UHGV virus genome: UHGV-0046263 | DNA length: 36,252 nt | Strand: one strand, 5' to 3' | Source of the DNA: a virus | Shown here: one piece after another, positions 1 to 36,252 of the stretch | How the letters are laid out: each line of letters begins with the position of its first letter | How positions within the stretch are numbered: position 1 is the stretch's first letter | The notes under the pieces: model-generated | Databases searched by the model: none | Seen by the model: only the letters and a program-made list of their open reading frames with translations | Told to the model about the DNA's origin: nothing | Made by a program: the position numbers and the translations under genes

Positions 1-70
1 TTTGGAAGCTGTGCTGTAAGGGCGTTAGAAATAGAGCTCTGAATTATTTATGCAGAGCGGAATAAAAAAG

Positions 71-116
71 NNNNNNNNNNNNNNNNNNNNNNNNNNNNNN
101 NNNNNNNNNNNNNNNN
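71..116. other. Run of N (assembly gap or masked sequence), followed by a 30-nt poly-A tract at 117..146
   Basis: Literal n characters in the sequence; the adjacent homopolymer is unlikely to be native. Confidence 0.9.
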
Positions 117-148
<32 letters not shown>

Positions 149-170
149 TGGCGGCGCCTTTACGGGGAAA

Positions 171-968
171 TTAGAACATTACCTTATGACCGTACTGCTC
201 AAGAATGCCTTTCACGCGTTCCATGGTCTCTTTCTTCGGTGGTTTAACACCATCAAGTTTGTATTCTTCACCCATCGCCACCCATTTGTGTTTGCCAAGT
301 TCGTGGTAGGGGAGAAGCTCGATTTTCTCAACGTTGCCCATATCACGGGTAAATTCACCGAGGCGATGCGCTGAATCGTCATCGTCAGACCAGCCTGGGA
401 CAACAACGTAGCGGATCCACACCTTCACATTTTTGTTCGCCAGATATTTGGCGAACTCCAGCGTGCGGTGGTTTGAAACTCCAACCAGATTTTGGTGGAT
501 CTCGTCGTTCATCTGTTTGAGATCGAGCATTACCAGGTCGGTTACTTCCAGCAGTTCATCAATCACCGGATCGTAACGACGAACAAAACCGTTGGTGTCC
601 AGACAGGTATGAATGCCTTCTTTTTTGCAGGCGCGGAACCAGTCACGAACAAACTCAGCTTGCAGGATTGCTTCACCGCCGGATGCGGTAACGCCGCCGC
701 CGGAAGCGTTCATAAAGTGGCGATAGGTCACCACCTCTTTCATTAAATCTTCAACGGTAACTTCTTTACCGCCATGCGTGTCCCAGGTGTCGCGGTTATG
801 ACAATACAGGCAGCGCATCAGGCAGCCCTGGAAAAAGGTGATAAAGCGAATACCCGGGCCGTCTACGGTTCCACAGGATTCAAAGGAGTGAATGCGACCA
901 ATAACTGACTTGGTAGCCCCCGCCGTAGCGGTATTTTCTGTTGTATTACAATTAGTTAAATTACTCAT
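171..968 (-). CDS. pflA: Pyruvate formate-lyase activating enzyme (radical SAM, glycyl-radical activase); host gene flanking the prophage
   Basis: Translation carries the CxxxCxxC radical-SAM cluster motif (CLYCHNRD) and matches enterobacterial PflA along its length as I recall it, ending GHKVMF. The ORF extends 19 codons upstream of the position I recall as the canonical Met, which is AAG here (909..911), so the start is uncertain. Confidence 0.85.
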
Positions 969-999
969 ATCGCTTCAATTGGCTCTAGTTAACTCTGGT

Positions 1000-1995
1000 T
1001 TATGGACGCATTATGGACATTCCTGACACCGGGTTAAGAGTCACAGCATCTTGTAAGAAATCCGGTGCAAAGTGTGCGTAGGTCATAGTTTGCTGAATGT
1101 TAGAATGACCCAGGATGCGCTGCAATGTGATTATGTTACCTCCATTCATTATAAAATGTGTGGCAAATGTATGCCTCAAAACATGTACTGCTTGTCCGTC
1201 AGGTAAATCGGGTTTTACTTCCCTGAGAGCGTTACGCACTTTGTAGTAACTGGCATTAAAAAGCCTGCCTGAATTTTTGGTCTTGATCCTTTTAATCAGG
1301 TCCTGCGAAACGGGAATTGTCCTGCGCTTTCCGTTTTTAGTTTTCATAAACGTAACCATCTGGTTAATGATGTGTTCAGCTTTCAAATTAGACACTTCAC
1401 TCCAGCGTCCACCAGTAGAAAGGCAGACCAGAGTTGCATTTAACTCATCACCATCAAGCATGGATAACAGCCGCGTAATCTCTTCACTGGACAAAAAAGC
1501 CATTTCTGTAACAGCTTCACGTAACCGCTTAACCTCACGGAACGGGTTGTGAGAGTGGTATTCACCGGCGTCAATTAACTTGGTGAACATCCCGCTCATT
1601 ATTGCCAGATGCCGATTTACGCTGGCTGGTTTTAGACCATCGTTCATCATTACAACTCGATAATCAGTTATCGTTTTCTTTGTTAACTGGTCAGCTCTGG
1701 ACACCCCCATTTCTGCAAATTTGGCGATTATTGTCGTCAAACGCCCCCGTTCAATATTTCCACGCTCATGTGATTTTCCGTGATATATCCACCATCTGCC
1801 TAACAACTCTGTAAGAGTTCGGCGGTCGGCTGGCTTCTCCAGCCACTCTTTGTTGTGGTAGTTAACCAGCACATGACGTTCGAATGCTTGAGCTTCACCT
1901 TTAGTTTTAAATTTCCGCCTGATACGTTTTCCATCTGCACCCTGCGGTCTGACGTCCACTTCATAACGACCATCATCGAGCTTTTTAATAGACAT
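1000..1995 (-). CDS. int: Tyrosine integrase, P2 Int family
   Basis: 331 aa; N-terminus MSIKKLDDGRYEVDVRP and C-terminal HxLRHTFATHF...ITLQRILGH...Y catalytic region resemble P2 Int; GGAGGG ribosome-binding site upstream. Confidence 0.9.
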   Translation of the reverse strand: MSIKKLDDGRYEVDVRPQGADGKRIRRKFKTKGEAQAFERHVLVNYHNKEWLEKPADRRTLTELLGRWWIYHGKSHERGNIERGRLTTIIAKFAEMGVSRADQLTKKTITDYRVVMMNDGLKPASVNRHLAIMSGMFTKLIDAGEYHSHNPFREVKRLREAVTEMAFLSSEEITRLLSMLDGDELNATLVCLSTGGRWSEVSNLKAEHIINQMVTFMKTKNGKRRTIPVSQDLIKRIKTKNSGRLFNASYYKVRNALREVKPDLPDGQAVHVLRHTFATHFIMNGGNIITLQRILGHSNIQQTMTYAHFAPDFLQDAVTLNPVSGMSIMRP

Positions 1996-2088
1996 AAAGC
2001 CCTCCGATGACGCTGTTTACTTCTACTACTTGAAAATTAATGCAATTTTCTTTCGTACATTTACTGCACACATATGCTGAATAAATCG

Positions 2089-2400
2089 TCAGCCAGTCTT
2101 TTGGTCTGAGTGGTGCAAGGTTGTTGAGTCTTGCCCAATGTGCGCGAGCGCCGGGGCTATTTGTCCGCCAGCGGGATCAGTTTCATCAAACATGAACCAG
2201 TCACGGTACTTGCGAAATCTTTCTGGCTTGAAAAATTTCATACCTGCGTCAAAAGACATCTTTACTTTTCCCTGCTCATATCCAGCATAGGTGTTGTAGT
2301 TAATTCCAGTTAATTCAGCAACTTGCTTCCTTGTCATTCTTTCTGATTCCCGAATAAGTGCGAGTTTCTCTGCTTGAGATGTGATTTGTGTATTTGACAT
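2089..2400 (-). CDS. C: Immunity repressor, P2 C-like
   Basis: About 103 aa from MSNTQ; HTH region (QVAELTGINYNTY) and C-terminal GQIAPALAH...QKTG resemble P2 C. Start chosen at the internal Met by analogy with 99-aa P2 C; the ORF could extend to 2448. Confidence 0.7.
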   Translation of the reverse strand: MSNTQITSQAEKLALIRESERMTRKQVAELTGINYNTYAGYEQGKVKMSFDAGMKFFKPERFRKYRDWFMFDETDPAGGQIAPALAHIGQDSTTLHHSDQKTG

Positions 2401-2504
2401 GAATTGTCGTATCTCGTAATTTATGTTGTATGCGACACGCCAGAACAACGCAGAGCGGCTTCAAATAGCTCTGGTTGAATGGCACCAAAGTTGAGGATAT
2501 CAAA

Positions 2505-2801
2505 ATGAGTATTGGATCAGAAATGAATAACGATGTTGGAGAAAAAGTATCTGATCTCACAAAAAGTAAAAAATGTGACATCAAACTTGCAGCCGCACCG
2601 TCGGATTTGCTCTCGAAAGAGGGTTTTGCTCTTTACATCGGTAAGACGCCTCGCGCTGTTGCTGAAATGGCGAAAGTAGGCAAGTTACCAGCCTTTTATA
2701 TGACGGACCCATTAAAGCCGGGCGGTCATGCTGAGTTATGGATTAATCGCCGTGAGTGGGACAAGTACGCAGCCCAGCTAGTTGATGAAGCTCCGACATA
2801 A
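2505..2801 (+). CDS. cox: Cox-like excisionase / transcriptional regulator
   Basis: Divergent from C; the KLPAFYMTDP...WINRREW core resembles P2 Cox; GAGGA ribosome-binding site upstream of the ATG at 2505. Confidence 0.7.
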   Translation: MSIGSEMNNDVGEKVSDLTKSKKCDIKLAAAPSDLLSKEGFALYIGKTPRAVAEMAKVGKLPAFYMTDPLKPGGHAELWINRREWDKYAAQLVDEAPT

Positions 2802-2805
2802 TGGC

Positions 2806-3042
2806 ATGACTGGAAAAATCGCATTAGTTACAGCAAATCAAGACATGGCCGTGCGGCTTAAGGTGGAAAGGATGAACGAGCCTCGTTGTATTGCTCAGTT
2901 ATTGCGTAACGAAAGCCCAAGGGCGATTGACTTCACCATTACCCACGGTAAGGGGCGTAAGGGAATCATTATCCGCACCAAAAAACAGAGTCCGTTAAAG
3001 AAGGCTCTGACCTTTCTGAAAAGCCGGAGGGTCTGGAAATGA
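2806..3042 (+). CDS. Small hypothetical early protein (P2 orf78 position)
   Basis: 78 codons from MTGKIAL, in the orf78 position between cox and B; start uncertain (2785 or 2806). Confidence 0.5.
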   Translation: MTGKIALVTANQDMAVRLKVERMNEPRCIAQLLRNESPRAIDFTITHGKGRKGIIIRTKKQSPLKKALTFLKSRRVWK

Positions 3043-3539
3043 CAGTGATGACGCTCAATCTTGTTGAAAAACAGCCAGCAGCTATGCGCCGGATAATTGG
3101 TAAGCATCTGGCCGTCCCTCGCTGGCAGGAGACATGCGATTATTATAATCAGATGATGGAACGTGAACGGCTAACGGTTTGCTTCCATGCGCAGTTAAAA
3201 CAGCGTCACGCAACGATGCGTTTTGAAGAAATGAACGACGTCGAACGTGAACGGCTGGTTTGTGCAATTGATGAATTGCGTGGGGCATTCTCAAAACGCC
3301 GTCAGGTTGGCGCAAGTGAGTATGCATATATTAGTTTTTTAACAGTCAGTCAGCGTCGCACTTTATTTATGCACGCACGACTGACAGAAAAAGAATTTAA
3401 CCAGCCATACTGGCGAATTAATGAAGAATCATGTTACTGGCGTGATGCTTTATTCCGTGCATTACGTGAATTATTCAGTCTGTTTGAGTATGCACCGACA
3501 ATTCTGACGTCGGTAAAACCAGAGCAATATCTGCATTAA
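3039..3539 (+). CDS. B: Replication protein B (helicase-loader-like)
   Basis: 166 aa, the same length and position as P2 gpB; start overlaps the upstream stop. Confidence 0.8.
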   Translation: MTVMTLNLVEKQPAAMRRIIGKHLAVPRWQETCDYYNQMMERERLTVCFHAQLKQRHATMRFEEMNDVERERLVCAIDELRGAFSKRRQVGASEYAYISFLTVSQRRTLFMHARLTEKEFNQPYWRINEESCYWRDALFRALRELFSLFEYAPTILTSVKPEQYLH

Positions 3540-3602
3540 GTAATTAACCAGAGTTTTTAACGCACTTAATCGTGCGGGGCTTCTTTTTGCCTGGAGAAAG
3601 TC

Positions 3603-3827
3603 ATGCATACAGTTTCTGAAAATCAGTGCGGTAAATACGCATTACTGCTGCAACAGGCCAGAACCGAAGCACAGGCCGACGCTGCGACGCGCTTTTCTTC
3701 TCATCTTGACGCCATGATTCGCCATATCACAAAGGCGGAGTTATCCCGCGTGGAGATAGTCGAGCTGCTCAGTCAGGAGTCGGAAAAATTTCACAATATC
3801 GGATTGTCTCGCGGGGAGGTACTTTGA
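3603..3827 (+). CDS. Hypothetical early protein (P2 orf80 position)
   Basis: 74-aa ORF in the conserved early operon, translationally coupled to the next ORF. Confidence 0.5.
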
Positions 3828-4126
3828 TGTCCTGTTCTCATTCAGTTGTATTACTGAATAACGCCTTAAAAATCGCCGTTATGAAAAATGGCGATTTGTC
3901 TCTTATTCAACTTTGTCTTGATAAAGAAAAACGCGACATCACTGAATCTGTTATCGCGATTTATCAGAATGAATTAAACCTCCTGTCTGATGTGGTCAAT
4001 TTACTTGTTAAACGCGCTGTATTCCACAAGCAAATTTCCTCAGTGGATGAACTGACAAAATTAACGACAGAACTTGCCAGTTATTGCGCTGATGTATCCA
4101 GGAAACTTAACGATAAAAGGAGCTGA
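3824..4126 (+). CDS. Hypothetical early protein (P2 orf81 position)
   Basis: 100-aa ORF; start overlaps the upstream stop. Confidence 0.5.
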
Positions 4127-4128
4127 TA

Positions 4129-4353
4129 ATGCCGGACAACGTAGATTTTATTCAGGAACAACAGGCTGAATTACTGGAGCGCCAGATTAACGCGGCAAGG
4201 GTAAAACATTGCGGTGCTTCTGCGCTGGTTTGCGAAGAGTGTGACGCGCCAATACCTGCTGCCCGTCGTGCGGCTTATCCGTCAGCCACGCGTTGTGTTT
4301 CCTGTCAGTCAGTCTTTGAAGCAAAAAACAAACATTACCGGAGAATGGCATGA
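4129..4353 (+). CDS. TraR/DksA-type C4 zinc-finger protein (P2 orf82 position)
   Basis: CxxC...CxxC spacing (CEECD...CVSC) visible in the translation. Confidence 0.6.
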   Translation: MPDNVDFIQEQQAELLERQINAARVKHCGASALVCEECDAPIPAARRAAYPSATRCVSCQSVFEAKNKHYRRMA

Positions 4354-4625
4354 GCATTCGTATTGAAATTGGCGAACGTTATGTCGTTACCAGTGACAGC
4401 TTTCAGTTTATTCTCCACGAGAAAAAGAGAGCGGAAAGCGGTAAAAACGCCGGTCAGGAATGGCTGGCGGTGGTTGGTTATTACCCGAAATTAAGCCAGC
4501 TCGTTTCCGGCCTGATGCATCACGATATTCTGACCGGAAGCGCAAAGTCTTTTGCTGATTTAAACGCGCAGGTTGAGCAACTCAGCAAGCGTTGTTCAGA
4601 GGCTTTTGGCTCATATGGCCGTTAA
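4350..4625 (+). CDS. Hypothetical early protein (P2 orf83 position)
   Basis: 91-aa ORF; its stop overlaps the start of A. Confidence 0.5.
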   Translation: MSIRIEIGERYVVTSDSFQFILHEKKRAESGKNAGQEWLAVVGYYPKLSQLVSGLMHHDILTGSAKSFADLNAQVEQLSKRCSEAFGSYGR

Positions 4626-6900
4626 AGCCTCCGGGCGTTTTGTCCCTCCGTCAGCATTTGCCGCAGGCACCGGTAAGACGTTTACCGGTGCTTATGCATG
4701 GAACGCGCCACGCGAGGCCGTCGGGCGCGAAAGACCCCTTACACGTGACGAGATGCGTCAGGTGCAAGGGGTTTTATCCACGATTAACCGCCTGCCTTAC
4801 TTTTTGCGCTCGCTGTTTACTTCACGCTATGACTACATCCGGCGCAATAAAAGCCCGGTACACGGGTTTTATTTCCTCACATCCACTTTTCAGCGTCGTT
4901 TATGGCCGCGCATTGAGCGCGTGAATCAGCGCCATGAAATGAACACCGACGCGTCGTTGCTGTTTCTGGCAGAGCGTGACCACTATGCGCGCCTGCCTGG
5001 AATGAATGACAAGGAGCTGAAAAAGTTTGCCGCCCGTATCTCATCGCAGCTTTTCATGATGTATGAGGAACTCAGCGATGCCTGGGTGGATGCGCATGGC
5101 GAAAAAGAATCGCTGTTTACGGATGAGGCGCAGGCTCACCTGTATAGTCATGTTGCTGGCGCTGCACGTGCTTTCAATATTTCCCCGCTCTACTGGAAAA
5201 AATACCGTAAAGGACAGATGACCACGAGGCAGGCATATTCTGCCATTGCCCGCCTGTTTAACGATGAGTGGTGGACTCATCAGCTTAAAGGCCAGCGTAT
5301 GCGCTGGCATGAGGCGTTACTGATTGCTGTCGGGGAGGTCAATAAAGATCGTTCTCCTTATGCCAGTAAACACGCCATTCGTGATGTGCGTGCACGCCGC
5401 CAGGCAAATCTGGAATTTCTTAAATCGTGTGACCTCGAAAACAGGGAAACCGGCGAGCGCATCGACCTTATCAGTAAGGTGATGGGCAGTATTTCTAATC
5501 CTGAAATTCGCCGGATGGAGCTGATGAACACCATCGCCGGTATTGAGCGTTACGCCGCCGCAGAGGGTGATGTGGGGATGTTTATCACGCTGACCGCGCC
5601 GTCAAAGTATCACCCGACACGTCAGGTCGGAAAAGGAGAAAGTAAAACCGTGCAGCTTAATCACGGCTGGAATGATGAGGCATTTAATCCGAAGGATGCG
5701 CAGCGTTATCTCTGCCGTATCTGGAGCCTGATGCGCACGGCATTCAAGGATAATGATTTACAGGTCTACGGTTTGCGAGTCGTCGAGCCACACCACGACG
5801 GAACGCCGCACTGGCATATGATGCTTTTTTGTAATCCACGCCAGCGTAACCAGATTATCGAAATCATGCGTCGCTATGCGCTCAAAGAGGATGGCGACGA
5901 AAGAGGAGCCGCGCGAAACCGTTTTCAGGCGAAACACCTTAACCGGGGCGGTGCTGCGGGATATATCGCGAAATACATCTCAAAAAATATCGACGGCTAT
6001 GCACTGGATGGTCAGCTCGATAACGATACCGGCAGGCCGCTGAAAGACACTGCAGCGGCTGTTACCGCATGGGCGTCAACGTGGCGTATCCCGCAATTTA
6101 AAACGGTTGGCCTGCCGACAATGGGGGCTTACCGTGAACTACGCAAATTGCCTCGCGGCGTCAGCATTGCTGATGAGTTTGACGAACGCGTCGAGGCTGC
6201 ACGCGCCGCCGCAGACAGTGGTGATTTTGCGTTGTATATCAGCGCGCAGGGCGGGGCAAATGTCCCGCGCGATTGTCAGACTGTCAGGGTCGCCCGTAGC
6301 CCGTCGGATGACGTTAACGAGTACGAGGAAGAAGTCGAGAGAGTGGTCGGCATTTACGCGCCGCATCTCGGCACGCGTCATATTCATATCACCAGAACGA
6401 CGGACTGGCGCATTGTGCCGAAAGTTCCGGTCGTTGAGCCGTTGACTTTAAAAAGCGGCATCGCCGCGCCTCGGAGTCCTGTCAATAACTGTGGAAAGCT
6501 CACCGGTGGTGATACTTCGTCACCGGCTCCCACGCCTTCTGAACACGCCGTAGCAGTGCTTAATCTGGTAGATGACGGTGTTATCGAATGGAATGACCAG
6601 GAGGTCGTGAGGGCGCTCAGAGGTGCATTAAAACACGGTCTGAGAAGACCAAACCGTCAGCAAAGAAACGGAAGCCCGTTAAAACCGCATGAAATAGCGC
6701 CATCGGCCAGACTGACCCGGTCGGAACGAATGCAAATTACCCGTATCCGCGTTGACCTTGCTCAGAACGGTATCAGGCCACAGCGATGGGAGCTTGAGGC
6801 GCTGGCTCGGGGAGCGACCATAAATTATGGCGGGAAAAAATTCACGTATCCGGTCATTGATGAGTGGCCGGGATTCTCAACAGTAATGGAGTGGACATAA
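4615..6900 (+). CDS. A: Replication initiation endonuclease A (rolling-circle initiator)
   Basis: 762 aa from the ATG at 4615 (P2 gpA is 761 aa); contains HxH-type motifs (PHWHMMLF) and a tyrosine-rich active-site region (GYIAKYISKN). Confidence 0.85.
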   Translation: MAVKASGRFVPPSAFAAGTGKTFTGAYAWNAPREAVGRERPLTRDEMRQVQGVLSTINRLPYFLRSLFTSRYDYIRRNKSPVHGFYFLTSTFQRRLWPRIERVNQRHEMNTDASLLFLAERDHYARLPGMNDKELKKFAARISSQLFMMYEELSDAWVDAHGEKESLFTDEAQAHLYSHVAGAARAFNISPLYWKKYRKGQMTTRQAYSAIARLFNDEWWTHQLKGQRMRWHEALLIAVGEVNKDRSPYASKHAIRDVRARRQANLEFLKSCDLENRETGERIDLISKVMGSISNPEIRRMELMNTIAGIERYAAAEGDVGMFITLTAPSKYHPTRQVGKGESKTVQLNHGWNDEAFNPKDAQRYLCRIWSLMRTAFKDNDLQVYGLRVVEPHHDGTPHWHMMLFCNPRQRNQIIEIMRRYALKEDGDERGAARNRFQAKHLNRGGAAGYIAKYISKNIDGYALDGQLDNDTGRPLKDTAAAVTAWASTWRIPQFKTVGLPTMGAYRELRKLPRGVSIADEFDERVEAARAAADSGDFALYISAQGGANVPRDCQTVRVARSPSDDVNEYEEEVERVVGIYAPHLGTRHIHITRTTDWRIVPKVPVVEPLTLKSGIAAPRSPVNNCGKLTGGDTSSPAPTPSEHAVAVLNLVDDGVIEWNDQEVVRALRGALKHGLRRPNRQQRNGSPLKPHEIAPSARLTRSERMQITRIRVDLAQNGIRPQRWELEALARGATINYGGKKFTYPVIDEWPGFSTVMEWT

Positions 6901-7053
6901 TGGCAAAAATTCACGCAATATTAGATAATTTCGTACTGTATATATTTAGTGTTATTGAAAAATCTCGACAGAAAGAGTTTTCTGTATTTAATCGTTGCTT
7001 GCAGTTTGGTATTGTTTACCATGATTGTTTGTTAAGTGCTTTAAAGGTGAGGA

Positions 7054-8892
7054 ATGAGCGAGTTTGATGTTTTTTCTATTTCAGTTGATGATTTTAAAAA
7101 AAGTGAATACGCCAGTATATTATCATCGCCAAGAAGTTATTCTCATTTTGATATGGAGTCTTATTTTGTTCAGTTGTTGTCATCTTACAAGCTAAAAAAC
7201 GATGTAAGTTCTTGGCGGCTTTGCTATTTATTACGTGCGTTGTTTAATTTTAAATTTTCTAGGTCTGGTGATATTATCGGTTTTGAGCCAAAAATCATTC
7301 TCTATCCTGAGAGGGGCTATAGGCCTTCAGATTATAAGGAGAGTTTTTCAACAATATTAACTTGTATTAAAGAAAACTCCGATAATCCTTATATTATATC
7401 TAGGGTGTGTGATGTTTTATGGATAAATAACCGTAAGGATATAGACTCTGCCAATAAAGCAATAGAGTCATATTCTCTAATGGTTAATGATGCTTGCGAT
7501 ACTTTAATAGAAAAACAAGAGTCAGGTGATATCCATATTTTTGATGTTGTTGACTGCTTGGATAGAGGTATCGCAATATCGCGCATGCTTATTGGCAGGA
7601 AAAAACAACTACAAGGGGGGATAGTTGATTCGACATTAAGGTTATATCATGTATTAATAGACTCTGGTATATTCACCGGTGTATTAAGAGTTTCTGAAAT
7701 TCTTTATAAGAATAATTTATTGTGTCCCTTGCAATTGGCTGAGAATGCAGAAAAGATAGCTGATGAGCATTGTGGAGCGTCTTATTTTGATGCAGTGAAA
7801 AAATTGTTTTATTTTGCGTCTGAATTATATGTTAAAAACGATATGGAAGAGCAAGGAAGACGGTGCAGAATTAAAGCGTCAGAAATAACATTGGCTCAAT
7901 TTGAACAGTCTTCATCTTCAATATTGAAGGCTCATTGGTTAAGAGTTGCTCTTGGCGAATTTAGAGCAATTGGTGGAATGAATGAAGAAATTAAAAAGAT
8001 TAGAGAGGAATTGAATTCTATTCGAGATCAAATCAATGATGAAATGCACTTCTTTGCAATACCAATGGATCTTAGTGATGTTATCGCTCAGAAAGAGCAT
8101 GTTTATAATCAATTGGATTTCTCAAGGGTAATTAAAACTTTAATTGCTAGATTTAAGATTGTAAGTGCCAGTGAAATTATGGAAAGAGCTCGTTCCGATG
8201 CTAAAAAACATTTTTTTCTTAATATGAGTGAAACGGTTGTTTATGATGATAGAGGGCGCGTTGTAGCAAGTCGTTCACCTTTGGATCCTGCGGGGGATAT
8301 AAGTTTAAATGATGCTTGTGCAAATTATTTAAGAACTAGTAACATTGAGCATCAGGTCTATGTTTGTGGTGAGTTTGAAGTCGTTAGGCAAAGTGTGTTG
8401 GCTAGGTATTCATTAAATGAAAATACATTTGACCCAATCTCACAACAAAGTGCATTTGTTCCACCTGGGTATGCAGAAATATTTTCTTTGGGGTTTTATA
8501 AGCTTTGGCAGGGAGATTATGTGTCTGCCTGTTATTTGTTATTGCCGCAATTGGAGAATTCAATTAGATGGATTTTAGAATTAAGAAGAAAAGAAACAAC
8601 GAAAATAGATGTGTCGCTTTTTGAGGAGGCTACTAGCCTATCTCAAATGCTTGCAAATTATAGGAGTGAAATGGAAGGTGTTTTTGATAGTGATCATGTA
8701 TTGACTATGGATTTATTGTTCAATATGAAAGGTGGTGCTGCAATTAGACACACGATGGCTCATGGCAGGTATACTGTAAATCATTGTTATCAACCAACTT
8801 CAGTTTTTGCCTGTGTCTTTATCTTTTATTTAACTTGTTTGCCTTTATTTAGTGTATGGGAAGATAAAGTTGAACCTTATCTGGCTGATTAA
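7054..8892 (+). CDS. AT-rich cargo protein, 612 aa, unknown function; possible C-terminal HEPN-like domain (candidate abortive-infection/defence effector)
   Basis: Strong ribosome-binding site AAGGTGAGG 4 nt upstream of the ATG; long uninterrupted ORF; AT-rich relative to the phage backbone; sits where tin/old lie in P2; C-terminal LENSIRWIL...AAIRHTMAHG contains an Rx4H motif. Confidence 0.7.
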   Translation: MSEFDVFSISVDDFKKSEYASILSSPRSYSHFDMESYFVQLLSSYKLKNDVSSWRLCYLLRALFNFKFSRSGDIIGFEPKIILYPERGYRPSDYKESFSTILTCIKENSDNPYIISRVCDVLWINNRKDIDSANKAIESYSLMVNDACDTLIEKQESGDIHIFDVVDCLDRGIAISRMLIGRKKQLQGGIVDSTLRLYHVLIDSGIFTGVLRVSEILYKNNLLCPLQLAENAEKIADEHCGASYFDAVKKLFYFASELYVKNDMEEQGRRCRIKASEITLAQFEQSSSSILKAHWLRVALGEFRAIGGMNEEIKKIREELNSIRDQINDEMHFFAIPMDLSDVIAQKEHVYNQLDFSRVIKTLIARFKIVSASEIMERARSDAKKHFFLNMSETVVYDDRGRVVASRSPLDPAGDISLNDACANYLRTSNIEHQVYVCGEFEVVRQSVLARYSLNENTFDPISQQSAFVPPGYAEIFSLGFYKLWQGDYVSACYLLLPQLENSIRWILELRRKETTKIDVSLFEEATSLSQMLANYRSEMEGVFDSDHVLTMDLLFNMKGGAAIRHTMAHGRYTVNHCYQPTSVFACVFIFYLTCLPLFSVWEDKVEPYLAD

Positions 8893-9053
8893 TGGAAGTT
8901 GATTTAGGTATTTTGGCATTTATCTTTCTGCGTGCAATATGTGCATGGTTTTGCATGTGCCGGAGTTGCATGTTCCGGCCGTGCGTCCGCCAGGACGGGC
9001 GTGGCTCAAAAGCGGTATTGCACCTGCATTAAAACCGCCCCACGAAGCGGGCG

Positions 9054-9072
9054 GGCGAGGCGGGGAAAGCAC
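9054..9072. other. cos site (19-nt cohesive end, P2/P4 type) within a GC-rich structured packaging region (about 8930..9110)
   Basis: Exact match to GGCGAGGCGGGGAAAGCAC, the P2 cohesive end as I recall it; flanked by repeated TTGCATGT motifs and GC-rich hairpins. Confidence 0.55.
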
Positions 9073-9110
9073 TGCGCGCTAAACGATGTCGCTGGCTTGC
9101 AGTTACCCGG

Positions 9111-9139
9111 TTGAAATTCTTATTTTTTTGTTGCATTAT
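9111..9139 (+). promoter_or_regulatory. Sigma70-like promoter candidate (TTGAAA, 17-bp spacer, CATTAT) upstream of the RT module
   Basis: Hexamers and spacing read directly from the sequence; no experimental support. Confidence 0.3.
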
Positions 9140-9146
9140 TCTTAGC

Positions 9147-9395
9147 GCACCAGCGATTCGCTTGGTATGCGGCAGTCAACAACATTAAATTGTCAGTTTT
9201 TGCTTTTACAAAAAAGCGTCCACTATGGACCTATCAGCGAGGCCCCACCGTCGTCAACTACGATGGTGCCGTAGCCGACGACATTACGTACGGTCGAAAG
9301 ATAGCAGAGGCTGTTGCTGACAATTGTTGATGTAAGCATCTCTGCTGTTCCACCCTTGAGTATGGGAAGACCGTACGTAACTTTGAATTTGAATG
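9147..9395 (+). ncRNA. Candidate structured ncRNA upstream of the RT (possible retron msr/msd)
   Basis: About 250 nt non-coding between the promoter candidate and the RT start, with hairpin GCTTTT-ACAA-AAAAGC (9202..9217), a 13-bp imperfect stem (9250..9262 / 9270..9282) and a perfect 12-bp inverted repeat TTACGTACGGTC / GACCGTACGTAA (9284..9295 / 9369..9380) ending 17 nt before the RT ATG. Boundaries are not defined. Confidence 0.3.
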
Positions 9396-9397
9396 GT

Positions 9398-10588
9398 ATG
9401 TTTATGGATAAATTTAAACCATACAGCAAATCCAATGCTCCTATCACAACACTTGAAAAGTTGTCAAAGGCTTTATCGATTTCTGTTGAAGAGCTTAAAG
9501 CTATTGCAGAATTATCATTAGATGAGAAATATACTCTAAAAGAAATTCCCAAAATTGACGGAAGCAAACGGATTGTCTACTCCCTACATCCTAAAATGAG
9601 ATTATTACAGAGTAGAATTAATAAACGTATTTTTAAGGAATTGGTTGTTTTTCCTTCATTTTTGTTTGGTTCAGTTCCCAGTAAAAATGATGTTTTAAAT
9701 TCTAATGTCAAACGTGACTATGTTTCATGTGCAAAGGCTCATTGTGGAGCAAAAACAGTTCTCAAGGTGGATATAAGTAATTTTTTCGATAATATCCATA
9801 GAGATCTGGTTAGGAGCGTGTTTGAGGAGATATTGCATATTAAGGATGAGGCTCTTGAATACTTGGTGGATATATGTACTAAGGATGATTTTGTCGTACA
9901 GGGGGCCTTAACATCAAGCTATATAGCAACTTTGTGTTTATTCGCTGTTGAAGGGGATGTGGTAAGACGTGCGCAGAGGAAAGGACTTGTTTATACGCGT
10001 TTGGTAGATGATATTACCGTGTCATCTAAAATAAGTAATTATGATTTTTCTCAAATGCAAAGCCATATAGAGAGGATGCTTTCTGAGCATGACTTGCCGA
10101 TAAATAAGCACAAAACAAAAATATTTCACTGTTCATCTGAACCTATAAAAGTACATGGTTTAAGAGTTGACTATGACTCACCTCGACTACCATCCGATGA
10201 AGTCAAAAGAATCAGGGCATCTATACATAATTTGAAATTACTGGCGGCAAAAAATAACACAAAAACAAGTGTTGCATACAGAAAAGAATTCAATAGATGT
10301 ATGGGGAGAGTGAATAAGCTTGGCCGTGTTGGGCATGAAAAATATGAATCATTCAAGAAACAGTTGCAGGCAATAAAACCGATGCCATCTAAAAGAGATG
10401 TTGCTGTGATTGATGCAGCTATAAAAAGTTTAGAGTTGTCGTATTCGAAAGGTAATCAAAATAAACATTGGTATAAAAGAAAATATGATTTGACGAGATA
10501 TAAGATGATTATTCTTACTCGCTCTGAATCATTTAAAGAAAAACTGGAGTGTTTTAAATCTAGATTGGCATCTTTAAAACCATTATGA
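9398..10588 (+). CDS. Retron-type reverse transcriptase (about 396 aa from the ATG at 9398)
   Basis: RT motifs in canonical order: LSKALSISVEEL, GSKRIVYSLHPKMRLLQ, CAKAH (NAxxH-like), LKVDISNFFDNI, QGALTSSYIATL, YTRLVDDITVS (YADD box reads LVDD), INKHKTKI, VHGL (VTG-like). Start uncertain (TTG 9314, ATG 9362, 9398 or 9404). Confidence 0.85.
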   Translation: MFMDKFKPYSKSNAPITTLEKLSKALSISVEELKAIAELSLDEKYTLKEIPKIDGSKRIVYSLHPKMRLLQSRINKRIFKELVVFPSFLFGSVPSKNDVLNSNVKRDYVSCAKAHCGAKTVLKVDISNFFDNIHRDLVRSVFEEILHIKDEALEYLVDICTKDDFVVQGALTSSYIATLCLFAVEGDVVRRAQRKGLVYTRLVDDITVSSKISNYDFSQMQSHIERMLSEHDLPINKHKTKIFHCSSEPIKVHGLRVDYDSPRLPSDEVKRIRASIHNLKLLAAKNNTKTSVAYRKEFNRCMGRVNKLGRVGHEKYESFKKQLQAIKPMPSKRDVAVIDAAIKSLELSYSKGNQNKHWYKRKYDLTRYKMIILTRSESFKEKLECFKSRLASLKPL

Positions 10589-11292
10589 ATGCAAATATTA
10601 GACTTCTCAAATATATTGTCGGTGTGTCGTCAGCTCTTTTTTTGATTTTTTCGCTAATTTCTCTTTTTGAAACTATTCAGAATGAAAAGCTATATGAGCG
10701 TGATATATGCTTCGATAGCCAGTGCTTAAAATTTTTTGCGGAAAAAACATCTGGTATAGTAATGTATTTTCAGGCGTTTGGATGGCTTATAACAACTTTT
10801 GTTACCGTTTTTGGTGTTATGATTGCTTTGATGACATATAACGCTGGAGTTAAAAATAATAATAATAGTAATTACACTAGTCATCTGACGATGTTTAGAG
10901 AATTTGCAAGTGCTGAGTTAACTAAAAGAAGTAGCATCTATCCAGAGAAAGTTAATTTTTTTAGATGGTATAGGGTTATGTTCCCTGAAGCGCAAGGCGG
11001 TGATATATCTGTTTCGAGAGATTATCTAGAAATAATATCTAGAATCAAATGTGTTATTGAGGAAGCCAATGCACATATTACAGAGGAAAATAAAGACTAT
11101 AAATATAAAACTCATCAGAGAAAAATGATGGCTGTTTTGGATGAAATCGGTATATCGATTAGTAATGGGCCCAAAAATATTTTTATTGAGGTTGAGAGTC
11201 AAATTTTGGATTATATCGATACTATTAATTTGTCATTTTGTCACTCCTCATCAGTGATAGAATTAAGTAGAGTAAAAAGGAAGTATATATAG
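10585..11292 (+). CDS. Two-transmembrane-helix protein, 235 aa, translationally coupled to the RT (candidate effector)
   Basis: ATGA start/stop overlap with the RT; hydrophobic segments IVGVSSALFLIFSLISLF and FQAFGWLITTFVTVFGVMIALMTY; AT-rich. Confidence 0.75.
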   Translation: MNANIRLLKYIVGVSSALFLIFSLISLFETIQNEKLYERDICFDSQCLKFFAEKTSGIVMYFQAFGWLITTFVTVFGVMIALMTYNAGVKNNNNSNYTSHLTMFREFASAELTKRSSIYPEKVNFFRWYRVMFPEAQGGDISVSRDYLEIISRIKCVIEEANAHITEENKDYKYKTHQRKMMAVLDEIGISISNGPKNIFIEVESQILDYIDTINLSFCHSSSVIELSRVKRKYI

Positions 11293-11294
11293 TT

Positions 11295-11323
11295 AAGTTG
11301 GCGGGATTGCATTCCGCCAACTT
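11295..11323. terminator. Bidirectional terminator hairpin between the 2-TM gene and Q
   Basis: Perfect 10-bp stem AAGTTGGCGG / CCGCCAACTT with a 9-nt loop, followed by an A/T-rich tract. Confidence 0.5.
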
Positions 11324-11334
11324 TATATATTTAC

Positions 11335-12354
11335 TTATAAGTTATAATCAAGGGATTTTATGACTTCCATATCTAACCATTCATTTATTGACTTTATTCT
11401 CTCCTGTAATGGAGTGAGTTCATTGCGGACAAAGACCTTTGCCACTTTTTCAATATCTCCTAGTGACCCGACATTCTCCGGCTTACCGCCCATCAACTGA
11501 AAGGGGATGCGGTGTGCGTCCAGGAGATCTGCGGCGCTGACTTTTTTGATATTAAAAAAATCGTCCTTCGTCGCCACTTCACTGAGGGGGATAATTTTAA
11601 TGCCGTCGGCTTTCCCCTGTGGGGCATAGAGAAACAGGTTTTTAAAGTTGTTGCGGCCTTTCGACTTCACCATGTTTTCGCGAAGCATTTCGATATCGTT
11701 GCGATCCTGCACGGCATCGGTGACATACATGATGTATCCGGCATGAGCGCCGTTTTCGTAATACTTGCGGCGGAACAGCGTGGCCGACTCATTCAGCCAG
11801 GCAGAGTTAAGGGCGCTGAGATATTCCGGCAGGCCGTACAGCTCCTGATTGATATCCGGCTCCAGCAGGTGAAACACGGAGCCGGGCGCGAAGGCTGTCG
11901 GCTCGTTGAAGGACGGCACCCACCAGTAAACATCCTCCTCCACGCCACGGCGGGTATATTTTGCCGGTGAGGTTTCCAGTCTGATGACCTTACCGGTGGT
12001 GCTGTAACGCTTTTCCAGAAACGCATTACCGAACACCAGAAAATCCAGCACAAAGCGGCTGAAATCCTGCTGGGAAAGCCACGGATGCGGGATAAATGTC
12101 GAGGCCAGAATATTGCGTTTGACGTAAATCGGCGAGCTGTGATGCACGGCAGCACGCAGGCTTTTCGCCAGACCGGTAAAGCTGACCGGCGGCTCATACC
12201 ATCTGCCGTTACTGATGCACTCGACGTAATCCAGAATGTCACGGCGGTCGAGTACCGGCACCGGCTCGCCAAAGGTGAATGCCTCCATTTTCGGGGCGCT
12301 GGCGGTCATTTTTTTTGCCGCAGGTTGCGGTGTTTTCCCTTTTTTCTTGCTCAT
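11335..12354 (-). CDS. Q: Portal protein
   Basis: 339 aa, position and orientation as P2 gpQ; start overlaps the P stop. Confidence 0.85.
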   Translation of the reverse strand: MSKKKGKTPQPAAKKMTASAPKMEAFTFGEPVPVLDRRDILDYVECISNGRWYEPPVSFTGLAKSLRAAVHHSSPIYVKRNILASTFIPHPWLSQQDFSRFVLDFLVFGNAFLEKRYSTTGKVIRLETSPAKYTRRGVEEDVYWWVPSFNEPTAFAPGSVFHLLEPDINQELYGLPEYLSALNSAWLNESATLFRRKYYENGAHAGYIMYVTDAVQDRNDIEMLRENMVKSKGRNNFKNLFLYAPQGKADGIKIIPLSEVATKDDFFNIKKVSAADLLDAHRIPFQLMGGKPENVGSLGDIEKVAKVFVRNELTPLQERIKSINEWLDMEVIKSLDYNL

Positions 12355-14126
12355 CAGTAAAACTCCAGAATGGTGGATGTCAGCGGGGTGCTGATACCGG
12401 CGGTGAGTGGCTCATTTAACAGGGCGTGCATGGTCGCCCAGGCGAGGTCGGCGTGGCTGGCTTCCTCGCTGCGGCTGGCCTCATAGGTGGCGCTGCGTCC
12501 GCTGCTGGTCATGGTCTTGCGGATAGCCATAAACGAGCTGGTGATGTCGGTGGCGCTGACGTCATATTCCAGACAGCCACGGCGGATGACGTCTTTTGCC
12601 TTGAGCACCATTGCGGTTTTCATTTCCGGCGTGTAGCGGATGTCGCGCGCGGCGGGATAGAACGAGCGCACGAGCTGGAACACGCCGACACCGAGGCCGG
12701 TGGCATCAATACCGATGTATTCGACGTTGTATTTTTCGGTGAGTTTGCGGATGGATTCAGCCTGAGTGGCAAAGTCCATGCCTTTCCACTGGTGACGCTC
12801 AAGGATCCTGAATTTGCCACCGGCCACCACCGGCGGTGCCAGTACCACGCATCCTGCGCTGTCGCCACGGTGTGACGGGTCGTAACCAATCCATACCGGT
12901 CGGGAGCCGAACGGATTTGCGGCAAACGGCGCATAGTCTTCCCATTCTTCCAGCGTGTCGACCATGCAGCGTTGCAGCTCCTCAAACGGGAACACCGACG
13001 CCTTGTCGTCAACAAATTCACACATGAACAGGTTTTTAAAATCGTCGGCGCTGTTTTCGCGTTTGAGCTGCTCAATGTCGAACAGCGTGCAGCCGCCTTT
13101 CAGGGCGTCCTCAATGGTGACAATCTGTCGCCACTGGCCGTCCGCACAGAGAAGCCCACCGGCAAGGGCGTTATGACTGACGTCGATTTCCACGCGTTCG
13201 GCGGCGCTGGCGCGTCCCCGGTTGAACAGTTCACCCGACCAGAACGGGTAGGCGTCGTGTGCCAGCGTGGACGGGGTGGAGAAATAGGTCGAGCGCAGGT
13301 GACTCTGTGAGGCCATACCTGATGCCACCTTACGCAGTACCTGAAAATTCGGGATCCAGAAAATCTCGTCGACGTACAGGTCGCCGTTATGGCTCTGCGC
13401 GGTGTTGGAGTTGGTGCCGAGAAAAATCAGTTTTGCGCCGTTATTGCCCAGGACAATCGGGTCACCGGTCAGGTCAACGTCAACCAGACGGGCAAAGGCG
13501 ATGATGTATTCGCGGAACACATACGCCTGCGTTTTACTGGCCGACAGAAAAATCTGGTTATGACCGGTTTTCAGGGCGCGCAGCAGCGCCTCGCGGGAAA
13601 AATAAAACGTCGCGCCAATCTGGCGGGATTTCAGGATATCGCGGATGCGGTGCTCAAGCCCGGCGCGATACCAGTGCAACTGATATTCGAAAGACTGCTC
13701 AAAGAAAATCTGCTCCAGCTTTTCGATGGCCTCGTCACTGAAAAAATTCTTTTTCGGTTTGCGCCGCCCGCCTTTGTTGCGGTTAGCGACGTTCGGATTA
13801 AGGTCTGCCTCGTTGCCGGTCTGGCTGTAGCGGTTGACCCGTGCCAGTCGTTCAATCTGGCGTCCCAGCAGGTCAATTTCCTTGAAGTCACCGCCGGTTT
13901 TCTGCGGTTTGATGATGAGCTGGGTCAGCCGCGCTTCCAGACTCATTTCGACACGGCTGATGGGGGCAACGCTGTCCCAGCCGTCGCGCTGTTTCCAGCT
14001 CTGCACCGTCGGGCGTTTCATCTGCAACATGGCGGCAATCTGCGGCACGGAAAACCCCTGCCAGTACAGCAGCGCCGCCTGACGACGCGGGTCGTGTAAA
14101 AGAGTGGTGTCTGTGGTGATGGTCAT
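12354..14126 (-). CDS. P: Terminase large subunit (ATPase)
   Basis: 590 aa from MTITTDTTLL (same length as P2 gpP); GAGGT ribosome-binding site; the longer ORF to 14156 is less likely. Confidence 0.9.
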   Translation of the reverse strand: MTITTDTTLLHDPRRQAALLYWQGFSVPQIAAMLQMKRPTVQSWKQRDGWDSVAPISRVEMSLEARLTQLIIKPQKTGGDFKEIDLLGRQIERLARVNRYSQTGNEADLNPNVANRNKGGRRKPKKNFFSDEAIEKLEQIFFEQSFEYQLHWYRAGLEHRIRDILKSRQIGATFYFSREALLRALKTGHNQIFLSASKTQAYVFREYIIAFARLVDVDLTGDPIVLGNNGAKLIFLGTNSNTAQSHNGDLYVDEIFWIPNFQVLRKVASGMASQSHLRSTYFSTPSTLAHDAYPFWSGELFNRGRASAAERVEIDVSHNALAGGLLCADGQWRQIVTIEDALKGGCTLFDIEQLKRENSADDFKNLFMCEFVDDKASVFPFEELQRCMVDTLEEWEDYAPFAANPFGSRPVWIGYDPSHRGDSAGCVVLAPPVVAGGKFRILERHQWKGMDFATQAESIRKLTEKYNVEYIGIDATGLGVGVFQLVRSFYPAARDIRYTPEMKTAMVLKAKDVIRRGCLEYDVSATDITSSFMAIRKTMTSSGRSATYEASRSEEASHADLAWATMHALLNEPLTAGISTPLTSTILEFY

Positions 14127-14192
14127 GAATACCTCGCCGTGATGAATACACGGCAAGGCTACTGAGTCGCGCCCTGCGATTCGCTAAGGTGC

Positions 14193-14198
14193 TGTTGT
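14193..14198 (+). promoter_or_regulatory. TGTTGT element in the P/O divergent late-promoter region (candidate Ogr-type activator half-site)
   Basis: Same hexamer recurs upstream of V (21374..21379) and FI (29711..29716); P2 late promoters carry a TGT-N12-ACA activator site. Confidence 0.3.
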
Positions 14199-14299
14199 GT
14201 CAGTGATAAGCCATCCGGGACTGATGGCGGAGGATGCGCATCGTCGGGAAACTGATGCCGACATGTGACTCCTCTAATCACTATTCAGGACTCCTGACA

Positions 14300-15154
14300 A
14301 TGGCAAAAAAAGTCTCAAAATTCTTTCGTATCGGCGTTGAGGGTGACACCTGTGACGGGCGTGTCATCAGTGCGCAGGATATTCAGGAAATGGCCGAAAC
14401 CTTTGACCCGCGAGTCTATGGTTGCCGCATTAACCTGGAACATCTGCGCGGCATCCTGCCTGACGGCATTTTTAAGCGTTATGGCGATGTGGTCGAACTG
14501 AAGGCCGAAAAGATTGACGATGATTCGGCGCTGAAAGGCAAATGGGCGCTGTTTGCGAAAATCACCCCGACCGATGACCTTATCGCGATGAACAAGGCCG
14601 CGCAGAAGGTCTATACCTCAATGGAAATTCAGCCGAACTTTGCCAATACCGGCAAATGTTATCTGGTGGGTCTGGCCGTCACCGATGACCCGGCAAGCCT
14701 CGGCACGGAATACCTGGAATTCTGCCGCACGGCAAAACACAACCCCCTGAACCGCTTCAAATTAAGCCCTGAAAACCTGATTTCAGTGGCAACGCCTGTT
14801 GAGCTGGAATTTGAAGACCTGCCTGAAACCGTGTTCACCGCCCTGACCGAAAAGGTGAAATCCATTTTTGGCCGCAAACAGGCCAGCGATGACGCCCGTC
14901 TGAATGACGTGCATGAAGCGGTGACCGCTGTTGCTGAACATGTGCAGGAAAAACTGAGCGCCACTGAGCAGCGCCTCGCTGAGATGGAAACCGCCTTTTC
15001 CGCACTTAAGCAGGAGGTGACTGACAGGGCGGATGAAACCAGCCAGGCATTCACCCGCCTGAAAAACAGCCTCGACCACACCGAAAGTCTGACCCAGCAG
15101 CGCCGCAGCAAGGCCACCGGCGGTGGCGGTGACGCCCTGATGACGAACTGCTGA
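14300..15154 (+). CDS. O: Capsid scaffold protein
   Basis: Starts MAKKVSKFFRIGVEGD as P2 gpO does; 284 aa. Confidence 0.85.
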   Translation: MAKKVSKFFRIGVEGDTCDGRVISAQDIQEMAETFDPRVYGCRINLEHLRGILPDGIFKRYGDVVELKAEKIDDDSALKGKWALFAKITPTDDLIAMNKAAQKVYTSMEIQPNFANTGKCYLVGLAVTDDPASLGTEYLEFCRTAKHNPLNRFKLSPENLISVATPVELEFEDLPETVFTALTEKVKSIFGRKQASDDARLNDVHEAVTAVAEHVQEKLSATEQRLAEMETAFSALKQEVTDRADETSQAFTRLKNSLDHTESLTQQRRSKATGGGGDALMTNC

Positions 15155-15212
15155 CCGGCGTCAGTCAGTCCGGGAAAACCTTCACGATTAACCCTTAATT
15201 TCAGGAAAAACT

Positions 15213-16286
15213 ATGCGCCAGGAAACCCGCTTTAAATTTAATGCCTACCTGTCCCGTGTTGCCGAACTGAACGGCATCGACGCCGGTGATGTGTCGAAAA
15301 AATTCACCGTTGAACCGTCGGTCACCCAGATCCTGATGAACACCATGCAGGAGTCCTCTGATTTTCTGACCCGCATCAACATTGTGCCGGTCAGCGAAAT
15401 GAAAGGGGAAAAAATTGGTATTGGTGTCACCGGCTCCATCGCCAGCACCACCGACACCGCCGGTGGCACCGAGCGTCAGCCGAAGGACTTCTCGAAGCTG
15501 GCGTCAAACAAGTACGAATGCGACCAGATTAACTTCGATTTTTATATCCGCTACAAAACGCTGGACCTGTGGGCGCGTTATCAGGATTTCCAGCTCCGTA
15601 TCCGTAACGCCATTATCAAACGCCAGTCCCTTGATTTCATCATGGCCGGTTTTAACGGCGTGAAGCGTGCCGAAACCTCTGACCGCAGCAGCAATCCGAT
15701 GCTGCAGGATGTGGCGGTCGGCTGGCTGCAGAAATACCGCAATGAAGCCCCGGCGCGCGTGATGAGCAAGGTTACTGACGAGGAAGGTCACACCACCTCT
15801 GAGGTCATCCGCGTGGGTAAGGGTGGTGATTATGCCAGCCTCGATGCACTGGTGATGGATGCGACCAACAACCTGATTGAGCCGTGGTATCAGGAAGACC
15901 CTGACCTTGTGGTGATTGTGGGGCGTCAGCTACTGGCGGACAAGTATTTCCCCATCGTTAACAAGGAGCAGGACAACAGCGAGATGCTGGCCGCTGACGT
16001 CATCATCAGCCAGAAACGCATCGGCAACCTGCCGGCGGTACGCGTCCCGTACTTCCCGGCGGATGCGATGCTCATCACGAAGCTGGAAAACCTGTCCATC
16101 TACTACATGGATGACAGCCATCGCCGCGTGATTGTGGAAAACCCGAAACTCGACCGCGTGGAGAACTACGAGTCAATGAACATTGATTACGTGGTGGAAG
16201 ACTACGCCGCCGGTTGTCTGGTGGAAAAAATTAAGGTCGGTGATTTCTCCACACCGGCTAAAGCGACCGCAGAGCCGGGAGCGTAA
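15213..16286 (+). CDS. N: Major capsid protein
   Basis: 357 aa, the same length and position as P2 gpN. Confidence 0.9.
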   Translation: MRQETRFKFNAYLSRVAELNGIDAGDVSKKFTVEPSVTQILMNTMQESSDFLTRINIVPVSEMKGEKIGIGVTGSIASTTDTAGGTERQPKDFSKLASNKYECDQINFDFYIRYKTLDLWARYQDFQLRIRNAIIKRQSLDFIMAGFNGVKRAETSDRSSNPMLQDVAVGWLQKYRNEAPARVMSKVTDEEGHTTSEVIRVGKGGDYASLDALVMDATNNLIEPWYQEDPDLVVIVGRQLLADKYFPIVNKEQDNSEMLAADVIISQKRIGNLPAVRVPYFPADAMLITKLENLSIYYMDDSHRRVIVENPKLDRVENYESMNIDYVVEDYAAGCLVEKIKVGDFSTPAKATAEPGA

Positions 16287-16289
16287 CCG

Positions 16290-17033
16290 ATGACGAGTCC
16301 CGCACAGCGCCACATGATGCGGGTCTCGGCAGCGATGACCGCGCAGCGGGAAGCCGCCCCGCTGCGACATGCAACTGTCTATGAGCAGATGCTGGTCAAG
16401 CTGGCCGCAGACCAGCGCACACTGAAAGCGATTTATTCAAAAGAGCTGAAGGCCGCGAAAAAACGCGAACTGCTGCCGTTCTGGTTGCCGTGGGTGAACG
16501 GCGTGCTGGAGCAGGGCAAAGGTGCACAGGATGACATTCTGATGACGGTCATGCTGTGGCGTCTGGATACCGGCGATATTGCCGGTGCGCTGGAGATTGC
16601 CCGTTATGCCCTGAAGTATGGTCTGACCATGCCGGGGAAACACCGCCGCACCCCGCCGTACATGTTCACCGAGGAGGTGGCGCTTGCGGCCATGCGCGCT
16701 CACGCTGCCGGTGAGTCTGTGGATCCCCGCCTGCTGACGGACACCCTTGAACTGACCGCCACGGCTGACATGCCTGATGAAGTGCGCGCAAAGCTGCACA
16801 AAATCACCGGTCTGTTTCTGCGTGACGCTGGTGATGCCGCCGGTGCGCTGGCGCACCTGCAACGTGCGACACAGCTCGACTGTCAGGCAGGCGTCAAAAA
16901 AGAGATTGAACGACTGGAGCGGGAGCTGAAACCGAAGCCGGAGCCGCAGCCCAAAGCGGCCACCCGCGCCCCGCGTAAGACCCGGAGCGTGACACCGGCA
17001 AAACGTGGACGCCCGAAAAAGAAAGCCAGTTAA
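16290..17033 (+). CDS. M: Terminase small subunit / endonuclease
   Basis: 247 aa as P2 gpM, with a basic C-terminal tail. Confidence 0.85.
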   Translation: MTSPAQRHMMRVSAAMTAQREAAPLRHATVYEQMLVKLAADQRTLKAIYSKELKAAKKRELLPFWLPWVNGVLEQGKGAQDDILMTVMLWRLDTGDIAGALEIARYALKYGLTMPGKHRRTPPYMFTEEVALAAMRAHAAGESVDPRLLTDTLELTATADMPDEVRAKLHKITGLFLRDAGDAAGALAHLQRATQLDCQAGVKKEIERLERELKPKPEPQPKAATRAPRKTRSVTPAKRGRPKKKAS

Positions 17034-17132
17034 CAACCGAATGCGCCCCGCGCCAGGGCGGCACGCCGGTCAGTGAGGGTGAATCACCTGACACTGCACC
17101 GGCGTCCACCGCCCGACTTTTCAGAGGTAGTC

Positions 17133-17642
17133 ATGATGACGCTGATTATTCCGCGAAAGGAGGCTCCCGTGTCCGGTGAGGGTACGGTGGTCATCCCGCA
17201 ACCGGCAGGCGACGAGCCGGTGATTAAAAACACGTTCTTTTTTCCCGATATCGACCCGAAGCGCGTCCGGGAACGTATGCGCCTTGAGCAGACCGTCGCC
17301 CCCGCCCGTCTGCGTGAGGCCATCAAGTCAGGCATGGCGGAGACGAATGCGGAGCTGTACGAGTACCGCGAACAGAAAATTGCCGCCGGTTTTACGTGTC
17401 TGGCGGAAGTCCCGGCGGACGACATCGACGGTGAAAGCATCAAAGTTTTTTACTACGAGCGCGCCGTGTGTGCGATGGCGACCGCGTCGCTTTATGAGCG
17501 TTATCGCGGCGTGGATGCCAGTGCCAAAGGCGACAAGAAGGCCGACAGCATTGACAGCACCATTGATGAGCTGTGGCGGGATATGCGCTGGGCAGTGGCG
17601 CGAATCCAGGACAAGCCGCGCTGCATTGTGAGTCAAATCTGA
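17133..17642 (+). CDS. L: Head completion protein
   Basis: 169 aa from MMTLIIPRKEAP; GAGGTAG ribosome-binding site; the upstream ORF extension is unlikely. Confidence 0.8.
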   Translation: MMTLIIPRKEAPVSGEGTVVIPQPAGDEPVIKNTFFFPDIDPKRVRERMRLEQTVAPARLREAIKSGMAETNAELYEYREQKIAAGFTCLAEVPADDIDGESIKVFYYERAVCAMATASLYERYRGVDASAKGDKKADSIDSTIDELWRDMRWAVARIQDKPRCIVSQI

Positions 17643-17845
17643 TGAAGACCTTTGCGCTACAGGGCGACACGCTCGACGCCATCTGTGTCCGGTATTACGG
17701 GCGCACTGAGGGCGTGGTCGAGGCCGTGCTCGCCGCAAATCCGGGACTGGCTGAACTGGGTGCGGTGCTGCCGCACGGCACCGCCGTCGAACTGCCCGAC
17801 GTTCAGACCGCGCCCGTGGCTGAAACTGTCAATCTGTGGGAGTAA
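17642..17845 (+). CDS. X: Tail protein X
   Basis: 67 aa from MKTFALQGD; start overlaps the L stop (TGATG). Confidence 0.75.
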   Translation: MKTFALQGDTLDAICVRYYGRTEGVVEAVLAANPGLAELGAVLPHGTAVELPDVQTAPVAETVNLWE

Positions 17846-17848
17846 CGC

Positions 17849-18130
17849 ATGACAGCAGAAGAAAAAAGCGTCCTGTCGCTTTTCATGATTGGGGTGCTGA
17901 TTGTTGTCGGCAAGGTGCTTGCCGGTGGTGAACCCATCACCCCGCGTCTGTTTATCGGGCGCATGTTACTCGGTGGTTTTGTCTCGATGGTTGCCGGTGT
18001 TGTTCTGGTGCAGTTTCCTGACCTGTCACTGCCTGCGGTGTGCGGCATCGGCTCCATGCTGGGTATCGCCGGTTATCAGGTGATTGAGATTGCCATTCAG
18101 CGCCGCTTTAAGGGCAGGGGGAAACCGTAA
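17849..18130 (+). CDS. Y: Holin
   Basis: 93 aa with hydrophobic helices and a charged C-terminus (RRFKGRGKP); the first gene of the lysis cassette. Confidence 0.8.
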   Translation: MTAEEKSVLSLFMIGVLIVVGKVLAGGEPITPRLFIGRMLLGGFVSMVAGVVLVQFPDLSLPAVCGIGSMLGIAGYQVIEIAIQRRFKGRGKP

Positions 18131-18627
18131 TGCCGGTAATTAACACGCATCAGAATATCGCCGCCTTTCTCGACATGCTGGCCGTGTCCGAAGGGACGGC
18201 GAATCATCCGCTGACGAAAAACCGGGGCTATGACGTGATAGTCACCGGACTGGACGGAAAGCCGGAAATTTTCACCGACTACAGTGACCACCCGTTCGCA
18301 CATGGCCGACCGGCGAAGGTGTTTAACCGTCGCGGTGAAAAATCAACGGCCTCCGGTCGCTATCAGCAGCTTTACCTGTTCTGGCCGCATTACCGCAAAC
18401 AGCTTGCCCTGCCGGATTTCAGTCCGTTGTCACAGGACAGACTCGCCATTCAGTTGATCCGCGAACGCGGTGCACTGGATGACATCCGGGCGGGACGCAT
18501 TGAACGCGCCATTTCACGCTGTCGCAATATCTGGGCGTCCCTGCCGGGTGCCGGTTACGGTCAGCGTGAGCATTCACTGGAAAAACTGGTCACCGTCTGG
18601 CGTACCGCTGGCGGCGTACCGGCTTAA
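18130..18627 (+). CDS. K: Endolysin
   Basis: 165 aa, P2 gpK length and position; ATG overlaps the holin stop. Confidence 0.85.
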   Translation: MPVINTHQNIAAFLDMLAVSEGTANHPLTKNRGYDVIVTGLDGKPEIFTDYSDHPFAHGRPAKVFNRRGEKSTASGRYQQLYLFWPHYRKQLALPDFSPLSQDRLAIQLIRERGALDDIRAGRIERAISRCRNIWASLPGAGYGQREHSLEKLVTVWRTAGGVPA

Positions 18628-18641
18628 ACGGAGTAAACACC

Positions 18642-19067
18642 ATGAAGAAATTATCCCTTTCACTGATGCTGAACGTGTCGCTGGCGCTGATGCTGGCACT
18701 GTCCCTGATTTACCCGCAGAGCGTGGCCGTCAGTTTTGTCGCCACCTGGGCGATTCTGGCGACGGTTATCTGTGTGGTTGCCGGTGGTGTCGGCATGTAT
18801 GCCACTGAGTATGTACTGGAACGCTACGGACGGGAGCTGCCGCCGGAATCGCTGGCCGTGAAGATTGTCACGTCGCTGTTTTTGCAGCCGGTGCCGTGGC
18901 GCAGACGGGCAGTGGCTCTGGTAGTGGTGGTGGCGACGTTTATCTCGCTGGTCGCTGCCGGGTGGATTTTTACCGCGCTGATTTATCTTGTGGCATCGGT
19001 GTTCTTCCGGTTGATACGTACGGCCTGCTGTCAGCGTTTTGAGGGGTGGGAACCATGTCAAGGCTGA
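18642..19067 (+). CDS. lysA: LysA, membrane lysis-timing protein
   Basis: 141 aa, multiple hydrophobic helices; P2 lysA position. Confidence 0.7.
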   Translation: MKKLSLSLMLNVSLALMLALSLIYPQSVAVSFVATWAILATVICVVAGGVGMYATEYVLERYGRELPPESLAVKIVTSLFLQPVPWRRRAVALVVVVATFISLVAAGWIFTALIYLVASVFFRLIRTACCQRFEGWEPCQG

Positions 19068-19480
19068 TGACTGTGCTGGTTGTGTTGTTATCACTGGCGG
19101 TGGCCGGTCTGTTTCTGGTGAAACACAAAAATGCCAGCCTGCGCGCCTCGCTGGACAGGGCGAACAACGTCGCCAGCGGGCAGCAGACGACCATCACCAT
19201 GCTGAAAAATCAGCTTCATGTTGCGCTCACCAGGGCAGACAAAAACGAGCTGGCGCAGGTGGCACTGCGTCAGGAACTGGAGAACGCCGCGAAGCGTGAA
19301 GCACAGCGCGAGAAAACCATCACGAGGTTACTCAATGAAAACGAAGATTTTCGCCGCTGGTATGGCGCTGACCTGCCTGATGCTGTGCGCCGGTTGCACC
19401 AGCGTCCGGCCTGCACTGACGCCAGTGATTGTCCACAACGCCTGCCCGAAAGTGAGTCTTTGCCCGATGCCGGGCAGTGA
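19055..19480 (+). CDS. lysB: LysB, Rz-like inner-membrane spanin
   Basis: 141 aa from MSRLMTVLVV (N-terminal TM helix then a charged coiled-coil-like region); GAGGGG ribosome-binding site. Confidence 0.7.
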   Translation: MSRLMTVLVVLLSLAVAGLFLVKHKNASLRASLDRANNVASGQQTTITMLKNQLHVALTRADKNELAQVALRQELENAAKREAQREKTITRLLNENEDFRRWYGADLPDAVRRLHQRPACTDASDCPQRLPESESLPDAGQ

Positions 19481-19625
19481 CCCGGAGACGAACGGCGATT
19501 TAAGTGCCGATATCCGGCAGCTTGAGAACGCGCTGGCACGCTGTGCCAGCCAGGTAAAAATGATTAAACACTGTCAGGACGAAAACGATGCTCAAACCCG
19601 ACAGCCTGCGCAGGGCGCTGACTGA
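19335..19625 (+). CDS. lysC: LysC, Rz1-like outer-membrane lipoprotein spanin, overlapping lysB in another frame
   Basis: 96 aa from MKTKIFAAGMALTCLMLCAGC with a lipobox-like LCAGC signal; overlaps the lysB 3' end and the R start. Confidence 0.6.
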   Translation: MKTKIFAAGMALTCLMLCAGCTSVRPALTPVIVHNACPKVSLCPMPGSDPETNGDLSADIRQLENALARCASQVKMIKHCQDENDAQTRQPAQGAD

Positions 19626-20055
19626 TGCCGTCACGGTGCTGAAAACTAACCCCGATATGCTGCGGATATTCGTGGATAACGGGAGTATTGCCTCCACACT
19701 GGCGACGTCGCTGTCATTCGAAAAGCGTTACACGCTCAATGTGATTGTGACCGACTTTACCGGTGATTTTGACCTGCTCATTGTGCCGGTGCTGGCGTGG
19801 CTGCGGGAAAATCAGCCCGACATCATGACCACCGACGCAGGCCAGAAAAAGGGCTTCACGTTTTATGCGGACATCAACAATGACAGCAGCTTTGATATCA
19901 GCATCAGCCTGATGCTGACCGAGCGAACGCTGGTCAGTGAGGTGGACGGCGCACTGCATGTGAAGAATATCCCGGAACCCCCGCCGCCGGAGCCGGTCAC
20001 CCGCCCGATGGAGCTTTATATCAATGGCGAACTGGTGAGCAAGTGGGATGAATGA
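19588..20055 (+). CDS. R: Tail completion protein R
   Basis: 155 aa, P2 gpR length and position. Confidence 0.8.
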   Translation: MLKPDSLRRALTDAVTVLKTNPDMLRIFVDNGSIASTLATSLSFEKRYTLNVIVTDFTGDFDLLIVPVLAWLRENQPDIMTTDAGQKKGFTFYADINNDSSFDISISLMLTERTLVSEVDGALHVKNIPEPPPPEPVTRPMELYINGELVSKWDE

Positions 20056-20500
20056 GTTTAAGCGTTTTGAAGACCGGCTGACCGGACTGATTGAGTCGCT
20101 GTCACCGTCAGGGCGTCGGCGGCTGAGTGCAGAGCTGGCGAAGCGTCTGCGGCAGAGTCAGCAGCGTCGGGTGATGGCACAGAAAGCCCCGGACGGCACA
20201 CCCTACGCGCCACGCCAGCAGCAGAGCGCCAGAAAAAAGACCGGTCGTGTTAAGCGAAAAATGTTTGCGAAACTTATCACCAGTCGTTTTTTGCATATCC
20301 GCGCCAGCCCGGAACAGGCATCAATGGAATTTTACGGCGGGAAGTCGCCGAAAATCGCCAGTGTGCATCAGTTCGGTCTGTCGGAAGAAACCCGGAAAGA
20401 CGGTAAGAAAATTGATTATCCGGCGCGTCCTCTGCTCAGCTTTACCGGTGAGGATGTGCAGATGATTGAAGAGATTATCCTGACTCACCTTGAGCGTTAG
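20048..20500 (+). CDS. S: Tail completion protein S
   Basis: 150 aa, P2 gpS length and position. Confidence 0.8.
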   Translation: MNEFKRFEDRLTGLIESLSPSGRRRLSAELAKRLRQSQQRRVMAQKAPDGTPYAPRQQQSARKKTGRVKRKMFAKLITSRFLHIRASPEQASMEFYGGKSPKIASVHQFGLSEETRKDGKKIDYPARPLLSFTGEDVQMIEEIILTHLER

Positions 20501-20530
20501 TTTTATCCAGGCAGAGGCTGATGCGCAATT

Positions 20531-20565
20531 AAACATTGAGCGGCCATGCTGGTCGCTCAATGTTT
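20531..20565. terminator. Hairpin between convergent S and the membrane-protein moron (putative bidirectional terminator)
   Basis: Perfect 12-bp inverted repeat AAACATTGAGCG / CGCTCAATGTTT with an 11-nt loop; the U-tract is weak. Confidence 0.45.
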
Positions 20566-20571
20566 AGAGGT

Positions 20572-21357
20572 TTATGAGTGATTTTTATTTGATGCTTTGT
20601 ATTCTAAAACCTTCTTATTGGCGTAAAAGAATTTTGTATATGACAGGAATATAACCAGACCTGAAGTGAAATAGACGAGGGATAGTATTAATAATGCTTT
20701 TTTGTGACTGTTATTATCTTTAATCTCCTGGCTTAACCATTCGGAGTCCTCCTCGTTTAGCTGTAAGAGCTTATTGCAGGCGATCTCAGGAAGTGTGTCT
20801 TTTATAAATACGTTTTGCAGTCTCTTGCAATCGGCAAGGCTATAAGTTTTATTAAATTCAACTGCTTTATTTTTGAAGGATAAAAGAACTTTGTCACTAT
20901 AAACATAGTACATCATGTTTTTATATGGTATGCCTATGGCATCCCTTACTATAACGGATTGTTCGTTGTGTATGTAACATGCGAGGAGAATGTAAAAAAT
21001 ACTGGCCAGAATTACAATTATTGTTTTAATTATGTGTGGTGGTTTTGTTATGTCACCCCAGATGCGAGTAAGGAAAAAATACGATGTTTTTAGTTTTCCA
21101 TCAATCAGTCCCTGCTGTATCATTCTCACATTTTCAATGCCTGATACATTGATTCCATTAATTATTTTAAATAGTTGAATGTCGCGCCACTCGCGGTCAA
21201 GTCTTTTTAATTTTTTGTCTGAATATCCAAAATTGAAATAATGTGCAATAAGCCTCATAAGGTTACTTTTACCAAAGCTAAAAAATGCTAATACTGCAAA
21301 GCTACAAAGGAAAAAAACGATTAGCCCCCACACATTAGTCACATTATAGCTGACCAT
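20572..21357 (-). CDS. AT-rich moron: 261-aa integral membrane protein of unknown function (P2 orf30 position)
   Basis: Opposite strand to the late genes; strong AAGGAG ribosome-binding site; hydrophobic segments at the N-terminus, middle and C-terminus; AT-rich. Confidence 0.7.
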   Translation of the reverse strand: MVSYNVTNVWGLIVFFLCSFAVLAFFSFGKSNLMRLIAHYFNFGYSDKKLKRLDREWRDIQLFKIINGINVSGIENVRMIQQGLIDGKLKTSYFFLTRIWGDITKPPHIIKTIIVILASIFYILLACYIHNEQSVIVRDAIGIPYKNMMYYVYSDKVLLSFKNKAVEFNKTYSLADCKRLQNVFIKDTLPEIACNKLLQLNEEDSEWLSQEIKDNNSHKKALLILSLVYFTSGLVIFLSYTKFFYANKKVLEYKASNKNHS

Positions 21358-21373
21358 TACGCTCTCCTTGAAT

Positions 21374-21379
21374 GTTGTC
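21374..21379 (+). promoter_or_regulatory. TGTTGT element in the V late-promoter region
   Basis: Located 62 nt upstream of the V start codon, with a TATATA-like element downstream. Confidence 0.3.
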
Positions 21380-21440
21380 TGGTAGTTCTACAAATGAATC
21401 CAGATAGCATAACTTTTATATATTGTGCAATCTCACATGC

Positions 21441-22082
21441 ATGAACACTCTCGCAAATATTCAGGAACTCGCGCGCGCACTGCGCAACATGATTCGCACC
21501 GGCATTATCGTCGAAACCGACCTTAACGCCGGTCGCTGCCGTGTGCAGACCGGCGGCATGTGCACTGACTGGCTTCAGTGGCTGACCCATCGTGCCGGTC
21601 GTTCGCGCACATGGTGGGCACCTTCCGTGGGGGAGCAGGTGCTGATTCTGGCCGTGGGCGGTGAACTCGACACGGCGTTCGTTCTGCCGGGGATTTATTC
21701 CGGCGATAACCCCGCGCCGTCTGCGTCGGCGGATGCCCTGCATATCCGTTTCCCTGACGGGGCGGTGATTGAATATGAACCCGAAACCAGTGCACTCACG
21801 GTAAGCGGAATTAAAACAGCCAGCGTGACGGCTTCTGATTCTGTTACTGCCACGGTGCCGGTGGTCATGGTGAAAGCATCAACCCGCGTCACCCTGGACA
21901 CACCGGAGGTGGTCTGCACCAACAGGCTGATTACCGGCACGCTGGAAGTGCAGAAGGGCGGGAAGATGCACGGCAACATCGAGCATACCGACGGGAAATT
22001 CACTTCTAACGGCGTTCAGGTGGATGACCACGGTCACGGTGGTGTTAAGTCAGGTGACAACTGGACGCAGGGGACAAAATGA
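21441..22082 (+). CDS. V: Baseplate spike protein V
   Basis: 213 aa from MNTLANIQELARAL; P2 gpV position. Confidence 0.85.
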   Translation: MNTLANIQELARALRNMIRTGIIVETDLNAGRCRVQTGGMCTDWLQWLTHRAGRSRTWWAPSVGEQVLILAVGGELDTAFVLPGIYSGDNPAPSASADALHIRFPDGAVIEYEPETSALTVSGIKTASVTASDSVTATVPVVMVKASTRVTLDTPEVVCTNRLITGTLEVQKGGKMHGNIEHTDGKFTSNGVQVDDHGHGGVKSGDNWTQGTK

Positions 22083-22426
22083 CAGCGCGTTATCTCGGAA
22101 TGAATCGCAGTGATGGCCTGACTGTCACTGACCTTGAGCATATCAGCCAGAGTATCGGCGATATCCTGCGCACGCCGGTCGGCTCACGGGTGATGCGTCG
22201 TGATTACGGCTCGTTGCTGGCGTCAATGATTGACCAGCCGCAGACCCCGGCGCTTGAGTTGCAGATTAAGGTCGCCTGTTACATGGCGGTGCTGAAATGG
22301 GAACCCCGCGTCACCCTGTCATCCGTTACCACGGCGCGCAGCTTTGACGGGCGAATGACGGTCACGTTAACCGGCCAGCACAACGACACCGGCCAGCCAC
22401 TTTCATTAACCATCCCTGTGAGTTGA
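22079..22426 (+). CDS. W: Baseplate protein W
   Basis: 115 aa, as P2 gpW. Confidence 0.85.
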   Translation: MTARYLGMNRSDGLTVTDLEHISQSIGDILRTPVGSRVMRRDYGSLLASMIDQPQTPALELQIKVACYMAVLKWEPRVTLSSVTTARSFDGRMTVTLTGQHNDTGQPLSLTIPVS

Positions 22427-22430
22427 AACC

Positions 22431-23339
22431 ATGCCGATTATCGACCTGAACCAGCTACCCGCACCGGATGTGGTCGAGGAGCTGGACTTTGAAACCATTC
22501 TTGCCGAACGCAAGGCGACACTGATTTCCCTTTACCCGGAAGACCAGCAGGAGGCGGTCGCCCGTACCCTGACGCTGGAATCCGAGCCTCTCGTCAAACT
22601 GCTGGAGGAAAATGCGTATCGCGAGCTTATCTGGCGTCAGCGTGTGAATGAGGCTGCACGGGCGGTGATGCTGGCCTGTGCAGCCGGTAATGACCTTGAT
22701 GTGATTGGTGCCAATTACAACACCACGCGCCTGACTATCACCCCGGCAGATGATTCGACTATCCCGCCGACACCGGCAGTGATGGAGTCTGACACCGATT
22801 ATCGTCTGCGTATTCAGCAGGCGTTTGAAGGCTTAAGCGTCGCCGGGTCGGTGGGAGCCTATCAGTATCATGGTCGCAGTGCCGACGGGCGTGTCGCGGA
22901 TATCTCTGTCACCAGTCCGTCTCCGGCCTGTGTCACCATCTCTGTGCTGTCACGTGAAAATAACGGTGTGGCATCTGAAGACCTGCTGGCTGTGGTGCGC
23001 AACGCCCTGAATGGCGAGGACGTCAGACCGGTGGCCGACCGTGTGACCGTGCAGTCTGCCGCCATCGTTGAATACCAGATAAATGCCATGCTTTACCTTT
23101 ACCCTGGCCCCAAAAGCGAACCCATTCGCGCTGCCGCCGTGAAAAAACTGGAAGCGTATATCACGGCACAGCACCGGCTGGGGCGCGACATCCGACTGTC
23201 TGCCATTTATGCCGCTTTGCATGTGGAAGGCGTGCAGCGTGTCGAACTGGCTGCACCGCTGGCCGACATCGTGCTCAACAGTACGCAGGCGTCTTTCTGT
23301 ACCGAATACCGCGTCGTGACCGGAGGCTCGGATGAGTGA
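22431..23339 (+). CDS. J: Baseplate protein J
   Basis: 302 aa, as P2 gpJ. Confidence 0.85.
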   Translation: MPIIDLNQLPAPDVVEELDFETILAERKATLISLYPEDQQEAVARTLTLESEPLVKLLEENAYRELIWRQRVNEAARAVMLACAAGNDLDVIGANYNTTRLTITPADDSTIPPTPAVMESDTDYRLRIQQAFEGLSVAGSVGAYQYHGRSADGRVADISVTSPSPACVTISVLSRENNGVASEDLLAVVRNALNGEDVRPVADRVTVQSAAIVEYQINAMLYLYPGPKSEPIRAAAVKKLEAYITAQHRLGRDIRLSAIYAALHVEGVQRVELAAPLADIVLNSTQASFCTEYRVVTGGSDE

Positions 23340-23862
23340 TTCGCGCCTGCTGCCGACCGGCTCATCACCGCTTGAAGTCGCCGCTGCAAAAGCCTGTGCG
23401 GAAATTGAAAAAACGCCGGTCAGTATTCGTGAGCTGTGGAACCCGGACACCTGCCCGGCAAATCTGCTGCCGTGGCTGGCGTGGGCGTTTTCGGTCGACA
23501 GATGGGATGAAAAGTGGCCGGAAGCGACCAAACGCGCCGTTATTCGCGATGCCTATTTCATCCACTGTCATAAAGGCACTATAGGTGCAATCCGGCGTGT
23601 GGTGGAGCCGCTGGGCTATCTCATCAACGTGACGGAGTGGTGGGAAACCAGTGACCCGCCCGGCACCTTCCGGCTTGATATTGGTGTACTGGAAAGCGGT
23701 ATCACAGAGGCAATGTATCAGGAAATGGAACGGCTGATTGCTGATGCCAAACCTGCAAGCCGCCACCTTATTGGCCTGAACATTACCCGGGACATTCCCG
23801 GCTACCTGTTCGTCGGTGGTGTGGCTTATGACGGCGATGTAATTACGGTTTACCCCGGATAA
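23332..23862 (+). CDS. I: Baseplate protein I
   Basis: 176 aa, as P2 gpI. Confidence 0.85.
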   Translation: MSDSRLLPTGSSPLEVAAAKACAEIEKTPVSIRELWNPDTCPANLLPWLAWAFSVDRWDEKWPEATKRAVIRDAYFIHCHKGTIGAIRRVVEPLGYLINVTEWWETSDPPGTFRLDIGVLESGITEAMYQEMERLIADAKPASRHLIGLNITRDIPGYLFVGGVAYDGDVITVYPG

Positions 23863-23872
23863 GTGAGGAATA

Positions 23873-25918
23873 ATGAGCACAAAATTCAAAACCGTTATCA
23901 CCACTGCCGGTGCAGCAAAGCTGGCAGCGGCAACCGCACCGGGAGGGCGGAAGGTCAACATTACCACGATGGCCGTCGGGGATGGCGGTGGTAAATTGCC
24001 TGTCCCGGATGCCGGACAGACCGGGCTTATCCACGAAGTCTGGCGACATGCGCTGAACAAAATCAGCCAGGACAAACGAAACAGTAATTATATTATCGCA
24101 GAGCTGGTTATTCCGCCGGAGGTGGGCGGTTTCTGGATGCGTGAACTTGGCCTGTACGATGATGCGGGAACGCTAATTGCCGTGGCGAACATGGCCGAAA
24201 GTTATAAGCCAGCCCTTGCCGAAGGCTCAGGGCGTTCGCAGACCTGCCGCATGGTCATCATCGTCAGCAGTGTGGCCTCAGTGGAGCTGACCATTGACAC
24301 CACAACGGTGATGGCAACGCAGGATTACGTTGATGACAAAATTGCAGAACATGAACAGTCACGACGTCACCCTGACGCCTCGCTGACCGCAAAAGGTTTT
24401 ACTCAGTTAAGCAGTGCGACCAACAGCACGTCTGAAACACTGGCCGCAACGCCGAAAGCGGTAAAGGCCGCGTATGACCTTGCTAACGGGAAATATACCG
24501 CACAGGACGCCACCATAGCGCGAAAAGGCCTTGTCCAGCTCAGTAGTGCGACCAACAGCACGTCTGAAACGCTCGCCGCAACACCAAAAGCCGTTAAGAC
24601 GGTAATGGATGAAACGAACAAGAAAGCGCCATTAAACAGCCCTGCACTGACCGGAACGCCAACGACGCCAACTGCGCGACAGGGAACGAATAATACTCAG
24701 ATCGCAAACACGGCTTTCGTTATGGCCGCGATTGCCGCCCTTGTAGACTCGTCGCCTGACGCACTGAATACGCTGAACGAGCTGGCGGCGGCGCTGGGCA
24801 ATGACCCGAATTTTGCTACCACCATGACTAATGCGCTTGCGGGTAAGCAACCGAAAGATGCCACTTTGACGGCGCTGGCGGGGCTTGCTACTGCGGCAGA
24901 CAGGTTTCCGTATTTTACGGGGAATGATGTTGCCAGCCTGGCGACCCTGACAAAAGTCGGGCGGGATATTCTGGCTAAATCGACCGTTGCCGCCGTTATC
25001 GAATATCTCGGTTTACAGGAAACGGTAAACCGAGCCGGGAACGCCGTGCAAAAAAATGGCGATACCTTGTCCGGTGGACTTACTTTTGAAAACGACTCAA
25101 TCCTTGCCTGGATTCGAAATACTGACTGGGCGAAGATTGGATTTAAAAATGATGCCGATGGTGACACTGATTCATACATGTGGTTTGAAACGGGGGATAA
25201 CGGCAATGAATATTTCAAATGGAGAAGTCGCCAGAGCACCACAACAAAAGACCTGATGAATCTTAAATGGGATGCTCTGTATGTTCTTGTTAAAGCCCTT
25301 TTCAGCAGTGAAGTAAAAATATCTACAGTCAATGCGCTGAGGATATTTAATTCATCTTTTGGTGCTATTTTTCGCCGTTCTGAAGAAAACCTGTATATCA
25401 TTCCTACACGAGAAAATGAGGGTGAAAATGGAGATATTGGGCCATTAAGGCCATTCGGCATCAACTTAAGAACAGGAGTTGTGTCTGTTGGTAATGGTGC
25501 CAGGATTGATGGCGGGCTGGCACTTGGCACGAATAACGCGTTGGGTGGGAACTCTATTGTTCTTGGTGATAACGACACCGGATTTAAACAAAATGGCGAT
25601 GGTAATCTGGATGTTTATGCTAATAACGTCCATGTTATGCGCTTTGTTTCCGGAAGCATTCAAAGTAATAAGACCATAAATATTACGGGGCGTGTTAATC
25701 CCTCGGATTACGGTAACTTTGATTCCCGCTATGTGAGAGATATCAGACTTGGCACACGTGTTGTCCAGACCATGCAGAAAGGGGTGATGTATGAGAAAGC
25801 AGGGCACGTAATTACCGGGCTTGGTATTGTCGGTGAAGTCGATGGTGATGACCCCGCAGTATTCAGGCCAATACAAAAATACATCAATGGCACATGGTAT
25901 AACGTCGCACAGGTGTAA
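23873..25918 (+). CDS. H: Tail fibre protein H
   Basis: 681 aa; conserved N-terminus MSTKFKTVITTAGAAKLAAA; internal tandem repeats; AT-richer, divergent C-terminal receptor-binding part. Confidence 0.85.
   Translation: MSTKFKTVITTAGAAKLAAATAPGGRKVNITTMAVGDGGGKLPVPDAGQTGLIHEVWRHALNKISQDKRNSNYIIAELVIPPEVGGFWMRELGLYDDAGTLIAVANMAESYKPALAEGSGRSQTCRMVIIVSSVASVELTIDTTTVMATQDYVDDKIAEHEQSRRHPDASLTAKGFTQLSSATNSTSETLAATPKAVKAAYDLANGKYTAQDATIARKGLVQLSSATNSTSETLAATPKAVKTVMDETNKKAPLNSPALTGTPTTPTARQGTNNTQIANTAFVMAAIAALVDSSPDALNTLNELAAALGNDPNFATTMTNALAGKQPKDATLTALAGLATAADRFPYFTGNDVASLATLTKVGRDILAKSTVAAVIEYLGLQETVNRAGNAVQKNGDTLSGGLTFENDSILAWIRNTDWAKIGFKNDADGDTDSYMWFETGDNGNEYFKWRSRQSTTTKDLMNLKWDALYVLVKALFSSEVKISTVNALRIFNSSFGAIFRRSEENLYIIPTRENEGENGDIGPLRPFGINLRTGVVSVGNGARIDGGLALGTNNALGGNSIVLGDNDTGFKQNGDGNLDVYANNVHVMRFVSGSIQSNKTINITGRVNPSDYGNFDSRYVRDIRLGTRVVQTMQKGVMYEKAGHVITGLGIVGEVDGDDPAVFRPIQKYINGTWYNVAQV
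24395..24600 (+). repeat. Tandem duplication (about 129-bp period) inside H encoding the repeated peptide SSATNSTSETLAATPKAVK
   Basis: Two near-identical DNA copies (core AGTGCGACCAACAGCACGTCTGAAAC) at about 24413 and 24546. Confidence 0.6.
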
Positions 25919-25921
25919 TTT

Positions 25922-26449
25922 ATGCAGCATTTAAAAAATATTACTGCGGGTAATCCAAAAACTGTTGCCCAATATCAACTGACAAAAAATTTTGATGTTA
26001 TCTGGTTATGGTCCGAAGAGGGAAAAAACTGGTATGAGGAAGTAAGTAATTTTCAGGAAGACACGATAAAGATTGTTTACGACGAGAATAATATAATTGT
26101 CGGCATCACCAGAGATGCTTCAACGCTTAACCCTGAAGGTTTCAGCGTTGTCGAGGTTCCTGATATTACCTCCAACCGACGTGCTGATGACTCAGGTAAA
26201 TGGATGTTTAAGGATGGTGCCGTGATTAAGCGGATTTATACGGCAGATGAACAGGAGCAACAGGCAGAATCACAAAAGGCAGCTTTACTTTCCGAAGCTG
26301 AATCCGTGATTTTGCCGCTGGAACGCGCTGTCAGGCTGAATATGGCGACGGATGAGGAACGCAGCCGACTGGAAGCATGGGAACGCTACAGCGTTCTGGT
26401 CAGTCGTGTGGATCCTGCAAATCCCGAATGGCCGGAAATGCCGCAATAA
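25922..26449 (+). CDS. G: Tail fibre assembly chaperone G
   Basis: 175 aa immediately downstream of H. Confidence 0.8.
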
Positions 26450-26712
26450 GTTGTATGATCTCTGGTGTGAGCTTACATATCTATAGCACAGAGTAAAGCC
26501 TAATCTGACAGTCCGCTATGTGCCAAGAGCGGACATTCCTGACCAAGTTATGTTAATCTGCCTGTAGAAAGCCTTGGTTAACTGCTCTACGTTTTTCCTA
26601 CTTGCTTCTAACGCTTAAATATTCGGAAAGCAAAAAACATGTAACATGAGGCTTGGTAAACAACCCACTCGGTTCATCATTAGATAAAATTAACAGCAAT
26701 ATAGGTGAGCAA

Positions 26713-27714
26713 ATGTTTGAAGAGCATAATGAAGATAAAACAGTTCAGGACAGCGTAAGAAAAATGTTTTTAGCCTCTATTCCAGAGCGTCAGAATGAAC
26801 TGGATGAGTTCTGGTCTAAATTTAACATGACCTTCCAAAATCATAGCGATAATCATACAGACGGTAAATTTATTTTTGATGCGGGGATGTATCGATTTAT
26901 CCGCTTCAATCATCGTGTTTTGCGCACGTTCTGGATAGGAACATTTGCTGCAATGGCGGGCTACGAAGCAATAAACACTGAGCAAAATAAAAAAATTGAA
27001 GACATTATCGATAAAAGGGATTCTATTTTAGATCTTTTTGACTCAAAGAAAATATCATTAGTCTCAACCGAGTCAGAATTACATGTTTTACTCGAGGAGC
27101 TACAGGAAGAACTTGCTGATTTCAGTTCGGCAGACTTCGTAAACTTTGAACAGTTAATCTGCGCTTTTGAAAACACGGCTAAAGATGAGGTACCGGATGA
27201 AAAACCACTACCAATAGGAATTCCTGAACCTGGCACCATGCCTGACAGTAAAATCGAACCAGTTAAAAGAGCAACAGCTGAATTAGCAATTATTGCTGCT
27301 GCTTGGGCATTTTTGCATGAAGTCCGACATATCATTCATCAGCAGGAAGGTACCAGTTATGATATGAATGAATTCACACAAGAACAAGCTCATAATGAAG
27401 AGTTCTCATGTGATGAGTTTGCAACTAAATTCATCCTTGACCATATAGATAATTACTGTGAAGAGTCTATGTATGACCGTGTGTTGGTGAGCAGGAAAAG
27501 AAGACTTTCTATATACTGTGCATTATTCAGCGTTACTATGTTAGGTAAAAACAACTGGGGTTTTTCAAAATCTCACCCTTCACTTCAGGATAGAATAAAT
27601 AAAGTAAAAGCATTAATGAAAGAGCCTGATGATGAGGTTCTCGAATATATTGTGGAGACTATGTTTAAGTCTATTGCTAGAATCTGGCCAACCGTTCCTA
27701 CTGTCAAATTCTGA
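26713..27714 (+). CDS. AT-rich cargo protein, 333 aa, with an HExxH zinc-metallopeptidase-like motif (Z/fun position)
   Basis: AGGTGAG ribosome-binding site upstream of the ATG at 26713; HEVRH within AWAFLHEVRHIIHQQE; acidic helical N-terminal half; followed by an intrinsic terminator. Confidence 0.7.
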   Translation: MFEEHNEDKTVQDSVRKMFLASIPERQNELDEFWSKFNMTFQNHSDNHTDGKFIFDAGMYRFIRFNHRVLRTFWIGTFAAMAGYEAINTEQNKKIEDIIDKRDSILDLFDSKKISLVSTESELHVLLEELQEELADFSSADFVNFEQLICAFENTAKDEVPDEKPLPIGIPEPGTMPDSKIEPVKRATAELAIIAAAWAFLHEVRHIIHQQEGTSYDMNEFTQEQAHNEEFSCDEFATKFILDHIDNYCEESMYDRVLVSRKRRLSIYCALFSVTMLGKNNWGFSKSHPSLQDRINKVKALMKEPDDEVLEYIVETMFKSIARIWPTVPTVKF

Positions 27715-27743
27715 CGTAGGGTTTTCGCGCTTTAAAAAGTTTA

Positions 27744-27769
27744 AAGTGATGTCTGCGCATCACTTTTTA
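27744..27769 (+). terminator. Rho-independent terminator downstream of the HExxH gene
   Basis: Stem AAGTGATG / CATCACTT with a 6-nt loop followed by TTTTT. Confidence 0.6.
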
Positions 27770-28237
27770 GAATATGAAATTAAGTTCTCCGGCCCTGTTC
27801 TATGAAACATATTCTTAATAAATAAGTGATGTTTACTAACAAAGCTCGTGATGTTGAAACTCACTTCCCGTAAAACAGATGTGCTATTGGGCAGAGTGAG
27901 ATATCGTCCGATCATTAACTGAACTTGACCAACTCAACGTTGAACAATGCACCTTGCTACAAGTTATAAACAACTTTTGGGTGATGACAATTGCGAACTT
28001 CTGATTATCGCTCGAAGCTGTCTCTCGATGTCTACTGTGTGCCAGGAGCGGACGTAACGAATAATTTTTTGTGTGGAGCAATGGGGAGCAGGCCACTAGC
28101 CCAAATGGCCTTGCTGAAGAAACATGAACCTGGCTACAGCGTATGAGCATTACAATGAAATCCTCCGCACAGGGCCCTAGGATACCACTCACGGAGTAAA
28201 TACCGGAGCCAAATATAGCGGTTCAAGAACTTCAATT

Positions 28238-29344
28238 TTATTCATCGTATTTAGGTGAGAAAACACTTATTTCTTTGGACCAGATGCCGAAACCTTCAAT
28301 ATCAAGGGTGAACTCAATAGGTAATTTGCTATCTTTATATTCAGTTGGTATCACCCGAATATTTTTGACATTTTTTACACAATGTAATGGAGTGTATTTG
28401 TTTTTTGTGATTGAATCAAAAATTGGTATACAAGATAAGCGTATAACTTCTAATTTAACTAATTTGTCTAGCCACATTGTTCCTTCAAAGTCATGGAAGA
28501 ACTGTCTTATTCTGGAACCCAATGTTGGATGGGAATAAATCTCACCTCTAATGGTGGAAAGGGAAGTATATATTTTTTGTGGTAAAGCTTCAAACCCCGA
28601 TATCGTAGCTATATCACCAGAACTATTTACAAATAAATCGCCTGTCGTGAAAATATCTAAATCCATTGGGAGGCTATTGCAATTGATGCGCGGAGTGTCT
28701 ATTTCAACAGGGACGATTACTTCATAGCTATCTGGTAATTTATTTAATTTTATTGGTGCTGATAACAAACGCCCCTCACCAAGTTGATTAACTAGAATAA
28801 ATTTTTCTTCGGTAGGGATGGAGTGGAATCTTTCGTTGAAAGATATTAACTTAGATAAATCGCCAGTAAAGAAGTTTGCAAATTTTATAGTCCACTCATT
28901 GGTTGAGATTCCGGTAAGCTCTCCGAAAACGATAATGTCTATACCTATTGCAATGAAATCATTATGTTTGGTTGATGAAGAACCATTGCTCACCTCTTTT
29001 TTAATCTCTTCTTCGTGGGCTTTCTTCATTTCTTTAAGAATTTCTGCTGTATATCTAATTTCATCTCTATCAATTTCAACGCTGTGATTAACACACATCC
29101 AGATGCCATTATTTATATCTTTCCTTTCATCTGGTGTTTGATTAGGATCATATCGTCTTGCTAATGGCCCAGGAGCTGCGGCATGAATGTGCGCAGCTAC
29201 CCCAATATTTGTGATAGATGTTAAGGATTCATCACTGGGGCCAACTGTAAGCTGATTACAACCGGGGAATGAGCACCTATAACCAGCCCGTAGTGCTAGA
29301 GCTCTTACAGTTTTTGAGCTGAAATCATCGCGTGTTTTAGACAT
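28238..29344 (-). CDS. AT-rich cargo protein, about 368 aa, with an N-terminal HNH nuclease domain and a C-terminal domain of unknown function
   Basis: CxxC (CSFPGC) ... AAHIHAA ... NGIWMCVNHS arrangement typical of HNH; start taken at the ATG at 29344 (MSKTR); the ORF could extend to a TTG at 29380. Confidence 0.7.
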   Translation of the reverse strand: MSKTRDDFSSKTVRALALRAGYRCSFPGCNQLTVGPSDESLTSITNIGVAAHIHAAAPGPLARRYDPNQTPDERKDINNGIWMCVNHSVEIDRDEIRYTAEILKEMKKAHEEEIKKEVSNGSSSTKHNDFIAIGIDIIVFGELTGISTNEWTIKFANFFTGDLSKLISFNERFHSIPTEEKFILVNQLGEGRLLSAPIKLNKLPDSYEVIVPVEIDTPRINCNSLPMDLDIFTTGDLFVNSSGDIATISGFEALPQKIYTSLSTIRGEIYSHPTLGSRIRQFFHDFEGTMWLDKLVKLEVIRLSCIPIFDSITKNKYTPLHCVKNVKNIRVIPTEYKDSKLPIEFTLDIEGFGIWSKEISVFSPKYDE

Positions 29345-29679
29345 GTTTAAAGCCTTTAAAAATAAAAAGACACCTAACAATATAATTATGCTTACCTTTC
29401 AGCAGCATCTTACAACGGTAAACCCATGTTCCTTTATATACTGCATATTAGCAGTTAAAAATGAACCTGAACAAGAGGAAGTTAGATGAAAGTGGACAAG
29501 AGTTACATCAAATCGGGGTTGTATTAGCAATACGCCAAGAATCACTATTTCATATAGATCATGTTAGATACTAAACCGCCCCTTAACTTCCGCTCCTCGC
29601 TCAAAGCAGACTGTCAGATTTGATAGCGTTTTGGCTATGTAAATTGTCAGTCGGGAAATAAGTGAGTACAAATCATGAC

Positions 29680-29708
29680 AGGCGGGCGGATTGTCCGCCT
29701 TTTCTTTA
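29680..29708 (+). terminator. Hairpin plus T-tract just upstream of the FI late-promoter region
   Basis: AGGCGG...CCGCCT stem followed by TTTTCTTT; no obvious upstream plus-strand gene. Confidence 0.4.
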
Positions 29709-29710
29709 TC

Positions 29711-29716
29711 TGTTGT
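29711..29716 (+). promoter_or_regulatory. TGTTGT element in the FI late-promoter region
   Basis: Same hexamer as upstream of O and V; 89 nt upstream of the FI ATG. Confidence 0.3.
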
Positions 29717-29804
29717 TTCATCCACTGACCAGCCAGGTCAAATAGCGTCTCATGCTCTGCACAACAGAAAATACCACTCACCCATTAACCACGGAGTTAG
29801 ACGG

Positions 29805-30995
29805 ATGAGTGACTATCATCACGGCGTGCAGGTGCTGGAGATTAACGACGGCACCCGCGTCATTTCCACCGTATCCACTGCCATTGTCGGCATGGTCTGC
29901 ACGGCCAGCGATGCAGATGCGGAAACCTTCCCCCTCAATAAACCGGTGCTGATTACCAATGTGCAGAGCGCAATTGCAAAGGCCGGTAAAAAAGGCACGC
30001 TGGCGGCGTCGTTACAGGCCATCGCTGACCAGTCAAAACCGGTCACCGTTGTTGTGCGCGTGGAAGACGGCACCGGCGACGACGAAGAAACGAAACTTGC
30101 GCAGACCGTTTCCAATATCATCGGTACCACCGACGAAAACGGTCAGTACACCGGACTGAAAGCCCTGCTGGCGGCGGAGTCGGTAACCGGTGTTAAACCG
30201 CGTATTCTCGGCGTGCCGGGACTGGATACCAAAGAGGTGGCTGTTGCACTGGCATCAGTCTGTCAGAAGCTGCGCGCTTTCGGGTATATCAGCGCATGGG
30301 GCTGTAAAACCATTTCTGAGGTGAAAGCCTACCGCCAGAATTTCAGCCAGCGTGAGCTGATGGTCATCTGGCCGGATTTCCTCGCATGGGATACGGTCAC
30401 CAGTACCACCGCCACCGCGTATGCCACTGCCCGTGCGCTGGGGCTGCGCGCTAAAATCGACCAGGAGCAGGGCTGGCATAAAACGCTGTCCAACGTTGGG
30501 GTGAACGGTGTTACCGGCATCAGTGCATCTGTATTCTGGGATTTGCAGGAGTCCGGCACCGATGCTGACCTGCTTAACGAGTCAGGCGTCACTACGCTGA
30601 TTCGCCGCGACGGTTTCCGCTTCTGGGGTAACCGTACCTGCTCTGATGACCCGCTGTTCCTCTTTGAAAACTACACCCGCACCGCGCAGGTGCTGGCCGA
30701 CACGATGGCTGAGGCGCACATGTGGGCGGTGGACAAGCCCATCACCGCAACGCTGATTCGCGACATCGTTGACGGTATCAATGCCAAATTCCGTGAGCTG
30801 AAAACAAACGGCTATATCGTGGATGCGACCTGCTGGTTCAGCGAAGAATCCAACGATGCGGAAACCCTCAAGGCCGGAAAACTGTATATCGACTACGACT
30901 ATACACCGGTGCCTCCTCTCGAAAACCTGACCCTGCGCCAGCGTATTACCGATAAATACCTGGCAAATCTGGTCACCTCGGTTAACAGCAATTAA
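29805..30995 (+). CDS. FI: Tail sheath protein FI
   Basis: 396 aa from MSDYHHGVQVLEINDG; GGAG ribosome-binding site. Confidence 0.9.
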   Translation: MSDYHHGVQVLEINDGTRVISTVSTAIVGMVCTASDADAETFPLNKPVLITNVQSAIAKAGKKGTLAASLQAIADQSKPVTVVVRVEDGTGDDEETKLAQTVSNIIGTTDENGQYTGLKALLAAESVTGVKPRILGVPGLDTKEVAVALASVCQKLRAFGYISAWGCKTISEVKAYRQNFSQRELMVIWPDFLAWDTVTSTTATAYATARALGLRAKIDQEQGWHKTLSNVGVNGVTGISASVFWDLQESGTDADLLNESGVTTLIRRDGFRFWGNRTCSDDPLFLFENYTRTAQVLADTMAEAHMWAVDKPITATLIRDIVDGINAKFRELKTNGYIVDATCWFSEESNDAETLKAGKLYIDYDYTPVPPLENLTLRQRITDKYLANLVTSVNSN

Positions 30996-31007
30996 GGAGC
31001 CTGACCG

Positions 31008-31526
31008 ATGGCAATGCCGCGCAAACTCAAATTAATGAACGTCTTTCTGAACGGCTACAGCTATCAGGGCGTTGCAAAGTCCGTCACGCTGCCAAAACTG
31101 ACCCGTAAGCTCGAAAACTATCGCGGTGCGGGAATGAACGGCAGCGCACCGGTAGACCTCGGCCTTGATGACGATGCGCTGTCAATGGAGTGGTCGCTGG
31201 GTGGCTTCCCGGATTCGGTTATCTGGGAGCTTTACGCCGCAACCGGTGTGGATGCTGTGCCGATTCGTTTTGCAGGCTCTTACCAGCGTGACGATACCGG
31301 CGAAACGGTGGCCGTCGAGGTGGTCATGCGTGGACGTCAGAAAGAAATCGACACCGGCGAGGGTAAACAGGGAGAAGACACCGAGTCGAAAATCTCCGTG
31401 GTCTGCACCTATTTCCGGCTGACGATGGACGGTAAGGAGCTGGTCGAAATCGACACCATCAACATGATTGAGAAGGTGAACGGCGTCGACCGGCTGGAGC
31501 AACACCGCCGCAATATCGGCCTGTGA
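31008..31526 (+). CDS. FII: Tail tube protein FII
   Basis: 172 aa, as P2 gpFII. Confidence 0.9.
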   Translation: MAMPRKLKLMNVFLNGYSYQGVAKSVTLPKLTRKLENYRGAGMNGSAPVDLGLDDDALSMEWSLGGFPDSVIWELYAATGVDAVPIRFAGSYQRDDTGETVAVEVVMRGRQKEIDTGEGKQGEDTESKISVVCTYFRLTMDGKELVEIDTINMIEKVNGVDRLEQHRRNIGL

Positions 31527-31527
31527 T

Positions 31528-31595
31528 NNNNNNNNNNNNNNNNNNNNNNNNNNNNNNNNNNNNNNNNNNNNNNNNNNNNNNNNNNNNNNNNNNNN
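31528..31595. other. Run of N (assembly gap) between FII and E
   Basis: Literal n characters. Confidence 0.9.
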
Positions 31596-31646
31596 ATCCG
31601 GTCAGCCTGGCTGACCGGTTAACCCCGATTCATAAGTGAGAAAACC

Positions 31647-31922
31647 ATGAACAAAGAAAATGTGATTACCCTGGACAATCCGGTCAAACGTGGTGAGCAG
31701 GTTATCGAACAGGTCACGCTGATGAAACCCAGTGCCGGGACGCTGCGCGGTGTCAGTCTGGCAGCGGTCGCAAACTCCGAAGTCGATGCACTGATTAAGG
31801 TGTTGCCGCGCATGACGGCACCGATGCTGACCGAGCAGGAAGTCGCCGCACTGGAACTGCCTGACCTTGTGGCGCTGGCCGGTAAGGTGGTCGGTTTTTT
31901 GTCACCGAACTCGGTGCAGTGA
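31647..31922 (+). CDS. E: Tail assembly chaperone E
   Basis: 91 aa, as P2 gpE. Confidence 0.85.
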   Translation: MNKENVITLDNPVKRGEQVIEQVTLMKPSAGTLRGVSLAAVANSEVDALIKVLPRMTAPMLTEQEVAALELPDLVALAGKVVGFLSPNSVQ

Positions 31923-32074
31923 CGTTTCCGAAAAATCTCTCGGTCGATGACCTGATGGCGGATGTGGCAGTGATATTTCACTGGCCGCCATCAGAACTGT
32001 ATCCCATGAGCCTGACCGAACTCATCACATGGCGCGAAAAGGCGCTCCGGCGAAGCGGAAACACGAATGAGTAA
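31647..32074 (+). CDS. E': E+E' fusion produced by programmed -1 ribosomal frameshift at slippery heptamer TTTTTTG (31895..31901)
   Basis: The -1 frame from the slip site is open to a TAA at 32072..32074, overlapping the T start; the tail-chaperone frameshift is conserved in P2 and lambda. Confidence 0.7.
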
Positions 32075-34514
32075 CAATGTAAAATTACAGGTATTGCTCA
32101 GGGCTGTTGACCAGGCATCCCGCCCGTTTAAATCCATCCGCACAGCGAGCAAATCGCTGTCGGGGGATATCCGGGAAACACAAAAATCACTGCGCGAGCT
32201 GAACGGTCACGCATCCCGTATTGAGGGATTTCGCAAGACCAGTGCACAGCTCGCCGTGACTGGTCATGCACTTGAAAAGGCACGGCAGGAGGCCGAAGCC
32301 CTTGCAACACAGTTTAAAAACACCGAACGTCCGACACGTGCTAAGGCGAAAGTGCTGGAATCCGCGAAGCGTGCGGCGGAGGACTTACAGGCGAAATATT
32401 ACCGCCTGACGGATTCCGTTAAACGCCAGCAGCGGGAACTGGCCGTTGTGGGAATTAATACCCGCAATCTTGCACATGATGAGCAGGGACTGAAAAACCG
32501 TATCAGTGAAACCACCGCCCAGCTTAACCGGCAGCGTGACGCGCTGGCGCGTGTCAGTGCGCAACAGGCAAAACTTAACGCAGTCAAACAGCGTTATCAG
32601 GCCGGAAAGGAACTGGCCGGAAATATGGCCTCAGTGGGCGCTGCCGGTGTGGGGATTGCTGCTGCGGGAACGATGGCCGGAGTTAAGTTGCTGATGCCCG
32701 GTTATGAGTTTGCGCAGAAAAACTCAGAATTGCAGGCCGTGCTCGGTGTGGCAAAAGACTCCGCCGAAATGGCCGCGCTCCGCAAGCAGGCGCGCCAGCT
32801 CGGCGACAATACCGCAGCCTCGGCAGATGATGCAGCCGGTGCTCAGATTATTATTGCGAAAGCCGGTGGGGATGTTGATGCCATTCAGGCGGCAACGCCG
32901 GTCACGCTGAATATGGCGCTGGCGAACCGTCGCACGATGGAAGAAAACGCCGCCCTGCTGATGGGGATGAAATCCGCCTTTCAGCTTTCAAACGATAAGG
33001 TCGCTCATATCGGGGATGTTCTCTCCATGACGATGAACAAAACCGCCGCCGATTTTGACGGTATGAGCGATGCGCTGACCTATGCCGCACCTGTGGCAAA
33101 AAATGCCGGTGTCAGCATTGAAGAAACCGCCGCAATGGTCGGGGCGCTGCATGATGCAAAAATTACCGGTTCAATGGCGGGGACGGGAAGCCGTGCCGTG
33201 TTAAGTCGCCTGCAGGCACCGACGGGAAAAGCATGGGATGCACTCAAAGAGCTTGGAGTGAAAACCTCAGATAGCAAGGGAAACACCCGACCAGTATTTA
33301 CAATTCTGAAAGAAATGCAGGCCAGTTTTGAGAAAAACCGGCTCGGTACTGCCCAGCAGGCTGAATACATGAAAACCATTTTCGGGGAGGAGGCCAGCTC
33401 AGCCGCCGCCGTGCTGATGACTGCCGCCTCAACCGGAAAGCTGGACAAACTGACCGCTGCGTTTAAAGCCTCAGACGGGAAGACCGCGGAGCTGGTAAAT
33501 ATCATGCAGGACAACCTCGGCGGTGACTTTAAGGAGTTTCAGTCCGCTTATGAGGCGGTGGGGACTGACCTGTTTGACCAGCAGGAAGGCGCGCTGCGTA
33601 AGCTCACGCAGACGGCCACAAAGTATGTGTTAAAACTCGACGGCTGGATACAGAAAAACAAATCACTGGCGTCAACCATCGGCATCATTGTCGGTGGTGC
33701 ACTGGCGCTGACTGGTGTCATCGGTGCCATTGGCCTCGTAGCCTGGCCGGTTATCACCGGCATCAATGCCATCATCGCGGCAGCAGGCGCAATGGGTGCA
33801 ATCTTCACGACGGTTGGTAGTGCCATTATGACGGCCATCGGGGCGATTAGCTGGCCGGTTGTGGCCGTGGTGGCTGCCATTGTCGCCGGGGCGTTGCTTA
33901 TCCGTAAATACTGGGAGCCTGTCAGCGCATTCTTTGGCGGTGTGGTTGAAGGGCTGAAAGCGGCATTTGCGCCGGTGGGGGAGCTGTTCACGCCACTGAA
34001 ACCGGTGTTTGACTGGCTGGGCGAAAAGTTACAGGCCGCGTGGCAGTGGTTTAAAAACCTGATTGCCCCGGTTAAAGCCACCCAGGACACCCTGAATCGT
34101 TGCCGTGACACGGGCGTCATGTTCGGGCAGGCACTGGCTGACGCGCTGATGCTGCCGCTTAATGCGTTCAACAAACTGCGCAGCGGTATTGACTGGGTAC
34201 TGGAAAAGCTCGGGGTCATCAACAAAGAGTCTGACGCACTTGACCAGACCGCCGCCAGAACTCAAGCCGCCACGTATGGCAGCGGTGGTTATATTCCGGC
34301 GACCAGCTCTTATGCAGGCTATCAGGCTTATCAGCCGGTTACGGCACCGGCTGGCCGCTCTTATGTGGACCAGAGTAAAAACGAATATCACATCAGTCTG
34401 ACGGGCGGTACTGCACCGGGGACTCAGCTCGACCGCCAGTTACAGGATGCGCTCGAAAAATACGAGCGGGATAAACGTGCGCGCGCCCGTGCCAGCATGA
34501 TGCATGACGGTTAA
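32067..34514 (+). CDS. T: Tail tape measure protein T
   Basis: 815 aa; coiled-coil N-terminus and Gly/Ala-rich hydrophobic region typical of tape-measure proteins. Confidence 0.9.
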   Translation: MSNNVKLQVLLRAVDQASRPFKSIRTASKSLSGDIRETQKSLRELNGHASRIEGFRKTSAQLAVTGHALEKARQEAEALATQFKNTERPTRAKAKVLESAKRAAEDLQAKYYRLTDSVKRQQRELAVVGINTRNLAHDEQGLKNRISETTAQLNRQRDALARVSAQQAKLNAVKQRYQAGKELAGNMASVGAAGVGIAAAGTMAGVKLLMPGYEFAQKNSELQAVLGVAKDSAEMAALRKQARQLGDNTAASADDAAGAQIIIAKAGGDVDAIQAATPVTLNMALANRRTMEENAALLMGMKSAFQLSNDKVAHIGDVLSMTMNKTAADFDGMSDALTYAAPVAKNAGVSIEETAAMVGALHDAKITGSMAGTGSRAVLSRLQAPTGKAWDALKELGVKTSDSKGNTRPVFTILKEMQASFEKNRLGTAQQAEYMKTIFGEEASSAAAVLMTAASTGKLDKLTAAFKASDGKTAELVNIMQDNLGGDFKEFQSAYEAVGTDLFDQQEGALRKLTQTATKYVLKLDGWIQKNKSLASTIGIIVGGALALTGVIGAIGLVAWPVITGINAIIAAAGAMGAIFTTVGSAIMTAIGAISWPVVAVVAAIVAGALLIRKYWEPVSAFFGGVVEGLKAAFAPVGELFTPLKPVFDWLGEKLQAAWQWFKNLIAPVKATQDTLNRCRDTGVMFGQALADALMLPLNAFNKLRSGIDWVLEKLGVINKESDALDQTAARTQAATYGSGGYIPATSSYAGYQAYQPVTAPAGRSYVDQSKNEYHISLTGGTAPGTQLDRQLQDALEKYERDKRARARASMMHDG

Positions 34515-34528
34515 GGAGGTGACGAAAA

Positions 34529-35008
34529 ATGATGCTCGCGTTAGGTATGTTTGTTTTTATGCGCCAGACGCTGCCACACCAGACCATGCAGCGTGAATCA
34601 GATTATCGCTGGCCGTCAAATTCCCGTATCGGTAAACGGGATGCCTTTCAGTTTCTCGGTGTGGGTGAGGAAAACATTACGCTTGCCGGTGTGCTTTATC
34701 CCGAACTGACAGGCGGAAAGCTGACGATGACCACGCTCAGGCTGATGGCAGAGGAAGGTCGGGCGTGGCCGTTGCTGGATGGCACCGGCATGATTTACGG
34801 CATGTATGTCATCAGCAGGGTGAGTGAAACAGGGAGTATTTTCTTTGCAGACGGCACACCCCGGAAAATTGATTTTACGCTGTCGCTCACCCGCGTTGAT
34901 GAATCACTGGCCGCGCTTTATGGCGATATCGGTAAACAGGCGGAATCGCTCATCGGTAAGGCTGGCAGTATGGCGACCAGATTCACGGGTATGACGGGGG
35001 CGGGATAA
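34529..35008 (+). CDS. U: Tail protein U
   Basis: 159 aa; strong AAGGAGGTGA ribosome-binding site. Confidence 0.85.
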   Translation: MMLALGMFVFMRQTLPHQTMQRESDYRWPSNSRIGKRDAFQFLGVGEENITLAGVLYPELTGGKLTMTTLRLMAEEGRAWPLLDGTGMIYGMYVISRVSETGSIFFADGTPRKIDFTLSLTRVDESLAALYGDIGKQAESLIGKAGSMATRFTGMTGAG

Positions 35009-36202
35009 TGCTGGATGCGCTGACATTTGATGCAGGCAGTACGCTGACGCCGGATTACATGCTGATGCTCGACAGCAGGGATATTACCGGCAATATCAGC
35101 GACCGTCTGATGAGCATGACCCTGACGGATAACCGGGGCTTTGAGGCTGACCAGCTTGATATTGAACTGAACGATGCCGACGGGCAGGTCGGGCTGCCGG
35201 TTCGTGGCGCTGTCCTGACGGTGTATATCGGCTGGAAAGGTTTTGCCCTGGTATGCAAAGGGAAATTTACCGTTGATGAGGTTGAACACCGGGGCGCGCC
35301 GGATGTGGTTACCATCCGCGCCCGGAGTGCAGATTTTCGCGGGACGCTCAATTCCCGCAGTGAAGGCTCCTGGCATGACACCACGCTCGGTGCGATTGTT
35401 GAGGTGATAGCCTCCCGTAACAGGCTGGAAGCCAGTGTCGCGCCGTCACTGGCCGGAATTAAAATCCCGCACATCGACCAGTCGCAGGAGTCTGATGCAA
35501 AATTCCTGACCCNNNNNNNNNNNNNNNNNNNNNNNNNNNNNNNNNNNNNNNNNNNNNNNNNNNNNNNNNNNNNNNNNNNNNNNNNNNNNNNNNNNNNNNN
35601 NNNNNNNNNNNNNNNNNNNGACGGCCAGCGGTAAAAAAACCCCGCAGGTCACCATACCCCGCAGCGACGGCGACCGCCATCATTTTGCGATTGCTGACCG
35701 TGGAGCCTACACCGGTGTAACGGCAAAATGGCTACACACCAAAGACCCGAAGCCTCAAAAGCAGAAGGTAAAACTGAAACGCAAAAAGAAAGAGAAACAC
35801 CTGCGCGCACTGGAGCACCCGAAAGCGAAACCGGTCAGGCAGAAGAAAGCGCCTAAAGTACCGGAAGCGCGTGAAGGTGAATACATGGCCGGTGAGGCTG
35901 ACAACGTTTTTGCCCTGACCACGGTATATGCCACGAAAGCGCAGGCCATGCGCGCCGCTCAGGCGAAGTGGGATAAACTGCAACGGGGCGTTGCGGAGTT
36001 CTCCATCAGCCTGGCTACCGGTCGGGCAGATATTTACACGGAAACACCGGTCAAAGTGTCTGGCTTTAAGCGCGTCATAGACGAGCAGGACTGGACAATC
36101 ACTAAGGTGACACATTTTCTGAATAATAGCGGCTTCACGACGTCCTTAGAGCTTGAGGTCAGGCTTTCTGATGTGGAGTACGAAACAGAAGATGATGAGT
36201 GA
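35008..36202 (+). CDS. D: Tail protein D, interrupted by an N-run at 35514..35619 that shifts the apparent frame
   Basis: The N-terminal part (35008..35513) and the C-terminal part (frame of 35621..36202, ending SDVEYETEDDE) both read as gpD; the break coincides with the gap. Confidence 0.8.
35514..35619. other. Run of N (assembly gap) inside gene D
   Basis: Literal n characters. Confidence 0.9.
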
Positions 36203-36252
36203 TGTTTTTGTTTTATCTGTTTGTTTTGTAAGGATAAATTAACTAAAATGGC

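Follow-up and report, generated by a model that had tools for sequence, protein, structure and literature searches.

Genes and Features at the Prophage-pflA Junction

The window, i.e., the whole stretch of 36,252 nucleotides that was analyzed, is occupied for the most part by a P2-like (Peduovirus) prophage body (897..36252) carrying int, C, cox, replication genes, cargo genes and the late genes up to D, with pflA at its left end. A P2-type tyrosine integrase of 331 amino acids (Pfam Int_N and Phage_integrase) is encoded on the minus strand at 1000..1995 with its stop codon at 1000..1002. Upstream of int, the immunity repressor C, a helix-turn-helix protein according to Pfam (HTH) and to the RefSeq annotation of an identical genome, is encoded on the same strand at 2089..2400. 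The RefSeq features of the identical lysogen run from int, the HTH repressor and Cox to D and OgrK; the P2-type int adjoins the C/cox lysogeny switch, and gene D and ogr are found at the opposite prophage end. Both ogr and attR are located approximately 360 bp past the end of the window. The integrase was found at least 99% identical to those of 20 Peduovirus phage records (among them pro147, pro483, vB_YpM_46, P24A7b, P24E6b, D8, 11W, 12W, and S164), while the next best match showed 60.7% identity. An Rfam search of the window yielded no hits.

The extended pflA open reading frame (171..968, minus strand) was taken from the list of open reading frames and encodes 265 amino acids, made up of a 19-codon phage leader, a lysine in place of Met1 and PflA residues 2-246. 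The protein carries the Pfam domains Radical_SAM (PF04055) and Fer4_12 (PF13353) and, according to the translation, the CX3CX2C cluster motif in the form CLMRCLYC. Its residues 21-265 are 100% identical to the crystallized E. coli enzyme PFL-AE (PDB 3C8F). RefSeq annotates the same 798-nt pflA coding sequence in the identical genome as WP_000067979.1 (265 amino acids), and the exact protein was found on at least 1000 contigs.

A sequence-only reading of this DNA had placed the int stop about 30 bp from the ATG of the extended frame, noticed AAG at the presumed PflA initiator codon, and described an upstream extension of 19 codons. All of this was borne out. The new ATG is located at 966..968 and is separated from the int stop codon (1000..1002) by a spacer of 31 nt (969..999, minus strand). 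At 909..911 the plus strand reads ctt and the minus strand accordingly AAG, in the exact place of the initiator ATG of prophage-free E. coli. The frame is open through the phage-derived leader (912..968, minus strand) up to the new ATG, with the translation as given before, and the leader is also present in the attP of free phages. No other in-frame ATG, GTG or TTG was found in the translation between the new ATG and the methionine of the cysteine motif.

Anatomy of the Attachment Site

In order to define the integration site, the attL of the window was aligned with attR from an identical lysogen, attB from prophage-free E. coli and attP from free Peduovirus genomes. As source of attR the lysogen NZ_CP095533.1 was used, the attL junction of which (window positions 600-1400) is 100% identical. 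A core of 13 bp, ACCAATAACTGAC (897..909), is identical in attL, attR, attB, and attP, with reciprocal flanks. Read on the minus strand, it provides the G of the start codon followed by TCA GTT ATT GGT, i.e., the last base of codon 1 and codons 2-5 of pflA. The same 13-mer is found in MG1655 at NC_000913.3 951066..951078. The crossover lies within 897..909. An extended imperfect core covers 891..913, with AATGcgCOREaTtG in attB versus AATGtcCOREtTgG in attP. In attP an inverted repeat, GTCA...TGAC, flanks CCAATAAC and might represent the core-type sites of Int.

The AAG codon at 909..911 is composite: its two adenines are phage DNA and its G is the first core base. In free phage genomes AAG, leader, and int are contiguous, and the leader closes there as an open reading frame of 27 amino acids. 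Homology to phage DNA starts precisely at the core. Thus, integration overlaps the 5' end of pflA, with the core covering the final base of codon 1 and the next four codons, and phage-side DNA supplied the new start, both as had been suspected from the sequence. Two observations would have spoken against this reading, a core outside pflA or the same upstream sequence in reference pflA; neither was made. Attachment site attR was not found within the window, which ends in the gap between gene D and ogr. The att core repeat expected beyond the window was located in the lysogen NZ_CP095533.1 (locus L002) at 1444..1456, followed by the pflB stop at 1650. The attR side retains the entire pflB-pflA intergenic region with the ATG and codons 2-5. 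In consequence, approximately 35.7 kb separate pflA from its native ATG, ribosome-binding site and promoter region, now at attR.

The sequence-only reading had left room for a natural variant or a reference annotation difference. Accordingly, AAG and the upstream frame would constitute an allelic form of pflA or a differently annotated start, with the prophage uninvolved. Nothing of this kind is seen in the prophage-free genomes, MG1655 included, which carry pflA of 246 amino acids with an ATG start preceded by the unrelated DNA of the pflB-pflA intergenic region. In view of the contiguity of AAG, leader, and int in free phages and of the onset of phage homology at the core, the probability of this explanation is close to zero, and the comparison of attB and attP ruled it out. 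Judged from the four att sequences, AAG and extension are the deterministic product of site-specific recombination and no chance feature.

Two direct TATGGAC repeats at the 3' end of int (1001..1007 and 1012..1018) were noticed by their resemblance to the P2-type arm-site consensus tgTGGaCa (PMC3448106) and are candidate P-arm Int arm-type sites. They are kept in other lineages. On the attR side, TGTGGTC and TGTGGAC were found by inspection at approximately 1375..1395 of locus L002. By inspection, predicted arm-type repeats hence flank the core on both sides.

Recurrence of the Junction in Enterobacterial Genomes

Of 5426 complete E. coli genomes, 405 (approximately 7.5%) carry the identical junction, among them those of GN02461 and MS 69-1. 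Extended PflA proteins with an equivalent in-frame leader were also found in Klebsiella (many contigs) and Salmonella. In an E. albertii lineage the integrase is 100% identical and the leader near-identical. Related phages with integrases of 76-80% identity and an equivalent in-frame leader were observed in Citrobacter, Scandinavium (three times), Pseudescherichia, and Rahnella. In all of these (E. albertii, the three Scandinavium, Pseudescherichia, Rahnella, and Citrobacter) the fusion comprises 265 amino acids with exactly 20 codons before pflA codon 2. The Salmonella variant has a shorter leader of 12 residues plus lysine and is still in frame. Most of the IMG/VR prophage contigs were trimmed at the int stop, leaving approximately 8 of 80 informative; a search with the 60 N-terminal residues of the protein gave short fragments only and yielded the Citrobacter and remnant variants.

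Across 9 leader sequences (DNA identity 63-75%, the near-identical E. albertii leader aside) not a single in-frame stop codon was found, compared to 24 and 27 in the other two frames. Composition-matched shuffles of the leader remained open with P = 0.13-0.30 per lineage. The leader ATG is kept in every lineage. The leader peptide itself is poorly conserved and its substitutions show no third-codon-position bias; therefore, only the open frame, not the peptide, looks constrained. The conservation of leader length and sequence could partly reflect attP architecture, i.e., IHF and Int sites and their spacing. All full-length loci retain an intact pflA body. A remnant locus with a decayed int (L012) shows a frameshift in pflA, for which an assembly error is possible. 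In another taxon, the PflA encoded at a native pflB-pflA locus is naturally longer at its N-terminus by about 20 residues.

Transcription and Translation Signals

Within the int-pflA spacer, a weak purine-rich Shine-Dalgarno-like tract, GAAG (973..976), is located 4 nt upstream of the new ATG. A purine tract occupies the same position in other lineages, and GAAG may serve as ribosome-binding site of the new start. A sigma-70 promoter-like match, TTAACC-16-CATAAT (1010..1037, minus strand), ends 41 nt upstream of this ATG. The consensus scan found 2 such sites versus 3.1 expected, i.e., not above chance. The Rahnella and remnant lineages share the match in this position, Citrobacter and Scandinavium do not; it is only a candidate for the promoter of extended pflA.

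As the native pflB-pflA intergenic region is now found at attR, the new promoter proposed for pflA in the sequence-only reading is probable. That reading had also considered a change in the anaerobic regulation of the activase. Native pflA expression is reportedly constitutive and driven from its own promoter (Sauter and Sawers, 1990), hence any change is likelier to concern the expression level than a loss of anaerobic control. No minus-strand terminator-like site was detected between C, int, and pflA (850..2550). In the free phage, attP is followed by a hairpin with a T-run; in the lysogen, this hairpin is found at attR. Against the background of P2 biology, Pc, the promoter of repressor C, would be the likeliest source of read-through into pflA.

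A Probable Phage-Supplied Start for PflA

Comparison of the sequences established the anatomy of the junction, the origin of its segments, its recurrence and the conservation of the open frame. Our working model, which we hold to be probable, is that lysogens make the 265-amino-acid PflA from the phage ATG on transcripts initiated inside the prophage. A PhiD145-type P2-like prophage recombined through the 13-bp core inside pflA and thereby brought int and the P arm of attP beside pflA; start codon, ribosome-binding site and promoter of the native gene went to attR, beside pflB. The P arm contributes its own ATG, then 19 codons and AAG, which continue in frame into a copy of pflA codons 2-5. 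As a result, an intact open reading frame is recreated, encoding PflA with a 19-residue N-terminal leader and lysine in place of Met1. Translation would start at the phage ATG. The transcripts would most likely stem from Pc read-through of the C-int lysogenic operon, because the terminator located after attP in the free phage moves to attR; a weak promoter in the 3' end of int may contribute. The extended PflA may well be enzymatically competent, judging indirectly from the sequence behind the leader, identical to active PFL-AE, from the prevalence of lysogens and from the natural N-terminal extension in another taxon. The literature that we found on N-terminally tagged PFL-AE does not say whether uncleaved fusions are active.

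Alternatively, the insertion might inactivate pflA or leave a severe hypomorph, with little or no functional PflA in lysogens and an in-frame leader that is a mere by-product of an attP constrained for Int/IHF binding and spacing. In line with this, a review describes pflA as "disrupted" by the ECA29 prophage (PMC13492144), the Shine-Dalgarno-like tract is weak, and no convincing promoter is seen. Moreover, the leader peptide is poorly conserved without third-position bias, L012 carries a pflA frameshift, and the fixed length of 20 codons could equally be a spacing requirement of the intasome. However, an inactivated gene accounts poorly for the absence of stops from the leader frame alone and for an ATG kept in every lineage. 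The Salmonella leader, shorter and yet in frame, argues against a pure spacing constraint. The body of pflA is intact in the full-length loci and here identical to the active enzyme. Furthermore, the junction is carried by about 7.5% of the complete E. coli genomes and by many Klebsiella contigs, a prevalence not expected for inactivation because abolished PflA would stop the activation of PFL, TdcE, and GrcA. Taken together, we regard inactivation as unlikely.

If initiation took place at or near the old codon, either at AAG or at codon 4 (ATT), the protein would be nearly native and the leader frame irrelevant. A G-rich tract, GGCGGGGG, is indeed located 7 nt upstream of AAG, and in the Rahnella lineage an ATG is retained at the old start position, preceded by GGGGGA or GGGGGT. 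On the other hand, initiation at AAG or ATT is extremely inefficient in E. coli, and the upstream frame is open in all lineages, for which an old-codon start gives no need. An old-codon start is thus very improbable.

Returning to the phage-supplied start, a more far-reaching interpretation is that a conserved "replacement 5' cassette" is built into PhiD145-type phages. Upon integration, PflA would thereby come under the control of the prophage in place of its native promoter and gain an N-terminal leader. This cassette would consist of transcription from the lysogenic operon or from a P-arm promoter, a weak ribosome-binding site, the ATG and approximately 20 leader codons. We offer this interpretation as a whole only tentatively.

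Pyruvate formate-lyase and other glycyl-radical enzymes depend on PflA for their activation, which makes it central when enterobacteria grow anaerobically in the gut; no other activase serves PflB, TdcE, and GrcA. A prophage family that is common integrates into the first codons of this gene and appears to have evolved a built-in substitute start instead of destroying it or targeting a neutral site. If the phage-driven, extended PflA were made in another amount than the native protein or had another activity, fermentation would change upon lysogeny in a considerable share of natural strains. Should the cassette interpretation be true, about 7% of E. coli would run mixed-acid fermentation on a phage-tuned amount or form of the activase, as would many Klebsiella, Salmonella, Citrobacter, and Rahnella strains, reversibly upon excision. 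The 265-amino-acid "PflA" of the databases is a prophage junction product.

Comparison With Known Integration Systems

The pflA junction is a real, common and already mapped phage attachment site and no quirk of sequencing or annotation. In older MG1655 numbering pflA presumably spans 949563..950303, offset from NC_000913.3 by approximately 778 bp. For the P2-like coliphages PhiD145 and PhiD160 (Karlsson et al., 2006; Mandali et al., 2010) attB is listed at MG1655 950293 (Nilsson and Haggard-Ljungquist, 2011, PMC3448106). On the assumed older numbering, this position corresponds to pflA codon 4, inside the present core. The present prophage resembles these phages in its P2-type integrase, the int-C-cox switch and the attB position, the last matched by the listed coordinate, and differs in having its own cargo set. 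The int/attP sequence of PhiD145 is represented by partial records (AM158280, AM159077, AJ298559).

For ECA29, a P2-like prophage of Pectobacterium atrosepticum, the integration-site identity is listed as the same as for PhiD145 (PMC3448106). As ECA29 was reported to be inserted in a "disrupted" pflA (Evans et al., 2010, as cited in PMC13492144), pflA as the PhiD145 site is corroborated. Our literature search for pflA in combination with P2-like, ECA29, attB or prophage retrieved only a review. In contrast to the disruption described there for ECA29, the extended frame is intact here and in eight other lineages; "disrupted" may be wrong here, and the label "pflA disrupted" for ECA29 would need revision if the cassette interpretation is true.

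A related case is the HK022 prophage at torS, where a phage-encoded promoter drives transcription of the host gene (Carey et al., 2019, PMC6814406). Among natural E. coli, prophages at this site are likewise widespread. In both cases a host gene of anaerobic metabolism is cut off from its native promoter by a prophage. At torS, the coding sequence is untouched and the transcription effect was shown experimentally, whereas at pflA the prophage exchanges the start codon and adds an N-terminal leader, and transcription from the prophage is deduced.

Integration with reconstitution of a gene end is established for phage 21 and e14 in icd and for phages in the 3' ends of tRNA and tmRNA genes. Phages 186 and HP1 are examples for tRNA sites (PMC3448106). 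As at pflA, the core is located inside the gene, the phage arm replaces the lost end and the gene stays complete. However, at icd and the tRNA genes the 3' end is replaced, while promoter and start are kept. The pflA junction represents the rare 5'-end counterpart of this reconstitution, in which the phage must also supply the signals for initiation of transcription and translation.

Integration of the Prophage Replaces the Initiation Region of pflA

The pflA gene was found as a 265-aa ORF on the minus strand (171..968), and the integrase gene int (331 aa, 1000..1995) lies on the same strand. A spacer of 31 nt separates the stop codon of int (1000..1002) from the ATG of the long pflA ORF (966..968). 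The usual start position of PflA (M-SVIGRIH...) falls exactly at 909..911, where plus-strand ctt gives an AAG (Lys) codon, and 19 further codons are translated upstream of it, back to the ATG. Every feature described in the sequence-only reading was recovered at its coordinates in the sequence and the ORF list. Residues 21-265 showed 100% identity to the E. coli PFL-activating enzyme (PDB 3C8F), and radical-SAM domains were assigned to the extended PflA by Pfam. As no other in-frame ATG, GTG or TTG occurs from the new ATG to the Met within the CX3CX2C motif, any PflA made in lysogens must be initiated from the phage ATG. A start at AAG or ATT is unlikely and would leave the upstream open frame unexplained. 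Beyond the 3' end of pflA, the window contains an N run (71..116) and ~30 A (117..146), followed by ggtggcggcgcc, and E. coli GN02461 has the pflA terminator hairpin gcggcaactcaaaaaagttgccgc in place of the N/A run. The stretch 71..146 looks masked or altered and is not interpretable, and the ORF 50..247 across it is an artefact.

The junction (attL) was aligned with the far prophage end (attR) from the lysogen NZ_CP095533.1, the prophage-free site (attB) from E. coli C4, checked also in MG1655, and the free-phage site (attP) from the genome of Peduovirus P24A7b. All four sites share the 13-bp core ACCAATAACTGAC (897..909), and their flanks are swapped reciprocally. The core comprises the last base of the start codon and codons 2-5 (G TCA GTT ATT GGT on the pflA strand); it is flanked by imperfect similarity (attB AATGcg-core-aTtG versus attP AATGtc-core-tTgG). 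The first two bases (AT) of the native start codon have moved to attR, together with the ribosome-binding site and the entire pflB-pflA intergenic region. The AA of the AAG is of phage origin, as is the 19-codon leader that opens with the new ATG; both are present in attP. In free-phage DNA this ATG begins a frame of 27 codons, so that pflA codons 2-5 are already present, as an in-frame copy, on the phage arm. By integrating site-specifically within pflA codons 1-5, the prophage swaps the initiation region for phage DNA and recreates a complete pflA ORF. The earlier proposal that integration overlaps the 5' end of pflA, with phage DNA supplying a new start, is upheld by this comparison: the prophage-free pflB-pflA regions of C4 and MG1655 differ upstream and have the native ATG, and the core shared by attL and attR, the latter beyond the window in NZ_CP095533.1, lies inside pflA. 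A natural variant or a reference annotation difference, considered at that stage as well, was ruled out by the att comparison.

Candidate arm sites, similar in sequence to the P2-type arm-site consensus tgTGGaCa (PMC3448106), occur as two copies of TATGGAC (1001..1018) and, at the attR end, as TGTGGTC/TGTGGAC. At attR (L002, the sequence from NZ_CP095533.1, 1444..1475) the displaced start of pflA persists, from its native promoter region and ribosome-binding site to the ATG and codons 2-5. This fragment heads an 8-codon stub (MSVIGDIF, then stop) pointing into the prophage, antisense to ogr, and a hairpin after ogr with T-rich tails on both strands may halt its transcription.

Recurrence and Cargo Genes of the Prophage

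Using window 600-1400 as query and a match over at least 80% of its length as threshold, the junction was found in 405 of 5426 complete E. coli genomes, 7 of them, including NZ_CP095533.1, at 100% identity. The RefSeq annotation of this genome has the same 798-nt pflA (WP_000067979.1), followed by genes for a tyrosine integrase, an HTH repressor and Cox; after ~35 kb it reaches gene D and OgrK, with pflB-focA-ycaO behind them. This gene order at both ends places the prophage between pflB and pflA. The window stops between gene D and ogr, which puts attR ~360 bp past its end. A second N run (35514..35620) falls within the late-control gene D and splits its ORF in the ORF list.

The P2 cargo hotspot, bounded by the replication and portal genes, carries a retron-type defence module (9314..11292, plus strand) with a reverse transcriptase (PADLOC RT_IV, 1e-176; Pfam RVT_1) and a 2TM effector (PADLOC 2TM_IV, 4e-85); no msr/msd RNA was found in the window with Rfam. 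In the same hotspot, a 612-aa DUF7380 protein (7054..8892, plus strand) gave matches to phrog_5183, function unknown, and to PDC-S39 (2e-68), a candidate defence family in PADLOC. Between the tail-fibre and tail-sheath regions lie two further cargo ORFs (26653..27714, plus strand; 28238..29380, minus strand), both assigned to PHROG families without known function. A weak Lit/peptidase U49 match (PADLOC 7e-11, Pfam 4e-7) was obtained for one of them; the other has an endonuclease-effector-like domain at its N terminus (PDC-M68A, 1e-23) that matches CBASS and SduA-type effectors. Embedded among late genes are two opposite-strand ORFs of 261 and 128 aa (20572..21743, minus strand), for which Pfam and PADLOC yielded no match; the 261-aa ORF belongs to phrog_2407, function unknown.

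Leaders in Related Phages

Related integrases were gathered from other species, and loci were used where sequence 3' of int was available and the phage was at pflA. These came from E. albertii (Int 100% identical), Pseudescherichia vulneris (80%), Citrobacter portucalensis (79%), Rahnella ecdela (76%), three Scandinavium species and several IMG/VR prophages. At all usable pflA loci the fusion ORF has 265 aa, with exactly 20 codons ahead of pflA codon 2; most lineages have Lys at position 20, the Rahnella lineage Met. Native Pseudescherichia PflA starts MSVIGRIH, so the K-P found in its lysogen is phage-supplied. Exact-sequence and cluster look-ups yielded the same leader on the Klebsiella pneumoniae PflA body in 336 contigs, and two Salmonella variants, MSNLNDCIKKENTAAAAEKK-PIIGRIH and the shorter MTNESVAVTADKK-PVIGRIH. 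Leader DNA is 63-75% identical to that of E. coli, E. albertii excepted (59/60 nt), and the peptides diverge widely past MSNLT-C.

Two other retrieved loci deserve mention. In L014 (metagenome scaffold, 1175..1459) a native pflB-pflA of another taxon encodes a PflA with a natural ~20-residue extension, MSTTQKTIPTTEISTTSPPAT-FGRIH, unrelated in sequence to the phage leader, which suggests that N-terminal extensions of PflA can be tolerated. In L012 (Logan SRR2175557 contig, 1800..2841) the integrase has decayed to a mere fragment (42% identity over 66 aa), but pflA is still fused to a leader of the phage type, MNKITDCITTDPSDLVEDKK. The locus appears to be a grounded remnant with pflA permanently dependent on the phage-derived start. 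A 1-nt frameshift in its assembled pflA could be an error or indicate a pseudogene.

Predicted Expression of the Extended pflA

The extended PflA would be translated from the ATG at 966..968, preceded at a distance of 4 nt by a weak purine-rich tract (GAAG, 973..976); similar tracts occur in other lineages. Its transcription in the lysogen would originate in the prophage. No terminator-like structure was found on the minus strand from the repressor gene through int to pflA, and the hairpin with T-run following attP in the free phage is located at attR in the lysogen. In P2, int is reportedly co-transcribed with the immunity repressor gene C from its promoter Pc, and the transcript crosses attP; by analogy, a lysogenic C-int transcript would be expected to run on into pflA. 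A promoter-like TTAACC-16-CATAAT (1037..1010), located between the two arm repeats, is a candidate promoter only: the match does not exceed chance expectation, and only some lineages have it (E. coli, Rahnella and the remnant, not Citrobacter or Scandinavium). A possible change in anaerobic regulation was raised in the sequence-only reading; since the native pflA promoter is reported to be constitutive, an altered expression level would be more plausible than a loss of oxygen control. According to a published paper, this promoter is separate from that of focA-pflB.

The only serious rival is a simple inactivation of pflA, with a fortuitous ORF. It agrees with the weak initiation signals, the frameshifted pflA and decayed int of the remnant locus, and the word "disrupted" used for the Pectobacterium prophage ECA29 in a review. 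Moreover, leader substitutions are not concentrated at third codon positions, so what is conserved is the ATG and an open frame, no particular peptide. However, a fortuitous ORF fits poorly with the distribution of stops across nine leader sequences, 0 in frame versus 24 and 27 in the other two frames. In composition-matched shuffles the probability of an open frame was 0.13-0.30 per lineage, or ~6 x 10^-4 for five lineages taken as independent, an optimistic figure given their shared ancestry. The ATG is invariant across lineages, the Salmonella leader of different length is still in frame, the pflA bodies are intact and lysogens are highly prevalent, all of which weakens the case for inactivation. 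The phage-supplied start and transcription may alter the amount or properties of the activase in lysogens, which make up ~7% of E. coli and occur among other enterobacteria as well.

Comparison With Known Systems

This recurrent feature is an attachment site of PhiD145-type P2-like phages that had been mapped before. For the P2-like coliphages PhiD145 and PhiD160 the site was given as MG1655 950293, and ECA29 was assigned the same site identity (Nilsson and Haggard-Ljungquist, 2011; PMC3448106). The current MG1655 record has the core at 951066..951078 and pflA at 950340..951080. With a shift of ~778 bp between genome versions taken into account, the published position lies within the core, in pflA codon 4, and thus matches the site found here. 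ECA29, listed with this site identity, is likewise reported in pflA, having "disrupted the pflA gene" in the wording of a 2026 review citing Evans et al. Furthermore, 20 sequenced phages carry an Int at least 99% identical to that of the window, including pro147, pro483, vB_YpM_46, P24A7b, D8, 11W, 12W and S164. Given these integrases and the published site, the integration site and the phage type are already known; as the extended PflA is also already present in RefSeq, novelty is low. In the literature searched, no explicit statement of a phage arm rebuilding pflA with a conserved in-frame start was found; the primary PhiD145 papers may contain one. Integrations that reconstitute gene ends occur at tRNA 3' ends and at icd with phage 21 and e14. 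They are the closest structural analogues; however, they replace 3' ends, whereas at pflA the 5' end is replaced. Among systems studied by experiment, HK022 at torS comes closest in mechanism: a host gene of anaerobic respiration is there transcribed from a prophage promoter instead of its own (PMC6814406), as we propose for pflA.

Follow-up and report, generated by a model that had tools for sequence, protein, structure and literature searches.

ORF612, a 612-residue open reading frame in the virus genome UHGV-0046263, encodes a protein in which an N-terminal DUF7380 domain and a TPR-like solenoid precede a C-terminal HEPN domain, probably an RNase with an intact active-site signature, and the P2-like prophage that carries the gene has it in a documented defence hotspot. 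It is an already catalogued, computationally predicted defence candidate, and its HEPN family was described in 2013. We consider it reasonably likely that the product is a latent, lysogen-expressed single-protein HEPN RNase with a phage-responsive DUF7380/solenoid part, acting in exclusion or abortive infection. The window, meaning the whole stretch of DNA that was analysed, comprises 36,252 nt of UHGV-0046263, and coordinates given below are window positions unless a locus is named.

The ORF612 gene and its signals

The gene lies between the replication gene and the cos site of the prophage, as follows.

4573–6900 (+): P2 gpA-type replication endonuclease gene (gene A), the left border of the hotspot
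7043–7053 (+): purine-rich Shine–Dalgarno region, AAAGGTGAGGA, abutting the ATG of ORF612
7054–8892 (+): ORF612 coding sequence, 612 aa plus TAA, with an ATG start; identical to WP_001288417.1, a DUF7380 / TPR-like / DUF4209(HEPN) protein
9054–9072 (no strand): P2/P4 cos core, GGCGAGGCGGGGAAAGCAC, between ORF612 and the retron module

ORF612 starts 153 nt past the stop codon of gene A and ends 161 nt before the cos core, a sequence that the P4 clones adjoining cos in Table S2B of Rousset et al. also contain; the gpA-equivalent genes of homologous loci carry PF05840. The initial annotation, made from the letters of the sequence, had placed the gene directly to the right of replication gene A, had credited it with a strong ribosome-binding site and had called it AT-rich unlike the backbone, and all three statements proved correct. 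The AAGG upstream of ORF612 is annotated as ribosome-binding site in the GenBank record of P2-EC46 (AM157366), and such an element recurs 7–10 nt upstream of the start in diverged homologs. With a GC content of 0.344 and a GC3 of 0.263, as compared with 0.537 and 0.559 for gene A and a GC content of 0.52–0.58 for Q and P (portal, terminase), ORF612 falls far below the backbone genes and is therefore compositionally foreign. Its dN/dS was 0.20–0.27 against four homologs, with similar values for the first, middle and last third of the protein, and this purifying selection together with thousands of full-length homologs identifies ORF612 as a real gene and not a chance frame.

A 55-codon ORF (6900–7067, +) starts at the stop codon of gene A and overlaps the start of ORF612. 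It was considered as a conserved partner or antitoxin and rejected, since it is truncated or absent in diverged homologous loci and is therefore probably no gene. Neither Rfam nor a tRNA scan gave any match in the window.

Position in the P2 hotspot and independence from the neighbouring genes

The gpA–gpQ interval beside cos is a published P2 defence hotspot, which holds old and tin in the P2 reference genome (Rousset et al. 2022), and the assignment of ORF612 to the tin/old position of P2, made in the initial annotation, is thereby borne out. The gene is located between gpA and cos/gpQ, in an interval of variable content, with a composition atypical of the prophage, and is listed in Table S5 of the same study.

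The gene also occurs in quite different company. In E. coli ECC-1470 an identical locus is annotated as 'replication endonuclease' and then 'DUF7380 domain-containing protein'; what comes after the DNA-identical gene there is a pair of unrelated small genes, with no retron. Other P2-like prophages have homologs at 88, 77, 52 and 35% identity immediately behind gpA, where the neighbours differ or are absent, and at two loci (L005 and L015) the family gene is alone in the slot. Comparison of the homologous loci revealed no conserved adjacent gene and no MNT or antitoxin-like partner. With the neighbours unrelated or absent in other prophages, ORF612 is therefore a stand-alone unit, which upholds the original view that it is separate from the RT module across cos; the same gene occurs without a retron both in ECC-1470 and in other prophages. 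Among the 5,426 complete genomes of E. coli, 21 carry it.

More distant family members adjoin integrases or sit at prophage ends, and one of them adjoins GAPS4, NERD and IS21 genes. Another, a DUF4209 protein encoded at positions 8001–9857 of a locus from metagenome assembly SRR1587771 (L014), belongs to a DISARM-like operon in which stop and start codons overlap; it stands there between genes for a DNA methylase, SNF2 and an MmeI-type methylase on one side and a 1,490-aa helicase, NERD-UvrD, MZB/DUF1998 and PLD proteins on the other. This operon suggests that for some family members the function is that of one component in a larger system.

Other cargo in the prophage

Defence-type cargo in the prophage comprises at least four genes or modules, namely ORF612, a retron, a DS-7 protein and a Lit-like protein. 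The retron, of type IV and the Ec48 family, is located between cos and the portal gene Q (9314–11292, +) with a GC content of 0.32–0.35, and consists of two genes.

9314–10588 (+): retron RT (PADLOC RT_IV, 1e-176)
10585–11292 (+): retron 2TM effector (NCBIfam retron_Ec48_2TM, 2e-67)

The true start of the RT is probably ~30–35 codons downstream of the listed TTG, and the retron ncRNA expected upstream of it, at ~9100–9400, gave no Rfam match. At 28238–29344 (-) a 368-aa HNH-like protein is encoded that matches PDC-M68A and CBASS-type HNH effectors in PADLOC, and its first ~110 residues are those of the printed sequence of DefensePredictor DS-7 ('SVIR', WP_225403053.1). DS-7 was experimentally validated and is found on the same contig as WP_001288417.1 in a strain of the ECOR set (DefensePredictor). 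The Lit-like Peptidase_U49 protein (26653–27714, +; Pfam 3.8e-07, above cutoff; PADLOC Lit 6.7e-11) is encoded in an AT-rich stretch. Two further AT-rich ORFs of 261 and 128 aa (20572–21743, -; GC ~0.36) lie inside the GC-rich late region; neither had a Pfam or PADLOC match, and they may be additional uncharacterised cargo.

Family membership of the ORF612 protein

The protein matched both single-gene PDC-S39 models of PADLOC over its full length (residues 8–600, E=2e-68 and 1e-67), the best alignment pairing residues 8–599 with profile positions 7–583 of 595, and it has the single-gene architecture of these models. PADLOC PDC entries are computational guilt-by-embedding candidates, and the match to PDC-S39 is therefore a label that carries no mechanism. 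In PHROGs the protein matched a family of unknown function, in NCBIfam it had no match, and in a Pfam scan at threshold DUF7380 was the sole match. The models for AbiJ, AbiD/F, AbiV, ApeA, Csm6/Csx1 and RloC/PrrC gave no match in NCBIfam or Pfam, nor in PADLOC, where PDC-S39 was the sole match.

Against PF13910 (DUF4209) the window protein aligned in register (residues ~500–587 with profile positions 1–83 of 89) at 12.5 bits and E=0.16, compared with a gathering score of 22.3. Ten of 12 full-length homologs matched this profile at E<=10, with a best value of E=4e-19, and precomputed database annotation places PF13910 in five of the 12, including two at 51% identity. Homologs at 35–88% identity carry DUF7380, and those at ~20% identity, having the same length, carry DUF7380 together with PF13910/DUF4209. 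As the window protein is below the PF13910 cutoff, its DUF4209 membership rests on transitive full-length homology; on that basis ORF612 is probably a diverged DUF4209 member, from a prophage-borne AT-rich clade.

A word-indexed profile search gave the same 12 proteins, and an exhaustive search was needed to obtain the size of the family. The latter returned 5,870 clusters at 50% identity, 2,072 of which were at E<=1e-30, with proteins that are almost all 590–640 aa long and align end to end. Judging from these alignments, the family is large and of fixed architecture. DUF4209 is a C6orf70-type HEPN family predicted to be catalytically active, with bacterial members that occur as TPR-repeat fusions and in R-M-related operons (Anantharaman et al. 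2013, PMC3710099); the ORF612 solenoid and the DISARM-like context of its distant homolog resemble that description. In the literature searched, we found no DUF4209/ERMARD family member, bacterial or eukaryotic, with demonstrated RNase or defence activity, and searches on DUF7380, P2-EC46 and ERMARD with HEPN found nothing, while PDC-S39 appeared in lists only.

Domain architecture

The polypeptide is resolved into the following parts.

7075–7605 (+): DUF7380 domain, residues 8–184 (Pfam PF24098, E=1.9e-24)
7618–8226 (+): central all-alpha TPR-like solenoid, residues ~189–391
8233–8274 (+): predicted beta-hairpin linker, residues 394–407, carrying the near-invariant G401-R402
8473–8883 (+): HEPN domain, residues ~474–610, with helix 1 at 474–486, helix 2 at 489–510, an insert at 511–545, helix 3 at 546–569 and helix 4 at 581–610
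8554–8568 (+): E501-N-S-I-R505, the Ex3[KR] motif, in helix 2 of the HEPN domain (motif definition PMC3710099)
8746–8763 (+): R565-H-T-M-A-H570, the Rx4-6H catalytic motif, followed by the invariant G571
8800–8856 (+): last helix, residues 583–601, SVFACVFIFYLTCLPLFSV, very hydrophobic and Cys-rich, modelled as HEPN helix 4

Among 151 representatives the near-invariant residues of DUF7380 are R87, D93, R117, D120, W123, Y140 and R171. In the hairpin, which lies between the solenoid and the HEPN domain, G401 is conserved at 99% and R402 is invariant in the set of 12 sequences. By analogy with sensor–HEPN proteins such as the CBS-HEPN protein DS-11, we infer that DUF7380 and the hairpin may form a sensor or regulatory module. 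The possibility of DUF7380 being a second, cryptic HEPN domain was rejected, with an hhalign probability of 0.4% against the HEPN domain, and only one HEPN domain was detected per ORF612 chain. The window protein differs from the representative of its 90% cluster (P0001) at a single residue, 386 (8209–8211, +), which is His in the former and Arg in the latter.

The initial annotation had quoted two peptides from the C-terminus and had likened the Rx4H motif of the second to those of HEPN RNase domains. Both peptides were located, LENSIRWIL at residues 500–508 and GGAAIRHTMAHG at residues 560–571, the latter containing R565-x4-H570. In a HEPN domain, by definition, four helices form an up-down bundle in which an insert separates helix 2 from helix 3; helix 3 ends in an Rx4-6H whose Arg is followed by a polar residue (N/D/H), and helix 2 carries a conserved acid, typically as Ex3[KR] (PMC3710099). 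All three, the bundle with its insert, the Rx4-6H and the Ex3[KR], are found in the C-terminus of ORF612, and conservation among the 151 representatives is 100% for E501, 99% for R505, 99% for R565, 100% for H570 and 100% for G571, which supports the likeness originally drawn. The residue after the motif Arg is His in the P2 clade and Asn in the distant clade, and R565-H-x3-H570 comes after the helical stretch 546–557.

Remote-homology searches and structure prediction, which the initial annotation had proposed as a check, gave a HEPN-like fold for the C-terminus and relatives of the DUF4209 type. The comparison list for the HEPN assignment comprises Csm6 (6.4, 6.1 and 5.7), HEPN/MNT toxins (6.1 and 6.0) and AbiA (5.8), next Roquin (5.7 and 5.2) and the sacsin HEPN domain (5.6), below those the related helical domains of GlnE and DrrA, and lower still LsoA, RnlA and Las1. 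A Foldseek search of the domain model against the PDB gave nothing significant (best E 0.74), the top names being Csm6 and a HEPN protein, and PDB sequence searches with full-length and C-terminal profiles returned no HEPN relative. Taken from motifs and model, the C-terminus is a HEPN domain and a probable RNase, with the active-site signature E501x3R505 plus R565-H-x3-H570 intact.

Prior cataloguing and testing

ORF612 of P2-EC46 (strain ECOR46, AM157366) shares 99.9% identity with the gene of the window. The exact sequence of the latter is P2-hotspot system #55, "DUF4209", with 76 occurrences, and the arrangement of the window, WP_001288417 with a hypothetical protein and RVT_1, is listed in Table S5A (Rousset et al. 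2022). In DefensePredictor (Science 2026), where the cutoff is a log-odds of 4, WP_001288417.1 scores 8.85 and is a "Predicted novel defense gene"; the known defence homolog nearest to it is the C-terminal (HEPN) domain of AbiJ (HHblits 63%), and the systems tabulated as tested in that paper do not include it. The RefSeq label of the gene is 'DUF7380 domain-containing protein' only, and no published anti-phage test of the ORF612 protein was found in the literature searched.

The clone tested by Rousset et al. was a paralog from the same slot, system #13 'DUF4209' of E. coli S88 (pFR103, "Putative HEPN"), rather than system #55, which is ORF612. The paralog has the architecture and the gpA–cos slot of ORF612, with only 28% identity over the 399 residues of the pFR103 protein that were aligned (E=2e-54). 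pFR103 is tabulated among the additional tested systems and is missing from the validated ones, from which it follows that no protection was detected against the eight coliphages used. About two thirds of the cloned hotspot systems were inactive on that panel, and a larger phage panel would probably raise the success rate according to the authors (Rousset et al. 2022).

Comparison with known systems

With the HEPN domain of DUF4209/C6orf70 (ERMARD) proteins, ORF612 has in common a C-terminal domain carrying Ex3R and Rx4H. Coupling of a regulatory or sensor region with a HEPN RNase in one chain, as suggested for ORF612, is known for AbiJ, AbiD/F, ApeA, RloC/PrrC and the CBS-HEPN protein DS-11, but the DUF7380 domain and solenoid are unrelated to the sensor domains of any of these. 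In DS-11, mutation of the HEPN catalytic residues led to loss of defence. Compared with the HEPN-MNT type II/VII toxin–antitoxin systems, ORF612 is four to five times larger, has N-terminal domains of its own and lacks an adjacent MNT or conserved partner. Tin and Old of P2 share with ORF612 the genomic slot and a presumed role in phage exclusion, but no homology. Old is an ATPase–TOPRIM nuclease, and Tin acts on the T-even ssDNA-binding protein.

Proposed mechanism and alternative explanations

In the mechanism that we favour, ORF612 is cargo that a P2-like E. coli prophage acquired horizontally in its gpA–cos defence hotspot, and its product is a single polypeptide of three parts, the DUF7380 helical domain, the TPR-like solenoid and the HEPN domain of DUF4209 (C6orf70/ERMARD) type. 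The lysogen would make the protein and keep it latent until the DUF7380/solenoid part sensed a cue from a superinfecting phage, whereupon inhibition would be lifted or dimerisation of the HEPN domain promoted; the active site of a HEPN RNase normally spans two Rx4-6H motifs, and ORF612 appears to have one. The HEPN domain would then cut RNA independently of metal, giving 2',3'-cyclic phosphate ends, and this cleavage would halt translation, with abortive infection or exclusion as the outcome.

The same RNase could instead have a role other than defence, as an addiction or stress toxin stabilising the prophage, as a regulator of RNA turnover, whether of host or phage RNA, in lysogeny or induction, or as a counter-defence factor. 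HEPN domains do also serve in RNA processing and in toxin–antitoxin systems, the same-slot paralog gave no protection, and inactivity was the rule among the cloned hotspot systems. However, Rousset et al. themselves treat the eight-phage panel as a weak negative, no antitoxin-like partner is conserved beside the gene, family members are found inside or adjoining defence operons, two independent defence predictors flag the gene and the slot is a documented defence hotspot, and we thus regard a non-defence role as unlikely, yet as one to be reckoned with. It seems improbable, to a further degree, that the C-terminus is HEPN-like and non-catalytic, serving as a ligand- or RNA-binding domain or as a scaffold in the way of the HEPN domains fused to nucleotidyltransferases. 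Such domains typically lose the Rx4-6H motif (PMC3710099), whereas the R, the H and the Ex3R acid/base pair are here 99–100% conserved across diverged sequences, and the C6orf70 family, as noted above, is predicted to be active (Anantharaman et al., PMC3710099).

The last helix at residues 583–601, with a Kyte–Doolittle score of 2.17 over 19 residues, is hydrophobic enough for a transmembrane call, and could be a C-terminal inner-membrane anchor (cf. ERMARD at the ER), in which case the protein would be a membrane-tethered RNase or a membrane disruptor and the four-helix model would be partly wrong. AF2, however, packs this segment as helix 4 of the bundle with a pLDDT of 94–98, the HEPN fold would be incomplete without it, and the equivalent helix in the distant clade has Arg or Lys at one or two positions and a score of only 1.2–1.7, which leaves little in favour of the anchor. 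The idea that the neighbouring retron, made up of RT and 2TM, includes ORF612 as a component is effectively refuted. The two are adjacent in the window, and the arrangement of ORF612 with 2TM and RT is recurrent (Rousset et al., Table S5A), but cos separates them, ncRNA, RT and 2TM suffice for a complete Ec48-type retron, and the gene occurs with unrelated neighbours in ECC-1470 and, as an ORF612-type gene, alone in the slot in other prophages.

Implications

A reading of raw sequence had thus correctly picked out a catalogued defence candidate, for which DUF7380 / TPR-like / HEPN, PDC-S39 would be a better annotation than the present one. As a compact, single-gene, E. coli-native example of the DUF4209/ERMARD-type HEPN domain, ORF612 is convenient for testing. 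More tentatively than for ORF612 itself, we suggest that the DUF7380/TPR-like/DUF4209 proteins, which make up over 5,800 clusters at 50% identity, could be sensor-coupled single-protein HEPN abortive-infection RNases, borne by prophages and defence islands, and bacterial relatives of ERMARD/C6orf70. The hydrophobic last helix could tether the RNase to a membrane, as proposed for ERMARD. If ORF612 is an active phage-triggered RNase, PDC-S39 of PADLOC would be validated, the DUF4209/ERMARD family, widespread in bacteria and conserved in eukaryotes, would gain a function, and DUF7380 would be a new sensor or regulatory module. Should ORF612 defend by way of R565 and H570, this would be the first function for a HEPN family traceable to the last eukaryotic common ancestor, and would connect immunity or RNA decay in bacteria with that in eukaryotes at a further point.

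Follow-up and report, generated by a model that had tools for sequence, protein, structure and literature searches.

The segment 8930-9080 of the window (the whole stretch of viral DNA analysed, UHGV-0046263, 36,252 nucleotides) is very probably the cos site, i.e., the packaging and cohesive-end site, of an apparently intact P2-like E. coli prophage, and it includes TGCAT sites that are putatively bound by terminase. Judged by its sequence, this is an unremarkable P2/P4-type cos site without essential differences. The cos site, the hotspot around it and both flanking cargo genes have already been described, and the finding is ordinary in this respect. What is added here is a position-fixed array of TGCAT copies upstream of the cut that is common to the P2/P4 family. 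No description of these upstream repeats was found in the open-access P2/P4 cos literature, which treats a 55-bp core only. On the basis of these papers, no claim of novelty is made.

The cut site is given by the 19-mer GGCGAGGCGGGGAAAGCAC on the plus strand at 9054-9072, which is the sole match in the 36 kb window with up to three mismatches allowed and has no counterpart in shuffled windows (match in 0/100 shuffles). It is identical to the annotated cosL (1-19) and cosR (33575-33593) of P2 (NC_001895) and to the P2 cohesive end given in the literature (PMC3931495). The original prediction had taken this 19-mer for the P2/P4 cohesive end and named alignment to the P2 genome termini as a check. 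The alignment bears this out, as the 19-mer equals the reference P2 cos in a window that is collinear with P2. Furthermore, the base corresponding to 9072 is exactly where the linear record of Yersinia phage L-413C terminates, and further P2-like records likewise begin or terminate there. The nicks are expected 5' of 9054 in the top strand and after 9072 in the bottom strand. In the following, signed positions are relative to the cut.

9054..9072, plus strand: cosN, the 19-nt 5' cohesive-end sequence (exact unique match, identity to P2 cosL/cosR)
9018..9079, plus strand: conserved cos core, -36..+25, 62 bp (defined by per-position conservation)

The core consists of TTGCAccTGCAT (9018-9029; family consensus ATGCAnnTGCAT), TAAAACCGCCCC, cosN and TGCGCGC (9073-9079). 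The viral data set comprises 120 contigs with the exact 19-mer, registered on the cut. Across 112 distinct loci, each position within -36..+25 is conserved at 0.8-1.0, with a drop on both sides, and the window agrees with the family consensus. The 62-bp core (9018-9079) is present in every P2/P4-type element examined and was found in 2,128 of 5,426 complete E. coli genomes; most other phage records have just ~9019-9080 in common with the window. It corresponds to the "55-bp core" of the P2/P4 cos literature (cited in PMC9594776, PMC5694545, and PMC5247547), which traces back to Ziermann and Calendar (1990; Gene 96:9). The span 8930-9110 begins with gcgtgcaatatgTGCATggttttGCATgtgccggagttGCATgttccggccgtgcgtccgccaggacgggcgtggctcaaaagcggtattgcaccTGCATtaaaaccgccccacgaagcgggcgGGCGAGGCGGGGAAAGCACtgcgcgct and is traversed by a 60-aa open reading frame (8932-9114). 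We rejected this frame as a real gene because it has no family match and falls, in its left half, outside the conserved sequence. A hypothetical protein is nonetheless annotated at this position in some phage records.

The window is 100% identical to E. coli GN02461 (NZ_CP095533.1) and collinear with P2 at 96-97% identity. The B-A segment (window 2858-6915) corresponds to P2 26277-30334 and the Q-to-H segment (window 11396-25297) to P2 263-14158 with 97.4% identity; collinearity continues through the tail genes. As in P2, cos is located between gpA (left) and gpQ/gpP (right), and the orientation is also that of P2, with the 19-mer on the plus strand followed by Q and P on the minus strand, transcribed toward cos. 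The terminase subunits are 98-100% identical to the P2 proteins (gpM 98%). The genes that matter for the argument are, from left to right:

1000-1995: integrase, intact ORF
4573-6900, plus strand: gpA, intact
7054..8892, plus strand: ORF612, a candidate defence protein and the cargo left of cos (Pfam DUF7380, 1.9e-24; PADLOC PDC-S39, 2e-68)
9111..11292, plus strand: retron of the Ec48 family (type IV), the cargo right of cos (PADLOC RT_IV, 2TM_IV)
9111-9139: promoter-like site of the retron
9188-9196/9317-9325: putative msr-msd, bounded by a perfect 9-nt inverted repeat (a1/a2)
9314-10588: ORF of the retron RT, RefSeq start ~9404 (PADLOC RT_IV, 1.1e-176)
10585-11292: 2TM effector of the retron (PADLOC 2TM_IV, 4.1e-85)
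11335-12354, minus strand: gpQ, portal (Pfam Phage_portal)
12354-14156, minus strand: gpP, large terminase and cos-cutting enzyme (Pfam Terminase_6N/6C/Terminase_5)
16290-17033, plus strand: gpM, small terminase and candidate reader of the TGCAT array (Pfam Phage_term_smal, 1.2e-47)

By homology, the left end of the virion DNA should be formed by the sequence to the right of 9054, and its right end by the sequence to the left of 9072. The RT module had been assigned to the left end of the packaged genome and the 612-aa gene to the right end, and collinearity with P2 predicts the same arrangement, with the two modules in cosL-Q and A-cosR, respectively. The packaging region was also described as GC-rich, which holds with 62% GC in the cos span versus 34% in the left and 32-34% in the right cargo module; the phage backbone has 54-55%. 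The putative msr-msd RNA (9140-9320) folds with z = -2.33. Rfam scans of the whole window at gathering thresholds and of 8850-9400 at E <= 5 returned nothing credible for either cos or a retron ncRNA.

Upstream of the core, TGCAT copies begin at 8942, 8952, and 8967, the sole cluster of three TGCAT within 35 nt in the window. Three motifs at a spacing of about 13 nt had been predicted between 8942 and 8974. Three TGCAT are indeed present, with spacings of 10 and 15 nt. Taken for the window alone, such a cluster arises in 845 of 20,000 random placements of 32 + 43 copies (p ~0.04). Two of the three copies become highly significant once relatives are compared.

8942-8946 (-112) and 8952-8956 (-102), plus strand: array sites B and C, TGCAT 10 nt apart, at family-wide positions
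8933..8937 (-121), plus strand: degenerate array site A, TGCAA, in one of the two usual registers

For a comparison across the family, the left flanks of the viral set were made non-redundant by 8-mer content, resulting in 64 flanks. Apart from the motif, these flanks are unrelated left of the core, where the majority base reaches a frequency of ~0.3-0.45 at -96..-82. TGCAT occurs in them as follows:

-127..-121: 33 of 64 flanks
-113..-109: 50 of 64 flanks
-103..-99: 52 of 64 flanks
-31..-27: 59 of 64 flanks

This amounts to 2.28 TGCAT copies per sequence in -130..-95, where 0.02 are expected (background density 0.0007 per position). Neighbouring sites are 10 nt apart in 51 cases and 13 nt apart in 11, and the last upstream copy is separated from the copy in the core, which carries the dyad ATGCA-NN-TGCAT, by 72 nt in 34 cases, 71 nt in nine and 73 nt in three. 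Site A is less strictly placed (-124 in 17 flanks, -121 in 10, -120 in eight); here the window reads TGCGTGCAATATG and its close relative L068 TGCATGCAATATG. The array of the window is positioned 1 nt farther from cos than that of most relatives, a shift it has in common with its closest relatives. A second set of 79 Enterobacterales species, one genome each, was picked via the gpQ protein rather than via cos and contains 11 variants of the 19-mer. Its TGCAT peaks lie at -124 (30 species), -120 (23), -111 (52), -101 (53), and -29 (76). The layout can be followed in individual phages:

P2: TGCAT at -123, -111, -101, -29
P4: TGCAT at -124, -111, -101, -29
186: TGCAT at -124, -111, -101, -29
PSP3: TGCAT at -120, -111, -101, -29
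Ralstonia phage RSA1: TGCAT at -129, -110, -100, -29
Burkholderia phage AP3: TGCAT at -123, -110 (CGCAT), -100, -29
Stenotrophomonas phage Smp131: CGCAG at -129, -112, -102 and TGCAG at -29
Pseudomonas phage phiCTX: TGCAG at -109, CGCAG at -99, -83, -37 and TGCAG at -28

In phiCTX and Smp131 all copies, upstream and in the core, are switched to YGCAG and the layout is kept. Among the gpP proteins compared, those of these two phages are most closely related to each other (72% vs. 56-62%), and their gpM proteins are 49% identical to each other vs. 38-48% to others. The change from TGCAT to YGCAG probably occurred just once in evolution. In HP1, both cos and the repeat (CACGGAAA) are different, and this phage is not alignable to the P2 architecture; the terminus of the phiE202 record is not at cos.

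In addition, there are three inverted repeats and a GC box.

8959-8964/8974-8979, plus strand: inverted repeat gCCGGA..TCCGGc with the third TGCAT (8967-8971, -87), lineage-specific
8984-8988/8993-8997: inverted repeat CGTCC/GGACG
8988..9006, plus strand: semi-conserved GC box, consensus cGCCAGnnCTGGCGCGGnT at -66..-48, window CGCCAGGACGGGCGTGGCT, overlapping the CGTCC/GGACG stem
9035-9040/9049-9054: inverted repeat CCGCCC/GGGCGG in the core

The gCCGGA/TCCGGc repeat and the third TGCAT are seen solely in the closest relatives of the window (L089, L027), and both the stem and the TGCAT at the equivalent of 8967 are broken in L068 and L104. Neither the 64 viral flanks nor the 79 species show a TGCAT peak at -87. 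In the core stem, about half of the relatives have CCGACC without compensation. Moreover, the span 8930-9110 as single-stranded DNA is not more stable than dinucleotide shuffles (z = -0.39; 60 of 200 fold as well or better). We therefore dropped the hairpins as structural signals: the predicted inverted repeats CCGGA/TCCGG and CCGCCC/GGGCGG exist, but they fold no better than shuffled sequence, and the one is lineage-specific and the other uncompensated. The suggestion that repeats and hairpins are terminase recognition elements may hold for the TGCAT copies at 8942 and 8952, which belong to the family-wide fixed array, and not for the copy at 8967, CCGGA/TCCGG and the core hairpin, which are not conserved. 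The GC box reaches a majority-base frequency of 0.6-0.8 in the 79 species and 0.5-0.77 in the 64 viral flanks, and P2 itself is without it.

Conservation around cos is strongly asymmetric. On the right it ends at +25, with retron cargo from ~+27, and on the left constraint extends to ~-130 in three layers, namely the core to -36 with the TGCAT dyad, a spacer of constant length (72 +/- 1 nt) whose sequence is free except for the semi-conserved GC box, and the array of two to three TGCAT at ~-124, -111, and -101. After excision and replication, gpP together with gpM would nick the 19-nt stagger at 9054/9072, which would turn the retron-to-Q side into the left virion end and the A-to-ORF612 side into the right end. 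The TGCAT sites might be sequence-specific sites bound by terminase, either via gpM or via the N-terminal HTH of gpP, and might thus play the role of the R sites in lambda cosB, with the fixed spacer allowing a protein bound upstream to reach the nicking site. P4, which relies on the P2 terminase for packaging, has only cos in common with P2 (PMC9122126). As this satellite retains the array at identical offsets, we infer that the TGCAT sites are read by terminase. A joint change of upstream and core copies to YGCAG would be expected if one co-evolving protein reads all of them. This covariation is weak evidence (n = 1), because the switch is probably a single event. Tentatively, and with some doubt on our part, the P2-family cos may then be a tripartite signal of ~155 bp (-130..+25) with the upstream TGCAT array as an unannotated terminase subsite equivalent to cosB. 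If so, the array would be common to helpers and P4-type satellites from Enterobacterales to Burkholderiales and re-specified to YGCAG in phiCTX and Smp131. It would also set the inner boundary of the right-end cargo hotspot and account for the reportedly better transduction of cosmids that have longer cos flanks (PMC9594776). A packaging direction deduced from the side of the array was rejected, as the accessible literature names no first-entering end for P2.

The array could instead be a transcription signal that travels with cos, such as a leftward promoter or operator for the right-end cargo, an insulator or a terminator, which we consider unlikely. The old-tin mRNA of P2 has its start sites at 33424 and 33426 (minus strand; -151 and -149) and its -35-like TTGAAT would overlap TGCAT site A, TTGCAT loosely resembles a -35 hexamer, and the CCGCCC..GGGCGG stem of the core followed by TTTT on the minus strand obtains a terminator-like score. 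However, the offset of the array from the cut is constant whatever gene lies to its left and in either orientation. ORF612 in the window and psu in P4, the respective neighbours, are transcribed toward cos and hence do not need a leftward promoter. The spacer, with its randomised sequence and nearly invariant length, ties the array to cosN and not to the neighbouring gene, and the change of the -29 copy in the core along with the upstream copies in phiCTX and Smp131 likewise speaks against a transcription signal. Somewhat less probable still is a role of the TGCAT sites as targets of a host protein, DNA-bending or nucleoid-associated, that aids cos cleavage, rather than of terminase. This idea draws on lambda, where cosB requires a host bending protein between the R sites, with IHF at I1 (PMC4669245), on an annotated IHF site near the cos-proximal repeats of phiCTX, and on the fixed spacer, which hints at DNA bending. 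Yet Enterobacterales, Ralstonia, and Burkholderia phages alike have TGCAT, and the motif differs in the Pseudomonas and Stenotrophomonas phages with their distinct terminase clade. The motif thus follows the phage lineage, which makes a host-factor site unlikely. In addition, the spacer of the window is GC-rich (60-70% GC) and no IHF-like A/T-rich element is apparent in it by eye. We know of no host-factor consensus that matches the TGCAT motif.

A further alternative concerns the cargo, which might have arrived as one cos-containing cassette, or the prophage might be defective and its cos an uncut relic. In favour of this alternative, both modules are present with identical sequence in six complete E. 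coli genomes. Nevertheless, both versions are very improbable. Among the 5,426 complete E. coli genomes, ORF612 is found in 21 and the retron in 57, so that 15 of the 21 ORF612 genomes are without this retron and 51 of the 57 retron genomes without ORF612. The left flank (8700-9026) matches the ORF612 DNA of P2-EC46 and the right flank (9024-9400) matches phage pro147, each at 99.7% identity. Homology to P2-EC46 stops at 9026 and homology to pro147 begins at 9024, which places the junction inside the cos core. Other partners are also documented, as ORF612 is combined with two different small genes before Q in ECC-1470, and in ET791 and pro147 the gene that accompanies the retron on the left side of cos is not ORF612. 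A relic is at odds with the collinearity with P2 and with the intact ORFs of A, Q, P, M, and int. The breakpoints at the cos core, the rare co-occurrence and the alternative partners support ORF612 and the retron as independent acquisitions, in line with the original prediction that the two cargo modules were acquired separately. As the constrained DNA comprises only ~160 bp (-130..+26), foreign cassettes could be inserted on either side. This might be the reason why two unrelated AT-rich defence modules abut cos.

The site can be placed among known systems. With the cos of P2, P4, and 186 it has in common the core, the location between gpA and gpQ, the orientation and the offsets of the upstream TGCAT sites, and P2 and P4 also have the identical 19-mer. 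It differs by the degenerate site A (TGCAA), the shift of the array by 1 nt and the additional lineage-specific TGCAT in a hairpin. Lambda cos is composed of cosQ, cosN, and cosB, the latter with R3, R2, and R1, which bind the TerS gpNu1, and the IHF site I1 (PMC4669245). Both systems have a one-sided flank of ~120 bp in which a short motif is repeated several times at defined intervals, and a total length of ~150-200 bp. However, there is no sequence similarity, the overhang is 12 nt in lambda and 19 nt here, and lambda cosB is located on the left end, whereas the P2-type repeats are found on the arm forming the right end of the genome. The likeness to lambda cosB would thus cover recognition only and not packaging direction. 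P2 is also reported to prefer monomeric circles as packaging substrate.

The interval gpA-cos-gpQ has been defined as a defence hotspot with retrons among its contents, and hotspots with more than one defence system are common (Rousset et al., 2022; PMC9122126). For cosL-Q, an insertion hotspot or moron site has been suggested (ctx of phiCTX; PMC5694545). The cos-Q interval exceeds 1 kb in 26 of the 79 species in the gpQ-anchored sample, and cos-Q cargo is also present in phiCTX (ctx toxin), RSA1, AP3, and Smp131. The window is a typical instance of this hotspot without differences, with cargo on both sides of cos and a retron among it. Its ORF612 is the "ORF612" of the P2-EC46 proviral deposit (AM157366), a deposited variant of the TO region. 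This region of P2 was reportedly treated by Odegrip and colleagues in 2006. The retron resembles Ec48 in its type IV RT and adjacent 2TM effector profiles and carries the same RefSeq name ("retron Ec48 family effector membrane protein" for the effector). In contrast to Ec48, its ncRNA is only a candidate, defined by the 9-nt a1/a2 pair and without Rfam match.

For the window itself the meaning is small, as the genome ends of a P2-like prophage are placed by homology and two independent occupants of a known hotspot are identified. For the family it may be larger. In the accessible literature we found no TerS-DNA data for the P2 family, and the switch from TGCAT to YGCAG offers a natural handle on terminase DNA specificity in these phages. 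The combination of array, spacer length and core might serve as a specific cos signature for prophage and satellite finders. If the array is a packaging signal, minimal cos cassettes for P2/P4 cosmids and transducing particles should span ~-130..+26 and not the 55-bp core. Should the array prove to be functional and previously undescribed, the packaging signal of the P2 family would be redefined as a tripartite element of ~155 bp, which would be useful for the design of P2/P4 cosmids.

The 3' end of the portal gene Q (11335-12354, minus strand) differs from that of P2 (NC_001895). Homology to P2 ends at 11396 (= P2 263), within the 3' end of Q (11335-11396), and Q encodes 339 aa in the window versus 344 aa in P2. 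This end point of homology means that approximately the 20 last Q codons and the P2 tQ terminator region were swapped along with the retron cassette, an Ec48-family (type IV) element at 9111-11292. According to the alignment, the portal gene itself contains the right recombination joint of the retron cargo.

At the other end of the cassette, the interval between the packaging site cos and the reverse transcriptase (9111-9403) harbors a putative retron non-coding RNA, for which the following elements can be listed:
9111-9139, sigma-70-like site (TTGAAA-17-CATTAT)
9188-9196/9317-9325, perfect 9-nt inverted repeat AATTGTCAG/CTGACAATT, candidate a1/a2 pair
9250-9262/9270-9282, 13-nt stem
The RNA fold of 9140-9320 has a z-score of -2.33, and Rfam contains no matching family.

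Left of the retron, the minus strand of 9035-9054, in the conserved cos core, resembles an intrinsic terminator (CCGCCCGCTTCGTGGGGCGG followed by TTTTAATGCA) and would face transcription arriving from the Q side. As the stem is not kept in about half of the relatives, the resemblance to a terminator may be a coincidence. One open reading frame spans cos:
8932-9114, GTG-initiated frame of 60 aa, no family match
Some P2-like genome records label a hypothetical protein across the equivalent stretch. Because this frame is without a family match and its N-terminal half falls in non-conserved DNA, it is probably an annotation artefact. Comparison of the phiCTX and Smp131 right ends with 8930-9053 of the window shows that every cos-proximal TGCAT pentamer has changed jointly to YGCAG in this lineage while the layout is kept. 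The repeat of HP1 differs again (CACGGAAA at -109, -45, and -15, counted from the record end), and in the phiCTX record "R3-R6 repeats" are already annotated near cos, together with an IHF site.

Further genes are found in two other places:
171-968, minus strand, radical-SAM/4Fe-4S protein of 265 aa, weak pVip match in PADLOC
26653-27714, plus strand, 353-aa protein, weak Lit/Peptidase_U49 match
28238-29380, minus strand, 380-aa protein, matches to PADLOC endonuclease-effector/PDC-M68A/SduA N-terminal models
The radical-SAM gene sits immediately outside the integrase end of the prophage and is presumably a host gene adjoining the attachment site. The other two lie in 26537-29585, which replaces the Z/fun locus of P2 (P2 15361-17429), the second classical P2 variable locus, and this replacement is probably a further defence cassette.

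Cargo between cosL and Q is present in all distant P2-family phages inspected, as seen in the left ends of phiCTX (ctx toxin), Smp131 (DNA methyltransferase), RSA1 (PAAR/DUF4123/immunity-52 genes, similar to a type VI secretion effector module), and AP3 (toxin-antitoxin pair).

What the first reader, a model, noticed from the sequence alone, without database searches (positions are those of the whole stretch)
9111..9397. Promoter-like element and nested hairpins upstream of the RT: candidate msr/msd ncRNA
Between cos and the RT start lies a sigma70-like promoter (TTGAAA-17-CATTAT, 9111..9139) followed by about 250 nt without a convincing ORF. It holds a GCTTTT-ACAA-AAAAGC hairpin (9202..9217), a 13-bp imperfect stem (9250..9282) and a perfect 12-bp inverted repeat (9284..9295 / 9369..9380) enclosing smaller stems and ending 17 nt before the RT ATG. 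Retron ncRNAs are about this size, directly precede the RT and are built from inverted repeats. I could not assign a1/a2 or the priming G with confidence.
Basis: partly seen in the sequence, partly recalled or inferred. Interest (0 to 1): 0.7.

Follow-up and report, generated by a model that had tools for sequence, protein, structure and literature searches.

The report
Known retron Ec48 non-coding RNA gene
The promoter and nested hairpins upstream of the reverse transcriptase are the already-described non-coding RNA gene of the anti-phage retron Ec48 (Retron-Eco6), although comparison with 36 relatives shows the folded RNA is larger and more knotted than the version in current use.

Summary
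This is the msr/msd non-coding RNA of a retron, but a known one: Retron-Eco6 (Ec48), type IV, RT plus 2TM effector, next to cos in a P2-like prophage.

The published Eco6 ncRNA maps to 9125-9310 with no substitutions. Its sequenced RT-DNA starts opposite C9291, and 48 nt from there ends at 9244.

The promoter holds its position in 31 of 38 relatives, and homology to a non-phage relative begins at its -35 box. P2 phages without the RT share only cos (9019-9080).

Covariation in 37 sequences supports all the stems. The perfect 12-bp repeat (H3) has 11 of 12 pairs with compensatory changes. With H4 and a sequence-conserved hairpin H5 it forms a three-way junction reaching 70 nt beyond the ncRNA in use. 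A long-range helix, H2, crosses it as a pseudoknot or alternative fold.

The annotated 5' "a2" arm lies inside the promoter and shows no cognate-specific pairing; its partner strand pairs downstream instead. The priming G therefore stays unassigned.

Novelty: already known. The refined architecture is a modest, testable addition.

The parts
9025..9072 (+). P2-type cos (right cohesive end). It marks the left border of the cargo site and is not part of the retron.
   Evidence: Matches the 'cosR; right cohesive end' feature of phage P2 NC_001895.1. RT-less P2-like phages share only window 9019-9080.
9111..9139 (+). Sigma-70 promoter of the retron operon: -35 TTGAAA at 9111-9116, 17-nt spacer, -10 CATTAT at 9134-9139. 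The inferred transcription start is about 9144-9147.
   Evidence: It is the only consensus match in 8900-9500. Homology to the non-phage E. asburiae locus begins at GTTGAAAT. The best -35/-10 match ends 12-14 nt before the first hairpin in 31 of 38 relatives. The start site itself is inferred, not measured.
9150..9164 (+). H1, the 5' hairpin, with an invariant GCG-NNN-CGC apex.
   Evidence: 6 pairs, 95% of cells paired, 4 pairs with changes on both sides.
9167..9196 (+). 5' strand of the long-range helix H2, in three segments: H2a 9167-9170, H2b 9175-9182, H2c 9190-9196.
   Evidence: It pairs with 9317-9339. All 17 counted pairs have changes on both sides, with 76-92% of cells paired. Duplex energy is -22.1 kcal/mol.
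9202..9217 (+). SL-A, an msr-type hairpin. G9202 is nearly invariant.
   Evidence: 5 pairs, 95% of cells paired, 4 pairs with double changes.
9218..9230 (+). SL-B, the second msr-type hairpin.
   Evidence: 95.5% of cells paired.
9244..9291 (+). msd template, reverse transcribed from C9291 leftwards into the 48-nt msDNA. The msDNA sequence is the minus strand.
   Evidence: The census RT-DNA (data of Palka et al.) begins GTACGTAATG, the complement of ...C9291. Only that 5' end is read from the data; the 9244 end is my count of 48 nt from it, the printed RT-DNA being a 159-nt read-through that reaches 9132. The DNA fold gives a 13-bp hairpin at -11.1 kcal/mol. Relatives have variable hairpins of 45-69 nt at this position.
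9284..9295 (+). It overlaps the first 8 template bases.
   Evidence: It pairs with 9369-9380; 91% of cells paired and 11 of 12 pairs with double changes. RNAalifold predicts it independently.
9298..9309 (+). H4 5' arm, which lies within the 'a1' of the ncRNA in current use.
   Evidence: It pairs with 9340-9349. Cognate duplexes average -15.1 kcal/mol against -5.9 for non-cognate ones.
9309..9313 (+). GGCUG hub between H4 and H2. G9309 is invariant; G9310 and G9313 are at least 90% conserved. Positions 9310-9312 may pair with the 5'-terminal WGC (helix P0, tentative).
   Evidence: Invariant columns are. For P0, 86% of cells are paired, with AU:12 and UA:10 at one pair.
9317..9339 (+). 3' strand of H2. 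It lies in the apical loop of the H3/H4 hairpin, so H2 crosses H3/H4 as a pseudoknot or an alternative fold.
9340..9349 (+). H4 3' arm.
9353..9366 (+). H5, a small hairpin CCC-UUGAGUAU-GGG. It has the most conserved sequence in the RNA and includes the AUG at 9362.
   Evidence: A 16-nt exact match occurs in Pseudomonas loci whose RT is only 47-49% identical.
9369..9380 (+). H3 right arm.
9398..10588 (+). Retron RT of type IV (Ec48 RT). It has LVDD at 202-205, CAKAH in place of NAXXH, and VHG in place of VTG. Start is 9398 (RefSeq) or 9404.
   Evidence: PADLOC RT_IV 8e-177. Motifs are and match the description of RT-Eco6 in PMC6868368. Millman's D216/D217 equals D204/D205 plus the 12-aa annotated extension.
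10585..11292 (+). Ec48-family 2TM effector.
   Evidence: PADLOC 2TM_IV 4e-85. NCBIfam retron_Ec48_2TM, 226.7 bits. Two hydrophobic segments start at about residues 5-14 and 58-68 in 19-residue windows.

Best explanation
The interval holds the promoter and the non-coding RNA gene (msr-msd) of Retron-Eco6 (Ec48). This is a type IV retron inserted between cos and the portal gene of a P2-like prophage.

Shown or taken from the literature:
- A sigma-70 promoter at 9111-9139 drives one transcript that carries the structured RNA, the RT and the 2TM effector. The promoter is shown by conservation; the start at about 9145 is inferred.
- The RT copies the msd segment leftwards from C9291 and stops near 9244-9247. 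This gives the 48-nt (45-nt by sequencing) msDNA with a 13-bp DNA hairpin. RNase H1 sets the stop.
- The RT is needed for defence, and the 2TM protein is the effector that kills the cell. Inhibition of RecBCD by lambda Gam or T7 gp5.9 triggers cell death. How the complex is held silent before infection is inferred by analogy with other retrons; Palka et al. found the Eco6 effector non-toxic when expressed alone.

Added here by comparison with relatives: the conserved fold runs from about 9144 to 9381, roughly 240 nt, not 9125-9310. It consists of H1, the long-range helix H2, two msr hairpins, a variable msd hairpin, and a 3' three-way junction (H3/H4/H5) that pairs with the start of the template and with the so-called a1.

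Inferred only: H5 and the junction recruit or position the RT next to the start of the template. Which nucleotide primes is not settled.
For: - RT_IV 8e-177 and 2TM_IV 4e-85; retron_Ec48_2TM equivalog; RefSeq product name in phage pro147.
- Published Eco6 ncRNA equals 9125-9310 with 0 substitutions; RT-DNA equals the complement of 9132-9291.
- Kong primers match exactly.
- RT motifs CAKAH, VHG and DD numbering fit the published RT-Eco6.
- The promoter keeps its position in 31 of 38 relatives.
- Covariation: 89.2% of cells paired against about 40% when partners are slid; 492 double-change cells against 87-118; 0 of 500 shuffles reach the observed values.
- RNAalifold on contiguous sequences finds H3, H4 and H5, with 21 of 23 pairs compensated.
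- The region travels with the RT in non-phage contexts and is absent from RT-less P2 phages.
- Defence function and the RecBCD trigger: Millman et al. preprint. RNase H1 and RT-DNA sequencing: PMC8989520.
Against: - No Rfam family matches. That only shows this ncRNA type is not in Rfam.
- A canonical 5' a2 arm is not supported. The annotated one lies in the promoter spacer and -10 and pairs no better with its own a1 than with foreign ones (-5.2 against -4.7 kcal/mol).
- The reported RT-DNA start lies inside helix H3, not at the end of a closing stem.
- No G at a canonical position is invariant.
- I could not read the original paper (Mao et al. 1997), so the experimentally mapped branch point is unknown to me.
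- The transcription start is inferred from the promoter, not measured.
Confidence: 0.93

Rival explanations
1. Non-canonical initiation. The 48-nt msDNA is not made as textbooks draw it. There are three variants.

(a) H2 is the real a2/a1 stem. A near-invariant G at its inner end primes (G9202, opposite G9313 in the GGCWG hub). Synthesis starts near C9311, and the first 20 nt or so are trimmed in RecBCD-proficient cells.

(b) The priming nucleotide lies downstream of the template, on the H3 right arm (G9369 or G9373). The a1-like strand 9292-9309 is held by H4 plus GGUC/GACC.

(c) Synthesis is self-primed from a 3'-OH made by cleavage after C9372, as reported for the sister retron Se72.
For: - The a1 strand pairs specifically with the downstream strand, not with the upstream a2.
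- The a2 lies inside the promoter.
- H2 is the only covarying 5'-3' closing helix, and G9202 and G9313 are at least 90% conserved.
- The RT-DNA 5' end (opposite C9291) sits directly 5' of the conserved GGUC that pairs with GACC.
- Read-through RT-DNA runs to 9132, through every G of the 5' half.
- Type VI Retron-Vpa2 msDNA gains 23 nt at its 5' end when RecBCD is inhibited.
- Se72 is reported to lack an apparent priming G and an observed 2'-5' branch.
Against: - Ec48 is counted among the retrons with a priming G in the review's sequence logo, and Kong et al. mark one by alignment.
- Positions 9373 and 9369 are not invariant G: 9373 is A in 20 of 37 sequences, and 9369 is G in about 33 of 37.
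- There is no evidence here for a longer Eco6 RT-DNA species.
- Palka et al. list Eco4 and Eco9, not Eco6, as unbranched.
- The three sub-models exclude one another.
Confidence: 0.3
2. The stretch from 9314 or 9362 to 9397 is protein-coding. It would be an N-terminal extension of the RT (the annotated 408-aa form, MGRPYVTL...) or a leader peptide, and its conservation would be protein conservation.
For: - The ORF 9314-10588 is open.
- Published and Logan annotations start the RT at ATG 9362.
- The AUG is conserved in 39 of 45 aligned relatives.
Against: - From that AUG the frame is open into the RT in only 6 of 39 relatives. Elsewhere it gives ORFs of 2-84 codons in all three frames.
- The arms covary as RNA helices.
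- The GAG lies only 2 nt before the AUG.
Confidence: 0.04
3. The repeats belong to the phage: cos or packaging accessory sites, or a terminator of the neighbouring phage operon, unrelated to the RT.
For: The region adjoins cos at 9025-9072. A terminator-like site is scored on the minus strand at 9230-9218.
Against: - RT-less P2-like phages share only 9019-9080.
- The same RNA, with its promoter, accompanies the RT in chromosomal, non-P2 contexts in Enterobacter, Pseudomonas, Marinobacter and others.
Confidence: 0.01

Closest known systems
Retron-Eco6 (Ec48), type IV retron (Mao et al. 1997; Millman et al. 2020; Palka et al. 2022; Khan et al. census)
   Same: It is the same element. The ncRNA is identical over 9125-9310 and the RT-DNA matches. 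RT numbering and motifs agree. The 2TM effector is the equivalog. An identical 361-nt region occurs in 57 of 5,426 complete E. coli genomes and, at 99.7%, in phage pro147.
   Different: Nothing differs in sequence. What differs is the description. The ncRNA in use stops at 9310 and starts at 9125. Conservation points instead to a start near 9145 and a fold that reaches 9381. The annotated RT start (9362) is probably an RNA motif, not a start codon.
Retron-Eco1 (Ec86), the canonical msr-msd
   Same: A promoter stands directly upstream. Short msr hairpins are followed by a variable msd hairpin. The ncRNA lies immediately 5' of the RT. A TTAGC motif sits near the 5' end, as at the Ec86 branch G.
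   Different: In Ec86 a plain a2/a1 stem closes the RNA, with the branch G at its end and synthesis starting next to a1 (census entry). Here the strand 3' of the start pairs with a downstream strand. A separate long-range helix (H2) crosses it, and a 3' three-way junction is conserved. The Rfam families give no match.
Type VI Retron-Vpa2 hybrid RNA (10.1101/2025.10.22.683967)
   Same: It belongs to the same RT clade 3. Its RNA is long and multi-armed, extending beyond the msr-msd, and its 3' part folds back onto the first arm. It also has a link to Gam and RecBCD.
   Different: Vpa2 encodes a small toxic peptide inside the RNA and has an HTH protein. It shows no msDNA at baseline, and direct repeats act as a proposed riboregulator. 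Here there is no embedded conserved ORF, no direct repeat of the template near an RBS, and msDNA is made constitutively.
Type V Retron-Sen1 (Se72)
   Same: It is the closest experimentally studied RT: 25% identity to RT-Eco6 in the review's table. It is also triggered by Gam.
   Different: Se72 is reported to lack a priming G and a 2'-5' branch and to self-prime. It has a cold-shock-like partner instead of a 2TM protein.

Membership tests
Retron (msr-msd ncRNA + RT + effector) | [quoted passage not shown] | tested here: met
   PADLOC RT_IV 8e-177; all best hits are retron RT models. Region X reads CAKAH and region Y reads VHG, the same departures reported for RT-Eco6.
Retron (msr-msd ncRNA + RT + effector) | Structured ncRNA next to the RT, conserved and covarying among relatives | tested here: met
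   60 pairs in 12 helices, 89.2% of cells paired against about 40% when partners are slid, 0 of 500 shuffles. RNAalifold agrees.
Retron (msr-msd ncRNA + RT + effector) | a2/a1 inverted repeats that close the msr-msd | tested here: inconclusive
   The annotated a2 (9125-9141) lies in the promoter and shows no cognate-specific pairing. A covarying closing helix does exist (H2, 9167-9196/9317-9339), but its inner end is 20-25 nt from the reported RT-DNA start.
Retron (msr-msd ncRNA + RT + effector) | Conserved priming guanosine at the end of a2 | tested here: inconclusive
   The TTAGC G (9145/9147) is G in 30 of 37 sequences and appears paired (P0). G9202, G9309, G9310 and G9313 are at least 90% conserved or invariant. 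No assignment fits all the data.
Retron (msr-msd ncRNA + RT + effector) | Variable msd hairpin that templates a short ssDNA | tested here: met
   Relatives have 45-69-nt variable hairpins at this position. The published RT-DNA maps here, and the DNA hairpin is -11.1 kcal/mol.
Retron (msr-msd ncRNA + RT + effector) | Production of msDNA with a 2'-5' branch | not testable with these tools
   Literature only: a 48-nt msDNA (Mao 1997, cited) and RT-DNA sequencing (PMC8989520). The original branch mapping could not be read.
Type IV retron / Ec48 family | 2TM membrane effector directly downstream of, or overlapping, the RT | tested here: met
   The effector gene at 10585-11292 overlaps the RT stop. 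PADLOC 2TM_IV 4e-85; NCBIfam equivalog at 226.7 bits against a cut-off of 65; two hydrophobic segments.
Rfam retron/msr families | Match to a curated covariance model | tested here: not met
   There is no retron family among hits up to E = 10 in 8800-9700, and no gathering-score hit in the whole window.

The most novel reading that the evidence does not exclude
The functional type IV retron RNA is a roughly 240-nt pseudoknotted molecule (9144-9381). Its initiation site is built by downstream strands (H3/H4/H5) and the long-range helix H2, not by the annotated 5' a2.

In the boldest version, reverse transcription starts at the invariant GGCWG hub near 9311. The familiar 48-nt msDNA would then be the 5'-trimmed form seen only while RecBCD is active, as in the sister type VI retron, which gains 23 nt when RecBCD is inhibited. 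That would give a physical signal by which Ec48 senses RecBCD inhibition.
Probability: 0.15. Interest if true: 0.65.

Novelty: already known. Interest (0 to 1): 0.27.

Why it matters
As a finding, this re-discovers a well-studied defence retron, so it matters little in itself.

The comparison does yield two practical points. First, the ncRNA boundaries used for Eco6 engineering (9125-9310) include promoter DNA. They leave out the conserved partner strands of H2, H3 and H4 and the H5 hairpin. This could bear on the low editing rate reported for Eco6 (0.2x Eco1). Second, the annotated 408-aa RT start is probably an RNA motif.

If the non-canonical initiation reading held, it would make directly testable how Ec48 detects RecBCD inhibition, a question open since 2020.

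Tried and rejected
- **Rfam.** An E-value search of 8800-9700 and a gathering search of the whole window found no retron family.
- **Original papers.** Mao et al. 1997 (PMC179752) and the Se72 self-priming paper (PMC11114809) are not held.
- **Full-text search.** Searching for msd sequence strings found nothing.
- **Supplements.** Those of Kong, Palka and Simon give primers and plasmid names but no branch position.
- **Upstream a2 x a1 pairing.** Rejected: there is no cognate specificity, and the window's duplex is -5.8 kcal/mol against -15.6 for the downstream partner.
- **Coding reading of AUG 9362.** Rejected.
- **Priming G on the H3 right arm.** Not conserved.
- **G9274 of the conserved GUAG as branch.** Rejected because the RT-DNA reads through it.
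- **Type-VI-like direct repeat.** None between the template and an RBS.
- **Phage packaging sequence.** Rejected.
- **mafft-qinsi structural alignment.** Not available.
- **Abi-P2.** I first suspected this P2-borne, protein-primed RT. It was rejected because all top PADLOC hits are retron RT models.

Full report
**What is there.** The window is a P2-like prophage. Portal and terminase genes lie on the minus strand at 11335-14156. The P2 right cohesive end matches 9025-9072. Directly after cos come a 396-aa RT (9398-10588) and an overlapping 235-aa protein (10585-11292).

The RT scores 8e-177 on the PADLOC type IV retron RT model, and the second protein scores 4e-85 on 2TM_IV. NCBIfam calls the latter the Ec48-family effector equivalog, at 226.7 bits against a cut-off of 65. 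RefSeq uses that product name in phage pro147, which carries the cassette at 99.7% identity. The RT has LVDD, CAKAH in place of NAXXH, and VHG in place of VTG. These are the oddities the Simon et al. review lists for RT-Eco6. Millman's catalytic D216/D217 equal D204/D205 here plus the 12 residues of the longer annotation.

**Checking the observation.** Every element is at the stated coordinates.
- The promoter is the only sigma-70-like match in 8900-9500.
- The 258-nt leader folds better than all 200 shuffles (z = -3.7).
- The GCTTTT hairpin, the 13-bp imperfect stem and the perfect 12-bp repeat are all real.

**Identity with the known retron.** The ncRNA printed for Retron-Eco6 in the census supplement (PMC10849725) aligns to 9125-9310. 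It has no substitutions and three single-base gaps in homopolymer runs, which I attribute to machine reading of the PDF. The RT-DNA listed there aligns to the complement of 9132-9291.

That field is sequencing-based. For Eco1 it gives the true 85-nt product, and the Eco6 data are those of Palka et al.. So the RT-DNA 5' end lies opposite C9291. Counting 48 nt from there ends at 9244. Palka et al. report a 3' end three bases shorter than the original report, which would put it at 9247 if that report ended at 9244. Kong et al.'s primers for the replaceable Ec48 loop match 9235-9259 and 9257-9279. The same 361 nt are 100% identical in 57 of 5,426 complete E. coli genomes.

**Is it phage packaging sequence?** No. 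P2-like phages without the RT share only window 9019-9080. A 75%-identical RT in an Enterobacter asburiae chromosome sits between a chemoreceptor gene and unrelated genes. It has the same leader at 82% identity, and the homology begins exactly at GTTGAAAT, the -35 box. Two further close relatives sit in other contexts.

**Promoter.** I fetched 43 type IV relatives from species-representative genomes (35-57% RT identity, loci L002-L044). In 31 of 38 usable upstream regions the best -35/-10 match ends 12-14 nt before the conserved G of the first hairpin. Several have a perfect TTGACA; -10 boxes read TAnnnT; the spacer is not conserved. The inferred transcript starts at about 9144-9147, 3-6 nt before hairpin H1. 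This is an inference, not a measurement.

**Secondary structure.** I made a 37-sequence alignment of the two well-aligned parts, 9141-9232 and 9280-9384, joined with the variable msd left out. On it I counted a structure of 60 pairs in 12 helices.
- 89.2% of cells are paired, against 34-42% when partners are slid.
- 492 cells have changes on both sides, against 87-118 when slid.
- No shuffle out of 500 reaches any observed measure.

The helices, in window coordinates:

| Helix | Strands | Note |
|---|---|---|
| H1 | 9150-9155 / 9159-9164 | 5' hairpin |
| H2a | 9167-9170 / 9336-9339 | long-range |
| H2b | 9175-9180 / 9326-9331 | long-range |
| H2c | 9190-9196 / 9317-9323 | long-range |
| SL-B | 9218-9220 / 9228-9230 | second msr hairpin |
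| H4 | 9298-9309 / 9340-9349 | 9301-9302 left unpaired |
| H5 | 9353-9355 / 9364-9366 | small conserved hairpin |

RNAalifold run on untouched contiguous sequences finds H3, H4 and H5 on its own, with 21 of 23 pairs compensated. In Pseudomonas it reads AGGUUUGGCCA/UGGCCAAAUCU, quite unlike the E. coli sequence.

H3, H4 and H5 form a three-way junction. H2 pairs the 5' part of the RNA with the apical loop of the H3/H4 hairpin. H2 and H3/H4 therefore cross. They are either a pseudoknot or two alternative folds. The nested-only energies are -82.9 kcal/mol for the H3/H4 fold and -74.5 for the H2 fold. A three-pair helix between the 5'-terminal WGC and the invariant GGCWG hub (P0) has some covariation (AU:12, UA:10) but is tentative.

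Between SL-B and H3 every relative has 45-69 nt of variable hairpins, as expected of an msd.

**What does not fit the textbook picture.** The ncRNA in use implies an a2 arm at 9125-9141 paired with an a1 at 9296-9310. Three observations argue against this.
- That a2 lies in the promoter spacer and -10.
- Across 34 relatives the upstream region pairs with its own a1 no better than with foreign a1 strands: -5.2 against -4.7 kcal/mol, median rank 0.44.
- The same a1 pairs with the downstream strand 9338-9352 at -15.1 against -5.9 kcal/mol, with 25 of 34 cognate pairs in the best 5%. For the window the figures are -5.8 and -15.6.

The census authors say they assign ncRNAs by folding and by looking for an inverted repeat and a G near the start. 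The boundary is therefore not an experimental one.

The RT-DNA start, C9291, sits 8 nt inside H3. It is directly 5' of the conserved GGUC that pairs with GACC. No G at a canonical position is invariant:
- the TTAGC G is G in 30 of 37 sequences;
- G9373, opposite C9291, is A in 20 of 37;
- G9202 and G9313, which flank the inner end of H2, and G9309/G9310 are at least 90% conserved or invariant.

I could not read Mao et al. 1997, so I do not know where the branch was mapped. Two reports on sister retrons make a non-canonical start thinkable. Type VI Vpa2 msDNA gains 23 nt at its 5' end when RecBCD is inhibited. Se72 is described as lacking a priming G and an observed branch. I keep these as a rival at 0.3, not as a conclusion.

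**The AUG at 9362.** The published and several automatic annotations start the RT here (MGRPYVTL...). The AUG lies in H5 and is present in 39 of 45 aligned relatives. The frame runs into the RT in only 6 of those 39; elsewhere it opens ORFs of 2-84 codons in any frame. Its conservation is that of an RNA motif. The RT more likely starts at 9398 (RefSeq) or 9404, where the closest relatives have GGTGAAATTATGGA.

**How it works.** From the literature, for this same element:
- The RT and the 2TM effector are needed for defence.
- Escape mutants of lambda and T7 hit the RecBCD inhibitors Gam and gp5.9.
- Triggering leads to abortive infection.
- RNase H1 sets the RT-DNA 3' end.

My inference is that the sequence-conserved H5 and the junction next to the template start act as the RT's recognition and positioning site, and that H2 ties the msr half to it.

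**Verdict.** The novelty class is "already known". The refined fold, the unsupported a2 and the doubtful RT start are modest, testable additions.

Noticed in passing
window 7054-8892 (+): A 612-aa protein just upstream of cos matches the PADLOC candidate defence family PDC-S39 (2e-68) and Pfam DUF7380. It has no NCBIfam hit. Its 3' end and the sequence up to cos are 99.4% identical to the P2-EC46 variable-region record AM157366.1. This prophage therefore carries a second candidate defence cargo, on the other side of cos from the retron.
   Followed up: partly
L001 (phage pro147 NC_028896.1) 1244-2788, minus strand: At the position of the PDC-S39-like gene, pro147 carries a different gene annotated as a 515-aa RNA-directed DNA polymerase. 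That phage therefore has two RT genes flanking cos.
   Followed up: no
window 9362-9364 and 9398/9404: The annotated 408-aa RT start (AUG 9362) is a conserved part of hairpin H5. It is in frame with the RT in only 6 of 39 relatives. The published RT-Eco6 N-terminus (MGRPYVTLNLNG) is probably not translated.
   Followed up: yes
window 9271-9274: A GUAG motif lies inside the reverse-transcribed template. A9273 and G9274 are at least 95% conserved across type IV relatives, although the surrounding msd is variable. Its role is unknown.
   Followed up: no
window 9230-9218, minus strand: The terminator scan scores GTCCATAGTGGAC plus a T-run on the minus strand. This is SL-B followed by the A-run of SL-A read backwards. 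It is most likely a by-product of the plus-strand RNA structure.
   Followed up: partly
window 9035-9054, minus strand, and 8931-8947, plus strand: Two more terminator-like hairpins flank cos. One is G+C-rich (CCGCCCGC...GGGGCGG) and lies inside the cos region. They may end the convergent phage transcripts. This was not examined.
   Followed up: no
L041, L037/L038, L032, L034, L036, L039, L043: Eight of the more distant type IV relatives (Acinetobacter, Pseudoalteromonas, Colwelliaceae and others) aligned poorly in the leader. Six of them lack the AUG at the H5 position. They were left out of the covariation counts, so the fold is shown for the majority clade, not for all type IV retrons.
   Followed up: no

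Follow-up and report, generated by a model that had tools for sequence, protein, structure and literature searches.

Positions 9095–11334 of the window (the whole 36,252-nt stretch of DNA analyzed here) are almost certainly a complete copy of retron Ec48 (Retron-Eco6, type IV), as judged from sequence comparison. It forms cargo of a P2-like prophage inserted beside pflA and occupies the cos-proximal hotspot of that prophage. A structured ncRNA (~9146–9380) is followed by the reverse transcriptase (RT) gene (9404–10588) and the overlapping gene of a two-transmembrane-helix (2-TM) effector (10585–11292). The first-pass annotation had proposed a novel or variant defence system extending over 9398–11292. 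These limits omit the upstream ncRNA, and the protein matches given below identify a known, well-studied anti-phage retron. The main features are the following:

9054..9072, plus strand: P2-type cohesive end (cos), GGCGAGGCGGGGAAAGCAC, identical to P2 nt 1–19 (cosL); left edge of the cargo slot, not a part of the retron
9111..9139, plus strand: promoter-like site from a consensus scan, –35 TTGAAA at 9111–9116, 17-nt spacer, –10 CATTAT at 9134–9139
~9146..9380, plus strand: retron ncRNA (msr-msd leader), ~235 nt, from inverted repeats, folding and covariation in 32 homologs
9404..10588, plus strand: Ec48 reverse transcriptase, 394 aa from the PGAP start, from PADLOC, Pfam and the published-sequence match
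10585..11292, plus strand: Ec48 2-TM effector, 235 aa, with two N-terminal TM helices and an all-helical cytoplasmic domain
11295..11323, no strand assigned: 13-bp G+C-rich stem-loop with T-rich sequence, from a terminator scan, between the effector stop and the Q stop

Reverse transcriptase and membrane effector

The two frames reported earlier, 9398..10588 and a 235-aa frame ending at 11292, were confirmed together with their ATGA overlap (10585–10588). Position 9398 is one of three possible RT starts, the in-frame ATG codons lying at 9362 (408 aa), 9398 (396 aa) and 9404 (394 aa, chosen by PGAP). The best PADLOC model for the RT was RT_IV (E = 8.4e-177, 586 bits, residues 8–395 of 396). The next type was RT_V (1.9e-63), and all next-best models were likewise retron RTs. 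Pfam RVT_1 was detected at 1.4e-31. The effector matched PADLOC 2TM_IV (4.1e-85), both proteins being covered near full length, and the NCBIfam equivalog retron_Ec48_2TM (NF038235) at 226.7 bits against a cut-off of 65. Since the RVT_1 match is this strong and the PADLOC and NCBIfam scores lie far over their thresholds, the ORFs are not chance. The question left open in the first-pass annotation, whether the pair matches an already described 2-TM retron, has a clear answer: it matches Ec48.

Retron Ec48 was reportedly described by Mao et al. in 1996/1997. Gene order and the ATGA overlap are identical to those of this retron (Mao et al. 1996/1997; Millman et al. 2020). The RT showed no mismatch to the 'Ec48-RT' of PMC10482982 (supplement 2) over 399 printed residues, all but the last 9 of the published sequence. 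The effector is letter-for-letter the sequence named TM48_ECOLX in UniRef ("Retron Ec48 transmembrane protein"). Compared with the reference Ec48 operon, the effector and the printed stretch of the RT showed neither a frameshift nor a substitution. No difference from Ec48 was detected; only annotation choices vary, namely the RT start (9404, 9398 or 9362) and the extent of the ncRNA.

Inspection of the RT sequence revealed the motif series LSKALSISVEEL, GSKRIVYSLHPKMRLLQ, CAKAH, LKVDISNFFDNI, QGALTSSYIATL, INKHKTKI and VHGL in this order. The series had been listed correctly in the first-pass annotation, except for the YADD box: the catalytic box reads LVDD (..YTRLVDDITV..), and YADD is not present. 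The peculiarities described for Ec48 (RT-Eco6), CAKAH for NAxxH, VHG for VTG and LVDD (PMC6868368), are all shared. The RT_IV score, RVT_1, these three motifs and the 399-residue match place the enzyme among the type IV (clade 3) retron RTs. The literature numbering of the Ec48 RT, with D216/D217, corresponds to the 408-aa form that begins at ATG 9362. In this frame, the catalytic DD occupies positions 216/217, the same residues that Millman et al. mutated (10.1101/2020.06.21.156273).

The effector contains two hydrophobic segments of 19–23 residues at ~7–30 and 62–86, which bears out the two N-terminal TM helices noted earlier. It has the features of a type IV effector (Mestre cluster 826_1), a 2-TM protein encoded next to and overlapping the RT gene, and dozens of RefSeq genomes label it 'retron Ec48 family effector membrane protein'. 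A fold search with the effector model returned generic helical bundles only, and no structure of an RT–msDNA–effector complex was found in the PDB copy searched. The protein presumably acts on the inner membrane. A sensor module combined with a small effector carrying two N-terminal TM helices is also the design of CBASS and of other abortive-infection systems that use 2-TM effectors, and inner membrane damage is presumed for both the CBASS-like effectors and the Ec48 effector.

A 2.4-kb block, leader and promoter region included, occurs at ~100% identity (99.6–100%) in 57 of 5,426 complete E. coli genomes, a genome being counted if at least 80% of the block was present. Several RefSeq E. coli genomes carry 100% identical DNA, annotated there as retron Ec48 family, and the block was also found in phage pro147 (99.7% identity). 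This conservation bears on the possibility that the locus is a decayed or silenced Ec48 remnant, non-functional in the prophage through, for example, loss of the promoter or the ncRNA. In favor of a remnant, the promoter-like site agrees with the consensus at only 9 of 12 positions. However, both ORFs are intact and match functional proteins, the near-identical block in the 57 genomes and pro147 extends through leader and promoter, and every covariation-supported leader helix is intact in the window. We consider a remnant very unlikely.

An Abi-type or UG/DRT-type defence RT (AbiA, AbiK or Abi-P2; DRT2 or DRT3), acting without an msr-msd RNA, is less probable still. The RT in the variable locus of P2-like phages is presumably Abi-P2. 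Its occurrence there (Odegrip et al. 2006, as cited in PMC9122126) would favor such an enzyme, as would weak NCBIfam matches to Drt3a (40 bits), Drt2 (35 bits) and AbiA (24 bits). The curated cut-offs are far higher (200, 390 and 250 bits, respectively), whereas the retron model RT_IV leads the PADLOC ranking, its partner is the Ec48 2-TM equivalog, and the gene pair is preceded by a conserved structured leader. The family scores and the identity to the Ec48 RT argue decisively against an Abi or DRT enzyme. The poorest candidate is a mobile group II intron or other selfish retroelement RT that neighbors a membrane protein by chance. In its favor are a weak match to NCBIfam group_II_RT_mat (TIGR04416, 45 bits) and the RVT_1 domain, which is common to all reverse transcriptases. 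It can be dismissed: the curated cut-off is 300 bits, the protein is without a maturase or endonuclease domain, no intron RNA was found in 6500–12500 (E ≤ 1), and the RT stop overlaps the effector start in a gene pair kept across many genera.

The cos-proximal cargo slot

The Ec48 copy lies in a P2-like prophage with integrase, Cox, gpA, cos, Q, P, capsid and tail genes. Similarity to P2 ends at 9094, 22 nt past cos, and portal gene Q, on the minus strand, ends at 11335. The cos-to-Q spacer of P2 measures 167 nt, whereas ~2.24 kb follow position 9094 here. The insert (9095–11334) has a G+C content of 34.9%, compared with 55.4% in the neighboring Q and P genes. The first-pass annotation was right in both respects, an AT-rich insert and a place where P2 has only a short spacer. 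The stem-loop at 11295–11323 is likely the terminator of the retron operon and, on the opposite strand, of the Q/P operon; P2 has tQ at the equivalent position, of which it would be the counterpart.

The cos-proximal gpA–gpQ interval is a published cargo hotspot of P2-like phages (Rousset et al. 2022, PMC9122126). Retrons Ec67 and Ec86 were placed in the equivalent slot of a 186-like prophage by Dodd and Egan (1996), as cited in PMC6868368. The same logic applies to Ec67 and Ec86 in 186-related prophages and to the P2 hotspot: the short interval from cos to the terminator of the packaging operon gives way to a retron cassette. The cassettes themselves differ, Ec86 being type II-A with an NDT effector and Ec67 an RT-Toprim fusion, whereas the present retron is type IV with a 2-TM effector. 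Several further candidate defence genes were seen in the other variable slots of the prophage, as in a typical multi-cargo P2-like element.

Leader RNA and candidate msDNA template

The ncRNA lies between cos and the RT start. In the homolog alignment, the promoter-like site upstream falls where other type IV retrons have good TTGACA/TANNNT pairs, and transcription probably starts at ~9144–9147. A weaker alternative promoter candidate was found as TTGCAG at 9097 and TTATTT at 9120. The leader contains the following elements:

9149–9155 / 9159–9166: 5' hairpin
9175–9180 with 9326–9331 and 9188–9197 with 9316–9325: long-range helix Pa
9202–9217: stem-loop 1
9218–9230: stem-loop 2
9232–9283: variable hairpin region
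9284–9295 / 9369–9380: inverted repeat I1, perfect over 12 bp
9300–9310 / 9339–9349: hairpin H6, with the 3' strand of Pa in its loop, giving a pseudoknot
9353–9355 / 9364–9366: hairpin H7

The structure supported by covariation is common to the window and 31 other type IV retrons. RNAalifold on these 32 homologs gave compensatory changes in 35 of 40 pairs, and 52 of the 59 tested pairs of the structure listed above showed changes on both sides. With the pseudoknot included, 87% of the cells were paired, compared with 34–46% in slid controls; none of 500 shuffles reached 87%. RNAduplex found the long-range duplex between the Pa regions in all homologs (32/32), a few of them in a different register. 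The fold of 9284–9380 yielded z = –5.5, and I1 encloses two hairpins immediately 5' of the RT start. Rfam has no model for a type IV msr-msd, and its search over 6500–12500 matched no family at E ≤ 1. The conserved leader supplies the cognate structured ncRNA of a type IV retron. It overlaps the pipeline-derived Eco6 ncRNA string of the retron census supplement, which corresponds to 9126–9311 of the window with a few letters differing. Our comparative analysis takes the end past 9311, and the ncRNA very likely extends to 9380. It appears to be a ~235-nt pseudoknotted molecule in which a helix of ~16–20 bp joins the 5' arm to a hairpin loop farther downstream. On this comparative evidence, the canonical a1/a2 picture and the 9126–9311 annotation seem to understate both the size and the intricacy of the type IV ncRNA.

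Two leader elements, an AG dinucleotide and an AUG, do not vary among the homologs and serve no obvious coding purpose. The AUG, at 9362, is present in 32/32 homologs but shares the RT reading frame in only 4 of them; it was therefore rejected as a conserved RT start and is probably not the real one. The 408-aa form of the literature therefore probably begins at a conserved, non-coding AUG within the ncRNA.

Two features concern the template of the msDNA:

9248..9295, minus strand: candidate msd of the 48-nt msDNA-Ec48, with a 13-bp hairpin (9250–9262 / 9270–9282) in the reverse-complement product
9273..9274, plus strand: invariant AG dinucleotide in all 32 homolog leaders (alignment columns A131 and G132)

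The msd most likely lies at 9248–9295, its ends being uncertain by several nucleotides; 9236–9283 is the alternative. Folded as DNA, the candidate forms the 13-bp hairpin within exactly 48 nt. In 23 of 32 homologs, the cDNA of this region gave a better fold than the sense DNA, whereas the other helices favor the sense strand. Among close relatives, most substitutions are transitions that keep G·T pairs in the cDNA hairpin, with exceptions in two of nine variant states. The AG at 9273–9274 may supply the branching G, or it may act as a recognition or termination signal; it did not fit any canonical a1/a2 geometry.

Four other arrangements were examined as well. A census-style a1 (9126–9145) pairing with 9292–9311 was rejected: its best duplex (–8.0 kcal/mol) is weaker than the mean of 500 shuffles (–11.6), and this a1 lacks conservation among the homologs and runs into the conserved promoter. 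If I1 were a canonical a1/a2, G9296 would be the branch point and 9321–9368 the msd. This arrangement has the classical geometry, the G lying at most 2 nt from the arm in 29 of 32 homologs by our reading of the alignment. It is nevertheless disfavored, as the DNA product would be nearly unstructured (–3.8 kcal/mol, z = –0.65), the region is under RNA-sense selection, and the census donor for Eco6 maps to 9255–9261; by the census design rule, donors sit within the sequenced RT-DNA. Pa as a1/a2 with a template from 9316 is disfavored too: a 48-nt product would end at 9269 without the hairpin, and a 67-nt product would suit the structure but not the known length. The last arrangement, in which the invariant G9274 is the branch G and a local hairpin takes the part of a1/a2, was disfavored because it would make stem-loops 1 and 2 the template, and both are under RNA-sense selection.

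Reverse transcription through the 5' arm of I1 (9284–9295) might remodel the leader and so couple msDNA synthesis to RT/effector translation or to termination, with non-canonical priming. We offer this as a tentative and rather unlikely model by analogy with the remodeling proposed for the type VI 'hyRNA' (Retron-Vpa2; 10.1101/2025.10.22.683967). Type VI and type V (Retron-Sen1) are sister groups of type IV in RT clade 3. The type VI leader has a similar layout, a first arm with stem-loops and a reverse-transcribed hairpin, then two stem-loops, one with a conserved AUG, and, at the 3' end, an inverted repeat folding back on that first arm. Type IV differs in having neither a small-protein ORF nor an HTH gene, and AUG 9362 opens no conserved ORF. 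Eco6 also produces abundant constitutive msDNA, whereas type VI does not.

Expected function in the lysogen

The function given here is transferred from published experiments on matching proteins. The RT would use the ncRNA as primer and template to form the 48-nt msDNA-Ec48, a branched product with a 2'–5' linkage to a G of the RNA. Ec48 defence against lambda, T7 and other phages needs RT activity (D216/D217) and both TM helices of the effector, and it is triggered by phage RecBCD inhibitors (lambda Gam, T7 gp5.9) or RecB loss, leading to cell death or growth arrest (10.1101/2020.06.21.156273). Lambda Gam triggers both type IV and type V retrons (10.1101/2025.10.22.683967). Because RecBCD inhibitors or RecB loss activate Ec48, the retron would guard RecBCD. 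By analogy with the matching proteins, RecBCD inhibition would activate the 2-TM effector and result in abortive infection. The earlier proposal of an abortive-infection retron is thereby supported, with a retron-type RT translationally coupled to a 2-TM effector between cos and Q. The picture of a toxin restrained by msDNA is not established for Eco6, since its accessory protein alone was non-toxic when expressed (Palka et al., PMC8989520).

PADLOC, NCBIfam, Pfam (PF28197) and Swiss-Prot already list Ec48, and the prime editor PE6a descends from its RT; as a discovery, the locus carries little weight. What is gained is a clean annotation of a prophage whose Ec48 operon is intact and complete, ncRNA included, and occupies a known hotspot, where the cassette would keep competing phages out of the prophage's lysogen.

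Identity of the RT and effector genes

The retron reverse transcriptase (RT) and its neighbor are, as judged by their sequence matches, retron Ec48 (Retron-Eco6, type IV) itself. The system predicted in the first-pass annotation, an abortive-infection retron with an RT and a membrane effector, was of the right kind according to PADLOC, NCBIfam and the published Ec48 work. Reading of the sequence confirmed the RT ORF, the 235-aa ORF, their ATGA overlap and the two transmembrane (TM) helices (hydrophobic stretches at residues ~7–30 and ~62–86). At the sequence level, a structured non-coding RNA (ncRNA, or leader; ~9146–9380), the RT and the translationally coupled 2-TM effector form a single operon.

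Features of the retron block
9054–9072: P2 cohesive end (cos) GGCGAGGCGGGGAAAGCAC, from comparison with P2
9111 (TTGAAA) and 9134 (CATTAT): promoter-like site between cos and the RT start, from a consensus scan
9362, 9398 or 9404 (in-frame starts) to 10588, + strand: RT ORF
10585–11292, + strand: effector ORF (235 aa); its start codon and the RT stop overlap (ATGA)
11295–11323: terminator-like hairpin 3' of the effector, from a terminator scan
Ending at 11335, − strand: portal gene Q

Whether the pair matches an already described 2-TM retron had been left to a profile search, and the answer was positive. PADLOC assigned the RT to RT_IV over nearly its full length (8.4e-177) and the effector to 2TM_IV (4.1e-85), while the NCBIfam equivalog retron_Ec48_2TM scored 226.7 bits on the effector against a cut-off of 65. 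Pfam detected RVT_1 in the RT. The effector had no match in the Pfam scan because the scanned release predates PF28197 (Retron_Ec48_antiviral). In precomputed Pfam data, PF28197 lies on effector homologs beside type IV RTs in Enterobacter and several sequencing-run assemblies (loci L082–L087). AbiA, DRT2, DRT3a and group II intron maturase were rejected as RT families, with scores far below the curated NCBIfam cut-offs.

The proposal of a novel or variant system did not survive. The supplement to the prime-editor paper on PE6 (PMC10482982) prints 399 residues of Ec48-RT, and the 408-aa reading of the RT (ATG 9362) had no mismatch to any of them. For the effector, an exact-sequence look-up gave 'Retron Ec48 transmembrane protein, TM48_ECOLX' as its UniRef name. 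The RT motifs named earlier were found in the stated order, except that the supposed YADD box reads LVDD (YTRLVDDITV). Simon et al. (PMC6868368) list the substituted NAxxH asparagine and VHG for VTG as oddities of Ec48, and for an LVDD version of the YXDD box they cite Mao et al. 1996. The RT has each of these peculiarities (CAKAH, VHG and LVDD). Its catalytic aspartates are D216/D217 in the 408-aa frame, exactly the positions mutated in the Ec48 study of Millman et al. (10.1101/2020.06.21.156273).

Experiments on matching proteins showed that Ec48 defence requires RT catalysis and the effector TM helices (10.1101/2020.06.21.156273). In the same study, lambda and T7 escape mutants mapped to the RecBCD inhibitors Gam and gp5.9, expression of either inhibitor was lethal to Ec48-bearing cells, and recB mutants could not receive the retron plasmid. 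Gam was confirmed again as a trigger in 2025 (10.1101/2025.10.22.683967). The Eco6 accessory protein alone was non-toxic (Palka et al., PMC8989520). On the results of the 2020 study, Ec48 guards RecBCD, whose inhibition leads to aborted infection. Neither the RT nor the effector had a structure in a search of a PDB copy.

Location and other cargo of the prophage

The P2-like prophage adjoins pflA and has the order integrase, repressor, Cox, gpA, cos, Q, P, capsid, lysis and tail genes. Similarity to P2 stops at 9094. The AT-rich insertion noted in the first-pass annotation was borne out: the cos-to-Q gap is just 167 nt in P2, whereas here it holds the retron block (9095–11334). The G+C content of 9095–11334 is 34.9%, compared with 55.4% in the adjoining Q and P genes. 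The 2.4-kb block occurred in 57 of 5,426 complete E. coli genomes (99.6–100% identity), with the effector annotated in RefSeq as 'retron Ec48 family effector membrane protein', and the deposited phage pro147 carries it at 99.7% identity. Rousset et al. (PMC9122126) described the cos-proximal gpA–gpQ interval of P2-like phages as a hotspot with 1,650 gene arrangements, including retrons. As cited from Dodd and Egan (1996; ref 59 of PMC6868368), Ec67 and Ec86 replace cos-to-terminator DNA in a 186-related prophage. The location is therefore expected.

Between gpA and cos, in the old/tin slot of P2, lies an AT-rich 612-aa ORF (7054–8892, + strand, 34% G+C) with matches to DUF7380 (Pfam, 1.9e-24) and the PADLOC defence candidate PDC-S39 (2e-68). 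Its sole annotation is 'DUF7380 domain-containing protein', and 139 sequences fall in its cluster at 90% identity. The ORF probably represents another, uncharacterised defence cargo in the same hotspot. A low-GC island (37–43% G+C) follows the tail-fibre assembly gene (25922–26449) in a Z/fun-type variable slot. It encodes a 353-aa Lit-like/Peptidase_U49 protein (26653–27714, + strand; PADLOC Lit 6.7e-11, Pfam 3.8e-07) and a 380-aa protein (28238–29380, − strand) with an N-terminus resembling the endonuclease domain of CBASS effectors, SduA and PDC-M68A (9.7e-24). Both are candidates for further anti-phage genes. A 261-aa ORF (20572–21357, − strand) lies in a locally low-GC stretch, on the opposite strand within the tail/baseplate cluster, at what looks like an orf30-type moron slot; it had no match in Pfam or PADLOC, and RefSeq lists it as 'hypothetical protein'.

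Structure of the leader RNA

A retron requires an ncRNA, which the first-pass coordinates missed. The DNA from cos to the RT start contains a strongly structured region. The homolog set comprised type IV RT homologs from 43 loci (35–57% identity) and six closer loci. From these, 32 leaders were aligned, and RNAalifold and explicit pair counting supported the elements listed below.

Leader elements from RNAalifold and pair counts (for Pa, also RNAduplex)
9149–9155 / 9159–9166: 5' hairpin
9175–9180 with 9326–9331, and 9188–9197 with 9316–9325: long-range helix Pa
9202–9217 and 9218–9230: stem-loops 1 and 2
9232–9283: variable hairpin region
9284–9295 / 9369–9380: perfect 12-bp inverted repeat I1
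9300–9310 / 9339–9349: hairpin H6
9353–9355 / 9364–9366: hairpin H7

I1 was 92.5% paired, with compensatory changes in 10/10 counted pairs. The two halves of Pa showed such changes at 6/6 and 9/10 pairs, and the location of its 3' strand in the H6 loop creates a pseudoknot. With RNAduplex, each of the 32 homologs gave a duplex between the Pa regions (−11 to −29 kcal/mol); the register differed in a few. Over the whole structure, 87% of the cells were paired versus 34–46% in slid controls, and none of 500 shuffles matched the observed pairing. The Eco6 ncRNA string printed in a retron census (~9126–9311) differs in stopping before the Pa 3' strand. The layout resembles the 'hyRNA' of the sister type VI retrons (10.1101/2025.10.22.683967), sharing a first arm that carries the msd hairpin, two stem-loops (one with an AUG) and a 3' repeat folding back.

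Beyond the 5' hairpin, the invariant positions were A9273–G9274, C9355 and A9362–U9363. The AG falls in the variable hairpin region and is kept in 32/32 type IV leaders. The AUG at 9362–9364, within H7, is likewise kept in all 32, while it is in the RT frame in only four, including this one; its conservation is therefore that of an RNA element, not of a start codon. In the other 28 homologs, it opens ORFs of just 2–84 codons. The 408-aa Ec48 RT of the literature (D216/D217 numbering) thus probably starts at a conserved RNA motif, not at the real start codon; 9404 (the PGAP annotation, 394 aa) or 9398 is the more likely start.

The probable msDNA template and significance

Several lines of evidence point to the variable hairpin region as the most likely source of the msDNA. 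The reverse complement of 9248–9295 is exactly 48 nt long and folds into a 13-bp DNA hairpin. In this region, the cDNA fold was more stable than the sense DNA in 23 of 32 homologs. Stem-loops 1 and 2, H6 plus H7, and the 5' hairpin all favored the sense strand, the preference expected of structures formed by RNA alone. In close relatives, the 5' strand of the hairpin has changed mostly by transitions, giving an A·C mismatch in RNA and a G·T pair in cDNA; two of the nine tallied variant states would break the cDNA pair. As branching guanosines, G9296 (after I1), G9196 (at the Pa end) and the invariant G9274 each failed at least one test. The a1 implied by the census annotation is located within the promoter, and its pairing is weaker than that of shuffled sequence.

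The pseudoknotted, extended type IV leader model with its invariant AG and AUG is the one by-product that is mildly novel. The system itself is already known and catalogued and lies in a known hotspot, so it holds little interest as a discovery.

Follow-up and report, generated by a model that had tools for sequence, protein, structure and literature searches.

The LVDD and VHG motifs of a retron reverse transcriptase gene in P2-like phage DNA

The DNA analysed here, a stretch of 36,252 nucleotides from a virus genome (UHGV-0046263; hereafter the window), carries a reverse transcriptase (RT) gene whose product reads LVDD in place of YADD in motif C, and VHG in place of the VTG triplet that is typical of retron RTs. 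These departures raise the question of whether the enzyme is impaired or altered in its catalytic properties, as had been suggested in a first-pass annotation of the sequence, or whether they are simply the forms that its relatives carry. The findings reported below make it very probable that the locus is Retron-Eco6 (Ec48), a type IV retron of RT clade 3 borne by a P2-like prophage, and that LVDD, VHG and the associated CAxxH are the normal forms of this clade, kept by purifying selection and entailing no defect.

Identity of the retron and its prophage setting

The open reading frame listed by program for the RT (9314..10588, plus strand) begins with the TTG codon at 9314. Its product matches the PADLOC profile RT_IV with an E-value of 1.1e-176, covering 385 of the 386 profile positions, with RT_V coming second at 2e-63; in Pfam it matches RVT_1 (2e-31). 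Over the portion of the supplement to Doman et al. 2023 (PMC10482982) that was compared (from the Gly following ATG 9362 to residue 399 of 407), the protein is identical to Ec48-RT at 399/399 residues. All nine residues named in that paper (E60, L182, T189, E279, K307, R315, K318, R378 and T385) agree with the window RT, and residues D216 and D217 of Millman et al. (2020), counted from ATG 9362, are the two aspartates of LVDD. With its start, the downstream gene overlaps the stop codon of the RT, and its product, in which two hydrophobic segments can be seen, is an exact match to the protein that UniRef names "Retron Ec48 transmembrane protein, TM48_ECOLX" and which RefSeq, at an identical locus, names "retron Ec48 family effector membrane protein". 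The sequence identity, the residue numbers used in two papers and the name of the effector establish that the window holds Ec48 itself. The RT is paired with a PF28197 gene in all eight homologous loci inspected (8/8). Copies 100% identical to the 2.45-kb module occur in several complete E. coli genomes, and at least 80% of it is present in 57 of 5,426 genomes. Features of the locus are collected in Table 1.

Table 1. Features of the retron locus, in coordinates of the window.
Feature	Position	Strand	Remarks and basis
a1 inverted repeat	9177..9196	+	Core 9188-9196 pairs with 9317-9325; conserved G at ~9196
Predicted msd template, 48 nt	9269..9316	+	Directly 5' of a2; canonical mechanism and reported 48-nt (45 sequenced) RT-DNA
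Long RNA hairpin	9284..9380	+	9284-9295 with 9369-9380, 9300-9309 with 9340-9349; RNAalifold
a2 inverted repeat	9317..9332	+	Covariation, alignment
Retron Ec48 (Retron-Eco6) RT gene	9404..10588	+	PADLOC RT_IV, Pfam RVT_1, identity to published sequence, RefSeq
CAKAH (variant of region X NAXXH)	9728..9742	+	Asn to Cys, His kept; family consensus CAxxHC
Motif A, LKVDISNFF	9761..9787	+	Third catalytic Asp and FF pair; aligned to Ec86 ILNIDLEDFF
Motif B, QGALTSS	9899..9919	+	Ec86 QGAPSSP; usual Pro to Leu
Motif C tetrapeptide, LVDD	10001..10012	+	Translation; aligned to Ec86 YADD
VHG (variant of VTG triplet, start of region Y)	10151..10159	+	Aligned to Ec86 VTG
Retron Ec48 two-transmembrane (2TM) effector	10585..11292	+	PADLOC 2TM_IV 4e-85; UniRef TM48_ECOLX

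In RefSeq, an identical locus has its genes in the order integrase, Cox, replication endonuclease, DUF7380, RT, effector, portal, terminase and P2-family capsid. The site, between replication gene A/cos and portal gene Q, is one of P2-like (Peduovirus) cargo, and Retron-Eco6 is also carried by phage pro147. The sequence GGCGAGGCGGGGAAAGCAC at 9054..9072, which we take to be the 19-nt cohesive end of P2, lies within a GC-rich stretch (~8941..9080) matching the terminal parts of Peduovirus genome records. This places the retron between cos and the portal gene, with the DUF7380 gene on the other side of cos. In other E. coli genomes, the shared sequence begins at ~9017 and does not extend upstream of it, so that the two sides of cos seem to exchange their cargo independently of each other.

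Further genes of the window resemble cargo. Between the P2 replication gene and cos, 7054..8892 (plus strand) encodes the 612-aa DUF7380 protein, an uncharacterised second cargo product next to the retron, matching the candidate defence family PDC-S39 of PADLOC (2e-68). A Lit-like peptidase U49 is encoded at 26653..27714 (plus strand; PADLOC Lit 7e-11, Pfam PF10463 4e-7), and a 380-aa protein whose N-terminal 140 residues match an endonuclease effector and PDC-M68A (1e-23) at 28238..29380 (minus strand). As judged from their sequences, these last two are likely to be additional defence cargo genes, lying in the interval from tail-fibre assembly to tail-sheath genes that corresponds to the P2 Z/fun hotspot. 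A 261-aa orphan ORF is found at 20572..21357 (minus strand), between a virion morphogenesis gene and baseplate gene V; it matches no Pfam or PADLOC family and is hypothetical in RefSeq. In the Providencia and Morganella loci examined, the type IV retron has a P4-like satellite context in place of a P2-like prophage, with a DUF927 primase and Ogr/Delta upstream and, in Morganella only, an integrase downstream. From such gene contexts, the type IV module appears to move between helper phage and satellite hotspots.

Motif variants in the RT and its relatives

A phmmer comparison with solved structures places YTRLVDDITVS (9992..10024) on YTRYADDLTLS, and KVHGL (10148..10162) on KVTGL, of the Ec86 RT. 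The translation and this alignment confirm that motif C lies where the first-pass annotation had put it, with both aspartates kept, and that the VTG position reads VHG. The positions given in the annotation overlap the true sites; the range given for the catalytic box starts 5 (LVDD) to 14 (YTRLVDDITVS) bases off, and that for VHG is off by 2. In the numbering of the 408-aa form of the protein, the tetrapeptide is L214-V215-D216-D217. The family alignment shows no variation at D202 and D203, and CAKAH and VHG retain the His of region X and the Gly of region Y. Region Y belongs to the thumb and to msr recognition. The G of VTG and the H of NAXXH are described as the most conserved residues (Mestre et al. 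2020). With LVDD and VHG, the window RT falls outside the canonical YADD/VTG retron RTs of the Ec86 type; it has the type IV RT profile, the 2TM effector, the xxDD box and the motif A Asp.

The variants are the rule in their family. Among 121 sequences (the window RT plus 120 homologues with identities as low as 45%, mostly 394-396 aa long and from Enterobacterales, Pseudomonas, Burkholderia, Variovorax, Acidithiobacillus and others), LVDD is found in 116, FVDD in 3 and YVDD in 2; the triplet is VHG in 114, IHG in 6 and VHS in 1; and region X is CAxxHC throughout. The loci of relatives were gathered by exact-protein look-ups and by a metagenome scan with alignment. The pattern used in the scan began at the Val, so that position 1 of the box is unbiased; in the independent set of 70 distinct metagenomic RTs it gave LVDD 53 times, FVDD 12, YVDD 4 and MVDD once, with VHG in 62 and IHG in 5. 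An Acidithiobacillus locus has YVDD, yet the same effector and the same upstream RNA. In a wider sample, the 144 clade-3 cluster representatives obtained by a whole-library phmmer search, DD is preceded by [L/Y/F/W] and then, in most cases, V/I/L (a single sequence has Ala); H, T, N and other residues stand in the middle of "VTG", and YADD occurs in none of the 144. Spot checks with PADLOC assigned YVDD+VHG and YVDD+VLG to RT_IV, LLDD+VTG to RT_V, and Y[V/I]DD and FADD to RT_VI.

From these alignments, Leu is a common residue at motif C position 1 in types IV and V, freely exchanged with Phe and Tyr, a pattern which indicates a selected hydrophobic/aromatic site where several residues are acceptable. 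LVDD, VHG and CAxxH are clade signatures under purifying selection across Proteobacteria. Since YADD is absent from all 144 clade-3 representatives sampled, it is not a defining feature of retrons overall. In practice, YADD and VTG should not serve as hard filters in the recognition of retron RTs, types IV, V and VI using [L/Y/F][V/I/L]DD and varying in the middle residue of VTG. Within clade 3, a Leu in motif B travels with the Leu in motif C (124 L-L vs 21 Y-P), an association inseparable from phylogeny. A mutual-information scan for residues co-varying with Leu or Tyr in motif C returned only a clade-level signal, confounded by phylogeny.

For Ec48, these features were in the literature. 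The 2019 review of Simon et al. (PMC6868368) records that RT-Eco6 has His for the Thr of VTG and a replaced Asn in NAXXH, and its reference list includes the work of Mao, Inouye and Inouye (1996) on the LVDD box of Ec48 RT. The LVDD/VHG finding is therefore accurate, and repeats what had already been published.

The upstream RNA and the start of the RT

By nhmmer, 72 of 89 loci carry a noncoding RNA (ncRNA) element ahead of the RT. The core of the a1/a2 helix is 90.9% paired, with double compensatory changes at 9/9 pairs (43 distinct loci). Conservation with compensatory changes extends past a2 to about 18 nt before the RT start, as seen in 8 and then in 43 distinct type IV loci, and includes a long hairpin that is 94% paired with compensatory changes at 19 of 22 pairs (43 loci). 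Slid controls for the ncRNA helices gave 31-51% pairing. Taken alone, the hairpin has a folding energy of -41.8 kcal/mol (z = -5.8). Its 5' arm coincides with the predicted msd template and its 3' arm with the RT leader; as a2 lies in its apical loop, it crosses the a1/a2 helix. Nested folding of the two conformers gave -70.5 and -74.4 kcal/mol, making them near-isoenergetic. The crossing helices, contained in 9167..9386, could represent a pseudoknot or a switch coupled to reverse transcription.

In the predicted 48-nt cDNA no significant hairpin was found. A local inverted repeat (9250-9262/9270-9282) was considered as the msd stem and discarded, one of its arms varying in relatives with no compensation. 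An Rfam scan of 8700..9700 returned no retron RNA family, and a chance match to a miRNA (E=0.37).

RefSeq places the start of the RT at 9404 (394 aa), whereas the 408-aa form in the literature, also used in PE6a, begins with ATG 9362. This ATG lies within an invariant AUGGG element of the RNA, the next codons run into the 3' arm of the conserved hairpin, and the equivalent ATG in Providencia and Morganella meets a stop after 2 and 14 codons, respectively. ATG 9362, lying in the invariant element and followed by early stops in relatives, was rejected as the likely start, as was TTG 9314; the native start is probably 9398 or 9404. The first ~14 residues of the 408-aa "Ec48 RT" of the literature are probably translated ncRNA.

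The conserved G at ~9196 is presumably the branching (priming) G, whose 2'-OH is the primer for branched msDNA in retrons generally. The RT would prime at G9196 and copy leftwards from 9316, through a template (9269-9316) that forms the 5' arm of the hairpin. Copying of this template would free the RT leader and could in turn influence how the RT and effector are translated, as with the hybrid RNA of type VI retrons, in which reverse transcription derepresses translation and which the arrangement of the Ec48 ncRNA recalls. It is conceivable, if unlikely, that the type IV ncRNA works as an RT-coupled RNA switch of this sort, made of two covarying, crossing and near-isoenergetic helices, and that LVDD, VHG and CAxxH belong to an adaptation to the locked, hairpin-less template. 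The ncRNA of this family has a conserved 3' extension in competition with a1/a2, which may matter for the engineering of Eco6-type retrons and for the way in which reverse transcription is coupled to gene expression in clade 3.

Activity of the enzyme and comparison with other systems

The identical protein is shown in the literature to copy part of the upstream ncRNA into a 45-48 nt msDNA. Under the favoured reading, in which the motifs are ordinary forms of an active clade, the replacement of Tyr by Leu would be a near-neutral hydrophobic/aromatic exchange, with Leu214 taking the role of the Tyr and packing under the primer terminus. Val for Ala would be an ordinary variant of motif C, Val215 being expected to contact the incoming nucleotide, and His265 would open the thumb region that reads the msr stem-loop. 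Wild-type MMLV RT reads YVDD, with Val at position 2. Expressed in E. coli, Retron-Eco6 gives rise to homogeneous RT-DNA, for which a length of 48 nt had been reported and 45 nt was obtained by sequencing (PMC8989520). The D216A/D217A double change abolishes phage defence, for which the 2TM protein is also needed, and the system kills the cell once RecBCD is inhibited by lambda Gam or T7 gp5.9 (Millman et al. 2020).

That LVDD and VHG depress or change the activity of the polymerase (processivity, dNTP handling) and in this manner tune signalling through the cDNA is improbable. The msDNA of Ec48, at 45-48 nt, is the shortest in E. coli, which could be taken as a sign of weak polymerization; its length, however, has been ascribed to RNase H1 and the ncRNA and not to motif C (PMC8989520), and it is plentiful enough to have served as a gel reference in published work. 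Wild-type Ec48 RT copies foreign pegRNA templates in human cells only weakly, is less active than Tf1 RT and is a "minimally active" prime editor in T cells (PMC10482982). Yet this same enzyme is the parent of PE6a (E60K K87E E165D D243N R267I E279K K318E K343N), in which rational design and phage-assisted evolution brought a gain of at least 22-fold with LVDD and VHG unchanged (PMC10482982). The PANCE clones in tables S2D and S2E of that study show no changes at 213, 214 or 264, which are the numbers of the L, V and H when the Met is not counted. Ec48 RT may thus have a modest handicap on foreign templates; nothing links such a handicap to LVDD.

Results with other polymerases cut both ways. 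Processivity and fidelity depend on the equivalent residues Tyr183 and Met184 in HIV-1 RT, and rate and fidelity on Val867 in hTERT; but motif C of hTERT, a fully active RT, is the identical tetrapeptide (Leu866-Val867-Asp868-Asp869), and the L866Y change leaves activity, rate, processivity and fidelity near those of the wild type (PMC1851649). Moreover, the residue at position 1 switches among L, F, Y and M within the clade while effector and ncRNA stay the same. The literature covered, outside which the 1996/1997 primary papers fall, yielded no kinetic data setting L214 against Y214 in Ec48 RT, and a modest effect on activity is still conceivable.

The interpretation offered in the first-pass annotation is therefore partly supported. 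The two motifs indeed set apart a distinct subfamily, namely the type IV (Ec48) retrons within clade 3. A loss of polymerase activity or a change in substrate handling finds no support, the identical protein being active in vivo, and the outcome that the annotation itself had named as adverse is observed, LVDD being common, indeed the norm, in a characterised and active clade. Little is at stake in the variants as such, this being a model retron enzyme known to be active and in use as PE6a.

It is very improbable that LVDD, QGALTSS, CAxxH and VHG evolved together with the type IV ncRNA, whose template is locked in a 22-bp hairpin and whose cDNA lacks a hairpin, and that these residues serve initiation or strand displacement. 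The set of motifs and the architecture of the ncRNA are both clade-wide, and the Leu residues of motifs B and C go together, as such co-adaptation would predict; but this co-occurrence is fully confounded by phylogeny, YVDD and FVDD members such as that of Acidithiobacillus have the same ncRNA and effector, and type V RTs combine LLDD with VTG. That the RT is inactive or pseudogenised, or that motif C is mis-assigned with the real box elsewhere, can be dismissed for practical purposes, being refuted by the Ec86 alignment and the published activity of the identical protein: the ORF is intact, motifs A and C have their Asp and Asp-Asp and region X its His, all of them aligned, and purifying selection is strong across Proteobacteria.

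Among known systems, the locus matches Retron-Eco6 (Ec48) in its RT, in its identical 2TM effector and in the order ncRNA, RT, effector; LVDD, VHG and the changed Asn of NAXXH all agree with the reports for Ec48. No difference between the two systems was found beyond the annotation of the start. The likeness to hTERT is confined to four residues of an unrelated lineage, which has domains specific to TERT and copies an internal RNA template; it is either convergent or an ancestral hydrophobic feature and implies no subfamily homology. A His at the VTG position is not unique to type IV, since the solved Kva2 RT (type IX) reads KVHG there; Kva2 differs from Ec48 in its canonical YADD (221-224), in its effectors (HEPN and WH) and in its clade.

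The Ec86 (Retron-Eco1) RT, of type II-A3 (structures 7V9U and 7XJG), can be aligned with the window RT over residues 43-307, with motifs A and C, the region X His and the region Y Gly in register. The similarity is modest (phmmer E=3e-16 only), and YADD, VTG, NATPH and QGAPSSP of Ec86 are replaced by LVDD, VHG, CAKAH and QGALTSS. The effector of Ec86 is nucleoside deoxyribosyltransferase-like, whereas that of Ec48 is the 2TM protein. Closer relatives are found in the same RT clade, where Retron-Sen1 (Se72, type V) and type VI retrons such as Retron-Vpa2 have motif C of the form [L/Y/F][V/I/L]DD. Type V representatives of the Retron-Sen1 kind have LLDD, keep VTG and differ from Ec48 in their effector, yet Gam triggers Retron-Eco6 and Retron-Sen1 alike. 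Type VI retrons mostly have Y[V/I]DD with VH/N-N and carry different effectors; they make little msDNA, and their hybrid RNA controls translation of the effector.

Follow-up and report, generated by a model that had tools for sequence, protein, structure and literature searches.

What does the 333-residue reading frame between genes G and FI of this P2-like prophage encode, and what might its product do for the prophage that carries it? The window, that is, the whole stretch of 36,252 nt analyzed here (virus genome UHGV-0046263), shares 99.99% identity with a P2-like prophage located beside pflA in Escherichia coli strain 4621. The gene order of that prophage is that of full P2: int, C, cox, A, portal through capsid, lysis, the baseplate genes V-W-J-I, H, G and FI-FII-E-T-U-D-ogr. 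The reading frame in question, ORF1, is located between the tail-fiber assembly gene G (25922..26449) and the sheath gene FI (from ~29806), and an initial sequence-only reading had proposed that it encodes a zinc-metallopeptidase exclusion protein or, alternatively, a regulatory protease.

The cargo segment and its inverted repeats

Based on an alignment with P2 (NC_001895), homology to P2 spans the end of G and the left inverted repeat, stops at ~26535 and resumes at the right repeat at ~29586 (Table 1). The intervening cargo segment, 26536..29585, stands where P2 holds fun(Z). In P2, fun(Z) is encoded on the minus strand and abuts the FI promoter. In the present prophage that slot and that orientation belong to a second gene, ORF2, which is convergent with ORF1 inside the cargo segment, and ORF1 occupies the G-proximal half. 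The Z/fun position assigned to ORF1 in the sequence-only reading is thus correct insofar as the gene lies between G and FI, but the half of the segment that corresponds to fun(Z) itself, on the FI side and on the minus strand, is taken by ORF2.

Both inverted repeats are annotated in GenBank entry AJ512680 ('P2-EC46 proviral Z-region, ORF1 and ORF2'), which covers the same 3.3 kb at 99.8% identity. The repeat core also has the form of a small hairpin, GTCCGCT-N10-AGCGGAC. A further copy of the core, GTCTACTGTGTGCCAGGAGCGGAC, lies between the two cargo genes and has its counterpart in the left arm at 26511..26534; the repeat-core pattern, derived from its two copies, had 0 matches in shuffles. 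The presence of this internal core, in left-arm orientation, between ORF1 and ORF2 points to two stacked cassettes and suggests that the cargo genes were stacked cassette by cassette via successive exchange at the repeats. The island was found in 6 of 5,426 complete E. coli genomes, in copies 99.9-100% identical to each other, and most of the strains carrying it are clinical isolates of human origin. Among these complete genomes, none has just one of the two cassettes. Just 5' of FI and outside the cargo, the conserved P2 backbone contains a GC-rich hairpin followed by a T-run (29680..29700, plus strand; AGGCGGGCGGATTGTCCGCCT TTTCTTTATC), which may insulate the F operon promoter from cargo transcription.

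Table 1 Features of the cargo segment, in coordinates of the window.
Feature	Position	Strand	Basis
Left inverted repeat core, P2 Z-region	26502..26534		Repeat search, alignment with NC_001895, GenBank AJ512680 'left inverted repeat'
Shine-Dalgarno sequence AGGTGA, 4 nt 5' of the ORF1 ATG	26703..26708	+	Read from sequence; ribosome-binding site also in GenBank
ORF1, putative 333-aa Lit-family (Peptidase U49) zinc metalloprotease	26713..27714	+	ORF list, profile matches, alignments, model, dN/dS
Clade-specific 44-residue insertion, aa 91-134	26983..27114	+	Alignments; within modeled helices 67-110 and 116-135
HEVRH codons; H202/E203/H206 on e14 Lit H160/E161/H164	27316..27330	+	Alignments
E229-E230-F-S-C-D234 (ExxxD), invariant; putative third zinc ligand and supporting Asp	27397..27414	+	Alignments
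Terminator-like hairpin, 9-bp stem, 29 nt past the ORF1 stop	27743..27766		Terminator scan and sequence
Internal third repeat-core copy, left-arm orientation, between the cargo genes	28030..28053	+	Repeat and pattern search
ORF2, 368 aa, independent neighbor: Cap5-type HNH nuclease, beta-barrel middle, gp25/sheath-initiator-like C-terminal domain	28238..29344	-	Profile matches, homolog loci
Right inverted repeat core; P2 homology restarts	29586..29620		Repeat search, P2 alignment, GenBank AJ512680

ORF1 is a gene under purifying selection

The six-frame ORF list contains a TTG-extended version of the frame (26653..27714, 353 aa) as well as the version that begins with the ATG at 26713 and comprises exactly 333 aa. 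We favor the ATG because the N-termini of the homologs line up there and because GenBank and RefSeq use the same start. Several observations place ORF1 beyond chance: (i) It is a 1-kb frame within DNA of 37% GC. (ii) It has 47 database homologs. (iii) The dN/dS ratio is 0.28 relative to an 88%-identical ortholog and 0.21 relative to a 74%-identical ortholog. ORF1 is therefore a real gene under purifying selection.

The description of ORF1 as an AT-rich frame of 333 aa preceded by a ribosome-binding site is borne out: the GC content is 0.35-0.41 over ~26450-29750 compared with 0.55-0.59 in the tail genes on either side, and a Shine-Dalgarno sequence precedes the ATG. The gene had also been credited with its own terminator, and here the outcome is mixed. 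A hairpin does follow the stop codon, but the scan puts the terminator on the minus strand, and the region contains no more terminator-like sites than chance would give (2 versus 2.1 expected from shuffles), so that by itself the hairpin says little about termination of ORF1. On the plus strand, CACTTTTTA forms the end of the stem, and the hairpin is thus plausibly bidirectional and could serve both convergent genes. No sigma-70 consensus promoter was found on the plus strand 5' of ORF1 in the promoter scan, the only promoter element there being the -10 annotation of the GenBank depositor, and the terminator scan found none between late gene G and ORF1. ORF1 may therefore also be transcribed by read-through from the late operon. 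An Rfam scan of the cargo island returned zero RNA family matches.

The ORF1 protein is a distant relative of Lit

A profile search had been proposed as a check on the sequence-only reading, and the Pfam, PADLOC and NCBIfam profiles all lead to Lit / Peptidase U49. The Pfam family PF10463 (Peptidase_U49) matches aa 185-297 with 30.5 bits (gathering score, 23.9) and is present in 47 of 47 ORF1 homologs. The PADLOC profile for Lit matches at 6.7e-11, and the NCBIfam profile 'phage exclusion protein Lit' matches aa 17-316 at 3.6e-23. Measured against the NCBIfam equivalog NF007238 / PRK09672, ORF1 scores 82.2 bits, well under the cutoff of 274, and we thus regard it as a member of the Lit family and not as an ortholog or equivalog of e14 Lit.

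The relationship is also detected in direct comparisons with e14 Lit of strain MG1655. BLASTP aligns the two proteins over 135 residues of the catalytic core with 24% identity (E = 6e-9). An hhalign comparison between a profile of 43 homologs and e14 Lit gave a probability of 96.9% and an E value of 1.7e-10 over 230 columns, pairing aa 21-321 of ORF1 with aa 18-265 of Lit; the relationship therefore reaches past the active-site helix. Lit-family genes from plasmids align with aa 13-308 of ORF1. Based on these sequence comparisons, the ORF1 protein is a distant relative of Lit within the Lit / Peptidase U49 family.

An exhaustive profile search across 1.84 billion representative proteins identified 658 family members at E<=1e-3, with the subclade of 333-aa proteins contributing only one 50%-identity representative. 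When ORF1 was compared by tblastn with 50,697 phage records, P2 included, only the P2-EC46 fragment was found to encode the ORF1 protein. The single strong match in PHROG is phrog_34061, a group with no assigned function. A PDB sequence search with ORF1 gave merely spurious coiled-coil matches to SMC6, and thus no Lit relative with a solved structure.

Predicted active site and fold

The HEVRH motif, which had been described as lying in a helical context, comprises residues 202-206 and falls within a predicted helix spanning residues 183-212. BLASTP places it on HHEISH of MG1655 Lit. The HExxH motif is invariant in alignments of 29 and of 43 homologous sequences. Columns that are invariant across the clade and e14 Lit include Pro24, Glu25, Trp74, Pro173, Glu190, Trp198, His202, Glu203, His206 and Gln210 and, farther downstream, Glu229, Glu230, Asp234, Lys262, Arg263, His288, Pro289 and Arg294. 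The arrangement HExxH...ExxxD is the signature of thermolysin-type gluzincins. In ORF1, E230-x-x-x-D234 is located 24 residues beyond the second His, a spacing that matches the thermolysin-type pattern and makes Glu229/Glu230 the likely third zinc ligand.

The modeled ORF1 protein includes an HExxH active-site helix, the Glu ligand on a downstream helix, and an N-terminal subdomain formed by a beta-sheet, and its predicted fold is thus that of a gluzincin/M48-like protease. The N-terminus is acidic, there is no hydrophobic segment, signal peptide or transmembrane segment, and the helical model is soluble throughout. From the acidic N-terminus and the lack of a hydrophobic segment we expect the protein to be cytoplasmic.

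The 44-residue insertion (Table 1) is confined to an enterobacterial subclade composed of the ORF1 protein and P0002-P0007; the homologs of ~290 aa and e14 Lit do not have it. Because the insertion is missing in Lit, the trigger and the substrate of ORF1 may differ from those of Lit.

Proposed function

Lit is among the oldest paradigms of abortive infection. The e14 protein is a latent zinc protease that cuts EF-Tu between Gly59 and Ile60 once EF-Tu has been bound by Gol, a segment of the major capsid protein of T4; translation then stops and the infection aborts (PMC3014915). ORF1 is probably an anti-phage protease of the same family. The profile matches to Lit / Peptidase U49 and the occurrence of homologs in defense islands support the exclusion protein that the sequence-only reading had put forward, with the function itself predicted from sequence.

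By analogy with e14 Lit, we infer expression in the lysogen, a trigger, a substrate and phage exclusion for ORF1. Its product would be a cytoplasmic, normally latent zinc metalloprotease that acts as a stand-alone anti-phage module in the Z/fun slot. A late protein of a superinfecting, competing phage would serve as the trigger, as Gol does for Lit, and would render an essential host factor cleavable. The foremost candidate for this factor is EF-Tu, a tentative assignment by analogy that could readily prove wrong. Cleavage would arrest translation and thereby abort the infection, which would shield sibling lysogens and therefore protect the prophage they carry.

A doubtful but still sizable possibility, which overlaps with the explanation just given, is a Lit-like defense protease with a different trigger, a different substrate or both, in which the insertion and the divergent N-terminal half recognize a different phage protein and the cleaved host factor is something other than EF-Tu. 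Such a divergence would fit the 24% identity to Lit and the missed equivalog cutoff, the restriction of the insertion to the enterobacterial subclade, and the single 50%-identity representative of that subclade in 1.84 billion proteins. However, nothing positive points to another substrate, the homology to Lit spans the full length of the protein, and the cleavage site in EF-Tu is universally conserved. We consider it unlikely that the ORF1 clade represents a re-targeted Lit whose insertion and N-terminal half sense a phage protein other than Gol and which might cut a factor other than EF-Tu. If true, the re-targeted Lit would be a second, mechanistically distinct trigger-dependent suicide protease, and the island would stack two phage-structure sensors: the ORF1 protease and an HNH nuclease with C-terminal mimicry of a contractile-tail baseplate.

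Homologs of ORF1 travel alone among defense genes

The genomic neighborhoods of ORF1 homologs differ from locus to locus. The homolog with 88% identity lies between an upstream SLFN/AlbA_2 gene and an unrelated 484-aa ORF, and a DRT8 reverse transcriptase with its PD-(D/E)xK partner is located past the SLFN/AlbA_2 gene. The 74% homolog has an integrase beside smpB in its vicinity as well as an Old-like ATPase-TOPRIM gene, from which a single unannotated ORF separates it. Of the more distant homologs, one in Dickeya (57%) is cargo of an ICE, with a DNA methylase and an ArdC-like gene nearby, and one in Proteus (55%) has a Fic gene and a fragment of an integrase as neighbors. Another homolog with 55% identity (L015:1766-2779) precedes portal and terminase in another P2-like phage, with two unannotated ORFs before the portal gene; this locus is apparently the gpA-portal hotspot. 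No neighbor recurs across the six loci. Lit-family members are frequent on conjugative plasmids, and homologs also occur in ICEs. Thus, homologs of ORF1 travel alone among defense genes. That the close homologs stand alone, with changing neighbors, in defense islands and in the other P2 hotspot indicates that ORF1 is a one-gene module.

These neighborhoods bear directly on the idea that ORF1 works with the convergent ORF2 as a two-gene system, in which the protease might, for instance, activate or restrain the nuclease. The two genes always occur together where the island is present, namely in P2-EC46 and in six complete E. coli genomes, but the island is 99.9-100% identical in all six, so that the co-occurrence reflects a single lineage. 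Furthermore, the genes are convergent, the GenBank depositors annotated a ribosome-binding site and a promoter for each, and the repeat core between them is as would be found between two stacked cassettes. None of the six ORF1-homolog loci has an ORF2-like partner and none of five ORF2-homolog loci has a Lit-like one; the convergent genes located downstream in two of the loci (L004 and L005) are unrelated to ORF2. With the partner not conserved at any homolog locus examined, we reject the two-gene system as very unlikely.

A role on the opposite side of the conflict, as an anti-defense or establishment protease that degrades host immunity proteins in the manner of the ArdC metalloprotease domain, would suit the frequency of Lit-family members on conjugative plasmids. 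However, the match of ORF1 to ArdC is no better than generic zincin matches, the closest homologs adjoin DRT8 and Old-type defense genes, and the sole characterized member of the family is a defense protein (PMC3014915). Such a role therefore appears highly improbable.

The alternative offered in the sequence-only reading, a regulatory protease, would have ORF1 act like ImmA/IrrE and control prophage induction by cleaving a repressor. Although an HExxH protease in a temperate phage invites this comparison, it finds no support at the locus. Pfam gives no match between ORF1 and Peptidase_M78 (ImmA/IrrE) at E<=1, no HTH or repressor gene adjoins ORF1 (its neighbors being G and the HNH-gp25 gene), the C repressor and cox switch is ~25 kb away and standard for P2, and homologs occur outside prophages, in plasmids and ICEs. 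We regard a regulatory role as scarcely credible. Equally hard to credit is a role in lysogenic conversion or virulence instead of phage defense, as the label 'putative lysogenic conversion protein' given to ORF1 in AJ512680 in 2003 and the mostly clinical origin of the carrier strains might imply, given an acidic N-terminus, no signal peptide or transmembrane segment, a soluble helical model, and a family and genomic context that point to defense. The Lit-family anti-phage protease thus remains our preferred reading of ORF1.

ORF2 and other cargo of the prophage

The HNH-gp25 fusion encoded by ORF2 is a more unusual item of the island than ORF1. Its family comprises >276 proteins, nearly all of which are unannotated or labeled hypothetical. 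Our literature search found nothing on this family, and nothing specific for DUF2634/HNH defense or PDC-M68. No similarity between the gp25-like domain of ORF2 and gpW of the same prophage is detectable by BLASTP. Homologs of ORF2 were found in a type I R-M/helicase island, at the edge of an ICE, adjacent to a DUF4238 gene and, in a further P2-like phage, beside gpA. In the last of these, the HNH-gp25 gene (L014:1066-2172, 82% identity) adjoins gpA and lies beside the KAP-NTPase candidate PDC-S20. A 333-aa ORF at this locus is not Lit-like despite its length but is that KAP-NTPase candidate itself, which is truncated. With relatives of ORF1 and of ORF2 both located at or near gpA-portal in other P2-like phages, the modules appear to move between the two P2 hotspots.

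In the present prophage, the gpA-portal hotspot (7054..11292, plus strand) contains a type IV (Ec48-like) retron. Its reverse transcriptase is located at ~9404..10588 (PADLOC RT_IV, 1e-176) and its 2TM effector at 10585..11292; the effector is a single 235-aa ORF here and two annotated fragments in a near-identical RefSeq strain. The same hotspot encodes a 612-aa DUF7380 protein (7054..8892) that matches the defense candidate PDC-S39 (2e-68). A third cargo slot, between the virion-morphogenesis gene and the baseplate gene V, holds a 261-aa ORF on the opposite strand (20572..21357, minus strand), which is a hypothetical protein in RefSeq and has no PADLOC match; we take this site to be the position of orf30 in P2. 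The prophage is an instance of compact defense stacking, with a type IV retron, PDC-S39, a Lit-like protein and an HNH-gp25 protein in one 33-kb phage.

ORF1 among known systems

The cargo DNA with both ORFs has been in GenBank since ~2003, as the P2-EC46 Z-region (AJ512680), and RefSeq already names the ORF1 product, WP_000461305.1, 'phage exclusion protein Lit family protein'. A 2026 NAR study of defense hotspots in P2 and P4 describes the Z/fun locus and a defense hotspot within the P2 tail genes, and it includes a Lit homolog in a single P2-like prophage, possibly the present one (PMC13586616). Because the family name, the DNA, the hotspot and a Lit homolog in a P2-like prophage had all been described, the practical gain is modest: ORF1 is probably an unremarkable anti-phage cargo gene at an already recognized variable position of a P2-like prophage. 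To our knowledge, e14 Lit is the only protein of its family ever characterized, and we know of no solved structure. Our literature search found no experiments on the ORF1 clade and nothing specific on P2-EC46. A divergent member of the Lit family in an intact-looking P2-like prophage offers a handy second test case, and it raises the question of whether the family always senses a capsid protein bound to EF-Tu or whether the sensor has diversified.

Three known systems invite comparison with ORF1. The M48-type gluzincins (BepA/YfgC, HtpX-like proteins and ZMPSTE24) have no sequence-level match to ORF1, which is without their transmembrane or TPR parts and whose N-terminal half and insertion are unrelated to them. 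The exclusion gene of P2 directed at T5, fun(Z), occupies the same slot bounded by inverted repeats between G and FI as the segment that carries ORF1. Both are non-essential prophage cargo with an exclusion role, which for ORF1 is assigned by analogy, but Fun(Z) is 528 aa long and encoded on the opposite strand. A dedicated comparison with Fun(Z) covered ORF2 and found no similarity; for ORF1, unlikeness to Fun(Z) is suggested indirectly, in that the tblastn search over phage records including P2 gave only P2-EC46.

The closest parallel is e14 Lit, a cell-death peptidase from a cryptic prophage of E. coli K-12 that kills T4-infected cells and is responsible for gol-lit exclusion of T4. The two proteins share (i) homology over their full length (hhalign, 96.9%), (ii) the HExxH motif, residue for residue, together with the downstream EE..D, KR and HP..R residues, (iii) a single prophage-carried gene without a partner gene, and (iv) a cytoplasmic location and comparable size (297 aa for Lit versus 333 aa for ORF1), the location of ORF1 being predicted. 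They differ in that ORF1 has only 24% identity to Lit, scores under the NCBIfam equivalog cutoff and contains the extra helical residues 91-134. In addition, Lit is carried by e14, whereas ORF1 is carried in the Z/fun slot of an intact-looking P2-like prophage.

Follow-up and report, generated by a model that had tools for sequence, protein, structure and literature searches.

The gene on the minus strand at positions 28238–29344 raises the question of what a nuclease-like protein is doing among the tail genes of a prophage. The window, by which we mean the whole stretch of 36,252 nucleotides that was analysed (UHGV-0046263), is a P2-like E. coli prophage with an AT-rich island between its tail genes G and FI, and the gene is one of the two in that island. 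The original prediction, made from the sequence alone, had assigned the N-terminal 110 residues to an HNH nuclease and had offered three roles: an independent nuclease defence gene, a homing-endonuclease-like element or a partner of the neighbouring HExxH peptidase. Our analyses suggest that the product is most likely a stand-alone anti-phage protein, in which a baseplate-like part is predicted to serve as the infection sensor.

The gene, its island and the Lit-like neighbour

The features of the locus on which the argument depends are as follows.

28238..29344, minus strand: HNH/tube-fold/gp25-fold fusion CDS, 368 aa plus stop; ORF2 of the P2-EC46 Z-region, RefSeq WP_225403053.1
29353..29471, minus strand: upstream signals of the HNH gene, -35 at 29466-29471, -10 at 29443-29448 and RBS at 29353-29356 (AJ512680 annotation mapped to the window)
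26713..27714, plus strand: Lit-family peptidase (U49, HExxH) of the phage-exclusion type; ORF1 of the P2-EC46 Z-region, longest ORF from TTG 26653
26511..26533, plus strand: left boundary element, 23 nt (GTCCGCT...AGCGGAC), at the left island boundary and within the "left inverted repeat" of AJ512680
28030..28052, plus strand: middle boundary element, 23 nt, inside the 523-bp spacer between both genes
29589..29611, minus strand: right boundary element, 23 nt, at the right island boundary
22079-22426: the prophage's own gpW, PF04965-type

The longest form of the HNH ORF (28238..29380, minus strand) has a TTG start; the ATG at 29344, which gives the 368-residue product, has an AAAGG Shine-Dalgarno sequence ~8 nt upstream and is the start used in both GenBank AJ512680 and RefSeq WP_225403053.1. 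A simple promoter scan of the window made no independent call of a promoter for the gene. Judged by its relatives the ORF is a genuine gene, since it has behind it a family of 276 full-length matches (38–49% identity) and a full-length PHROG match (8e-266). The three motifs cited for the HNH assignment (CSFPGC, AAHIHAA and NGIWMCVNHS) were all found in its translation, and the AT-richness and convergent arrangement that had been described also hold: GC content is 0.37–0.38 over positions 26500–29500 compared to 0.55–0.57 in the flanking tail genes, and a 523-bp spacer separates the end of the HExxH gene (27714) from the stop codon of the HNH gene, which starts at 28238.

The genes leading to the island are V (spike), W (gp25-type), J, I, H (tail fibre) and G (tail-fibre assembly, Caudo_TAP), and those beyond it are FI (sheath), FII (tube), E/E' and T (tape measure). 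Lying between G and FI, the island thus occupies the classical P2 "Z/fun" variable cargo site, at which other P2 prophages have unrelated genes, such as an S1 peptidase or hypothetical proteins. The strand of the HNH gene is opposite to that of the P2 tail operon. The island is rare, being present at 99.9–100% identity in only six of 5426 complete E. coli genomes, and its two genes were found together at that level of identity in those six genomes and two IMG/VR contigs. An identical sequence is deposited as GenBank AJ512680.1, "Bacteriophage P2-EC46 proviral Z-region, ORF1 and ORF2" (2003), where both ORFs are annotated as putative lysogenic conversion proteins with flanking inverted repeats. 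RefSeq names ORF1 "phage exclusion protein Lit family protein" and ORF2 either "DUF2634 domain-containing" or "GPW/gp25 family protein".

The 23-nt boundary element, which has a hairpin with a 7-bp stem, occurs at exactly three sites in the window compared to 0.02 expected. Because it lies at both ends of the island and again in the spacer, an element stands on either side of each gene, an arrangement consistent with the HNH and Lit-like genes being separately acquired cassettes. No Rfam family matched the island, including the 523-bp spacer, at E<=1, and thus no RNA element was identified there. We treated a 102-aa ORF (27884-28192), located 46 nt downstream of the HNH gene on the same strand and considered as a possible immunity gene, as spurious: it is annotated in neither GenBank nor RefSeq, it overlaps the hairpin repeat, and no homologue of it accompanies other family members.

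The HExxH gene product is a member of the Lit family, with a Pfam Peptidase_U49 match of 30.4 bits (above the cutoff of 23.9), a PADLOC Lit match at 6.7e-11 and an NCBIfam Lit match at 4.5e-23, although the last is far below the equivalog cutoff. A 2026 survey (PMC13586616) records a Lit homologue from one P2-like prophage only. The suggestion that this peptidase partners the nuclease, for instance by processing or activating it in a two-gene system, has in its favour that both genes lie side by side in a single AT-rich island and have stayed together in the six genomes and two contigs. However, those genomes are near-identical copies of one prophage and do not represent independent events, and when co-occurrence was checked by BLAST and iterative HMM search, a Lit-like gene was found beside only one of 25 non-redundant full-length HNH loci, this prophage itself, and nowhere else. 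In addition, the genes are convergent, AJ512680 annotates separate regulatory signals for each, a copy of the boundary hairpin lies between them so that each is in its own repeat-bounded cassette, and other P2-like phages have the HNH gene but not Lit. Examples of the latter are Yersinia phage vB_YenM_31.17 and a P2-like IMG/VR contig that shows 42% identity to the window in its portal and integrase, both with the HNH gene near an integrase. The partnership is thus very improbable, and these comparisons indicate that the Lit-like peptidase is not a partner of the HNH protein but an independent defence gene housed in the same hotspot.

Predicted architecture of the protein

The reading frame divides into three parts.

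28979..29344, minus strand: aa 1-122, Cap5-type HNH head and connecting helix; catalytic/metal residues H52, N79 and H87; cysteines C24, C29 and C84
28700..28966, minus strand: aa 127-215, middle beta-sandwich domain with a tail-tube/Hcp-like fold
28241..28672, minus strand: aa 225-368, gp25/GpW-like "sheath initiator" fold domain

Matches of the protein in PADLOC are all confined to aa 1–130 and are to immune effectors: PDC-M68A (9.6e-24), the CBASS "Effector endonuclease" (2e-20), SAVED_HNH (5e-18) and the model of an HNH-headed SduA, a Shedu variant (2e-16). Searched against solved structures, the family profile matched the HNH endonuclease 9om4 (1e-15) as well as the Cap5/SAVED-domain proteins 8ysq, 7rwk and 7rwm, and the conserved head residues align with the AHI, N and H positions of 9om4 and of the SAVED-domain protein 8ysq. 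H52, N79, H87, C29 and C84 show no or almost no variation across 60 homologues, and C24 is kept in at least 90% of them, bearing out the proposal of intact HNH hallmarks. The head thus has the beta-beta-alpha-Me fold of the HNH superfamily, in its Cap5 subtype, and the conservation of its catalytic and cysteine residues leads us to expect that the nuclease is active, with a predicted metal-dependent DNA-cutting activity. The same head was found on other bodies in 30 other loci (NB-ARC/TPR STAND, NACHT, SMC/AAA, HEAT and unassigned), in all 30 of which it matches the CBASS and PDC-M68A effector models.

The likeness to the CBASS effector Cap5 is restricted to the type of HNH head. Cap5 carries a SAVED domain, whereas the PADLOC and PDB matches of the HNH protein end at about aa 125 with tube and gp25 folds beyond. 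Cap5 is also encoded in a CD-NTase operon, whereas the flanks of the HNH gene in the window consist of P2 tail genes and Lit, and no CD-NTase was found near HNH homologues in the Pfam-annotated contexts of their loci. Since the body of the HNH protein consists of a tube fold and a gp25 fold, its activating input must differ from that of Cap5. Similarly, the PADLOC candidate PDC-M68A and the HNH-headed Shedu (SduA) variants have the head in common with the HNH protein, but their bodies (unassigned and DUF4263, respectively) are unrelated to its tube and gp25 body.

The C-terminal ~260 residues, unassigned in the original prediction, were resolved by domain searches and modelling into the two remaining domains. 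These assignments are based on an AlphaFold2 model from a 60-sequence alignment (pLDDT 88, pTM 0.85). In the predicted structure the middle domain is a tube-type beta-sandwich with a flanking helix (pLDDT 93 when aa ~127–215 were modelled alone), for which no sequence match was found in the PDB, and aa ~225–368 have the gp25 fold. For the latter, Pfam PF10934 scored below threshold (19.7 bits against a gathering cutoff of 32.9, E 9e-4), and the Pfam scan gave no match to PF04965. PHROG baseplate families matched it at 5.6e-9 and 7.8e-7, and profile matches, in which the canonical motif is aligned, were obtained to the phi812 baseplate wedge subunit ORF61 (5e-5), E217 gp34 and Pa193 gp35. A relaxed tblastn search returned 546 phage records, nearly all of them annotated baseplate proteins of Herelleviridae. 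The sequence evidence for the gp25 fold is weak yet consistent.

The two folds have counterparts on different chains of the same baseplate structures, namely those of Pam3, Pa193, Bas63, pyocin R2, phi812, XM1, PVC, diffocin and the Streptomyces CIS. The presence of two contractile-machine folds in one polypeptide therefore favours derivation from tail genes over convergence, and in our preferred reading the body is an exaptation of baseplate proteins from contractile tails. A recently duplicated gpW of the prophage itself was ruled out as its source by an hhalign probability of 8% and a different Pfam family; as gpW is barely alignable to the gp25-like domain, the fusion is not a recent copy of P2 W.

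The HNH protein also differs in organization from the known proteins with these folds. The gp25/GpW/TssE/PA0617 sheath initiators are free subunits of ~100–140 aa encoded in the tail operon, whereas its gp25-like domain is fused to a nuclease and is encoded in cargo sites and non-phage islands, distinct from the prophage's gpW. Tail tube, Hcp and tube-initiator proteins have no detectable sequence similarity to the middle domain, which is a single small domain inside a predicted cytoplasmic enzyme. A gp25-like fold is shared with IraD, an E. coli anti-adaptor that regulates RpoS proteolysis by binding RssB; unlike the HNH protein, IraD lacks an effector domain, and nothing points to an immune role for it.

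A different reading of the body would make it a second-messenger receptor that binds a small nucleotide signal, with the middle beta-barrel working like PilZ, or like SAVED in Cap5, so that this ligand and not a phage protein switches the HNH head on. The protein has no SAVED domain, and the PilZ motifs RxxxR and D/NxSxxG are absent from its sequence. We regard a nucleotide-receptor role for the body as possible but disfavoured, and on balance unlikely.

Partner domains of the body and distribution of the family

An exhaustive search of 1.84 billion representatives with a profile of the body (aa 125–368) identified a family of 502 representatives at E<=1e-3, of which 176 were at E<=1e-30. Among the best 150 of those 502, 97 proteins had a complete body and were used in a census of what precedes it. 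An HNH head is in front of the body in 59 of the 97, another N-terminal domain of at least 80 aa in 27 and a short non-HNH N-terminus in five, while in the remaining six the body has no N-terminal part. Pfam identified the alternative partner domains as TIR/SEFIR (n=8), class III nucleotide cyclase (n=3), calcineurin-like phosphoesterase (n=2), Ser/Thr kinase (n=2), HTH (n=2) and single cases of GGDEF, caspase C14, trypsin with SLOG, PNP/UDP phosphorylase and EAD5. The last is an "effector-associated domain", of a type that recruits effectors by homotypic interaction in conflict systems (PMC7159879). Both the head and the body are therefore found recombined with alternative immune partners, and the combination of one body with many predicted immune outputs is what most strongly leads us to regard the body as the input module of an immune family.

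The census also bears on the possibility that the protein is an assembly poison, whose body would co-assemble into an invader's baseplate, or cap its tube and sheath, and block tail assembly, with the enzyme domain being secondary. The fold evidence fits such a poison as well as it does a sensor, and stand-alone bodies that have no effector do exist (six of the 97). However, 91 of the 97 complete-body representatives have an N-terminal extension of at least 30 aa; in 86 this extension is either an HNH head or a different domain of 80 aa or more, and most of these domains can be recognised as enzymes or adaptors. In addition, the invariance of the HNH catalytic residues argues for selection on catalysis. 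We consider this alternative improbable.

Full-length homologues of the HNH protein span Beta-, Gamma- and Alphaproteobacteria and Myxococcota. Related loci were sought with a 12-sequence alignment, and the neighbourhoods of 25 non-redundant full-length loci were compared. The neighbourhood evidence comes from these HNH homologues, as the contigs with TIR-, caspase- and cyclase-body fusions were too short to add to it. There is no conserved partner gene, as no neighbour family occurs in more than three of the 25 loci. DUF4238, itself a single-gene defence whose activity was validated with genes of the P2 hotspot (PMC9122126), is adjacent to HNH homologues in three independent lineages; as this amounts to only three of the 25 loci, in differing orientations, we rejected it as an obligate partner and interpret its presence as defence-island co-localisation. 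Other neighbours include SIR2, type I RM genes together with PIN and a DEAD helicase, an ATPase of the OLD family, integrases, a Vsr and methylase pair and the border of a Trb conjugation module (an ICE edge), a set typical of defence islands and mobile genetic elements. Most homologues are outside phages and far from tail or T6SS genes, and a search of their loci for a conserved immunity-like ORF of at least 70 aa downstream gave none.

These observations support the first of the three proposed roles, a predicted independent nuclease defence gene, in that the HNH domain is of the CBASS Cap5/immune-effector type and the homologues reside in defence islands and mobile elements without a conserved partner. 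A defence role of the gene, though predicted from comparative evidence, is well supported.

The proposed role as a homing or selfish HNH endonuclease that promotes the spread of the island fared less well. HNH homing endonucleases are common in phages and the island is flanked by repeats, but the HNH subtype is that of immune effectors and not of phage homing or packaging proteins, and the conserved 240-aa body is common to non-nuclease effectors, including TIR, cyclase and caspase proteins. Furthermore, the gene resides in cargo hotspots and not inside or beside a conserved target gene, the family occurs in chromosomal defence islands across Proteobacteria and Myxococcota, and the island is present in only six of the 5426 E. 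coli genomes. We see no support for a homing function and consider it very unlikely.

A structural or delivered protein, whose body would insert into a contractile machine (the P2 baseplate, a tailocin or a T6SS) with the HNH domain as the delivered toxin, has in its favour that both folds of the body are genuine contractile-injection-system folds, that G and FI, which flank the gene, are tail genes, and that Hcp-nuclease fusion effectors are known in T6SS. Against this, the gene is AT-rich, has its own annotated promoter and runs opposite to the tail operon, in a known variable cargo site that has unrelated genes in other P2 prophages, and P2 already has its own gpW. The remoteness of most homologues from tail or T6SS genes and the lack of a conserved immunity-like ORF downstream also speak against delivery, as do the cytoplasmic signalling domains found on the same body (cyclase, GGDEF, kinase, EAD5 and HTH), which would make no sense as injected cargo. 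We judge this explanation decidedly unlikely.

The predicted sensor and its relation to known systems

We infer that the body acts as a sensor, with a tail or baseplate component as its ligand and induced oligomerisation as the activating step. In a lysogen, the HNH protein would be made from its own promoter and kept inactive. On infection by a foreign phage with a contractile tail, late-gene expression would supply a tail component whose normal docking site is the platform of tube initiator and sheath initiator, and this component would bind the mimic; candidate ligands are the sheath, the tube or wedge proteins of the gp6/gpJ type. Multivalent binding of the ligand would gather several copies of the HNH protein, and the clustered heads would switch on, as Cap5 does on ligand-induced tetramerisation, so that DNA would be cut and the infection aborted. 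The resident P2 may escape because its own gpW is in a different gp25 subfamily, which is a weak argument. TIR, caspase, class III cyclase, GGDEF and Cap5-type HNH domains are all activated by dimerisation or higher-order assembly, and such partner domains fit clustering as the activation step of the body proteins. As a whole, the reading of a single-chain immune cargo protein, with an HNH effector and a baseplate-derived input module whose clustering by a tail component makes the nuclease active, has in our estimation a slightly better than even chance of being correct.

A bolder extension applies to the entire family. The tube and gp25 body could be a widespread and previously unrecognised immune sensor, a decoy of the tail-initiation platform on which the sheath, tube or wedge proteins of an invading contractile-tailed phage would dock or start to polymerise, with the resulting clustering switching on whichever effector is attached (HNH, TIR, caspase, cyclase, kinase or another). 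We offer this generalization tentatively and think it may well prove incorrect.

The logic proposed for the HNH protein resembles that of the Avs/STAND receptors, such as Avs16 which senses the tail tube protein (bioRxiv 10.64898/2026.01.04.697583), in that a conserved late structural protein would be directly recognised, oligomerisation would follow and an N-terminal effector would be activated. The very same HNH head is found on NB-ARC/TPR and NACHT proteins. In contrast to Avs/STAND receptors, the HNH protein is much smaller, has no NTPase and has as its sensor a copy of phage folds and not a TPR or repeat clamp. A survey of STAND sensors found them for most core structural proteins, with the tail sheath and the baseplate hub still lacking one (bioRxiv 10.64898/2026.01.04.697583). 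If the decoy-platform reading is true, the family would represent the first sensor dedicated to the assembly of the tail sheath or baseplate.

Triggering by a late structural protein is also the strategy of Lit from e14, which responds to the Gol peptide of the T4 major capsid protein. The same general strategy is what we propose for the HNH protein, although it and Lit are unrelated proteins and genetically independent.

Part of this was already known, in that the sequence has been public since 2003 and the C-terminal domain is recognised in the RefSeq naming. The protein does not appear to be a known, named defence system: PADLOC v2.0.0 (a database of 2023) has no model covering the tube and gp25 body, NCBIfam gave no match for the protein, and two papers on the P2 hotspot (PMC9122126, PMC13586616) do not mention it. 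A literature search, in which subscription journals were thinly covered, found no published description of the fusion, the tube-fold domain, the effector repertoire or a defence phenotype. The predicted fusion of a baseplate-fold sensor to an immune nuclease is so far a design for which we found no earlier description.

Single-chain immune proteins that combine sensor and effector are of a known kind, and what distinguishes this one is that its sensor seemingly comes from two copied phage baseplate folds, in a family of several hundred representatives that is defined by the tube and gp25 body and has a wide menu of effectors. If the proposed sensing is true, tail-sheath or baseplate assembly would join the phage processes that bacteria monitor, and bacteria and prophages would have exapted viral assembly interfaces as (pattern-recognition) receptors, in the form of a compact, swappable sensor module that could be used in engineering. 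For annotation, the "putative lysogenic conversion protein" of 2003 can be re-annotated along these lines, as its RefSeq name, "DUF2634 / GPW-gp25 family protein", could mislead annotators into taking it for a tail part.

Relatives and neighbours of the HNH-body gene

The top match by sequence to the HNH head of the HNH-body gene, which joins a Cap5-type HNH head to a tube-fold/gp25-fold body, among solved structures was PDB 9om4 (435 aa, 1.2e-15), whose entry description reads only "HNH endonuclease"; this protein is possibly an immune effector of related type in which the head is joined to a different body again. At three loci carrying homologues of the HNH-body gene, that gene is directly adjoined by a DUF4238 gene, in an orientation that varies among the loci:

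L005, 9938-10870: DUF4238 gene
L009, 9168-10049: DUF4238 gene
L015, 9177-10157: DUF4238 gene

These loci come from Bradyrhizobium, a metagenomic bacterium and Acidisoma, lineages unrelated to one another, and the adjacency is more than would be expected of random neighbours, though it was found in just 3 of the 25 loci. DUF4238 is a validated single-gene defence (Rousset 2022, PMC9122126).

Longer, apparently decayed and phage-borne loci

Features at four other homologue loci are as follows:

L014, 8001-9518: P0006, a family member of 505 aa
L033, 5992-7100: HNH-body copy of Citrobacter, in ORFs of 104 aa and 265 aa
L030, 6192-7100: HNH-body copy of Providencia, an ORF without the first ~70 residues
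L002, 2273-4422: genes annotated "ATPase" and "hypothetical protein" in the integrase/cI repressor interval of the P2-like Yersinia phage vB_YenM_31.17

P0006 has an additional C-terminal tail of ~140 aa. Its gene, type I RM genes and genes for a PIN protein and a DEAD-box helicase form an operon-like row, in which the stop/start overlap is with the helicase gene; an OLD-family ATPase is encoded close to the row. The Citrobacter and Providencia copies are apparently decayed. The residues missing from the Providencia copy include part of the HNH, and a type I HsdR gene is found upstream of this copy. The pair in the Yersinia phage is probably another defence cassette because its ATPase weakly resembles (1e-4) the OLD-family/AAA_15 ATPase of L014.

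Repeats, possible terminator and gene start in the Z/fun island

The island that carries the HNH-body gene and its convergent Lit-like peptidase gene contains the following elements:

26511-26533, 28030-28052 and 29589-29611: three copies of a 23-nt element with an internal hairpin of 7-bp stem
27743-27766: palindromic hairpin, AAAGTGATG...CATCACTTT, flanked by A/T runs on either side

Within the window, the 23-nt element is confined to both ends of the island and the gap separating the two cargo genes, its three sites comparing with 0.02 expected. Such a distribution might mean that the element serves the Z/fun hotspot as a signal for recombination or for cassette boundaries. The palindromic hairpin, 29 nt 3' of the Lit-like stop codon, looks like a bidirectional terminator, and could also terminate the HNH transcript, in which case the 3' UTR of that transcript would be ~470 nt. 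Starts of the Lit-like gene disagree: the longest ORF begins at TTG 26653 (353 aa), whereas the GenBank and RefSeq annotation uses ATG 26713 (333 aa).

Cargo and candidate cargo elsewhere in the prophage

Further cargo or candidate cargo lies at other positions in the window:

7054-8892, + strand: AT-rich cargo gene, 612 aa, in the second P2 hotspot (replication genes/portal Q)
9314-11292, + strand: Type IV retron (PADLOC), reverse transcriptase (RT) then 2TM effector
20572-21357, - strand: AT-rich ORF, 261 aa, lying as an insertion between S (tail completion) and V (spike)

The 612-aa cargo gene matches the PADLOC candidate defence model PDC-S39 (2e-68) and Pfam DUF7380. In the retron, the RT (RT_IV, 1e-176) and 2TM effector (4e-85) genes overlap by 4 nt, and the msr/msd non-coding RNA is expected at ~8900-9300. 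The S/V insertion, possibly the prophage's third cargo site, had no matches in Pfam and PADLOC searches; its local GC is ~0.36 and its strand is opposite to that of S and V.
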